Part shown: positions 1 to 32,000 of the stretch, one piece after another | Numbering within the stretch: position 1 is the first letter of the stretch | Layout: the number at the start of each line of letters is the position of its first letter | Assembly: GCA_965228485.1 (NCBI GenBank) | Contig: OZ245819.1 | Location: forward strand, 360,001 to 392,000 | DNA: 32,000 bases | Source of the DNA: Candidatus Saccharimonadota bacterium | GTDB lineage: Bacteria; Patescibacteriota; Gracilibacteria; UBA4473 | Direction of reading: 5' to 3' | The notes under the pieces: generated by a model | The model's database searches: none | What the model saw: only the letters and a program-made list of their open reading frames with translations | What the model was told of the DNA's origin: nothing | Translations under genes and position numbers: made by a program

Positions 1-351
1 TTAGAAATTCACAGCGACATTTTCGGCTTCTACAGAAATGAAATTCTTAGTATTGATTGATACCATTTCCTGCACAAATTCATCACTTTCTAACGCGTAA
101 ATACTCGAAGGAATGGCGAGTAAAATATCCATGTCTTCTACTTCTTTTTGGTAAGACAATTGTTCTGCCTTCAAAGACTCCATATCAAACCCCTGTGTTG
201 CTAATGCATTTAACATCATCAAATACACCACTCCAAGCACAATATTCAGAATAAATAAACCAATAAAAAAGTGTTTAACATAGGCTTGTAAACCTTTTTC
301 AATATTAAATATAGGTTGAGCTGACGCAGGATCGAAGTAAGTAATATTCAT
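1..351 (-). CDS. FtsL-like bitopic cell-division membrane protein (116 aa)
   Basis: Complete ORF (ATG at 351, TAA at 1-3) starting 6 nt after the rsmH stop, the position ftsL holds in dcw clusters. One TM helix 'FFIGLFILNIVLGVVYLMMLNAL' is followed by a charged heptad-like segment 'ESLKAEQLSYQKEVEDMD'. Assigned by position and architecture only, not by a diagnostic motif. Confidence 0.55.
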   Translation of the reverse strand: MNITYFDPASAQPIFNIEKGLQAYVKHFFIGLFILNIVLGVVYLMMLNALATQGFDMESLKAEQLSYQKEVEDMDILLAIPSSIYALESDEFVQEMVSINTKNFISVEAENVAVNF

Positions 352-357
352 ATTTTT

Positions 358-1293
358 TTAATTTTTTTGAGCCACTCTAAATTTTGCCGATCGGGCACGG
401 CTATTTTGTTCAATTTCCCCTTCTGAAGGGGCTATTGCTTTTTTCGTTAGTAAGGTCAATTGCGCTGGAGTAACTGGTTCATGAAGTGAGAAATCAGTTT
501 GAATTGTTTTTGGTTTTGAATGAAGTTTGAAAAACTTTTTTACAATTCGATCTTCTAATGAGTGATAAGAAATCACTCCAATTCGATCTCCCTCATTCAT
601 CACTTCCAGAGCCGCTGAAAGCGCCTTTTCTAAATGACGAAGCTCATCATTAACCGCAATTCTAAAAGCCTGAAACACTCTCGTCAGAGCTTTTTTTCTA
701 TCTTTTGGATGCACATTGGATTCAACAATGCCTCTTAACTCAGAAGTCATTTTTATCGGCTGATGCTGTCTATACTCGATCATTTTTCGAGCAATTTTTC
801 TCGCTTGAGGCTCTTCACCAAAGTCTTTCAAAATGGTAGTCAACTCTTGTTCCGTAGAGTGATTTACCAGGTTATCACATTTTTCAACATCACTAGAAAA
901 AGACATATTTAGTGGACCATCTCCCACAAAAGAAAAACCTTTTTCTGGATCATCAAAGTGATTCGAACAAACTCCTAAATCCAGTAAAATTGATAGTGTC
1001 CCATCTGAATCAGGAACACGCTCCATCATATCGGCGATATCTGAAAAATTCCCCTGATTGAGATAGAGTTTTTGACTCCAAGTTTTGAGTCGGTCTTTTG
1101 CAAAATCTAAATGCTGTACATCAAGATCTGACGCCACGTAAAAATCTAATTGAGGCACCGAAGAAAGAATAGCTTCTGCATGTCCCCCCAATCCTAAGGT
1201 TCCATCAAAAAACACCTTCGTATCTTCTGTAATCAAGAAATCCATAACTTCTTTTAACAGCACTGGGTGATGAGTTAGCTTTTCAACAGTCAT
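358..1293 (-). CDS. rsmH: 16S rRNA (cytosine1402-N4)-methyltransferase RsmH/MraW
   Basis: 311-aa ORF. The N-terminus 'HHPVLLKEVMDFL...FFDGTLGLGGHAEAIL' matches the RsmH signature (H-x-PVL ... D-x-T-x-G-x-GGH). 'SYHSLEDRIVK' lies in the C-terminal half. A dcw-type neighbour follows. Confidence 0.93.
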   Translation of the reverse strand: MTVEKLTHHPVLLKEVMDFLITEDTKVFFDGTLGLGGHAEAILSSVPQLDFYVASDLDVQHLDFAKDRLKTWSQKLYLNQGNFSDIADMMERVPDSDGTLSILLDLGVCSNHFDDPEKGFSFVGDGPLNMSFSSDVEKCDNLVNHSTEQELTTILKDFGEEPQARKIARKMIEYRQHQPIKMTSELRGIVESNVHPKDRKKALTRVFQAFRIAVNDELRHLEKALSAALEVMNEGDRIGVISYHSLEDRIVKKFFKLHSKPKTIQTDFSLHEPVTPAQLTLLTKKAIAPSEGEIEQNSRARSAKFRVAQKN

Positions 1294-1578
1294 TTAATGA
1301 TCAATTTTTTAGGCTTTGTGCAAAAGTTGTGCACAGTTCGTGTAAAACTCAAAACAGAATCTATCCCTTTACCAGAAAGGCTTATAACTAATATTTACCC
1401 AATATTAGAACAATTTTTGTGTTTATACAAGCTTTTTTTCCTTTTTATGATTGAGATAACGAATTTTCTGTTTTATTTTTTTGTTCAGTTAGATCAATTT
1501 TTTTATTCTACACATTTTTTACACAAAAATGTTTTAGTTTGAAAAAAAAACGACAAGCATTAGCATTCTCTGGAATTG

Positions 1579-2055
1579 ATGAAAGAATACTTTTACACAC
1601 TACTCATATCGGTCACTCCAGTACTTGAACTGAGAGCTTCTATTCCTATTGCCATATTGAAATACGAATTATCCCCTCTTGAGGCACTAATTATTTCCTG
1701 TATAGGAGGTATTATTGTAGCCGCTATATCGTTGGCACTACTACCTGTAATCGTCCATATAGCAGAGAAACATATTCCTTTTGTGGAATCTATTTTGAAT
1801 AAAATTTTTGCTCACACAAGAAAGAAGCATAGCGAAAAAATGAATCTATTAGGAGACATATTCTTGGTAATATTTGTTGCCATCCCCCTTCCCGGAAGTG
1901 GTTTTTTCAGTGGAAGTATTATCGCTTATCTATTTGGAATAAAGTTCTGGAAAGCCCTACTCCTTATAGGAACAGGAATAATTTTTAGTGGAATAATTGT
2001 TACTTTCTTAACCATTAGTGGACAAAGCCTTTGGGAACTGCTAGCGAAGTCTTAG
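1579..2055 (+). CDS. small polytopic membrane protein, putative small multidrug-export family (COG2426-like)
   Basis: 158-159 aa with 4-5 hydrophobic helices. The N-terminal 'PVLELRASIPIA' resembles the ELRxxIP motif of that family. The tracked ORF starts at TTG 1576, but ATG 1579 is the more likely start. Confidence 0.5.
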   Translation: MKEYFYTLLISVTPVLELRASIPIAILKYELSPLEALIISCIGGIIVAAISLALLPVIVHIAEKHIPFVESILNKIFAHTRKKHSEKMNLLGDIFLVIFVAIPLPGSGFFSGSIIAYLFGIKFWKALLLIGTGIIFSGIIVTFLTISGQSLWELLAKS

Positions 2056-2547
2056 AGGTGGGTTTTCTGTGTAGTCCCATATCTGTGAAGGCGCGTTAAG
2101 TGAAATGCTTTTTACAATTTCACAATATTGAACCTGATCTCCAAAAGCCTTTTTAAGCTCTTTAATTGAATATATTGGTACGTCACCACTAAAATTTGCA
2201 GAAGTCGCCGTCACGGGAACTTCTATGACTGATTTTATTTGGGGTATATTACAAACTCTAAATCCAACTTTATCTTTAGGCCAAAACTGACTCATTGGTA
2301 ATTTCTTTTTTGGTTTCAGCAATAATGTAAAAGCAAAGTTATCTAAATATCCCCTATCAACATCTTTGGGAATTCGGGCATATTCTTCGAGCATCTCCCA
2401 ATCTTTTACCATTAAAGAAAAATATTTACTCGCATCACGACCTTTTAGTTTGGCTAATTTTTGCAATGCCTTTCCATCATCACATCGAACCCCAAGCCCA
2501 AAACTTGTGTCGGTTGGATAGGCCCATATTTCGCCTTTATTAAACAT
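2041..2547 (-). CDS. tsaC: YrdC/Sua5-domain protein (L-threonylcarbamoyladenylate synthase, TsaC-like)
   Basis: 'IWAYPTDTSFGLGV' (YPTDT-x-[YF]GLG motif), 'TSANFSG' and the C-terminal 'PSQIWDYTENPPLRLR' are typical YrdC-domain motifs. I prefer ATG 2547 (MFNKGEIW...) over the tracked GTG 2580, because the 2548-2580 extension overlaps the tRNA promoter -35 box and adds a non-conserved hydrophobic stub. Confidence 0.75.
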   Translation of the reverse strand: MFNKGEIWAYPTDTSFGLGVRCDDGKALQKLAKLKGRDASKYFSLMVKDWEMLEEYARIPKDVDRGYLDNFAFTLLLKPKKKLPMSQFWPKDKVGFRVCNIPQIKSVIEVPVTATSANFSGDVPIYSIKELKKAFGDQVQYCEIVKSISLNAPSQIWDYTENPPLRLR

Positions 2548-2570
2548 GAGCACAAAGTAACAAAAAAAAT

Positions 2571-2598
2571 TTGACCCCACAATAATTTTTTCTAATAT
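2571..2598 (+). promoter_or_regulatory. sigma70-type promoter for tRNA-Gly (TTGACC-N16-TAATAT)
   Basis: TTGACC at 2571-2576, a 16-nt spacer, then TAATAT at 2593-2598. The mature tRNA 5' end (2611) lies 12 nt after the -10 box. Confidence 0.55.
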
Positions 2599-2610
2599 TC
2601 CTTGGCTGTT

Positions 2611-2685
2611 GCGCGTGTAGTATAATGGCTATTATGCCGGCCTTCCAAGCCGAGGATGAGGGTTCGATTCCCTCCACGCGCTCCA
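2611..2685 (+). tRNA. tRNA-Gly, anticodon UCC, CCA encoded
   Basis: Hand-folded cloverleaf. Acceptor GCGCGTG/CACGCGC has 7 perfect pairs. The anticodon stem CCGGC/GCCGA has one C-A mismatch, and the loop is CT-TCC-AA. T arm is GAGGG-TTCGATT-CCCTC. Discriminator is T, then CCA at 2683-2685. Confidence 0.9.
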
Positions 2686-2695
2686 CTCAAGTAAG

Positions 2696-2721
2696 CTCGA
2701 ACATAAAGTTTGAGTTTTTTT
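2696..2721 (+). terminator. rho-independent terminator after tRNA-Gly
   Basis: Stem CTCGAAC (2696-2702) / GTTTGAG (2708-2714) gives 7 bp including one G-U. The loop is ATAAA and a T7 run follows at 2715-2721. Confidence 0.5.
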
Positions 2722-2738
2722 GTAGATCAACACAAAAT

Positions 2739-5711
2739 CTACTTAACATCTATTAACTTATCCAAAACTTTATAAGTAGGAATAAGCCCCTCTGTATAAT
2801 TCGTGGTATAGTTTAAAGCAAATATTACTTTATCCCTTTCTTCATATTTAGCTTTTCTAATTTTCTCTCTATTTTCTTTCCAATATTGACACAAACGATC
2901 TTTATTCAACACTTTTGTAAACTCTCTTTCAGCAGGAAACCAATCTCGTTTCAAACCACCTTCAACATCCCAATCATCAGTAAAGTGTTTTAATAGATAT
3001 TCTAAAAAGTATTCATAAGCCCGATCATCAACCTCAGGATTAAAACAAAAATCAAAAATATAATCCATCATCACTTTATAGATTCCGTGTTTGTCTGCTT
3101 TTCTCTCTTCATCATAGAATCCGATACCTACACCATGGTCAATATCTTTATTACTTAATTGGTAAATAATAAAACCCTCTAAGCGTGTTTTAGATTTACT
3201 AACGAGGTCTTCAAAGTCTTCTACGGAAACCTTGCTCTCTATATATTCTAGATAATTTCCACAGAGAAACTCTGCACTCACCTCTTCGATCTCTTTAAAA
3301 ATATTTTTTTTCTGATCAATATACCTCTCTTTAAACAGCTTAAAGACCAACTGCGATATTTCCCGCATTTCTTCAACAACAATACTTCTAATACTTCCTT
3401 GGGTCGGCGCATCTTTATCAGCATGAAAAGAAAGTGACCTAGAAAGATTATGAATATCCCCTCCCCGATCTTGGCAACAGAGCAGTCTAAACATCATAAG
3501 GTCATTAAACCCTAGAATTCCCCGCTTCTTATTGGCTAAAATTTTAGGCACAATTCCTAATTCTGATTTTTTGCCTTCAAAAACCCAATTATTGGCAATC
3601 TTTATTACATTTTCATCTGAATTATGGGTACTCACATCCTCATTCTTGTTAGTCCACCCAAAACGATCCAAAAGACGAATTAAAAAATAATGCAGTGTAT
3701 CTCTAAATCCAGTATTTTCGATTTCAATGAACGAATGATTCGGAAAAACACCTAAGGCATATTCTATAATTTCTTTAGTCTTATCTTTCGCCTGTGATGG
3801 GAATTTATCAACTGGAGCATTAACGATTACTCTCCATAATTGCTCATGAATTCCTTCACCTCGTTCTGGCTTAAAAATCTCTTCTTTAAAGACTTCTGAA
3901 ATACTTTCAGTAAAAATGTCATTTAGTTTGTTTAAGAAAAACCGATACTGAGAGCTTGCTTCTGGGAGTTTATTGTCAGCAATTAACTGAAGATAAAACT
4001 CTAGATTCCTCCCGCCAGATGAGTAAGTATGACCGTTAAAACAAGCAAAATTTGTCTCTGCATATTTAGAAACATTTGAGGCTAAAATTATATCTTTATC
4101 CTCATCATTACCATGCAACCATGAATCATTTTTATCTTTTAAACGTTGCTTAATTTCCTCAACCCCAAACAGCTGATTTAATAAAAATTTCTGATCATCT
4201 GTACACTCCTCCAAAAAACCTTTGTAATATTCTGAATTTTTATAAACAGTCTGAGAATTCTCATACTCTCTTAGTAAAGAAAAACAGCCACACCCCTTAC
4301 CTGTTTCTGTTTGGTAAATTTCCCTAAAAACATTGGGATAATAAACATAGATTAAAAATAAATGAGCTAAGTCCTGAGGCACAATGTCAAAATCTCTCAA
4401 GGAAGTTACGCCTTTGTCACTAATCAAATGTGCTGAATTGATTATTTTTTTTATTTTACGAACCGAGCCTAAAAAATGTCGATAATCAGAACCTTTTTCT
4501 ATCTTCAATAAACTTAATAGTCCCTTAAATAATATTTCCACCAAGGGAGTTGCTGATAAGTTTTTTTGTAAATACTTTTTAGAAAGTTCATTAAAAGCTT
4601 CAATCAATTTTTCTCGACTAAAATAGAGACTATATTTCACATTTACAAACTTCTCTAGAAATTCATCAATATTCTCTCTAGAACACCCCTCTTTTTCTAA
4701 ATTTTTCGTATCATAACACAGCACATAAGAAATATTTGGAAGTTTAAATGCTTTGTTTATGCCATAGAGAATTTCTTTTACTTCATCGAATTTCAATCGA
4801 TCTAAATCATCAATCACAATAATTAACTTTTTCTCAAAGTTGCCTAGAACCTTTTCTAGTTCTTTAAAAATATCATTAGGAGATGTTTTTGGCACTAAAA
4901 AATTAAAATTCAATCCCCAAAAGGAAAAGTTCGCCTTAGAATTTTCTAAAACTTTTAGATAATCCCCAATTAGTGAACCTAGCTCTGGCACAAATTTTTC
5001 TTTTTTTATTTGCTCGGCAATTTCCAAAACAAGCTTCTCAAATAAATTATCTTTATTCTCATACTGCAATGGCTCAAAAGTAAAGAATATAATTTTATTT
5101 TTATCTAAATTCCGTCTAACCAAATTCAAAAACGAAGTTTTCCCCCCTCCCCAAGGAGCGTCTAAACCAAAAACCAAAGTTTCAGGAGAATGATTGTCAT
5201 AGATTTTTTCAGCAAAACTCTGTGCCTTATCTCCAAACCCTAATAAATCAGCTTCTGGTTCTTTAATTTCTTTGTCGGATAAAAAATAAGATTTTTTTTT
5301 ATTTTTAGAGACTAAAATAGGCTTTCTAAAAATCAAATAGATAAAGCTCGAAGGAAAAATCAATAGTAAAAAAATAATTTGAATAAGATTCAAATTAGAA
5401 TAAACCTTGACTAGAAAAGGCATTTGAAAGGAAGAAAAACAGAACACAGCCCCCATTCCAATTAAGAAAACAAAGGAAATATCCAATCTCCTACTTTCAA
5501 GTATTTTTCTTAGATATATTTCAAATGATTTTTTCAAAAAACATTCAAATACAATAAAAAATGAGACGATAGTAATAAAAAGAAAAAAGTATCGATAATC
5601 GCCCTCATTACTATCTCTAAAAAATGAAAAAAAGAACCAAATAAAAAAAATCTCTGCACACAATACTCCCCTGAAAAAATAACTTAATAAAACCTTGAAA
5701 TCACCCTTCAT
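2739..5711 (-). CDS. KAP-family P-loop NTPase with four N-terminal transmembrane helices (990 aa)
   Basis: Walker A 'LDAPWGGGKTSFL' (aa 183-195, nt ~5133-5156) and Walker B 'LIIVIDDLDRL' (aa 296-306) are the KAP (Kidins220/ARMS-PifA) signatures. Four hydrophobic helices lie within aa ~10-130. The long helical C-terminal ~650 aa has no motif I recognise. Confidence 0.8.
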   Translation of the reverse strand: MKGDFKVLLSYFFRGVLCAEIFFIWFFFSFFRDSNEGDYRYFFLFITIVSFFIVFECFLKKSFEIYLRKILESRRLDISFVFLIGMGAVFCFSSFQMPFLVKVYSNLNLIQIIFLLLIFPSSFIYLIFRKPILVSKNKKKSYFLSDKEIKEPEADLLGFGDKAQSFAEKIYDNHSPETLVFGLDAPWGGGKTSFLNLVRRNLDKNKIIFFTFEPLQYENKDNLFEKLVLEIAEQIKKEKFVPELGSLIGDYLKVLENSKANFSFWGLNFNFLVPKTSPNDIFKELEKVLGNFEKKLIIVIDDLDRLKFDEVKEILYGINKAFKLPNISYVLCYDTKNLEKEGCSRENIDEFLEKFVNVKYSLYFSREKLIEAFNELSKKYLQKNLSATPLVEILFKGLLSLLKIEKGSDYRHFLGSVRKIKKIINSAHLISDKGVTSLRDFDIVPQDLAHLFLIYVYYPNVFREIYQTETGKGCGCFSLLREYENSQTVYKNSEYYKGFLEECTDDQKFLLNQLFGVEEIKQRLKDKNDSWLHGNDEDKDIILASNVSKYAETNFACFNGHTYSSGGRNLEFYLQLIADNKLPEASSQYRFFLNKLNDIFTESISEVFKEEIFKPERGEGIHEQLWRVIVNAPVDKFPSQAKDKTKEIIEYALGVFPNHSFIEIENTGFRDTLHYFLIRLLDRFGWTNKNEDVSTHNSDENVIKIANNWVFEGKKSELGIVPKILANKKRGILGFNDLMMFRLLCCQDRGGDIHNLSRSLSFHADKDAPTQGSIRSIVVEEMREISQLVFKLFKERYIDQKKNIFKEIEEVSAEFLCGNYLEYIESKVSVEDFEDLVSKSKTRLEGFIIYQLSNKDIDHGVGIGFYDEERKADKHGIYKVMMDYIFDFCFNPEVDDRAYEYFLEYLLKHFTDDWDVEGGLKRDWFPAEREFTKVLNKDRLCQYWKENREKIRKAKYEERDKVIFALNYTTNYTEGLIPTYKVLDKLIDVK

Positions 5712-5841
5712 TGTTTTTTATGTTATTTATTTTTTTTTAGAATAAAACCATGAATTTAATTCATTTTTAATATTCAAAAAAATAACTCGCACGTTTTATA
5801 AAAATCTTTAGTATAACGCCGAATCTAACCCTATCCCATTC

Positions 5842-7722
5842 ATGTCAACACTTGATAATGCACAAAAACAACTAATAAATGCTTTTACCAAATCATGCCG
5901 TCGAACAATGCTTGGTATGCTTAAAACTTCTCAATCTGGACATCCAGGAGGAAGTCTCAGTAGCCTAGATTTTTTAGCGGTACTTTATACCCAAAGACTG
6001 GGAAAAACTCATGAGCCTATCGTCGTTTCCAACGGACACATTTCCCCAGGAGTTTACAGCGTACTGGCTGAAATGGGCGCTATTGATAAAGAACAAGTGA
6101 TTAATGAATTCCGACAAATTGGTTCTGTTTTTGAAGGACATGTAACTCGACACATTCCAGGGATTTATTTCGGAACTGGACCACTAGGGGTTGGAGTTTC
6201 TGTTGCGGCTGGTTTTGCTAAATCCGAAAAACTTAAAGGGTCTGATAAAAAAGTCTTTGGTCTCATTGGAGACGGAGAGGCACAGGAAGGTCAGGTTCAA
6301 GAAATGGCTCTTTTTGCCGCTAATGAAGACCTTAATAATTTAGTAGTTTTTTGTGACTACAACCGAGTACAGCTAACCGATAGCTTGGAAGCTACTATGC
6401 CGATTGATGTGGCAAATATTTTCAAAGCTTACGGATGGAATGTCGTCGAAATCGATGGACACGATCATGATCAACTACTTGGCGCTATTAATACAGAAAG
6501 TGACAAACCCACGATGATTGTAGGACAGACTATTATGGGATACGGAATTCCGATGATGGAAGAATCTGGAAGAAATGATAAAGCCGACTGGCACGGAAAA
6601 GCTCCAAAACCAGATCAAATTGATGAACAACTACAGACTGAAGCTCTGACGCTTTCTAATGAAGAATTAAGCCTTCTAGACAATTTCCGATCTGAGACAA
6701 ATTTCAAACCAGCCCCAAACTCCTGGGAAGATAATCTAGCTTCCACAGAAATCAATGGAGGAACTCCAAATGTATACACTGCCGATGAATTAACCGACTG
6801 TCGAAGCGCTTATGGAAAGGCCCTTTTGAGTCTTGCTCAAGAAAACAGTAATGTTATTGCTGGAACCGCAGACCTTGGAGGATCGGTTATGACCAAATTT
6901 GTAAAAGCAGAACTCCCAGATCAGCATATTGAGTTTGGTATTTGTGAACAAAATATGGTTAGCGCTGCTGGAGGGTTGTCGGTTAATGGATTTACTCCTT
7001 TTGTTTCTACTTTTGGAGCGTTTATGAGTAGTCGAGCCAAAGATCAAGCTCGAGTGAATGATATTAATGGAGCGAATGTAAAAATGGTTTCAACTCACTG
7101 CGGACTCTCTGTTGGAGAAGACGGGCCAACTCATCAAGCTATTGATGATATGGGATCCTTTCTCGGAATGTTTAATACTAATGTTTGTGAACCCGCTGAT
7201 CCAAACCAGTGTGATAGAATCATTAGATATGCCGCTACTCACTATGGAAATTTTTACGTAAGAATGGGAAGACATAAAATTCCAAATCTAACAAAAGCTG
7301 ATGGTTCTCTGCTATTTGATGCTGACTACGAATATTACTACGGAAAAACCGATATCCTAAGAGAAGGAAACACTCTTACTATTGTTGCTTCTGGACCAAT
7401 GGTTATTGAAGCTCAAAAAGCGGTCGAAGCCAGTGGTATTGATGCTGAAATTCTTATTGCCTCCAGCCCAAAACAGTTTGATGAAGGATTAAAAGCTTCA
7501 CTCCAAAAAACTCGAAAAGTTGTAGTTGTAGAAGATCACAACCGAAAAAGTGGATATGGATCACAAGTAGCGCTTTATGCAGTAGAAAATGGTATTCAAC
7601 TCGATAAATTCCAATCTATTGCCGTTGAAGAATATCAACTCTCAGGAAAACCTGCTGAACTCTATGACAGTGCAAATATTGGAGCCAAAGCTATTGAAGA
7701 AGTGCTGAATCAATTCAAATAA
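5842..7722 (+). CDS. tkt: transketolase (single-polypeptide form, 626 aa)
   Basis: 'GHPGGSLSSLDFLAVLY' is the ThDP-binding N-terminus, and 'GDGEAQEGQVQEMA' is the GDG...EG motif. 'EFGICEQNMVS' and 'THCGLSVGEDGPTHQAIDD' are also present. All three domains are in one ORF. Confidence 0.93.
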   Translation: MSTLDNAQKQLINAFTKSCRRTMLGMLKTSQSGHPGGSLSSLDFLAVLYTQRLGKTHEPIVVSNGHISPGVYSVLAEMGAIDKEQVINEFRQIGSVFEGHVTRHIPGIYFGTGPLGVGVSVAAGFAKSEKLKGSDKKVFGLIGDGEAQEGQVQEMALFAANEDLNNLVVFCDYNRVQLTDSLEATMPIDVANIFKAYGWNVVEIDGHDHDQLLGAINTESDKPTMIVGQTIMGYGIPMMEESGRNDKADWHGKAPKPDQIDEQLQTEALTLSNEELSLLDNFRSETNFKPAPNSWEDNLASTEINGGTPNVYTADELTDCRSAYGKALLSLAQENSNVIAGTADLGGSVMTKFVKAELPDQHIEFGICEQNMVSAAGGLSVNGFTPFVSTFGAFMSSRAKDQARVNDINGANVKMVSTHCGLSVGEDGPTHQAIDDMGSFLGMFNTNVCEPADPNQCDRIIRYAATHYGNFYVRMGRHKIPNLTKADGSLLFDADYEYYYGKTDILREGNTLTIVASGPMVIEAQKAVEASGIDAEILIASSPKQFDEGLKASLQKTRKVVVVEDHNRKSGYGSQVALYAVENGIQLDKFQSIAVEEYQLSGKPAELYDSANIGAKAIEEVLNQFK

Positions 7723-8105
7723 TGGCAGAAATATTAGGATTGTTTAATAAGCCAATTGAGGCCAAAAAACTTTTAGAATTACACCCAAATGATCAAGAGA
7801 ATGTTTCTAAAGGCCTTACTCTTTTAGAAAGGCTCTCTGACGTTACTCAAATCCCAGAACTGAATACGGCGGATCAACAAGCGCTCTTCACCCTAGCGGC
7901 TATTGATGCTCGTGTAGGAGGTGGCATCATAGATACTCAACAAGCTCGTACTATATCATTTTTATTAAAGGATATTATTACTCCTGACATTGTGGCTCGT
8001 GCTATCATTAAAAGCTATGAACACCATGGATTGATAGGAGTCGGAGTTCTCCCTGAAGCAGAAATAATTGAAGGTTCAGTAAATACTTCCAAAAGCCTAA
8101 ATTAA
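7722..8105 (+). CDS. hypothetical protein (127 aa), translationally coupled to tkt
   Basis: The ATG overlaps the tkt stop (TAATG at 7720-7724). The protein is soluble and I recognise no motif. Coding status rests on ORF length and the coupling. Confidence 0.5.
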   Translation: MAEILGLFNKPIEAKKLLELHPNDQENVSKGLTLLERLSDVTQIPELNTADQQALFTLAAIDARVGGGIIDTQQARTISFLLKDIITPDIVARAIIKSYEHHGLIGVGVLPEAEIIEGSVNTSKSLN

Positions 8106-8166
8106 AAAGTTTATAAAAAGTTTTTCATTTATGATAGACTTCGGATCAAAGAACTATCAGATGTAA

Positions 8167-9354
8167 ATGAAAAACTTTTTTATCTTCGCTTTCACTCTTC
8201 TTAATATAGCCCTCCCAACGTCATCCTATGCATTATCTTTTGCTGAAGGAACCGTTTTTATTGATGCTGATACGGAGTCTGAGTGTAAATCTCTTGGTGG
8301 AGAATTTATGGAATGGGCAAATGAAACCTTTTGTACTCAAACGCCTCGAGATGAAATTCCATCTCCTTTTTCTGATATTCCAAGCAAGCATGAAAATGCT
8401 CAGGCTATTGACTATATGAAAACTCAGAAAATTATTGGTGGCTACCCTGATGGAACTTTTCAGGCTAAAAAACCTATCAATAGAGCTGAATTAACCAAAG
8501 TTGTTGTGGCTTTTAACTATGACGAGAGTGAAATTCAGTCTTGTGATCTTGATACCATTAAACTTTTAGATGTTAGTCAGGATGCCTGGTATGCTCCTTA
8601 TATTTGTTTGGCGAAAGCTAACAACATTGTCAAAGGTTATGACGATGGGACCTTTAAACCAGCTCAAAATGTAAACCTCGCTGAAGCCAGTAAAATCATG
8701 GGAAAAGGTGTTCGATCAAGCTTAAGTGATGGAAATGATATTTGGTTTAGACCTTATATGGAATATTTTTCAAATAAAAATGCCCTCCCTACTACTCTTA
8801 CCGCCTTTAATCAAAACCTTAATCGAGGCCAAGTGAGTGAAATGCTCTTCCGAGTGAAAGCAAGAGTATCCAATAAAGAATCTCTAAAATATGGAGAAGG
8901 TGCCTTATCTGCTCCAGAGGTGCCTGAAACTACTACTCCCCCACCGCTAGCTTGTGCGGCTTGTCCAGAAGGTACTATCTCAAAAGGCATGACTGACACT
9001 CGTTGTGGAACTTGTGAGCCCATTGAAGAACCTCAAGAATCCAATGCCGAATATCTTGAACTTAACACTGAGAATCTAGAAATTTATCTAGGAAAAAGAA
9101 AGATTGCTCTTTTCTTCCATGCCGATTGGTGTCCAAGCTGTCGAACCGCTAACACAGAAATTGCAGAAAATATAAAAACCTTCCCTAATGATACCGTAGT
9201 CCTTAAAGCTAACTTTGATACTGAGACAAAACTTCGAGAAAAATTTGGAATTACTCAACAACACTCTGTTGTCATCATCAATAAAAAGAATGAAGTAGTT
9301 CAAAAACTAGCCTACGGATTTACTATTGACCAATTAAAACTAGCTCTCAAGTAA
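8167..9354 (+). CDS. secreted SLH-domain protein with C-terminal thioredoxin-fold (WCPSC) domain
   Basis: Signal peptide 'MKNFFIFAFTLLNIALPTSSYA'. Two clear S-layer-homology repeats ('FSDIPSKHENAQAIDYMKTQKIIGGYPDGTFQAKKPINRAELTKVV' and 'LLDVSQDAWYAPYICLAKANNIVKGYDDGTFKPAQNVNLAEASKIM') plus a degenerate third. Then a Pro/Thr linker 'PEVPETTTPPP', a Cys-rich knot 'CAACPEGT..CGTC', and 'ALFFHADWCPSCRT' (thioredoxin-type CxxC). Confidence 0.8.
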   Translation: MKNFFIFAFTLLNIALPTSSYALSFAEGTVFIDADTESECKSLGGEFMEWANETFCTQTPRDEIPSPFSDIPSKHENAQAIDYMKTQKIIGGYPDGTFQAKKPINRAELTKVVVAFNYDESEIQSCDLDTIKLLDVSQDAWYAPYICLAKANNIVKGYDDGTFKPAQNVNLAEASKIMGKGVRSSLSDGNDIWFRPYMEYFSNKNALPTTLTAFNQNLNRGQVSEMLFRVKARVSNKESLKYGEGALSAPEVPETTTPPPLACAACPEGTISKGMTDTRCGTCEPIEEPQESNAEYLELNTENLEIYLGKRKIALFFHADWCPSCRTANTEIAENIKTFPNDTVVLKANFDTETKLREKFGITQQHSVVIINKKNEVVQKLAYGFTIDQLKLALK

Positions 9355-11151
9355 ATCTGCTAAGGAAGACTCTGATTTTTCTAAAACAGCTGCTGCCTGG
9401 TCCCATTCTGCATAAGCGACTATAAGTTTTTCGTGAATACGCTGATACTCAATTCCCAAATCCTCCATTTTTAGGCGGGCTCCCTGTCTTTCGGCGACTT
9501 TAAATTTTTCTTTATTCTCGGTAAGATCGTCTTCTATCTTTGCAATACGTTTTTCGATTTCATCGACAATTTTTTTATTGCGTCGACGGTCCTTTTCCAG
9601 TTGTTTTTTTTGCAATTTTAGATCATTGGTCACAACTCGCTTCTTCGGCTCACCTACAGATTCCTCAGCTTCATCTTGCCATCCTTTTTCTCTCAGAAAA
9701 TCATCATAACTTCCCTGAAAACCAAAAGGATAATCTCCCTCAAAAACAATAAATTTATTAGCGACCTGCCTCAAAACATCTTCATTATGAGAAACAAAGA
9801 CAATCCCTCCACTAAAATTTTTCATAGCTTGTATAAGGGCTTCAACGGACTCTAAGTCCAAATGGTTTGTTGGTTCATCTAAAAGTAATAAATGCCTTGG
9901 TTGAAGCATAACTTTCCCCAAAGCGACTCTATTTTTCTCCCCTCCAGAAAGAACTTCTATTTTTTTATACACCTCTCCTCCCCGAAACATAAGACTTCCA
10001 CACAATGCTCGTATAGAGGTTTCTGGCATATCTTTTACCGATTCTTGAAGCGTCTCTAGAATTGTCTTTTGAGATTCTAAGACTTTCTCATTAGATTGAT
10101 TGAAAATTACTTTTTGTAGATCAGGATGACACTTCAAACTCCCCGCTCTTAAAGATAAATCTTCTGATAGGCATTTTAGTAACGTCGATTTCCCTTTCCC
10201 ATTTTTTCCAATAATTGCCACCTTATCTCCAGGCTCAACTCGAAGATCAACTTTCGAAAATAAATCTTTTGTATCATAACCAAAGGTTAAATTTGTTCCT
10301 TGTATCATTCGATCACTATGAAACTCTAGAGCTTCAAATCTAAATTTTATTTGAGCGATAGCTTCTAATTTTTCTTTCTTCTCACGCTTTTCTAGAGCTT
10401 TAATTCGTGACTGCACAAGCCCCGCACTCCGAGCCCCAGCTCTAAATTCTCTAATAAATTTTTCTGTCTTCTGAGCCTTTTTTTCATCATTAAGCCGAGT
10501 CCTTTCATGAATCTCTTCCTCCTGTGAAATTTGTCTATAAATCTTACTCGTTGATCCCTCTAATTTCTTAATTCCTTGACGATGAATAGCCATTGTATGC
10601 GTCGTCACACTATCCATGAAATTTCTATCATGGGTAACCAGTAATAACTCCCCCTGCCATTCATTGAGGAAACGGGATAGCCAACGAAGTGAAACAATAT
10701 CAAGGTAATTTGTCGGCTCATCAAGCAATAATAAATCAGGCTCTCCTAAAAGTGTTTTAGCCAATTGAATCCTTATTTGATATCCCCCAGAAAAATCCTC
10801 TGGGGCTTTTTTTAGGTCTTCATTTTTGAATCCCAATCCATGCAACATTTTTTCAGCTCTCCAGAGATCGTGCTTTTGATGCTCCCGAAGCCCCAAAGCC
10901 GCTTCTTCTACAATATTGGGCCGAGTAAAGTTGAGATGTTGTTCCAAATACCCCACAACATAGTGCTCGGGCTTCATTATTTCTCCTTCGTCTGGAGCAT
11001 CTTTCCCGAGAATTATATTCAGTAGAGTCGTTTTCCCATGACCATTTCTTCCAACAAGACCTACTCGTTCCCCTGCATTAATATGAAAGGTAACTTCGTC
11101 CAGAAGTACTTGGCTCCCAAAAGACTTAGTCACAGATTTACACTGAATCAT
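9340..11151 (-). CDS. ABC-F family ATPase (two ABC cassettes, no TM domain; EttA/Uup-like)
   Basis: Walker A 'GRNGHGKTT' and 'GKNGKGKST'. Signatures 'FSGGYQIR' and 'LSGGEKNR'. Walker B 'LLLLDEPTN' occurs twice. The C-terminal tail is Lys/Glu-rich and coiled-coil-like. Confidence 0.9.
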   Translation of the reverse strand: MIQCKSVTKSFGSQVLLDEVTFHINAGERVGLVGRNGHGKTTLLNIILGKDAPDEGEIMKPEHYVVGYLEQHLNFTRPNIVEEAALGLREHQKHDLWRAEKMLHGLGFKNEDLKKAPEDFSGGYQIRIQLAKTLLGEPDLLLLDEPTNYLDIVSLRWLSRFLNEWQGELLLVTHDRNFMDSVTTHTMAIHRQGIKKLEGSTSKIYRQISQEEEIHERTRLNDEKKAQKTEKFIREFRAGARSAGLVQSRIKALEKREKKEKLEAIAQIKFRFEALEFHSDRMIQGTNLTFGYDTKDLFSKVDLRVEPGDKVAIIGKNGKGKSTLLKCLSEDLSLRAGSLKCHPDLQKVIFNQSNEKVLESQKTILETLQESVKDMPETSIRALCGSLMFRGGEVYKKIEVLSGGEKNRVALGKVMLQPRHLLLLDEPTNHLDLESVEALIQAMKNFSGGIVFVSHNEDVLRQVANKFIVFEGDYPFGFQGSYDDFLREKGWQDEAEESVGEPKKRVVTNDLKLQKKQLEKDRRRNKKIVDEIEKRIAKIEDDLTENKEKFKVAERQGARLKMEDLGIEYQRIHEKLIVAYAEWDQAAAVLEKSESSLADLLES

Positions 11152-11206
11152 CAGATAAATTTATAACTAAATTTTTTCTAAATTAAACTAAATTACTCAA
11201 AGAAGA

Positions 11207-11956
11207 TTAATTTTCTCCACCACAATACCACTCTGGATCATGGACTCTTATAGCCCAAGCTCCTGAATCAGCTGAAATTTTACCAGCCGCTATATTGGGT
11301 TTGCTTTCGAAGCGATTTTCTCCTAAAAATCGTTTTTTAGAGTGTCCAATAAGAACTTTAAAATCTGGTACTAAAGCCGCAAATCCCAAAAGTTTTTCAT
11401 TAAGTTCCTGAGTTTTTCCAAAGCCGATTCCCGGATCTAGAACAATATTTTTAGGGCTAATACCATATAAAATCATCTTTTCAGCTTTAAACATCAAATC
11501 ATCCATCACCTTTGTTTCTGAATCAATCGATTGACGGTGGACTTCCTCGATAGTCTTTCCTGGAAAGTGATTTACAATACAAAGAGCATCAAATTCTGCC
11601 GCAAGCTCCAGCATCATAGGATCCTGAAAACCTGAAACGTCATTAATAATCATCCCTCCAAGTTCTAAATATTTCTGAACCGTATAAGGATTCTTACTAT
11701 CAAGAGAAATTTCTCCTGGGAAAGTCTCCAAAAGATGTTCTAAAACCTCCCCTACCCTTCCCCACTCTTCTTCAGGGGTAATCGCTTTAGCTCCAGGTCT
11801 CGTAGACTCTCCTCCAACATCCACATAAGTGGCCCCATTATCAAACAAAATCTGAGCCCTTTCAATCGCCGTTTTTGGTGTCAAAAACATTCCTCCGTCT
11901 GAGAAACTATCAGGCGTAATGTTCAAAATGCCAAAAATTTCGACTGGCGTTTTCAC
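11207..11956 (-). CDS. folP: dihydropteroate synthase
   Basis: 'GILNITPDSFSDGG' and 'VDVGGESTRPGA' are DHPS pterin-binding motifs. GTG start at 11956. Confidence 0.9.
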   Translation of the reverse strand: MKTPVEIFGILNITPDSFSDGGMFLTPKTAIERAQILFDNGATYVDVGGESTRPGAKAITPEEEWGRVGEVLEHLLETFPGEISLDSKNPYTVQKYLELGGMIINDVSGFQDPMMLELAAEFDALCIVNHFPGKTIEEVHRQSIDSETKVMDDLMFKAEKMILYGISPKNIVLDPGIGFGKTQELNEKLLGFAALVPDFKVLIGHSKKRFLGENRFESKPNIAAGKISADSGAWAIRVHDPEWYCGGEN

Positions 11957-11991
11957 ATCAAGACACTAAGATAATCTGGAATCAAAATCAA

Positions 11992-12255
11992 ATGAATCAC
12001 ATTGAGATTATCGGTTATATTGCGACAGCGCTAATCATGGTAGCGTTTCTTCCTCAAGCCTGGCAAGTATGGCGAACAAAATCTGTAGAAGACATCTCTC
12101 TGCCTACCTACGCCATCCTTATCTGTGGAGCGGTAGCTTGGACAACCTATGGTTACCTACGCGGAGACAATCCAATTATTTTGACAAATGTTGTACTCTT
12201 TGTAGTACAAGGATCAATTGTATACTGTAAACTTAAATACGGGAAAGCGTCATGA
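11992..12255 (+). CDS. SemiSWEET / PQ-loop 3-TM sugar transporter (87 aa)
   Basis: Three TM helices with the PQ motif 'FLPQAWQVWRTKS' after TM1. Size and topology fit bacterial SemiSWEETs. The stop overlaps the tmk start (ATGA). Confidence 0.75.
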   Translation: MNHIEIIGYIATALIMVAFLPQAWQVWRTKSVEDISLPTYAILICGAVAWTTYGYLRGDNPIILTNVVLFVVQGSIVYCKLKYGKAS

Positions 12256-12917
12256 AAGCACCGATTATCGTACTTGAAGGATTAGATGCTTGTGGTAAAT
12301 CTACCCAGACTGAGTTACTAATGGACAACCTTGCTAAAAAGGGACTTCAGGCAGGATGGAAAAGGTTTCCAGGGTATGAAGAAACTACCGCAGGAAAAAG
12401 AATCGCCGCTTACCTAAGAGGAGAGCTTGGTGACTTTCATCAAATTGATCCTAAAATGATTGCGAGCCTTTATGCCGCTGATCGACTGGCACAGATTGAA
12501 TCAGTTGAAAAACTACGAGATGAAAATGAAGTAGTTATTTTTGATCGAGGTGTAACCTCAAACCTGATCTATACACCAGCCAGAGGCAAGAACATTGGTG
12601 AAACAGAAGCTCTCGCAGAATATGTTGAAAAACTAGAATATGATGTGTTTGGTTTTCCACGAGAAAGCTTAGTAATTTTTCTTGAAGCCTCTCGAGAAGC
12701 GCGTGAAAAAATCCATGCTGCAAAAGGACGAACCACGGACCTCCATGAATCGGATGACGAATACTTACAAAAAGTTCGTGAAGTAGCTTTAGAAAGATGT
12801 GAAAAAGATTTCAGATGGCAAAAAATTAACGTTGATGCTTCTGGGGAACTTCGACGCAGAGATGAAATTGGAGAAGAAATTCTGAGTTTAGTCTTGGAAA
12901 AATTACAGAAAAAATAG
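12252..12917 (+). CDS. tmk: thymidylate kinase
   Basis: P-loop 'IVLEGLDACGKSTQ', then 'YAADR' (DR motif region). Length of 221 aa is typical. Confidence 0.85.
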   Translation: MKAPIIVLEGLDACGKSTQTELLMDNLAKKGLQAGWKRFPGYEETTAGKRIAAYLRGELGDFHQIDPKMIASLYAADRLAQIESVEKLRDENEVVIFDRGVTSNLIYTPARGKNIGETEALAEYVEKLEYDVFGFPRESLVIFLEASREAREKIHAAKGRTTDLHESDDEYLQKVREVALERCEKDFRWQKINVDASGELRRRDEIGEEILSLVLEKLQKK

Positions 12918-12928
12918 AATATAAAGCT

Positions 12929-13429
12929 ATGCTGAATCACATAGCTGAATTTTTCGGACTCAAAGAAGATGCCTGGATAAAACATTCCAACCCATGGAGT
13001 GTTTGGACGAGAGTTATTACTCTGCCATTTTTGACTATTGCCATTTGGAGTCACATATGGATTGGATATTGGGCGCTTGTTCCCATTCTTATTTGTGTAG
13101 TTTGGATAAAAATTAATCCTGTTTTTTTCTCAAAACCCAAAAGCACTAAAAATTGGTCTTCAAAATCAGTTCTTGGAGAAAGAGTTTGGCTTAACAAAAA
13201 AACACATCCCATTCCTAATCATCACCAACGTTTCGCTGTTATATTAAGCATCATTGCTTTTATAGGATTAATTATTTGGGGCTATGGACTTTATAGCAAA
13301 AACCTTGAATTCACGATTATGGGTCTAATTCTTATCTATACAGGAAAAATGTGGTTTCTTGATCGGATGGTTTGGCTTTTTGAAGATATGAAAAAACAGA
13401 TTCCTGAATATCAAAAATGGGAGTATTAA
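12929..13429 (+). CDS. conserved-looking integral membrane protein, function unknown (166 aa)
   Basis: Four hydrophobic segments and Trp-rich motifs ('NPWSVWTRV', 'GKMWFLDRMVWL'). No secure family assignment. Confidence 0.55.
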   Translation: MLNHIAEFFGLKEDAWIKHSNPWSVWTRVITLPFLTIAIWSHIWIGYWALVPILICVVWIKINPVFFSKPKSTKNWSSKSVLGERVWLNKKTHPIPNHHQRFAVILSIIAFIGLIIWGYGLYSKNLEFTIMGLILIYTGKMWFLDRMVWLFEDMKKQIPEYQKWEY

Positions 13430-13783
13430 TTCCAGAATTCTTCTGTCGCCCCTTTCCAATGGATGTAATAAGGGATGTTTTTTTCTCGTGCCACAATAGC
13501 ACTATGAGACATTACCCCCCCCTTGTTCTAAAACGATTCCTGAAAATTTATCCATTTCCAATATACAACTATTTTCAAAATAAGGGGCGACAAGGACACA
13601 GCCTTCTGAGAAAATTCCACGGAAAGATTCAACGGTATTCAGTTCCACGGATGTGAACCCATTAGCTCTTCGGTAGTTTTTGAGGTTCATTGAAAGTTCC
13701 TCTAACAAATTTCGTTTCCAGATTCTTAAAGCCACATCTTCTTCCACTTGAAAAATGGTTTCGACATCCCATAACTCTCCCAC
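13426..13783 (-). pseudogene. frameshifted stand-alone PEP-utilising-enzyme mobile (phosphohistidine swivel) domain
   Basis: Tracked ORF 13783->13502 ends '...FSGIVLEQGGGNVS*'. The adjacent frame continues 13509->13426 as 'SHSAIVAREKNIPYYIHWKGATEEFWN*'. Skipping one base at ~13507 yields 'GGGNVHSAIVARE', which fits the PEP-utiliser phosphorylation-site pattern G-[GA]-x-[TN]-x-H-[STA]-[STAV]-[LIVM](2)-[STAV]-[RG]. No ATP-grasp or PEP-binding domains flank it. Confidence 0.7.
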
Positions 13784-13952
13784 AAGATGCTATTTCTCTT
13801 CAATGGGTTGCTGGTATTCATTCAAAAAGATCAAACTTCCCATACAAAAATTGAAAGCCTAAATAAACTATCTCAAACCAAATCATTTACTTTACTATAA
13901 AGCAAAACCCACTAAAGTCATGACGATTTTTATTGATTAATATTTCAATACT

Positions 13953-14804
13953 ATGAGTGCTCAAATAATTTCTGGAAAAGACATCGCTGAAAAAATCTTA
14001 GAAAAAGAACTTGTTCCTCGAGTTCAAGAATTGAACAAAAAAAATGTTCAACCAAAATTAGTGGTTATCCTTATTGGAGAACACCCAGCTTCGGCTAGTT
14101 ATGTTCGACAAAAAGAAAAATTTGCAGAGAAAGCTGGAATTATTGCTGAAACTTGGAGATACGAAGATTCTGTAAGTGAAGCTGAAATCCTCAGTGAAAT
14201 TGAAAAGATCAATCAGGATGAAGATATTCACGGAGTTATCGTTCAACTTCCTGTGCCTGACCACATCTCTGTGGAAAAAATTCTACGAGCGATCGATCCC
14301 TCTAAAGATGTCGATGGTTTTACTCCTGAAAATGTTGGTAAACTTTTCTTAGGAGAGCCTTGTTTGGAGTGTTGTACTCCCAAAGGCGTTATCCGAATGA
14401 TTGAGGAATCTGGAGAAGAATTAAGCGGAAAACATGTAGTCGTTATTGGACGATCAAACATTGTTGGGAAGCCTGTATCCGTTTTAGCACTGAATAAAAA
14501 TGCTACTGTAACTATTTGTCATTCTCGAACAAAAAATCTTGATGAACAAATTGCTAAAGCCGATATCTTGATTGTTGCGGTTGGACGACCCGAGATGATC
14601 CATGGCGATCAAATCCCAGAAGGATGTACCGTTATTGATGTTGGAATTCATCGAAAAGATGAAGGTGGTTTGTGCGGAGACGTTCACTTTAAAAGTGCTA
14701 AAGAAAAAGCGAGAGCTATTTCTCCAGTACCTGGTGGAGTCGGTCCAATGACGGTTTTCTGTCTTATCGAAAACACTATCGAGGCGGCTGAAAAACTGAG
14801 CTAA
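13953..14804 (+). CDS. folD: bifunctional methylenetetrahydrofolate dehydrogenase / methenyl-THF cyclohydrolase
   Basis: 'PASASYVRQKEK', 'HGVIVQLPVP', 'GRSNIVGKPV' and 'SPVPGGVGPMT' are the canonical FolD motifs. 283 aa. Confidence 0.93.
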   Translation: MSAQIISGKDIAEKILEKELVPRVQELNKKNVQPKLVVILIGEHPASASYVRQKEKFAEKAGIIAETWRYEDSVSEAEILSEIEKINQDEDIHGVIVQLPVPDHISVEKILRAIDPSKDVDGFTPENVGKLFLGEPCLECCTPKGVIRMIEESGEELSGKHVVVIGRSNIVGKPVSVLALNKNATVTICHSRTKNLDEQIAKADILIVAVGRPEMIHGDQIPEGCTVIDVGIHRKDEGGLCGDVHFKSAKEKARAISPVPGGVGPMTVFCLIENTIEAAEKLS

Positions 14805-14851
14805 AAAAATAAATACAAACACTCATTTATTAAAATCATAAATATCATTAC

Positions 14852-15619
14852 ATGAGTGAAAATTTCGAATTAAATATCTCTGAACGAGAAGGACATCCTT
14901 GCTTGTACCTTCATGGACTTGGAAGTCCTGACCCTATTTCTCCTGAAGTAGAATCTGCTATTTCTCACCTTGGATACGCCGTATCTAACCAGTGGAGAAA
15001 TGATCAAGAAGTCTTAAACAGTACCAACCCAGCCGAATTGTTACAGACAGAAATAGCTCAAGCTATTGATAGTATTGCTCAAAGCTCTGGTGAAAAAGTT
15101 ACAGTCGTAGGAAATAGCCTGGGAAGCTACTTAGCACTCCTCGGAGCCGCGAAAGTAGCGAAACATATTCGTGGTATTTTAGGAACTGATGCGTTCCTAA
15201 CCCCGAACCATGGGTTTCAACAAATGAGAGATATGACGATATCTATGGCAGATGATATTAAAGAAGCTATAGCCGAAGACCATGGGATACTTTCACCATT
15301 TGACGAACTGCCTGAAAGACTAAAAGAAGCTCAAAAAAACAGTGCATATCCAGTACCACTGGTTAATGATCGATGGATTACACTCCCAGATGACCTTGCT
15401 AGTAAATTTAGACCAATAAACGAAATATCAGGCATAAAAAAAATCAAATCTCCAATTCATTTGATATGGGGAAAAGAAGATCCTTTTGTTATTAAATCTC
15501 CAATAGAATTAATCCCTGGAGATGTATCTGGTCTAGAACTTTCTGATTGTAATCACAATGAATGGAAAGAAAATGATAGAGCTAAAACCTCGGCTTTGGA
15601 ATTCCTATCAACGCTTTAG
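14852..15619 (+). CDS. alpha/beta-fold hydrolase, substrate unknown
   Basis: 'LYLHGLGS' and the nucleophile elbow 'VVGNSLGSYLAL' (G-x-S-x-G). The C-terminal 'DCNHNEW' could supply the catalytic His. Confidence 0.65.
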   Translation: MSENFELNISEREGHPCLYLHGLGSPDPISPEVESAISHLGYAVSNQWRNDQEVLNSTNPAELLQTEIAQAIDSIAQSSGEKVTVVGNSLGSYLALLGAAKVAKHIRGILGTDAFLTPNHGFQQMRDMTISMADDIKEAIAEDHGILSPFDELPERLKEAQKNSAYPVPLVNDRWITLPDDLASKFRPINEISGIKKIKSPIHLIWGKEDPFVIKSPIELIPGDVSGLELSDCNHNEWKENDRAKTSALEFLSTL

Positions 15620-16434
15620 TGATCATCAGGACGAACTCCTAGAGGATTTCCGCAATTCTTACAGAATTTAGCGTCGAAGTCATGACGTGGAAAATGGCAG
15701 TAATAACAAACATGATTTCTCTTTCCAAAAAAATGATCAATAAACATCTTGGTAATAATGGCCGTAAAGATAGCGATTACGCCAAGCCCCATGAACATCA
15801 TAATGGCTGCTAAGGCTTTCCCAGGGAAAGTCACTGGAACAATATCCCCATACCCCACTGTTGAAATCGTCACAAATGCCCACCAGATGGCATCCGGGAG
15901 TGATTGAATTTCAGGGTTCACATCTCGCTCTAAATAATATAGTCCACTCGCGGATAAAATCAGAGACACAATGAGGGTAAGGGCGAAGATCTTAAATTCG
16001 TTGTAGTAATTTCTAAATGATTTAAAGAAATCAACCAGTACTTCTGAATAACGAAAGATTTTGAGAAGCTGTAAAATTTTTAATACTCTAAAACTCCGTA
16101 GGAATGTAAAGTTTGTAACCGAAAGATAAAACGTCAGAATCACAAACAGGTCGATTAATGCCAAAGGAGAAAGCACATAACGCCCTTTCCTTGGCGAAAG
16201 ATAAAAACGAATTAGATATTCAATGGCAAATATTGATACCACAAACATATCAAACTGATGAAAGTAGTGTTCGTATTTATGCCCGATCTCCGTCGTTTCA
16301 AAAATAAACATCCCAATTGACATGATGATCAATGTTACGAGGAAAAATCCTATGCGTCTCCCCCACTTTGATTCATGATTCTCAAAAGCCTCTTCTAACC
16401 AGACTCTAACAGATGATTCTTTTGCAAAACTCAT
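15616..16434 (-). CDS. 6-TM voltage-gated-type K+ channel with C-terminal zinc ribbon
   Basis: Selectivity filter 'TVGYGD' at nt 15844-15861. S4-like helix 'FLRSFRVLKILQLLKIFRY' has basic residues every third position. The cytosolic tail 'CYYC-x11-CKNC' (nt 15652-15708) is a CxxC...CxxC zinc ribbon. Confidence 0.85.
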   Translation of the reverse strand: MSFAKESSVRVWLEEAFENHESKWGRRIGFFLVTLIIMSIGMFIFETTEIGHKYEHYFHQFDMFVVSIFAIEYLIRFYLSPRKGRYVLSPLALIDLFVILTFYLSVTNFTFLRSFRVLKILQLLKIFRYSEVLVDFFKSFRNYYNEFKIFALTLIVSLILSASGLYYLERDVNPEIQSLPDAIWWAFVTISTVGYGDIVPVTFPGKALAAIMMFMGLGVIAIFTAIITKMFIDHFFGKRNHVCYYCHFPRHDFDAKFCKNCGNPLGVRPDDH

Positions 16435-16469
16435 TATTCAAATTCTAGTATAAAATTAAAAAATTGTCA

Positions 16470-16848
16470 CTAATCATACTCCACCCAAAAGGTCGCTACG
16501 TACTCTGTCCAAGCTCTAACTTTCGTCACTGTTCGCACATTTAAAACATCTGTTACCAACAAATGATTCTGAACAAGTAGCCAGTGTAGCCATTCCAACT
16601 GTTGTAGGCATATTAAAAATACAAGTGGTCACTACATTATTTTTATGAAGAACAATCGGTAGAGAGGTTACAATTGTCCCAGTAGACATACCACCGATTC
16701 TTCTTGCTGTACCACTATATCCCATTTGTATTCCATAAAGTAGTTCTACCCTTACCAAAGGCCATATACTCATTTGAATTCACGATCCCTCTTTCGCTCG
16801 TAAAAGCTCCGTGAGTACCGTAAATATCAGATATATTTTTATATACAA
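16470..16848 (-). pseudogene. start-less, twice-frameshifted duplicate of the C-terminal tip domain of the upstream fibre protein
   Basis: Three minus-strand frames read in succession reproduce the last ~115 aa of the 886-aa protein. Frame A (16828->16718) reads 'DIYGTHGAFTSERGIVNSNEYMAFGKGRTTLWNTNGI*', compare 'GPYGIFWAERGTVVSNASWSLGNGQTPWGSPMG'. Frame B is the tracked ORF 16773->16516, '..MGYSGTARRIGG..MPTTVGMATLATC..', compare 'MGCSGTIRRLAA..IPTTVGGVANTSC..'. Frame C (16523->16470) reads 'KVRAWTEYVATFWVEYD*', compare 'ETGAWTECVGTFWVKYD*'. Frame A has no start codon and no signal peptide. Confidence 0.75.
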
Positions 16849-19509
16849 CTAGTCATATTTCACCCAAAAAGTTCCGACACATTCGGTCCAAGCTCCCGTT
16901 TCTGTTTGAGAATAAACCCCGACTACATCATTGGCTCCAAACGCTACATTACAAGAAGTATTCGCCACACCTCCGACCGTTGTTGGAATACTCACATTAC
17001 AGGCTGTAGAAATATCATTAATTCTTACTTCGGCTCCCAAAGAAGTCCCTATTGCACCCGTACACGTTGCCGCAAGCCTTCTAATTGTCCCCGAACATCC
17101 CATAGGGCTTCCCCATGGCGTTTGTCCATTCCCAAGAGACCAAGAAGCATTCGAAACCACGGTCCCTCGCTCTGCCCAGAAAATCCCATACGGGCCACAC
17201 TCACTCTCAATATCAGAACCAAAAGTTGAGAAATTTCCGGCTGAATCATCCCATCCTAATTGTCGGTCTGTCCCATCATCAAACGTAATAAACGAATCAG
17301 TCGCTGTCCCATCACCAATTTCAATTACTTGACCCGTTTCGTTAATATCAAGATTATCTGAGATATCAAACTCAGCGTTAGTATTGTCCCAGGTAATAGT
17401 CTCGTTATTGGTGGTTCCATAGCGCAGACTTACGTCTCCGCCCGTATTATCATCATCTAGTGTAAAAGTTTCAGCAGAAGTCCCCGCTCCAACCGAACCT
17501 GGATCCCCCTTAGAGGCCATAAGCTCCCAGTAAGTCCCGTCACTTGGATTTTGGCTTGCGGTCGTATCAAGGATACAAACATAGGTCGAACCCTGATAGC
17601 TCACCGCTTGATTCGTGGTATAATTCTGTGAAACCCAAGCTCCTTCCCAAGTTATATCTCCATCTGCCCCTGCTGATCCAGTAGCCCCCGTCGGTCCCGC
17701 TGGTCCTTGAGGCGCTTTCAATTGCACTACCGATAGTGAAGATTGACCACTAATCATATTGGCTACTCCAGCTGTGGTATTTTCTCGATCCACTAATACT
17801 TCAAAGTAGTCATTGGCATTCAAATCTAGAACGGTAGAAAAAACCAAAGAAGTTTCCGTTTGTCCAGAAGTCATCCGAATGTAACCTGGCTGAAACCTCA
17901 TTGGCAAAACCGTCACGCCGTTAACTCTAAACTTCACTCGACCGTTATAACGGAAATTATTGGTCACTGCATTTTCTACTGACACGGCTCCACTGACATG
18001 ATACTTCCCATCGGCTAAAACCTGAACTCGGCTGTTGTTGATCACTGTATCATGGGTAAAAGCCGCCGCATCTTCAAAATCTTCAGTGTCCCACGGAACT
18101 ATATTATCTGTTGCTGCCGCATTTAGGTCGGTCGTAGAAGTATCTCGATAACGCGCAGCTAACATATCTCCAAGAGTTGCCGTATTCGCATCAATTTGCA
18201 CCCACCCACTCCCGTCACAAACATAGGTAAAGGTATCGACCGTATTGTGGTACATCCGCCCGCTAGCCGCTCCATCACACGTAGGAGCTACCGTTCTATT
18301 TTCAATTCGAGCATCAACTAGCTCATTCGCATTCAGGCTTAAATCATCACTCACTTCAAACTGAGAATTTGACGAATTCCAGGCAAACGTCTCATTAAGG
18401 GTTTCTCCGAACTGAACGGTCAAATCCCCTCCTGTGTCATCACTATCAAGCGTGACGGTATTTCCTGTCTGGAGAATCTCACCGGTTACTTCCAGATCAT
18501 CACTCAGGTTAAATCGGGCATTAAGACTATCCCAGGTCAAACTTTCATTAAGGGTTTGACCAAAAATCAAACTTAGAGCCCCTCCTGTATCATCGTTATC
18601 AATCGTAAAAGTTTCATCATCAATCGTTGGTCCGCTGCTCCCAGGGTCTCCTTTTTCCCCTTTAATTCCTTCTAGCTTAATAATAGAAAAATAAATCTCG
18701 TCCTGAGTTGCATCAGTCGTTGCATCACGCTGAAGCTGAAGAGAGATGAAATCCCCATCACTCAAATTTGCCAAGAACGAAGCTGAAGTAGTAGAAAACT
18801 CTCCTTGGTAATTTTTATTCACGGACGCAGAACCCGGTAAAACCGTCGTATCATTTACTCGTACTCGAGCTCGAGCCTCATGAGTTCCAGTAGCGGTCCC
18901 TCCAGCGGTATAACCGTAAATAATCTGATACATAGCCGTCGCCCCAATATCAATCCGATCTCGAAACGTGTCATCATGATCCAGTGTTGTTGTATCATTT
19001 TCTAGATCCGTCGTATCCAGGTCAATGTCCGCGTAAGACGTAGTCAACGTATATGAAGTGGTTCGTCTTGCCTGCACAACTGGAAACTCAATGGTTGCGT
19101 TCAGGGCATTCTCCAAAGGATTCCAAGTCCCTGCCCCATCACAAGTATAGGTCAAAACATCCAAAGTATTGAAGTAAATTTTCCCAGCCGCTGCGGCATC
19201 ACACGTTGGGGCTGTACTGAGATTTTCTATTCTTAAATTCTGTAATTCGTTCCCTGAGAAATCTGTATCACGATTAATCTGGAAATTATCTCCAACGACG
19301 TCATATCGCATCTTAGCATCAACTGTACTTCCAAACTCAAGATCAATAAAATCGTCTGACGTGTCTCCAGAATCTATGTAAAAAGTTTGGCTGTGAACTC
19401 CATTTTCTTCGGTTGAAAAAATCACTCCTGCATACCCTTGTAAAGGCACAATTCCCCCTAGGAATAAACTTAATAATTTTGTGGTTAAACTCCTCTTCCC
19501 AAAAAGCAT
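16849..19509 (-). CDS. secreted fibre/adhesin-like mosaic protein with collagen-like G-X-Y runs (886 aa)
   Basis: N-terminal signal-like 'MLFGKRSLTTKLLSLFLGGIVPLQGYAG'. Four copies of a 'TF[TY][IL]DxDDTGGxLxLxFGxTLNExxxWxxxxxxFxxSDDL' module (aa ~42, 300, 351, 681). Two copies of a Cys-pair module 'RIENxxxAPTCDxAAxGxxYxNTxDxxTYxCDGxGxW' (aa ~92-129 and 401-437). Two ~110-aa beta-rich domains, each ending in a G-X-Y run. CBM5/12-like 'WVSQNYTTNQAVSYQGSTYVCILDTTASQNPSDGTYWEL'. Cys-rich C-terminal domain (aa ~769-886). Confidence 0.8.
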   Translation of the reverse strand: MLFGKRSLTTKLLSLFLGGIVPLQGYAGVIFSTEENGVHSQTFYIDSGDTSDDFIDLEFGSTVDAKMRYDVVGDNFQINRDTDFSGNELQNLRIENLSTAPTCDAAAAGKIYFNTLDVLTYTCDGAGTWNPLENALNATIEFPVVQARRTTSYTLTTSYADIDLDTTDLENDTTTLDHDDTFRDRIDIGATAMYQIIYGYTAGGTATGTHEARARVRVNDTTVLPGSASVNKNYQGEFSTTSASFLANLSDGDFISLQLQRDATTDATQDEIYFSIIKLEGIKGEKGDPGSSGPTIDDETFTIDNDDTGGALSLIFGQTLNESLTWDSLNARFNLSDDLEVTGEILQTGNTVTLDSDDTGGDLTVQFGETLNETFAWNSSNSQFEVSDDLSLNANELVDARIENRTVAPTCDGAASGRMYHNTVDTFTYVCDGSGWVQIDANTATLGDMLAARYRDTSTTDLNAAATDNIVPWDTEDFEDAAAFTHDTVINNSRVQVLADGKYHVSGAVSVENAVTNNFRYNGRVKFRVNGVTVLPMRFQPGYIRMTSGQTETSLVFSTVLDLNANDYFEVLVDRENTTAGVANMISGQSSLSVVQLKAPQGPAGPTGATGSAGADGDITWEGAWVSQNYTTNQAVSYQGSTYVCILDTTASQNPSDGTYWELMASKGDPGSVGAGTSAETFTLDDDNTGGDVSLRYGTTNNETITWDNTNAEFDISDNLDINETGQVIEIGDGTATDSFITFDDGTDRQLGWDDSAGNFSTFGSDIESECGPYGIFWAERGTVVSNASWSLGNGQTPWGSPMGCSGTIRRLAATCTGAIGTSLGAEVRINDISTACNVSIPTTVGGVANTSCNVAFGANDVVGVYSQTETGAWTECVGTFWVKYD
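17482..17508 (-). repeat. collagen-like G-X-Y run 3 (GDP GSV GAG)
   Basis: Three Gly-X-Y triplets, aa 668-676. Confidence 0.6.
17656..17706 (-). repeat. collagen-like G-X-Y run 2 (GPA GPT GAT GSA GAD GD)
   Basis: Five to six uninterrupted Gly-X-Y triplets, aa 602-618, directly upstream of the CBM5/12-like motif. Confidence 0.8.
18625..18669 (-). repeat. collagen-like G-X-Y run 1 (GIK GEK GDP GSS GPT)
   Basis: Five uninterrupted Gly-X-Y triplets, aa 281-295 of the fibre protein. Confidence 0.8.
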
Positions 19510-19586
19510 CCCATAATTGTACCATTTTTTTTCTCTTTTTTCAAGACATTTATCGCTCCAGAAAAGGTTTTATACCTCAGTTATTT

Positions 19587-19614
19587 TTGACTTTTGAATA
19601 AAAAAACCTAGAAA
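19587..19614 (+). promoter_or_regulatory. possible promoter for sufC (TTGACT-N16-TAGAAA)
   Basis: TTGACT at 19587-19592, a 16-nt spacer, and a weak -10 TAGAAA at 19609-19614, 30 nt before the sufC ATG. The AT-rich context makes chance matches likely. Confidence 0.3.
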
Positions 19615-19643
19615 TTAAATACTCATGATTAAGGTATACCGAA

Positions 19644-20408
19644 ATGTTAAAAATTAAAAATCTCAAAGCCACTTTATCTGAGGAAGATTTATCAATCCTC
19701 AAAGGCATAGATTTAGAAGTAAATCCTGGAGAAATTCACGTTATTCTTGGACCAAATGGTTCTGGAAAATCGACTCTAGGACGCGCAATTTTGGGAGATG
19801 AAAGATACGAAATAACCGATGGAAGCATCGAGTTTGATGGACAAGACTTTGGAGAACTAGAGCCAAGCGAGCGAGCACAAGCCGGATTTTTTCTTACTTT
19901 TCAATCTCCGCCAGAAATTGATGGAGTGAGGGTAAAGGAGTTTTTATTCGCAGCTAAAAAGTCTTTTGATGAGGATTTCACTTCAAGCTTTAAACTTAAA
20001 AAAGAACTACAAAAAAACTTTAACGACCTTCGACTTCCAGAAGAATTTATCGACCGTGAAGCAAACCTCGGATTTTCTGGAGGAGAAAGAAAAAAAATGG
20101 AAGTTGCCTCACTGCTCACCCTTCAACCAAAACTCGCATTCTTGGATGAAATCGATTCAGGGGTAGATATTGATACTATCAGAAGCATTGGCACTTCTCT
20201 TAGAGCTTTCATGGAAGACAAAACGCGATCGATTGTACTCGTTTCACATTCAGATAAACTCTTTCAAGAAGTAGAAGCGACACATGTACATATCTTTTAT
20301 CAGGGAAAAATTGTAAAATCTGGAGGGAAGGAGCTTATCGATGAAATTCAAACAGAAGGATTTGATAGTCACATTAAAGCTCACAACCCTCTAAAAGTTC
20401 TCCAATAA
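19644..20408 (+). CDS. sufC: Fe-S cluster assembly ATPase SufC
   Basis: 'GPNGSGKSTLGRAILGDERYEITDGSIEFDGQD', 'GFFLTFQSPPEIDGV', 'LGFSGGERKKMEV' and 'LAFLDEIDSGVDID' form the SufC-specific ABC pattern. Confidence 0.9.
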   Translation: MLKIKNLKATLSEEDLSILKGIDLEVNPGEIHVILGPNGSGKSTLGRAILGDERYEITDGSIEFDGQDFGELEPSERAQAGFFLTFQSPPEIDGVRVKEFLFAAKKSFDEDFTSSFKLKKELQKNFNDLRLPEEFIDREANLGFSGGERKKMEVASLLTLQPKLAFLDEIDSGVDIDTIRSIGTSLRAFMEDKTRSIVLVSHSDKLFQEVEATHVHIFYQGKIVKSGGKELIDEIQTEGFDSHIKAHNPLKVLQ

Positions 20409-20410
20409 CA

Positions 20411-21778
20411 ATGTTTAAAAAAATTTTCATCACTCTCTGTTTCATTTTCAGCATTGGAAATATTGCTCAAGCAGCAAATCCGGTATCTGACATTGTCGAG
20501 AGTGCAACTGATCCAAAGAACTATTTTATTTTTGGACAAATCCAGAGCTACTATGATGTCATTGATGAACTCAATAGTAAGAAAGTAGAACTCGAGGTTC
20601 TTGAACAAAGTCGAAGTGTGCAAGAAAAATCTATTACAAAGCTAAAAGAAGAAATCCGATCTCTTGGAGCTGAAACGGTTTCACTTTCTGATCAAATTGA
20701 AGCCCTAAACATACAAGAAGAAATATCTCCTTCAGACAAATTGCGGCTAGAAAACCTAAATGCGGAATTAAACGACACACAAACGGTTCTCGATGATCAA
20801 AAAAAGAAACTCATAGCACTAGAAAATGAACTTTCAGGAAGTTTCACAGAAGCTCAAACGGAAAAAACTATTTTACTACAAAATGAAATTTTTCAGCTAG
20901 AAGAAGACCTTGCTACCAGCCAAATTCGTTTAAAAAACTACGTCGAGGATTACATTAAAAAAATAGTTCTGGCGATTGCTATATGGATTGTGGCATCAGT
21001 ACTCAAATGGATTATTACTAAGATTTTTAATCGAATTAATTTTTCAGTTACTGCTCAACGAAAAGCCTTTATTCTTCAACTTATAAAGATCACGATAAAT
21101 ACGGTCGCTATTATTGCGATTTTGCTGGTGTTCTTCTCCCAACTCATTAGAGCTCTCCCCTACTTTGCTATCTTTGCAACCGTTATCACCCTCGCCCTAA
21201 AAGATGTTATCTTATCAGTTATTGCTTGGATTATTATTGGAACTAAAGATGGCTACAAAGTTGGACATTACCTTCATATTGGAGATTTATGGGGAACCGT
21301 TGTAGAGATCAATCCCTTCAACACCATCGTAAGACAGGGCGGAATATCTGGTCCGACCGGTCGACTCCTTACCTTCCCAAACAAAAAGATTTTTGAAGAG
21401 TTCTTAGAAAATTGGTCTAAATGGCACAACTTCACTTACCTCAAGTGGGACTTCTTTTTAGAAGCTGATAGTAATTTTGATAAAGCCGAAAAAATTATGC
21501 TTAAAATTATGGGAGAAGCCCAAAAAGAGTACAAAGAAAAGATGCTTCAAAAGAAAAATCAGCTGCTTAAGCTAGGGATTCGTGAAGAAAATTTAGACCC
21601 AATGGTTTTCTGGGAAACTCAAGCCAATGGTCTGCTTTTGAGAGGCAAGCTGATTGTAGATTTTGATCTTTTTTTTGAGATCAGAACCAGAGTAACTCGC
21701 GATTTTATAAAGGCGATTCAAAAAGAACCCGATATAAAACTCAGATTTGTGAATAATTTAGTGTCTAACTCATTGTAA
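20411..21778 (+). CDS. MscS-family mechanosensitive channel with N-terminal signal peptide and ~150-aa coiled coil (455 aa)
   Basis: Signal 'MFKKIFITLCFIFSIGNIAQA'. A heptad-rich region spans aa ~50-180, followed by three or four TM helices. MscS beta-domain 'YKVGHYLHIGDLWGTVVEINPFNTIVRQ...LLTFPNKKIF'. The start lies 2 nt after the sufC stop. Confidence 0.75.
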   Translation: MFKKIFITLCFIFSIGNIAQAANPVSDIVESATDPKNYFIFGQIQSYYDVIDELNSKKVELEVLEQSRSVQEKSITKLKEEIRSLGAETVSLSDQIEALNIQEEISPSDKLRLENLNAELNDTQTVLDDQKKKLIALENELSGSFTEAQTEKTILLQNEIFQLEEDLATSQIRLKNYVEDYIKKIVLAIAIWIVASVLKWIITKIFNRINFSVTAQRKAFILQLIKITINTVAIIAILLVFFSQLIRALPYFAIFATVITLALKDVILSVIAWIIIGTKDGYKVGHYLHIGDLWGTVVEINPFNTIVRQGGISGPTGRLLTFPNKKIFEEFLENWSKWHNFTYLKWDFFLEADSNFDKAEKIMLKIMGEAQKEYKEKMLQKKNQLLKLGIREENLDPMVFWETQANGLLLRGKLIVDFDLFFEIRTRVTRDFIKAIQKEPDIKLRFVNNLVSNSL

Positions 21779-21797
21779 AAAATTATCCCAGACCGCA

Positions 21798-23771
21798 TTA
21801 ATAAGAATTCAACCTTAATTCAATACCCTCATCACCATCCCATCCATAAATGACTTGTGCTAAGATGGCATAGTGATCTTTTTTTGAAGCAGGCTGAAGC
21901 TTAGGAAAACCAAATATAGTAGCGATAGAGCTTAGCCCCTTCCCATAAAATTTTAGTTTCTTCTTTTCTTGCTGTGTTAATTGCATCCAACTTTCCAGCG
22001 TGGGATATTGTTCTTTTATTATCTCCCTCCACTTCTCCAAGCCCCAAAGTTCACAGTCAATTATATCATGCCCCTCTCCATATATAGCTCTTCCGATTTT
22101 AGCCCAGCCAGGCCTAGCTGAATTTATTTTTTCTTCCACCCCTAAAAGAGAAGCAAGGGTTACGAACCCTTTTCCATAAAAATTTAACTGACTCTTATCT
22201 TTCGGCGTTAATGCCATCCAAATTTCAGGGGTTGGATATCTTTCTTTTATTGTCTTTCTCCACTTATCTCTATCCCAAAATTCACAATTAATAACGTCAT
22301 GATTTTTTCCATAAATACCCTGTCCCAATAGAGCGTGATCTTGTTTCCTACCAATAGGATTTCCCTCAACATTTCCAAAAATCGTAGCTATAACTCTTAA
22401 TCCTCTTCCATAAAATTCCAATGTATTTCTTTGTGCAACCGTTAACTGCATCCAACTTTCTGGTGTTGGGTACTTTTCTTTTATGACATCTTTCCACTTA
22501 TCCTTACCCCAAAACTCACACTCAACTATCTCATGCCCCTCTCCATAAATTTTTTGTGCTAATCGGGCACAATCTAAAAGGTTGTTATGCGGTAGCCCTC
22601 CCGACCCCAAAATACCAGCTATAGCCGTCAAACCTTTGCCCTGAAATTTTAGAACTAGTTTTTCATCTGCACTTAGACTTATCAACTCTTCAGGCGTTGG
22701 GTATGCTTTTTTTATTTCTGTCCCCCATCTTTCCCCACTCCAGAATTCACATTCAATTATGTCATGCCCCTCACCATAAATTTTTCTCCCTAAGTCGGCT
22801 TGTGCAGAACGAACCGAAAGCACATCTCCAGACGCTCCCAAAATGGTAGCAATAGCCCTAATGCCTCGACCATAAACTTTTACAAACTTTTTTTCCTTTG
22901 CGGTTAATCCCATCCAATGTTCTGGTTTTGGGAATTCAGATTTTATTTCATTGATAAACAAAGTCTGTTCTGCTGATTTTTCAGAGTTAACAAAACTGTG
23001 CCTTCGGTCTTCAATATCTCTTGAGAGAGCTTCTACTATCTCAGTTCGCCAGTGATCAATGCTGTTATATTTTATTCTTTTACTCACAAAATTTGACTGA
23101 ATTTGTTTTTTATCAAATTCTTTAGCGACGTTCAAAGAAACTAGCTCCTTACATACAAAAGTTGCTTGTCCATATGCTTCACACAATAAAACGCTTCGTC
23201 CGATGGTTGGTAAATGAACTAGAATATAACTTTCTTCTCTCCTCATTTCTGATGAATTTGTGCCCTCAATGGCAAAAATTTGATCGGTATAGATGCCTAA
23301 GTCTCTTAAGACCAAAATTAACTGGGGTAGAAGTTTACCAGTTCTTTCCCTTTTTTCTTGATTTTTATCACACGCTTCAGTTCTTTGGGAGGCTATCGCT
23401 TGTGGCGGTAAGATTGTTTCTTCTATTTTTGTGTGTGGAATGCCTAGTTCATTAAATAAATCTTCTTCTTCTGATTTCTGGAGAACCTCATCTAAACGCC
23501 GTATAACACTTTCCAAATAAACATCTATACTTTCGGCTTTCTCAGACAAAAGTAGCTGAAGAATTCGTTTAACGACCTTATCTCGCTGTTCCACAAAATA
23601 ATCGTCTAGAGACTTTGTATTTTCTTTTTGTTTTTTTACACAAATTTGTTCAACAGCCTCCTCTATTTCAATCAAAACTCTTAAAATAGCTTCAGATCCT
23701 GGTTTTGTTTCCAACAAGACTTGAAATTCTTCAAAATTCTTTACAATACTTGAGCTCAGTGATTCACTCAT
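21798..23771 (-). CDS. orphan repeat protein: ~280-aa N-terminal region plus five ~77-aa tandem repeats (657 aa)
   Basis: Long uninterrupted ORF with ATG at 23771. Repeats start at aa 281, 358, 435, 513 and 590, with conserved 'PTPExWMxLT...FYG[KR]G[LIF]xxIA...IYGEGH[DE][IV][IV]xCEFWxxx[KR]WxxxIKExY'. I recognise no family. Confidence 0.8.
   Translation of the reverse strand: MSESLSSSIVKNFEEFQVLLETKPGSEAILRVLIEIEEAVEQICVKKQKENTKSLDDYFVEQRDKVVKRILQLLLSEKAESIDVYLESVIRRLDEVLQKSEEEDLFNELGIPHTKIEETILPPQAIASQRTEACDKNQEKRERTGKLLPQLILVLRDLGIYTDQIFAIEGTNSSEMRREESYILVHLPTIGRSVLLCEAYGQATFVCKELVSLNVAKEFDKKQIQSNFVSKRIKYNSIDHWRTEIVEALSRDIEDRRHSFVNSEKSAEQTLFINEIKSEFPKPEHWMGLTAKEKKFVKVYGRGIRAIATILGASGDVLSVRSAQADLGRKIYGEGHDIIECEFWSGERWGTEIKKAYPTPEELISLSADEKLVLKFQGKGLTAIAGILGSGGLPHNNLLDCARLAQKIYGEGHEIVECEFWGKDKWKDVIKEKYPTPESWMQLTVAQRNTLEFYGRGLRVIATIFGNVEGNPIGRKQDHALLGQGIYGKNHDVINCEFWDRDKWRKTIKERYPTPEIWMALTPKDKSQLNFYGKGFVTLASLLGVEEKINSARPGWAKIGRAIYGEGHDIIDCELWGLEKWREIIKEQYPTLESWMQLTQQEKKKLKFYGKGLSSIATIFGFPKLQPASKKDHYAILAQVIYGWDGDEGIELRLNSY
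21801..22931 (-). repeat. coding tandem repeat array, 5 units of ~231-234 nt (last unit truncated)
   Basis: The periodicity is visible in the translation and, more weakly, at nucleotide level. For example, the recurring ccataaaa(a)ttt...ccatccaa...cacttatc...aattcaca segments on the + strand at ~21945, ~22175, ~22410, ~22640 and ~22870 (positions estimated by eye). Confidence 0.8.
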
Positions 23772-23806
23772 TTTAATTAATTTAATATCAAATAAATTTT
23801 TGTCAA

Positions 23807-25216
23807 ATGTCAGATGTTCTTGATTTCACTTCTCTTGACCGTGACGACCTTGACCATGCTGATAGTCAAGATTACGTAAGCAAATACCAAAAAGGATTGT
23901 CTGAAGATTTAATCCGACTGATTTCAAAAGAAAAAAATGAACCTGATTGGGTTTTGGATATTCGGCTAAAAGCTTTTGCTGAATTCAAAAAACGAACTAC
24001 CCCTGCTTGGGGTCCAGACCTTTCAAATCTAGACTTAGACGAAATTGTATATTTTGCTTCTCCTGACGCTGAAAAAAATCAAAAATCATGGGATGATGTA
24101 CCTGATGAAATCAAAAGAACTTTTGAGCGGCTTAAAATCCCAGAAGCTGAACGAGCCGTTTTAGCCGGAGTTGGAGCACAGTATGACAGTGAGACCGTGT
24201 ACCATAATTTAAAAGATGAATGGACTGATCAGGGAGTTATTTTTGAGGACTTCGATGTTGCGATTCAAAAATACCCAGAACTAGTAAAAAAATATTTTAC
24301 CAAATGCATTCCAATCAATGATCATAAATTCTCAGCCCTTCATTATGCAATCTTTTCTGGCGGAACATTTCTCTATGTTCCAGAAGGGGTAGAAGTAACC
24401 CAACCACTACAGGCTTATTTTCGGATGAATGCCAAAAATGGAGGTCAATTTGAACACACTTTAATCGTTGTTGAAGATGGCGCTGACGCCGAATACATAG
24501 AAGGATGTTCCGCCCCAAAATTTGGAAGTAACTCTCTTCATGCAGGAGGTGTTGAACTCTTTGTTGGTAAAGGAGCTCGAGCTCGATACTCTTCTGTAGA
24601 AAACTGGTCTCAAGACACTTATAATCTCAACACAAAAAGAGCCCTGGTCCAAGAAAAAGGAAAGGTTGAATGGATCGGAGGAAATTTAGGTTCAGGGACA
24701 ACCATGCTATATCCTGCTTCTGTTCTTATGGGAGATTATTCCAAAGCTGATCACCTAGGGGTGGCCTTTGCCAATAAATACCAGAACCAAGATACAGGAG
24801 CAAAGATCACTATTCTTGGAAAGAATGCCCGAGCCTCTGTAGTTTCAAAAAGCCTCTCAAAAGGGGGGGGAATCTCAACTTACCGAGGTTTACTAGATAT
24901 CAAAAAAACTGCTGATAATGCTATTGTGACGGTTGAATGTGATGCCCTCATGCTCGATGACTTAGGGTCTGTAAGTGACACAATCCCACACATCAACTGC
25001 GAAAATGATTCTGCACAAGTGAATCATGAAGCCAGTGCTGGGAAAATTTCTGACGAAGTACTCCTCTACTTTGAATCTCGAGGAATTGATGAGGAGACTG
25101 CAAAAGGAATGATCGTTAATGGTTTCTTGGATGAAATTGTTAAAACGCTTCCCCTTGAATATGCTGGAGAACTCAATCGATTGATTGAACTGGAAATGGA
25201 AGGAAGTGTTGGATAG
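23807..25216 (+). CDS. sufB: Fe-S cluster assembly scaffold SufB
   Basis: 469 aa. 'HYAIFSGGTFLYVPEGVEV', 'HTLIVVEDGADAEYIEGC' and 'NHEASAGKISDEVLLYFESRGIDEETAKGMIVNGF' are typical SufB motifs. Confidence 0.92.
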   Translation: MSDVLDFTSLDRDDLDHADSQDYVSKYQKGLSEDLIRLISKEKNEPDWVLDIRLKAFAEFKKRTTPAWGPDLSNLDLDEIVYFASPDAEKNQKSWDDVPDEIKRTFERLKIPEAERAVLAGVGAQYDSETVYHNLKDEWTDQGVIFEDFDVAIQKYPELVKKYFTKCIPINDHKFSALHYAIFSGGTFLYVPEGVEVTQPLQAYFRMNAKNGGQFEHTLIVVEDGADAEYIEGCSAPKFGSNSLHAGGVELFVGKGARARYSSVENWSQDTYNLNTKRALVQEKGKVEWIGGNLGSGTTMLYPASVLMGDYSKADHLGVAFANKYQNQDTGAKITILGKNARASVVSKSLSKGGGISTYRGLLDIKKTADNAIVTVECDALMLDDLGSVSDTIPHINCENDSAQVNHEASAGKISDEVLLYFESRGIDEETAKGMIVNGFLDEIVKTLPLEYAGELNRLIELEMEGSVG

Positions 25217-25275
25217 AGAATTAAGCCTCAATTAATTTTAAGGCCTGTCTCTTCCAAAAATCACATCAATCTTAA

Positions 25276-25572
25276 TCACTCCAAAACGAGCCTGAGCCGC
25301 ACATGACACCGCTCTAATGTGTCTGATTTTAAAGGAGTTCCTGGAGCAGGAAGGCACTCTTGAAATCCTCTTTTTTTGGCTTCGGAAATAAATTTTGAAA
25401 CACTCTCTTGAACCTCTTCCCCCAAAACAATTCCCCCAGTTCTATTAGTGACCTCAAGAAATGCTAGTCCTGCAGAAGTCACATTCCGGTGCAATGCCAA
25501 ACCCATGAAGTCTTGCAGACTTTTTAATTGTTCCTGTCCCCAAAGTGATTCTGTTTCTCTATAAGTTTCCAT
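25276..25572 (-). CDS. hypothetical protein (98 aa)
   Basis: ATG-initiated ORF that fills the gap between sufB and the next genes. No motif recognised, so coding status is uncertain. Confidence 0.35.
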   Translation of the reverse strand: METYRETESLWGQEQLKSLQDFMGLALHRNVTSAGLAFLEVTNRTGGIVLGEEVQESVSKFISEAKKRGFQECLPAPGTPLKSDTLERCHVRLRLVLE

Positions 25573-25672
25573 CTTAATAAATTTTTAATACGGCAGGGTT
25601 TTATTTTTTCAGAGGAAAAGTGTCAAAAAAAATTGTTTGTTGATATAAATCCAGAGATATATTTCAAAATAC

Positions 25673-25912
25673 ATGAAGAGAGAGACTATCGATCAAATAA
25701 ATAAACGAGTCGACAGCAATAAGCAATGGGAAACAAGCTGGACACGCAAAGTAGTTATTGCTGCTATTACCTATATCAGTGCTTTAATTTTTCTATGGGT
25801 TATTGAAGTTCCCGATCCTTATTTAGCAGCGCTCGTTACAACTGGTGGTTTTTTACTCTCAACTTCAACACTACAGCCAATACGAATACTCTGGGAAAAA
25901 TATAAAACCTAA
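25673..25912 (+). CDS. small two-TM membrane protein (79 aa)
   Basis: Charged N-terminus followed by two hydrophobic helices ('VVIAAITYISALIFLWVI' and 'LAALVTTGGFLLS'). No family assignment. Confidence 0.4.
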   Translation: MKRETIDQINKRVDSNKQWETSWTRKVVIAAITYISALIFLWVIEVPDPYLAALVTTGGFLLSTSTLQPIRILWEKYKT

Positions 25913-27006
25913 TTATTTCGATCAAAGCTAACCGTTCGAATCAGGTCCAGTTCTAAGTAAACATCTTCCCCCAAAACTTCTGATAATTGAGATTCGATTT
26001 GATTAAATTTTGCTCGAGTAAGAGAAACCGATTCTGGAACATAAAATGTTCCATTGATGGTTTTTACGTCTTCATCCTGGCGAAGCGTGAGATTTTTTAT
26101 TCGTGCTCCAGGCATCTCCACTTCGATAATTGATTCAAACGACTGTCTAGTTTGCTCTAAAATAACTCGTTGTTGCTGAATTTTACCCAGATTAAAAGAA
26201 AGTAATATCCATAAACCAAGAGTCACCACCAAAAGAAACGCTATTTTTCCGAGAGAAGATTCTGTCTGCGAACGATGAGGATTAAATCCATAAAATATAA
26301 AGAGTATCGTTCCCACCACCAATATGGCCACCAAATTAGTAATAAACAGCAATGTGGCTCCCCAGGCTAAATCCATATTCCCCCAAAAAAGCTCTATTCC
26401 GATTACGACCAGGGGTGGCATCAATGCTGTAGCCATCGCCACCCCTGCTACGCTTTCATACAGTCGTTTATAGGCGTGAGCCAGAATAGCAATTATCGCC
26501 GAAAATATAGCGATCAAAAGATCGATCAAATTTGGTTGAGTTCGGGCCAAAATTTCGTCTGTCGACTCTACTCCCGAAAGAAAAAATAAAACTATCATGG
26601 GAGTCAAAATCGAAACCAAAACGCTAATAGATAGGAGTTTTAATCCTCGGGCGAATAACTCAGCTCGTCCTAAAACAATTGAGTAAGCCAATCCCTGAAT
26701 CGGTCTCAACAGCGGAGCTATAAGCATGGCTCCAATAATCACCGCCACAGAATTTTGAAGTAACCCAAAAGTTGCTACAAGAGCGGCTAGTATTAATTCT
26801 ATCCAATAGAGTTTTGTCGTTTTCACGCCTTCCGATACTCGTTGAGAAATCTCAGCCTTAGCTTCTGGAGGCTGCTGCATAATAGCTAATTTATCGAACA
26901 TCACATCAAATATATAATCCCAAGAAGCCCCTTCTGGTAACCCTAGGAATTGCTTTAATTTATTTTCAAAACGAATCCATTTAAACCTAATTTTAGTCTT
27001 GTCCAT
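25909..27006 (-). CDS. DUF389/TIGR00341-like polytopic membrane protein (365 aa)
   Basis: Six to seven TM helices with 'GAMLIAPLLRPI' and 'ALMPPLVVIG' (paired x-[LM]-x-PPL/PL motifs typical of DUF389), then a soluble C-terminal domain. Confidence 0.6.
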   Translation of the reverse strand: MDKTKIRFKWIRFENKLKQFLGLPEGASWDYIFDVMFDKLAIMQQPPEAKAEISQRVSEGVKTTKLYWIELILAALVATFGLLQNSVAVIIGAMLIAPLLRPIQGLAYSIVLGRAELFARGLKLLSISVLVSILTPMIVLFFLSGVESTDEILARTQPNLIDLLIAIFSAIIAILAHAYKRLYESVAGVAMATALMPPLVVIGIELFWGNMDLAWGATLLFITNLVAILVVGTILFIFYGFNPHRSQTESSLGKIAFLLVVTLGLWILLSFNLGKIQQQRVILEQTRQSFESIIEVEMPGARIKNLTLRQDEDVKTINGTFYVPESVSLTRAKFNQIESQLSEVLGEDVYLELDLIRTVSFDRNN

Positions 27007-27080
27007 CTAAAAAATGCTACTTATGAATCAAAATTGATAAAGCTCTTTTCAAAACTTGAAAATTCAATACATTCTTTGTG

Positions 27081-27608
27081 ATGAAAATTGATAATCCAAA
27101 CGGACAGAAAACGGTTACTGTAGAGAAAGATCAATCGATGGAAATTTTCTTAGAGGATTTTGAAAATGGATCTCGAGATTTTACCTTAACGGTGGAACTC
27201 ATTGGAGAAAATGCCGAGTGTCATGTTTATGGTCGTGCCCAAACTACTGGAAACGACCGAAAGTCTTGGCAAGTAAAACAAGTCTTCAAAGGAAAAAATC
27301 AAACCGCTTCAATCGATCTCAGAGGAACGGCAGAAGATCAAAGCTTTCTTGAATTTGATGGTGCTGGACACCTGACAACAGAATCGGAAAATGCTGACGC
27401 TAATATTGAAGAAAAAATTATTCTCTTTGATGAAGCCAAAGGAAAATCACTTCCCGTTTTACGGGTCGAAACAGACCAAGTAAAATCGGCAGGTCACGGA
27501 GCATCCATCGCTCCAGTAGATAAAGAAAAAGTCCTCTACTTTCAGTCTAGAGGTGTGAATAAAAAAGAAGCAGAAAAGCTGATTAAAGCTGGTTTCTTAA
27601 GTTTTTAA
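27081..27608 (+). CDS. sufD: minimal SufD-like (SufBD family) protein, 175 aa
   Basis: The C-terminal 'VKSAGHGASIAPVDKEKVLYFQSRGVNKKEAEKLIKAGFL' is the SufB/SufD signature end. The preceding ~130 aa are beta-helix-like. The tracked start is GTG 27078, but ATG 27081 is more likely. Confidence 0.7.
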   Translation: MKIDNPNGQKTVTVEKDQSMEIFLEDFENGSRDFTLTVELIGENAECHVYGRAQTTGNDRKSWQVKQVFKGKNQTASIDLRGTAEDQSFLEFDGAGHLTTESENADANIEEKIILFDEAKGKSLPVLRVETDQVKSAGHGASIAPVDKEKVLYFQSRGVNKKEAEKLIKAGFLSF

Positions 27609-27623
27609 ATACTCCCTTAAACT

Positions 27624-28478
27624 ATGCAAGATTTCATTAACAATATTCCGTGGCAGCACTACCTTAATCTTATGCTAGAGAGTGCTGGAAGCTTTACTCC
27701 CAAATTTTTTGGAGCGATCCTTACCCTTATCATTGGATGGATTGTGATCAACCGAGTCATTCGACTCATCAATAGGTTTTTTCAACGAACAAATCTTGAT
27801 GAAGCGCTAGAAACATTTTTAGAAAGCTTTTTAAGTATTGGCTTAAAGATTATTTTACTCGTTATTGTAGCTTCTATGTTGGGAATCCAAACCAGCTCCC
27901 TTGTGGCGCTGATGGGGGCTGCTGGGTTAGCGGTTGGGTTAGCTCTACAAGGGAGTCTTTCTAATTTTGCGGGTGGAGTTCTTATCCTTGTTTTCAAACC
28001 TTTTCGAATTGGAGATTATATTGACGCTCAAGGACAGGGCGGAACCGTCACTCAAATCCAAATTTTTAATACGGTGCTGAAGACCCCAGACAATAAAAAA
28101 ATTATTCTCCCAAACGGAAATCTTGCAAACGACGTGATCATAAACTTTACTGACCAGAAGGAACGACGTGTCGATTTTATCTTTGGAATTGGGTACAACG
28201 ACGATATTAAAAAAGCCAAAACTGTTTTAGAAAAAATTGTCGCTACTGATGAAAGAGTTCTCACAAAAAAAGATTACGAACCACAAATTGTCGTTGGGAA
28301 TCTAGGCGAAAGCAGTGTGGATATCTGGTGTCGAGTCTGGGTAAAGACTGATGACTATTGGGATTTCTTTTTTGAGAAAAATGAAGCCGTAAAAGTGGCT
28401 TTTGATAAAAATAATATTTCTATTCCCTTTCCTCAAACAGACGTTCATCACTACTATCCAGAAGGAGAAAACAAATAA
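27624..28478 (+). CDS. mscS: small-conductance mechanosensitive channel MscS (284 aa)
   Basis: Pore helix 'GAAGLAVGLALQGSLSNFAGGVLILVFKPFRIGDYI' and beta domain 'GTVTQIQIFNTVLKTPDNKKIILPNGNL'. Confidence 0.88.
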   Translation: MQDFINNIPWQHYLNLMLESAGSFTPKFFGAILTLIIGWIVINRVIRLINRFFQRTNLDEALETFLESFLSIGLKIILLVIVASMLGIQTSSLVALMGAAGLAVGLALQGSLSNFAGGVLILVFKPFRIGDYIDAQGQGGTVTQIQIFNTVLKTPDNKKIILPNGNLANDVIINFTDQKERRVDFIFGIGYNDDIKKAKTVLEKIVATDERVLTKKDYEPQIVVGNLGESSVDIWCRVWVKTDDYWDFFFEKNEAVKVAFDKNNISIPFPQTDVHHYYPEGENK

Positions 28479-28506
28479 TTGATTTTTTTTATAATTGTTT
28501 TATAAA
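28479..28506 (+). promoter_or_regulatory. possible promoter for pcm (TTGATT-N16-TATAAA)
   Basis: TTGATT at 28479-28484 and TATAAA at 28501-28506. An alternative TATAAT lies inside the spacer. The ATG is at 28534. Confidence 0.35.
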
Positions 28507-28533
28507 AATACAAATTAAAAACAAGCTTTTCTT

Positions 28534-29340
28534 ATGAGTTTAGCCGAAGATGTTACTTATAGCCGATTAGAAGCCAGCGCTTTTGAAGGAATGACAATAG
28601 AAGATCGCATCGAAGATCTTATACGATCAAGCCGAATAAGATTTCGAGATTTAAAATACTGGCTCTCAGGAGAAAATCCTCAAGATAAATTTACTGAAGC
28701 CACAAATAAAAGAGCTCAGAGGGTTTATGGTGTTGAAAAAGTTTCCGAACCAACTCTCAGGGCTATGAAAATGGTAGATCGGAGAGACTTTGTCCTTCCT
28801 TCTGTTAGAATATATGGTCGTGAAATGTCGGCATTAGGGATTGGGGAAGGGCAGACTATTTCCTCTCCAGACACTGTGGCCGTGATGCTTGATCTTCTGG
28901 AAATTAACCATGATAACAGTATTTTGGAAATTGGTGCTGGCTCAGGCTACAGTGCCGCAGTAATGTCAAAACTGACAAATGGAAGAATTGTCTCCTTAGA
29001 AAGAAGAAAAGAATTACAAGCCTTAGCAGCTATAAATTTAAAACGAGCAAAAGTTCCAAATGTAACGGTTTCAAGTGGAGACTATTTCGATAAAAGTCAA
29101 CGACTCCCAGGTAACATGCAAAAACTTCCAGAGACATATGACCGCATTGTTTCATGTGCTCAAATGGAAGACTATAGAGCGGCTCATCCACTTATTGATC
29201 GCTTAACCGAGGGTGGTATTTTTCTATCCCCCATTAAGCTTGATGACGGGAATGTCTATTTCTGCAAATATGTTCAAGGTCAAGGATGGGAAGAAGCCAG
29301 TATGAAAACTCAATTTGTACCCTACGTTACAAGTCGTTAG
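28534..29340 (+). CDS. pcm: protein-L-isoaspartate O-methyltransferase with ~70-aa N-terminal extension
   Basis: 'MKMVDRRDFV', 'GQTISSPDTVAVML', SAM motif I 'ILEIGAGSGYSAAV', 'YDRIVSCA' and 'GGIFLSPI'. Confidence 0.85.
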   Translation: MSLAEDVTYSRLEASAFEGMTIEDRIEDLIRSSRIRFRDLKYWLSGENPQDKFTEATNKRAQRVYGVEKVSEPTLRAMKMVDRRDFVLPSVRIYGREMSALGIGEGQTISSPDTVAVMLDLLEINHDNSILEIGAGSGYSAAVMSKLTNGRIVSLERRKELQALAAINLKRAKVPNVTVSSGDYFDKSQRLPGNMQKLPETYDRIVSCAQMEDYRAAHPLIDRLTEGGIFLSPIKLDDGNVYFCKYVQGQGWEEASMKTQFVPYVTSR

Positions 29341-29349
29341 TATAAATCT

Positions 29350-29649
29350 ATGGATTTCAACGAACGCTGTTATAAACTTCTAAGCACTGTTCCGGAGGGA
29401 AAAGTAACGACTTACAAAGCTTTAGCAGAAGCTCTCGAAACGAAAGCCTACCGTGCGGTAGGCAATGCTATGAACAAAAACCCTTACCCTCGAGACATAG
29501 TCCCCTGTCATCGAGTGGTTAACAGTAATGGCGATTTAGGCGGTTATGCTGGCAGAACTTCTGAAAAAATCCAAAGGCTTAAAGATGAAGGTGTGGAAGT
29601 TAAAGATGGAAAAATAATTAATTTTGAACAAATTTTTTATTCACCATAA
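29350..29649 (+). CDS. ogt: methylated-DNA--protein-cysteine methyltransferase, active-site domain only (99 aa)
   Basis: 'VPEGKVTTYKALA' and the active site 'VPCHRVV' (PCHR), then 'GDLGGYAG'. The N-terminal Ada/Ogt domain is absent. Confidence 0.85.
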   Translation: MDFNERCYKLLSTVPEGKVTTYKALAEALETKAYRAVGNAMNKNPYPRDIVPCHRVVNSNGDLGGYAGRTSEKIQRLKDEGVEVKDGKIINFEQIFYSP

Positions 29650-29675
29650 ACCACTATACTCAAAAGAACATCCAC

Positions 29676-29704
29676 TTGCACGTAAGTCTAGAACCAACTA
29701 TATT
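29676..29704 (+). promoter_or_regulatory. sigma70-type promoter for second mscS (TTGCAC-N17-TATATT)
   Basis: TTGCAC at 29676-29681, an exactly 17-nt spacer, and TATATT at 29699-29704, 29 nt before ATG 29734. Confidence 0.5.
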
Positions 29705-29733
29705 TTGAAGTACTCACTTAGTTTTCAAAAATT

Positions 29734-30570
29734 ATGAATTTAGAAAATATCGATTTTCAGAAGTATTTGGATGTAGTTATGGAGCTGGTTATTAACTATA
29801 CGCCAAAACTACTACTTGCCCTATTAACGCTCATAATCGGGCTTTTTATTATCAAACATATTACCAAAATTCTTGATAAAGCTTTTGCTCATCAAAAACT
29901 TGAACCTTCGCTAGCCGGCTTTCTTCACAGCCTAATCAGTATTGCTCTAAAAGTAGTATTAATTATTACTGTCGCGGGGATGGTAGGCGTCCAAATGACT
30001 TCTTTTATTGCTATCCTGGGAGCTGCAGGACTCGCTATTGGTTTAGCGCTTCAAGGAAGTTTGGCCAACTTTGCTGGTGGAGCATTAATTCTATTTTTTA
30101 AACCTTTTAAGGTTGGCGATTACATTGTAACGGGAATGGGTGAAGGTTACGTTCAACAGATTCAGATATTTAATACTATTTTGAAAACTCGAGATGACCG
30201 TTTCTTAATTCTTCCAAATGGAGACCTCTCAAATGGAGCTATAGACAATTACTCTGCTTTACCAAAACGCCGAGTACATGTAGATATTGGTGTGGCTTAC
30301 GATTCGGATATCGATGAAGTACGCGAAATTTTAATGAAAGTTATGGAAGACCTAAAACTTCCGGATGAACCGAAAAAATGTGTTTTGGTTCATGAACTTG
30401 GAGACAATGCGGTTATTATGAGATGTCGATTTTGGATGCCCGCCCCAAAAAGTTTTAAGATTCGATACGATATCAATGAAGCCGCAAAAAAAGCACTTGA
30501 TAAGGCTGGCGTTGGAATTCCGTTCCCCCAAAGAGACATTCATCACTATTATCCTGAAGGTAAAAAATGA
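29734..30570 (+). CDS. mscS: small-conductance mechanosensitive channel MscS, paralog of 27624-28478 (278 aa)
   Basis: 'GAAGLAIGLALQGSLANFAGGALILFFKPFKVGDYI'. It aligns with the first copy along its full length, including the shared C-terminus 'PFPQRDIHHYYPEG' versus 'PFPQTDVHHYYPEG'. Confidence 0.88.
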   Translation: MNLENIDFQKYLDVVMELVINYTPKLLLALLTLIIGLFIIKHITKILDKAFAHQKLEPSLAGFLHSLISIALKVVLIITVAGMVGVQMTSFIAILGAAGLAIGLALQGSLANFAGGALILFFKPFKVGDYIVTGMGEGYVQQIQIFNTILKTRDDRFLILPNGDLSNGAIDNYSALPKRRVHVDIGVAYDSDIDEVREILMKVMEDLKLPDEPKKCVLVHELGDNAVIMRCRFWMPAPKSFKIRYDINEAAKKALDKAGVGIPFPQRDIHHYYPEGKK

Positions 30571-31127
30571 AACAAGCTATGATCATTCACGGCACAGAAG
30601 GTTATCCAGAAGAAAACTGGTTTCCCTGGCTTAAATCTCAACTCGAATCTGAAGGCTATCAAGTTTTTGTACCTCAATTCCCTTCTCCTCCGATAATCCC
30701 TGCTAATATTGAGGAATGGTGGAAAGTACTTGAAGAGTATAAAGATATAATTACTGAAGAAACAATCATTATTGGTCACAGTCTTGGTGGGCTTTTCACA
30801 CTTCGCATTTTGGAAAAACTACCTCACCCTATAAAGCTTGCCGTAACTATAGGTTCTCCTGTGGGCATTGAACCGATTGCCAATTTCGATCGAGATAGCG
30901 CCTTTTGTGGCTTTGATTTAGATTGGGAAAAAATTAAAACTACCAGTAAAAACTTCATCATATTTCAATCAGATAATGACCCTTATGTCTGCCTAGGAAA
31001 TGAAGAATTTTTAGCTGAAAAACTTGAAACTGACCTTTCTTTTGTTCCTAATGCTGGACATTTTAATGCTACTGCTGGATATACCGAATTCCCACAACTA
31101 ATGAAACAATTAAAACCTTATCTTTGA
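30567..31127 (+). CDS. YdeN/RBBP9-type serine hydrolase (alpha/beta fold, 186 aa)
   Basis: 'AMIIHGTEGYPEENWFPWL', nucleophile elbow 'IIGHSLGG', 'QSDNDPYV' and 'NAGHFN' give a Ser-Asp-His arrangement and size typical of PF06821-like hydrolases. The ATG overlaps the mscS stop (ATGA). Confidence 0.7.
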   Translation: MKQAMIIHGTEGYPEENWFPWLKSQLESEGYQVFVPQFPSPPIIPANIEEWWKVLEEYKDIITEETIIIGHSLGGLFTLRILEKLPHPIKLAVTIGSPVGIEPIANFDRDSAFCGFDLDWEKIKTTSKNFIIFQSDNDPYVCLGNEEFLAEKLETDLSFVPNAGHFNATAGYTEFPQLMKQLKPYL

Positions 31128-32000
31128 TGCAAATAGCTTTTCTTGATACCCAATTAATGGGTCCCGATATTGACCTTAGTGTCTTTGAAAGTTTAGGAAC
31201 GGTTGATTTCCATACAGCAACTACGCCAGAAGAAACCATTCAGAGAATTAAAAATGCTGAGATTATTATTACTAACAAAGTAAAACTAACGGCTGAGAAT
31301 TTAAGTGAAGCTCCGAACTTAAAACTGATTGCTCTCACCTGCACTGGGACCGATGGAGTGGATTTGGAGTACTGCCGAGAAAACCATATTGCCGTGACAA
31401 ATGTCGCAGGATACTCAACCGCGAGCGTGGCTGAACAAACTTTTACCTTACTCTTTGGAGTGATGAGGCAAACTCAGTGGTTTGATCATTTTGTAAAGAA
31501 TGACTATCCCGATCATCATACCATTACAACTTTTGAAAGGAACTATCATGAAATAGCTGGAAAAACCTGGGGGATCATTGGGCTTGGTGGAATTGGGAAT
31601 AAAGTTGCTCAAATTGCGACAGCTTTTGACTGTAATGTTGTGTATCACTCTACTTCCGGAAAAAACACGAATGGTCCATATTCCCATAAGTCACTTGAAG
31701 AACTCTGTAAAGAATCTGATATTATTTCTATTCATGCGCCTCTATCTAAAAGAACAAAAAATTTGATCAATAAAGAAAATTTAAAACTTATGAAGCCAAG
31801 TGCTTACCTACTAAACCTCGGAAGAGGTGGCATTGTAAATGAAAGTGATTTAGCCGAAGCCTTAAACCAAAACCAGATTGCTGGAGCAGGGCTAGATGTC
31901 TTTGCAACAGAGCCGATAAATAGTGATAATCCTCTACTTTCACTCGATAACTCTGGAAAACTAATCACTTCACCTCACATTGCCTGGGCCAGTATCGAAG
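31127..32000 (+). CDS. D-isomer-specific 2-hydroxyacid dehydrogenase (glycerate dehydrogenase-like), 3'-truncated by window edge
   Basis: Not in the ORF track because no stop falls within the window. Hand translation from ATG 31127 (overlapping the previous TGA) is open to nt 32000: 'MQIAFLDTQL...'. NAD site 'WGIIGLGGIGNKVAQIA', then 'LLNLGRGGIVNESDLAEAL', 'AGAGLDVFATEP' and 'TSPHIAWAS' (catalytic His). Confidence 0.85.
   Translation, partial: MQIAFLDTQLMGPDIDLSVFESLGTVDFHTATTPEETIQRIKNAEIIITNKVKLTAENLSEAPNLKLIALTCTGTDGVDLEYCRENHIAVTNVAGYSTASVAEQTFTLLFGVMRQTQWFDHFVKNDYPDHHTITTFERNYHEIAGKTWGIIGLGGIGNKVAQIATAFDCNVVYHSTSGKNTNGPYSHKSLEELCKESDIISIHAPLSKRTKNLINKENLKLMKPSAYLLNLGRGGIVNESDLAEALNQNQIAGAGLDVFATEPINSDNPLLSLDNSGKLITSPHIAWASIE

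Follow-up and report, generated by a model that had tools for sequence, protein, structure and literature searches.

Genes and features of the locus

The window, as the whole 32-kb stretch of DNA analysed here is called, has a GC content of 37.8%, and the standard bacterial code (table 11) fits its ORFs. Its housekeeping genes encode MraW, a transketolase, a FolP-like protein, thymidylate kinase, SufB, an ABC-F ATPase and MscS channels, and a FolD-like and a SufC-like ORF are named by eye only. An alternative code in which TGA is a sense codon was rejected: the table 11 ORFs are intact, and the two of 26 ORFs (at least 100 aa) that stop at TGA, both at the far end of the window, do so in a typical ATGA overlap, the rest ending in TAA or TAG. 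The subject of this analysis is a disrupted segment that directly follows a gene for a large surface fibre. The segment is referred to here as the stub, and it and the adjoining features share one strand:

16849..19509, minus strand: resident fibre gene, 886 aa, with a TAG stop (ORF list, Pfam and PHROGs matches)
16852..17202, minus strand: type-1 tip domain of the resident fibre (aa 770-886), its six cysteines conserved
16473..16843, minus strand: stub of a putative type-2 fibre gene, comprising a complete tip domain of about 118 codons and some 6 codons of the neck (tblastn, HMM)
16739-16843, 16552-16737 and 16473-16550, minus strand: the three reading-frame pieces of the stub
16736..16738, minus strand: first frameshift, a TTT run with one base too many compared with intact tips (+1)
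16550..16552, minus strand: second frameshift, an extra A at about 16551 in GGTAAC[A]GATG, +1 relative to intact tips
16470..16472, minus strand: TAG, putatively the original stop of the lost type-2 gene, inside a 48-nt stretch 77% identical to the resident 3' end
16442..16470, minus strand: sigma-70-like promoter match, GTGACA-17-TAGAAT, 10/12, a consensus match only
15616..16434, minus strand: ion-transport (K+-channel-like) gene, downstream of the stub on the strand shared with the fibre

A terminator scan predicted no intrinsic terminator between the fibre gene and the ion-channel gene, and the sole tRNA or Rfam match in the window, tRNA-Gly at 2611-2685, is distant from the stub. The candidate promoter overlaps the stop codon and end of the stub and points toward the ion-channel gene. 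Such a promoter-like element, if real, could be the reason why the 3' end of a dead gene escaped deletion.

Several other features of the window deserve mention in their own right. The suf genes are dispersed over window positions 19644-27608:

19644-20408: SufC-like ORF, named by eye, with an MscS-like gene next to it
21798-23771, opposite strand: 657-aa ORF with no Pfam match, after the MscS-like gene
23807-25216: SufB, followed by a 690-nt gap and then a DUF389 gene
27078-27608: short SufBD-core ORF of 176 aa, covering only the C-terminal two thirds of the profile

The protein encoded at window positions 8167-9354 has two S-layer-homology (SLH) domains as well as a thioredoxin-like one, and relatives of it occur in two related loci, L004 and L007. 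The first of these (JAACPJ010000002.1, MAG CG_2015-02_41_16) is syntenic over its positions 1-2394 with window positions 1-2580, a block that holds MraW, a small export protein and a Sua5/YrdC-like gene; the fibre arrays of the two are placed differently relative to this block. A 990-aa KAP-family P-loop NTPase that adjoins tRNA-Gly(TCC) in the window (2611-5711) is missing from the otherwise syntenic start of L004 and may therefore be an inserted or defence-related gene.

The resident fibre and the tip family

The resident fibre has a signal peptide, repeated 'DTGGD...FG..L.E.L.WD' modules, two BclA_C/C1q-like domains, short collagen GXY runs, a neck and the C-terminal type-1 tip. It contains a CBM5/12-like module as well, with a score under Pfam's cut-off. 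Homologues of the fibre carry precomputed matches to PF18573 (BclA_C), PF01391, PF00386 or PF00629, and the fibres of this family are probably the cells' attachment organelles. The resident fibre is a mosaic: the homologue P0016 matches 39% of its length at 71% identity and P0011 28% at 74%. P0006, a paralogue on the same contig, shows 67% identity over 42% of the fibre's length, carries a precomputed MAM match (PF00629) and has no match to the resident tip. Fibre residues 598-675, which comprise collagen and CBM5/12-like sequence, match the phage tail-fibre PHROG phrog_5073 (E=7e-17).

The tip domain has no Pfam match. Its family comprises 92 cluster representatives at 50% identity, and the domain is C-terminal in most of them, on bodies of about 120 to 2,815 aa. 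The resident tip shares 76-77% aa identity with the tips of L004 and of L001, a metagenome locus. Four genome records, labelled Candidatus Peribacteria, Candidatus Gracilibacteria, Patescibacteria group and "bacterium", carry the tip domain; the viral contigs scanned do not, and a phage origin of the tip thus receives no support from them. Going by the labels of the four records, the host is taken for a Peregrinibacteria-like CPR bacterium. The initial annotation had singled out the tip as the evolving part of the fibre, a view borne out by the shuffling of tips and bodies across the family.

An AlphaFold model of the tip, based on four sequences, is all-beta and of moderate confidence (pLDDT 63.7). 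Its best matches in the PDB are weak (TM 0.4-0.5, E about 3e-3) and comprise Cbln1, C1QL, EDA, ExsFA and the BclA-containing entry 3twi, which shows a spore glycoprotein of B. anthracis in complex with a variable lymphocyte receptor. As modelled, the tip may reasonably be taken for a C1q-like head that forms trimers, binds receptors and sits on a collagen-containing stalk. One of the conserved tip cysteines is not strictly essential: a type-1 tip of the metagenome contig L014 (JGI Ga0493796_04479798), carried by the upstream of the contig's two genes, has a serine in its place (PMGSAG).

A second tip domain in three reading frames

The initial annotation described the stub as a copy of the last ~115 aa of the fibre, lying right behind the TAG stop of the gene and recognisable only across three reading frames. 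A homologous tip domain is indeed present there. Searched with tblastn against window positions 16300-16900, the fibre yields collinear pieces in three frames, two of which (35% identity over 82 aa and 58% over 26 aa) reach a joint E of 2e-15 and the third an E of 0.005. The frameshift-aware comparison with the fibre C-terminus that had been proposed as a check thus returns significant similarity. A tip HMM built from 9 intact tips, with the stub left out, finds three collinear fragments (HMM positions 3-29, 21-92 and 89-117; E=2e-4, 1e-15 and 1e-5) that cover the whole domain. The domain is, however, not a copy of the resident tip, to which it is 44% identical at the aa level and 59% at the nt level.

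The frame changes lie at about 16738 and 16551, 20-35 nt away from where they had been placed (near 16715-16730 and 16516-16525); the earlier positions are the ends of spurious ORFs. The 85-aa and 42-aa ORFs listed within the stub are by-products of the broken frames, and the annotation of the segment should read pseudogene in place of these two ORFs. Dropping one base from the T-run in ACTACTTTATGG together with the extra A at about 16551 restores a continuous frame of 118 codons ending in ...WTEYVATFWVEYD-TAG, and the frame-corrected stub aligns to intact tips with just one gap of one residue. The same two +1 indels are seen when the stub is aligned to L014, an independent intact relative. 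The first indel sits in a run of three Ts; the second lies outside any homopolymer.

The 5' end of the stub is abrupt. Homology to its closest intact relative, P0012, begins at 16843, 5 nt past the stop of the resident fibre. Upstream of the domain, its frame contains no ATG, GTG or TTG, and no signal peptide appears after frame correction, in keeping with the lack of both reported initially. Readthrough or programmed frameshifting to a two-tip protein is implausible, since it would have to pass a TAG and a TGA and make two +1 shifts.

Two tip lineages

The stub and the resident tip belong to different lineages. They share 44-45% aa and 59% nt identity, and their longest exact run is 10 nt. 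Among 132 family proteins compared, the stub is closest to P0012, an intact fibre of 543 aa, with 60% aa identity over the full 118 residues; the runner-up reaches 49.6%. The tip of P0012 is itself only 46% identical to the resident tip, and at the nt level the stub and the P0012 tip, which is the second tip on L014, are 67.6% identical. P0012 differs from 22 other intact tips by six substitutions (W23M, Q29R, P31T, A47G, Y99R and G112A), and the stub has all six; these are read as shared derived characters. Since the substitutions specific to P0012 are common to the stub, the stub is assigned to a type-2 tip lineage and the resident tip to type 1. In a neighbour-joining tree the resident tip clusters with those of L001 and L004 (95.5% bootstrap), and the stub falls outside this clade. 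The neck tells the same story: that of the stub (YKNI--SDIYGTH) is homologous to that of P0012 (FENILGSDVCGTH), and the resident neck (FGSDIESECG) differs.

The nucleotide stretch that had been noted as shared at the 3' ends is real and spans 48 nt (16469-16516 versus 16848-16895) at 77% identity. The same 77% is found between the type-2 tip of L014 and the resident tip, and the similarity thus goes back to the conserved WTEC.GTFWV.YD motif. Among intact tips, only that of P0012 was found to be of type 2; it lies on a 2.3-kb metagenome contig of a different organism (67-78% nt identity). The stub and P0012 form a rare second tip lineage that may help studies of fibre receptor specificity.

Decay and relaxed constraint

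The stub breaks six of the 25 columns that are strictly invariant in 23 intact tips of both types (C4Y, N27K, C49S, G54V, E103K and C110Y), and the near-invariant C38 is broken as well. Intact tips break 0-1 of the invariant columns each, a count made for type-1 tips by leave-one-out. A constraint test without P0012, in which 15/40 invariant sites were lost, overstated the decay, several of these changes being lineage features common to intact P0012. The cysteine losses are of a different kind. The stub keeps two of six cysteines and P0012 keeps all six, which makes the losses a peculiarity of the stub; a single TGY -> TAY change accounts for each of three. In the numbering of the resident fibre, the three losses noticed initially (C805Y, C816S and C877Y) all hold, and a fourth, C771Y, joins them.

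Rates of change point the same way. Between the stub and its intact counterpart dN is 0.268, compared with 0.183 for the pair of type-1 tips from the same two sources; dS is saturated in all comparisons (pS 0.62-0.84), leaving dN/dS unusable. GC at the three codon positions of the stub is 0.42/0.49/0.29, and the second-position value of 0.49 is down from about 0.6 in intact tips. On the evidence of its sequence, the stub is decaying rather than maintained. The modest dN excess and the still-visible codon-position pattern suggest that inactivation is young compared with the split from the L014 lineage, an estimate that is rough and assumes orthology of both pairs.

Homology to an intact family, disabling lesions and relaxed constraint, three marks of a pseudogene that can be read from sequence, are all found in the stub. 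Of the readings offered by the initial annotation, a decaying tandem duplication of the tip comes closest: the decay is plain (5' truncation, two frameshifts, four of six cysteines lost and six of 25 invariant positions broken), but the duplicate origin falls, as the stub, 60% identical to P0012, is of a different tip lineage.

Origin of the stub

The segment is probably a non-functional, 5'-truncated pseudogene, the 3' remnant (about 124 codons) of a separate type-2 fibre gene that stood in tandem with the resident one. An arrangement of this kind exists intact on L014. At positions 2-2264 of that contig, a gene ending in a type-1 tip stops at TAA, and the P0012 gene, which is complete, starts 4 nt further on. 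The window has the order of L014 (type-1 tip and stop, then type-2 tip), but roughly 418 codons at the 5' end of the second gene are missing. Tandem placement is the rule in the family: another fibre paralogue lies directly after the tip-carrying gene in L001, L002, L003, L004 and L011-L013. L004 has five tandem fibre paralogues at 5862-15409, one of them with a tip domain.

The tip of the upstream gene on L014 is 68% identical to the resident tip, and its likeness to the resident fibre is confined to the tip and does not extend to the body. Because of this the two genes may be non-orthologous, and their adjacency to a type-2 gene may be a coincidence in a generally tandem family. The ancestral state would be an intact tandem pair as on L014, with loss by deletion; a tandem ancestor in the window's own lineage is something we infer, since a single intact type-2 tip is known elsewhere.

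In the proposed course of events, the resident fibre gene would once have had a tandem neighbour immediately downstream, a second fibre gene with a type-2 tip. One or more deletions would then have removed some 418 codons of this second gene, namely its body, signal peptide and start codon, leaving its tip, neck and stop codon stranded 5 nt past the resident TAG. The left breakpoint lies within 5 nt of the resident stop, a position for which the sole clue is a weak AT-rich microhomology (AAAATAT, close to both the start and the neck of P0012); it is compatible with a slippage-type deletion, and its complexity is too low to count as evidence. The stub would subsequently have drifted free of selection, acquiring two +1 frameshifts, four cysteine losses and further changes at invariant sites, and would have no role in tip switching.

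The stub might instead be the displaced original tip of the resident gene, which would once have ended in a type-2 tip before recombination or horizontal transfer inserted a type-1 3' portion with its stop codon. The stub has the same orientation as the resident gene, lacks a start and begins 5 nt past the resident stop, as a displaced tip would. Bodies and tips are shuffled in the family, with one tip found on bodies of 260-1076 aa, and the same-contig paralogue P0006 has a MAM match (PF00629) without any match to the resident tip. P0012 moreover aligns to the first ~360 aa of the resident fibre at 59% identity. This N-terminal similarity is unspecific, however, with P0016 (71%) and P0011 (74%) nearer to the resident body, and the N-terminal module types of the resident fibre (VIFSTEENGVH..FYIDSGDTS) and P0012 (ADDFV.E) differ, so that the resident gene is no P0012-type gene that gained another tail. 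Type-1 and type-2 tips end separate neighbouring genes on L014, and no junction homology speaks for a crossover. Given the differing N-terminal modules and the closer paralogues, a displaced tip is unlikely as the origin of the stub.

Sequencing or assembly errors might have been at work, two consensus indels having corrupted an intact small gene that encodes only a tip, as the initial annotation also considered. The first indel does sit in a run of three Ts, and databases contain a few short proteins that consist of a tip alone (P0082, P0096 and P0107). Yet the second indel is not in a homopolymer, and every other ORF of at least 100 aa in the window reads through normally, the other 26 window ORFs being intact. 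With both indels corrected, the segment still has no in-frame start and no signal peptide, and four conserved structural cysteines and other invariant residues remain changed. Of these short proteins, those open to inspection come from contigs of about 0.6-2 kb and are fragments. Such an artefact is thus very unlikely.

The proposal that the stub is a promoterless donor cassette, a silent reservoir that recombines into the expressed gene in the manner of pilS or of tail-fibre cassettes, is not supported. Its position, its orientation and its lack of a promoter and start codon are those of such a cassette, and over the last 48 nt of its 3' end it matches the expressed gene at 77% identity. For homologous recombination, identical stretches of at least some 20-30 bp are required. 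An overall nt identity of 59% with a longest exact run of 10 nt is below this grade, and the 77% at the 3' end, recurring between the type-2 tip of L014 and the resident tip, is that of a conserved motif. The stub also lacks an open, usable frame, each of its frames containing stops. With two frameshifts and four lost cysteines, a long conversion tract would do harm. Past exchange would have drawn the stub toward the resident tip, but their dN of 0.478 is matched by 0.497-0.513 between the intact type-2 tip and two tips of type 1; the stub is no nearer the resident tip than an intact type-2 tip is, and no exchange has taken place. A six-frame HMM scan found no second cassette or copy in the 32-kb window or in 13 related loci, so that the multiple tip cassettes that had been proposed as something to look for in relatives are absent from these. 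Donor function is extremely unlikely.

A role as the template repeat of a diversity-generating retroelement (DGR), the stub being a non-coding copy of the variable C-terminus for mutagenic retrohoming, can be set aside as having next to no probability: a non-coding copy of the C-terminal ~115 codons right behind a surface-protein gene is the classic TR/VR geometry and DGRs are common in CPR bacteria, but TR and VR are near-identical save at adenines, whereas here identity is 59% with mismatches spread over A (48), T (44), G (25) and C (23), and a Pfam scan of 21 window ORFs turned up no reverse-transcriptase domain. An invertible tail-fibre segment or shufflon was rejected as well: the stub has the same orientation as the fibre gene, no inverted repeats flank it, and no recombinase was found among the window ORFs scanned, the neighbouring genes included.

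As the remnant of a lost tandem gene, the stub has a modest value as a footprint of gene birth and death, in which two tip lineages would once have been present at the locus and one was lost. It marks rapid birth-and-death and domain shuffling in the surface-fibre arrays of CPR bacteria, and alone it is of little weight.

Other disrupted junctions in the family

Interruptions between body and tip are found in two related loci. In L001 (ENA ERZ27279858 k141_2611550, positions 100-200), an apparent 1-nt deletion in the neck (GAT GGG -CT GAC CGC versus GAT GGG ACA GAC CGA in the window) lies about 25 codons upstream of an intact type-1 tip. The deletion puts the tip out of frame with its body, making this a disrupted body-tip junction in addition to that of L003. 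In L003 (ENA ERZ27317844 k141_95897, positions 513-539), the fibre gene reads ...DGNLTVGN-TAG-CGPYGIFWAERG..., with an in-frame TAG one codon ahead of the first cysteine of an otherwise intact type-1 tip; homologues have E, D, Q, P, V or R at this position. This TAG could vary within the population, serve as an on/off switch or have inactivated the gene as a nonsense mutation. P0107 and P0062 are candidates for further orphan tips, on contigs of only about 0.6 kb.

Stranded tips might conceivably be a regular intermediate of fibre tip turnover in CPR bacteria, in which deletions and recombination between tandem paralogues continually give bodies new tips and turn the old ones into orphans that can be recaptured while intact, though this generalisation is quite improbable. 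If it were true, the system would parallel orphan CdiA-CT modules at the cell surface, with the stub as a late, expired stage, and the TAG of L003 and the frameshift of L001 would belong to this process or to on/off switching.

Comparison with known systems

The resident fibre resembles the exosporium filaments of Bacillus, the BclA and other collagen-like filaments with C1q heads. Shared features are an N-terminal signal or anchor, collagen GXY runs and BclA_C/C1q-like domains, and the weakly matching model of the tip would add a C-terminal beta-sandwich head. The tip of the fibre differs in belonging to a distinct cysteine-rich family that lacks a Pfam match.

The silent pilS loci of Neisseria are multiple and in frame, and the conserved nt blocks that they share with pilE drive gene conversion. 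Like them, the stub lacks a promoter, lies near the expressed gene and covers only the variable C-terminal region of a surface filament protein. None of their defining features (multiple copies, an open frame, conserved conversion blocks) is seen in the stub.

The orphan modules of CdiA-CT and Rhs-CT are a nearer parallel, and a history similar to that of a displaced tip has been proposed for them (Poole et al. 2011, as reviewed in PMC9086364). Like the stub, they lie downstream of a full-length gene on the same strand, lack an initiation codon and belong to a lineage foreign to the resident C-terminus. Orphan CTs are toxic when expressed, however, and they are intact, start at a demarcation motif (VENN or others) that allows re-fusion, and come with an immunity gene (PMC9086364). 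The stub, in contrast, is frameshifted and decayed, has no recombination-grade homology to the resident gene and has no partner gene, the next gene being the ion channel. No junction motif is shared with the resident gene either (stub neck YKNISDIYG versus FGSDIESECG), and the junction is devoid of nt homology.

The best fit is with the pseudogene remnants left by birth-and-death of tandem surface-protein genes. The stub is like these in its homology, 5' truncation, frameshifts and lost structural residues, and also in its raised non-synonymous divergence and its place inside a tandem paralogue array. Nothing essential differs. What sets this remnant apart is that it comprises exactly one domain plus its neck and lies in a streamlined CPR genome, where non-coding remnants are expected to be short-lived.

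Follow-up and report, generated by a model that had tools for sequence, protein, structure and literature searches.

A large, new family of tandem-repeat proteins in Patescibacteria, met as an insertion in a suf cluster, with a basic repeat array that may dock on DNA

The window analysed here is a stretch of 32,000 nucleotides from contig OZ245819.1 of a Candidatus Saccharimonadota bacterium. Positions 21,798 to 23,771 of its minus strand hold a complete ORF with an ATG start, coding for 657 aa plus stop, and the start is backed by N-termini that align with those of homologues. The product is a soluble protein of 75 kDa, with neither a transmembrane segment nor a signal peptide. The first-pass annotation had described a 657-aa minus-strand ORF with five tandem repeats, and this is what the locus contains. 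Its features are as follows.

20411–21778, plus strand: MscS-like gene, 455 aa
21779–23806, no strand assigned: extent of the accessory insertion, absent in the relative L029 (from synteny)
23779–23806, minus strand: promoter-like TTGACA-16 nt-TAAATT (consensus match only, 10 of 12 positions)
23442–23771, minus strand: aa 1–110, four-helix bundle of the N-terminal module (AF2 model and alignment)
22992–23441, minus strand: aa 111–260, alpha/beta domain of the N-terminal module (conservation, AF2)
22932–22991, minus strand: aa 261–280, helical linker from the N-terminal module to the repeat array (AF2, lower confidence)
22701–22931, minus strand: Repeat 1, aa 281–357 (repeat alignment and HMM)
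22470–22700, minus strand: Repeat 2, aa 358–434 (repeat alignment and HMM; in the two-repeat AF2 model)
22236–22469, minus strand: Repeat 3, aa 435–512 (repeat alignment and HMM; in the two-repeat AF2 model)
22005–22235, minus strand: Repeat 4, aa 513–589 (repeat alignment and HMM)
21801–22004, minus strand: Repeat 5, aa 590–657, terminal copy (repeat alignment and HMM)

Repeat starts lie at aa 281, 358, 435, 513 and 590, and the period is 77–78 aa. These starts match those read at the first pass, the copies align easily, and an HMM made from the five copies recovers each of them with E values from 2e-29 to 4e-42. The same HMM found 2–11 copies in nine other proteins, far above chance. Copies within the window protein are 35–49% identical in protein and 59–64% in DNA, and a DNA repeat finder returned four copies of 176 nt at spacings of 231, 234 and 231 nt. 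Since these are only 64–73% identical, an assembly duplication is ruled out, as had been argued from the divergence of the copies. In Repeat 5 the core is complete, but the linker half with the CE[FL]W..KW motif is missing, and the copy stops after IYG, a truncation that had also been recognized before. The promoter-like site ends 8 nt ahead of the ATG, within the 35-nt divergent spacer that the gene has in common with sufB; if used, it would imply a nearly leaderless mRNA. The count of such promoter-like sites in the region is not above shuffle expectation.

The gene was thought to lie between sufC and sufB, with spacers of 19 nt and 35 nt to its neighbours. The spacers are correct and so is the minus-strand insertion; however, the neighbour at 19 nt is the MscS-like gene rather than sufC, and the 35-nt spacer leads to sufB. 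The separation of sufC and sufB is therefore by two genes, not one, and two further minus-strand ORFs separate sufB from sufD. Three relatives (L027, L028 and L029) have a SufB that is 85–88% identical and keep the surrounding synteny, but a homologue is absent at this site; in L029, the stop of the MscS-like gene is 6 nt from the start of sufB. A transposon-like insertion was looked for, and neither target duplications nor terminal inverted repeats were found flanking the segment, the composition of which is native-like. Homologues elsewhere occur in unrelated contexts: suf genes were not found in any of 26 family loci, by tblastn for L001–L012 and by clustering of neighbours against the window ORFs for all 26. 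The proposed insertion into suf thus stands. Because the relatives with a SufB of 85–88% identity keep the synteny without the gene, it is concluded that the gene is functionally unconnected with Suf. It is a genuine accessory gene that landed in the suf cluster by chance, and the cluster is in this clade an insertion hotspot, where unrelated cargo genes pile up between sufC, sufB and sufD. A role as a Suf Fe-S assembly component was rejected because these relatives lack the gene in their suf loci and because Cys/His ligands are not conserved over 296 repeats.

The size of the family became apparent only with an exhaustive HMMER search, which found 1,211 cluster representatives (50% identity) at E ≤ 1e-3 and 222 at E ≤ 1e-30. 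A word-indexed homologue search had returned 10 relatives when run with the single protein, and alignment A1, in which a conserved 7-mer is absent, had brought up 3. Most of the top 150 homologues have the layout of N-terminal module plus repeats, with repeat stretches of 1–11 copies. All eight matches in named genomes belong to Peribacteria, Peregrinibacteria, Gracilibacteria or other Patescibacteria MAGs. Taxonomic spread and copy-number variation had been proposed as a check; to date, the family has been met in no group other than Gracilibacteria/Peregrinibacteria-type Patescibacteria (CPR bacteria). One homologue has W at conserved G positions, which points to a host that reads UGA as Gly. 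No relatives were found in the IMG/VR viral contigs that were scanned. Across 22 distinct family loci, no conserved neighbour or operon partner was found. NTP_transferase genes are neighbours in three loci in differing arrangements and were dismissed as coincidental.

A second architecture was found. In it (P0010, P0088, P0099, P0109, P0115, P0138, P0150 and L012), a ResIII/DEAD/Helicase_C core carries a C-terminal array. The closest solved relatives of this helicase are the XPB/Rad25 DNA-dependent ATPases, and it matches the PHROGs family phrog_16, 'DNA helicase', with an E value of 1e-55. In some other proteins (P0077 and P0136), an N-terminal module of the window type is followed by one canonical repeat and then by 3–4 different repeats, whose sub-threshold Pfam matches are mostly to HTH DNA-binding families. 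Homology between the canonical repeat and these 'APEGW' variants was not demonstrated, as hhalign gave a probability of 11% over 12 columns.

The protein had been called unassignable, and the searches agree. Only noise was obtained with Pfam and NCBIfam for the whole window protein, and neither these nor PADLOC and PHROGs gave a credible match for the proteins with N-terminal module plus repeats. PDB sequence profiles searched with alignments A1, A2, A3 and A6 yielded nothing real, and a description of the repeat family was not found in literature searches. An NCBIfam match (NF033676) to 'KLKFYGKGL' scored 28 bits against a cut-off of 45 and was put down to a chance likeness to the KxYKxGKxW motif. 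When 44 single repeats and 66 full members were scanned with Pfam, CTE_SPB4, DUF2481, Importin_rep, Slx4, PASTA and others were listed; these were dropped, since none of the stretches reaches significance by itself and repeat-rich proteins collect matches to unrelated families. Only P0002 (47 bits) passed the cut-off for CTE_SPB4 (PF13959) and DUF2481 (PF10654), by summing 11 repeats; no stretch was significant alone against either, and many unrelated families act alike in P0018. In PADLOC, the proteins with N-terminal module plus repeats gave noise only (E ≥ 0.008, no significant stretch), and the helicase fusions matched generic SF2 helicase models. The repeat family is new, unnamed and large.

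Structure prediction gave confident models for both parts of the protein. The AF2 model of the N-terminal module has a pLDDT of 87.9 and a pTM of 0.83, with the alpha/beta domain mostly above 90, and that of a two-repeat unit (Repeats 2–3) has a pLDDT of 96.3 and a pTM of 0.84. The helices of the N-terminal bundle span residues 5–22, 27–50, 55–74 and 82–99; its sequence is variable, and only L33 and E37 are invariant among seven aligned sequences. Conservation across the family is seen in the alpha/beta domain at ILPP (119–123), D164, G170, R178, Y182, P188, E202, K221 and W241. Each unit of ~77 aa is predicted to form six helices, all-alpha apart from a small beta-hairpin at G-K-G, and to pack against the next in a fixed manner. 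Foldseek found no significant match in PDB for either model, nor in BFVD for the N-terminal module, with nothing below E 0.08. The single PDB match of the repeat (E 2.8, insignificant) was to mesothelin, an ARM-type superhelix. As both domains are confidently predicted and lack a significant Foldseek match in PDB or BFVD, they are new-fold candidates.

The charge of the two parts differs. The N-terminal module is acidic (pI about 5.3), and the repeat arrays are basic, with a median pI of 8.9, a pI above 8 in 53 out of 69, and a net charge of about +3 for the repeat core; the array of P0002 is acidic (pI 5.9). The conserved basic positions of the repeat are 14, 18, 22, 49 and 50, beside the G21-x-G23 hairpin. 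In the homogenised arrays of P0018 and P0002, variation is limited to a few positions. We tentatively favour, as plausible though short of probable, the reading that the protein joins an acidic N-terminal module to a basic five-repeat array which docks on or tracks along double-stranded DNA and thereby delivers the module. In each repeat, the G-[KR]-G hairpin and conserved basic residues would make the contacts, and specificity, if any, would lie in the variable positions 10–11, 15, 25 and 34–43. In the sister proteins, an array of the window type would bring an XPB/Rad25-like SF2 DNA translocase instead. We infer both DNA as the ligand and the logic of a targeting array plus effector: the arrays are basic, XPB-like DNA helicases occur as their fusion partners, and some relatives have HTH-like repeats in their place. 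Against this reading, no significant sequence or structure match ties the repeat to any DNA-binding fold; the 44 individual repeats gave no Pfam HhH family match at E ≤ 1 and no significant HTH match, and the HTH-like matches of the variant repeats are all sub-threshold. Moreover, it is very common for arrays of helical repeats to have a protein, not a nucleic acid, as their ligand, and the fusion partners of helicases can be protein-recruitment modules.

A rival, rather unlikely reading makes the array a protein-binding sensor or scaffold comparable to TPR, HEAT or ARM repeats. The gene would then serve conflict or defence, with the repeats recognising a protein of foreign or host origin and the N-terminal module, or the helicase of the sister architecture, acting as effector. 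The all-alpha unit with its fixed stacking would fit, as would the ARM-type superhelix of mesothelin, insignificant as that sole match is. The patchy occurrence and fast evolution of the gene point the same way, since the closest homologue of the window protein is 34% identical whereas SufB has relatives at 88%; so do the copy number of 1–11, the tandem paralogues of the family in L010 and the location in a hotspot. The helicase version adjoins a HicA toxin gene, and its helicase resembles PbeA and type IV restriction helicases in PADLOC. However, PADLOC has no match for the proteins with N-terminal module plus repeats, the neighbours are housekeeping genes (such as hisS, tsaD, rpoB, NTP transferase and suf) rather than a defence island, and the IMG/VR contigs lack relatives. 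Basic arrays and HTH-like replacement repeats also suit a nucleic acid better than a protein.

If the ligand is a nucleic acid, it might be RNA, bound in the manner of PPR, PUF or OPR proteins, and the protein might act in RNA processing or ribosome biogenesis. This is improbable. The basic arrays would suit it, the homologue P0006 lies between hisS, tsaD and a gene of the CCA-adding-enzyme type, and weak summed matches to CTE_SPB4, a domain that extends rRNA DEAD-box helicases at the C-terminus, were found in 8 of 66 members. Two proteins were scanned singly, though, and none of their CTE_SPB4 stretches is significant alone. Many unrelated families turn up in like manner for repeat-rich members, which indicates additive repeat noise. 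In addition, the fused helicase is XPB/Rad25-like with a phage 'DNA helicase' match and not a DEAD-box RNA helicase.

It is just as unlikely that docking on DNA goes as far as a modular code, in which the ~77-aa unit would be a new-fold class of DNA recognition and a CPR-specific counterpart of TALE/PPR repeats, each copy reading a short segment of DNA. The variable positions used for this would be 10–11 and 15 in helix 2, position 25, where helix 3 begins, and the loop 34–43, and the array would be combined with at least two types of effector, the N-terminal module and the XPB-like translocase. In the homogenised arrays of P0018 and P0002, variation is limited to a few positions.

The first-pass annotation had suggested a multi-HTH nucleic-acid binder. 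Nucleic-acid binding survives as the best reading, but a five-fold array of sigma70-region-4/LuxR-type helix-turn-helix units is quite improbable. The spacing LTxxExxxLxxxxxGxxxxxIAxxxG agrees with it, the variant repeats of P0077 and P0136 look like classical HTHs, and sub-threshold matches to Sigma70_r4_2, HTH_38 and HTH_Tnp_IS630 occur in a few members or repeats. Sigma70_r4_2, however, is found in only 3 of 66 members (best E 0.032) and in none of 44 single repeats; between the AF2 helices 11–16, 24–31 and 41–52 lie a beta-hairpin of 7 residues and a loop of 9, with no tight turn, and the Foldseek PDB search of the repeat returned no HTH proteins.

The other suggestion gave the His, Cys and Glu of the second half a catalytic or metal-binding role, perhaps connected with Fe-S assembly. 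It is very improbable and was not upheld: each full copy of the window protein, four in number, has the three residues, as does a subgroup of homologues (P0003, P0004, P0006 and P0013), but His is present in 34% and Glu in 27% of 296 repeats family-wide, Cys is not among the top three residues at its position (top residue 15%), the CE[FL]W..KW tail is swapped for unrelated linkers in most relatives (repeat period 72–99 aa), and homologues were never found beside suf.

Should the array bind DNA, it would constitute a new repeat fold for nucleic-acid recognition, widespread in one radiation of uncultured, host-dependent bacteria and put to a further use with a DNA translocase. It could then help to explain how CPR bacteria maintain their genomes or wage conflicts in ways specific to their lineage. 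A programmable binding scaffold of a new kind might also be gained, provided that specificity is encoded by the variable positions.

Comparison with known systems begins with the N-terminal module. In PD-(D/E)xK nucleases, the motif D...(D/E)xK sits on a core of the type alpha-beta-beta-beta-alpha-beta. The succession of elements in the alpha/beta domain (helix 147–157, strands 166–169, 183–187, 192–196 and 204–207, helices, strand 229–233) is compatible with this core. However, the strands of the window protein's domain carry no (D/E)xK, several members have H, Q or K in place of the acid at position 186, and no nuclease is among the Foldseek matches of the module in PDB or BFVD.

For the repeat, two small DNA-binding motifs come to mind. 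An HhH motif follows the pattern hxxhxGhGxxxAxxh; the repeat model likewise has a helix, a G-[KR]-G hairpin and a helix with conserved G21 and G23, but by eye its Ala and hydrophobic residues stand one position off, and the repeats have no Pfam HHH match (HhH-GPD gave a weak summed match in one of the 66 members scanned). An HTH consists of two helices joined by a tight turn of 3–4 residues, and the second of these helices serves for recognition. In its first half, the repeat has a spacing similar to that of sigma70 region 4, LuxR GerE and HTH_17-type domains, but the Pfam HTH models do not fit the canonical repeat, and the tight turn is missing between the helices predicted for it.

Among repeat proteins, HEAT/ARM arrays share the all-alpha repeat and the fixed packing between repeats, and the HEAT-like repeats of AlkD bind DNA. 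The segment 'LxAIAxxFGxxGNP' of the repeat resembles the 'AAxALGxIGD' hairpin of PBS-HEAT/alphaRep proteins, and with the variant repeats these proteins also came up, through weak matches that were summed. No significant match to HEAT/ARM was found in Pfam, PDB or Foldseek, however, and the family unit is about twice as long as a HEAT/ARM repeat and contains the G-K-G beta-hairpin. TALE, RipTAL and Bat arrays are built from units of 33–35 aa with two helices, in near-identical copies that differ at two specificity residues. Tandem helical units, variable copy number and varied fused modules are shared with the family, and the repeats of P0018 and P0002 are almost the same apart from a few positions. 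The family unit differs in having 72–99 aa and six helices, without sequence or Foldseek similarity and with no base-recognition code shown, and the copies of the window protein are only 35–49% identical. Finally, the window protein has no helicase domain, and in sequence searches the array is not homologous to the accessory domains of XPB. Nevertheless, the sister architecture joins the repeat array to an XPB-like helicase core, and by analogy with the XPB/Rad25 SF2 translocases this suggests that the array may play the part of a DNA-handling accessory domain.

The gene and the spacer that separates it from sufB lie at these positions:

21798-23771, minus strand: ORF657, ATG start, 657 aa
23772-23806: divergent ORF657/sufB spacer, 35 nt, AT-rich

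The ORF and its five repeats (starting at aa 281, 358, 435, 513 and 590) are present as the first-pass annotation had described them, and its spacers of 19 nt and 35 nt are both correct. However, the neighbour at 19 nt, which had been taken for sufC, is a 455-aa MscS-like gene (20411-21778, plus strand). The local order runs sufC, MscS-like, ORF657 (minus), sufB, a 98-aa ORF (minus), DUF389 (minus), a 176-aa SufD-core protein and two MscS genes. The base composition of ORF657 (GC 0.373, GC3 0.288) is typical of the window, TGA serves as a stop codon, and its product has neither a signal peptide nor a hydrophobic segment (maximum 19-residue Kyte-Doolittle score 1.11). A minus-strand TTGACA-16-TAAATT match in the spacer ends 8 nt ahead of the ORF657 ATG, and no obvious Shine-Dalgarno sequence was seen there; the transcripts of both ORF657 and sufB would have to be near-leaderless or carry a very short leader. 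Family size, conservation across proteins and the confident models of ORF657 rule out a spurious ORF or an assembly artefact.

Three relatives with 85-88% identical SufB keep the wider synteny (folP, tmk, folD, K channel, sufC, sufB, sufD, MscS), and their suf loci are arranged as follows:

L028 (1.326-Mb contig): sufC-sufB contiguous, sufD ~190 nt downstream with no gene in between
L029: sufC, an MscS-like gene, then sufB 6 nt on
L027: sufC and sufB separated by a DUF5698 gene, with a 541-aa minus-strand gene following sufB

Since none of the three holds an ORF657 homologue, segment 21779-23806 is an accessory insertion relative to L029. The earlier proposal of an insertion into suf is thereby borne out, the gene being missing at this site in all three despite the shared synteny. 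The segment is flanked by neither a target duplication nor terminal inverted repeats. Homologues elsewhere adjoin hisS and tsaD, rpoB, or NTP-transferase genes, and no recurrent neighbour was found across 22 distinct loci. ORF657 does not belong to the Suf system. In this clade the suf cluster (19644-28478 in the window) is a hotspot for insertions, and the cargo found among the suf genes differs between the window, L029 and L027: the MscS-like gene, ORF657, DUF5698, the 541-aa gene, DUF389 and small ORFs.

Several other genes of the window deserve mention. The 455-aa MscS-like gene, directly 3' of sufC (2-nt gap), encodes a long coiled-coil-like N-terminal half with weak SMC-type matches; it occupies the same place in L029 (56% identity) and is absent from L027 and L028. 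Two more MscS paralogues lie downstream (27624-28478 and 29734-30570). The match of the 176-aa SufD-like protein (27078-27608, plus strand, GTG start) covers no more of the SUFBD core than its C-terminal two thirds. Relatives have the same 174-aa form, so this is a conserved short SufD and not a truncation. An 886-aa protein (16849-19509, minus strand) begins like a signal peptide, contains collagen-like G-x-y runs and 'TGGD(L/V)S..FG..L' repeats, and has a weak CBM_5_12 match; it may be a variable protein of the surface or of a fibre. Its gene has a GC of 0.447, clearly above the window average; L028 shows only partial conservation of it, and L029 lacks it. The lowest-GC stretch of the window (0.29-0.31 vs ~0.38), possibly foreign DNA, holds the gene of a 990-aa KAP-family P-loop NTPase (2739-5711, minus strand).

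The protein had been called unassignable, and indeed nothing credible was found in Pfam or NCBIfam. A word-indexed search of 5.8 billion proteins returned only nine relatives, the best 34% identical. The true family size emerged when the N-terminal region and first repeat were aligned and used for an exhaustive HMMER search: 1,211 cluster representatives were found at E<=1e-3, of which 685 pass E<=1e-10 and 222 pass E<=1e-30. In most of the top 150, a ~280-aa N-terminal module precedes the repeats. These number 1 to 11 (mode 4-5) with a period mostly of 72 to 99 aa in the 69 proteins analysed. Scanning genomes with a tight alignment of the repeat recovered eight loci, every one of them in a MAG labelled Candidatus Peribacteria, Peregrinibacteria, Gracilibacteria or 'Patescibacteria group', and the named closest relatives of the window's SufB are Gracilibacteria and Peregrinibacteria. 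No relative was found among IMG/VR viral contigs. One Peribacteria MAG (L010) holds two tandem paralogues (6423-8408, 5 repeats; 8422-9978, 3 repeats). Many family genes on metagenome contigs stop at the contig edge, as expected if repeats break assemblies. In the homologue P0003 (4-kb ENA contig), Trp stands wherever the family has a conserved Gly, at many repeat positions (IQWKWL, IFWISWNP, LLWQKIYGEW), which indicates that its host belongs to the UGA=Gly (code 25) Gracilibacteria/Absconditabacteria and that the gene was translated with UGA=Trp. No description of the family was found in the literature searched.

The five ORF657 repeats align cleanly (pairwise identity 35-49% in protein, 59-64% in DNA), and an HMM built from them recovers every copy (E 2e-29 to 4e-42). 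A DNA repeat finder reports four 176-nt copies at 64-73% identity, spaced 231/234/231 nt. Across 296 repeats the conserved core covers positions 1-53, with P1, T2, W6, K/R14, G21, G23, L24, I27, A28, F31 and G32, followed by P37, L47, G48, I51, Y52 and G53. The fifth copy, said to lack its second half, has a complete core and no CE[FL]W..KW tail. In many relatives this tail is exchanged for longer charged helices, and the second half of the repeat is a lineage-specific linker. An AlphaFold2 model of repeats 2-3, from an alignment of 40 double repeats, reached pLDDT 96.3 and pTM 0.84. Each predicted unit has six helices (3-7, 11-16, 24-31, 41-52, 57-63, 66-76) and a tiny beta-hairpin at G-[KR]-G; the high pTM implies that successive repeats pack in a fixed way and so form a solenoid-like array. 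Foldseek against the PDB gave one insignificant match, mesothelin (ARM-type superhelix, E 2.8), and neither PDB sequence profiles nor Pfam scans of single repeats gave a match. Comparison with the HhH motif gave mixed signs, the model having a helix on either side of the G-[KR]-G hairpin and single repeats having no Pfam HhH match; for HEAT/ARM solenoids the signs are the predicted helical packing and the mesothelin match. Where members are rich in repeats, weak Pfam scores add up (CTE_SPB4, DUF2481, Slx4, PASTA, others); they were rejected as additive noise, no stretch being significant alone. One further match was set aside:

21801-21875 (aa 598-622, repeat 5): NCBIfam NF033676, 28 bits vs a cut-off of 45, on 'WMQLTQQEKKKLKFYGKGLSSIATI'

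This match, to the N-terminus of a Lactobacillus serine-rich adhesin, scores below cut-off and was judged a chance likeness to the KxYKxGKxW signal-peptide motif.

The N-terminal module was modelled by AlphaFold2 from 66 aligned relatives (pLDDT 87.9, pTM 0.83) as two parts:

aa 5-109: four-helix bundle
aa 113-256: alpha/beta domain

Invariant or nearly invariant family-wide are Y182, P188, K221, D164, G170, R178, E202, W241 and an ILPP motif. The strand order fits a PD-(D/E)xK-like core, yet the catalytic motif is missing. Foldseek found nothing significant (best E 0.5 in PDB, 0.08 in BFVD), and the top PDB matches resemble generic helical-bundle matches. The protein family of ORF657 is new and offers two candidates for new folds.

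Clues to the ligand come from relatives. In a second architecture the same array stands C-terminal in ResIII/DEAD/Helicase_C proteins (P0010, the six further cluster representatives P0088, P0099, P0109, P0115, P0138 and P0150, and locus L012). The best sign of what this helicase acts on is a match to phrog_16 'DNA helicase' (E 1e-55), and its nearest solved relatives are the XPB/Rad25 DNA-dependent ATPases. The arrays are basic (median pI 8.9, above 8 in 53/69; ~+3 net charge per repeat core) and the N-module is acidic (median pI 5.3). In homogenised arrays (P0018, P0002) the copies differ at few positions (10-11, 15, 20-22, 25, 29, 34-36, 38-43), the pattern expected of putative ligand-contacting residues. 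The N-module is combined with several kinds of array, as four proteins carry other, unrelated-looking repeats: in P0077 and P0136 a single canonical repeat is followed by 3-4 different ~65-70-aa repeats (consensus 'APEGWMT..lA..l.vs..tv.k.ie.yr.eHPEWF...sPeLv'), P0040 has a ~95-aa 'SPRD.AYYSDPENTRRDLEAFAW' C-terminal unit, and P0113 has a different C-terminal repeat region. Sub-threshold Pfam matches of the 'APEGWMT' repeats are mostly HTH DNA-binding (HTH_17, HTH_36, NUMOD1, DeoR, GntR, KfrA_N, others). A comparison of these with the canonical repeats by hhalign gave a probability of only 11% over 12 columns, which does not establish homology. Taken together, the helicase fusion, basic arrays, variable positions and HTH-like replacement repeats, each of them indirect, favour DNA as the candidate ligand.

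Tentatively, and ahead of the alternatives, it is proposed that the basic solenoid array would dock on DNA and position the N-terminal module there, an XPB-like translocase taking the module's place in the sister architecture. It is rather unlikely that the gene is of conflict type and its array a sensor or scaffold that binds proteins. RNA binding is less probable again. Strict membership of the repeat in the sigma70-r4/LuxR HTH class is very doubtful. A metal-binding or catalytic His/Cys/Glu set can practically be set aside; its claimed invariance holds for ORF657 and a subgroup and fails family-wide, as the second half varies over the 296 repeats (His56 in 34%, Glu62 in 27%, Cys61 outside the top residues). 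In general kind the family is a familiar one, a 'helical tandem-repeat binding array plus effector'. Tests for membership of HTH, TALE, Suf, PADLOC systems and CTE_SPB4 placed ORF657 in none of them; its product is, at most, alike in working to a TALE-type or HEAT-like DNA-binding array with an effector.
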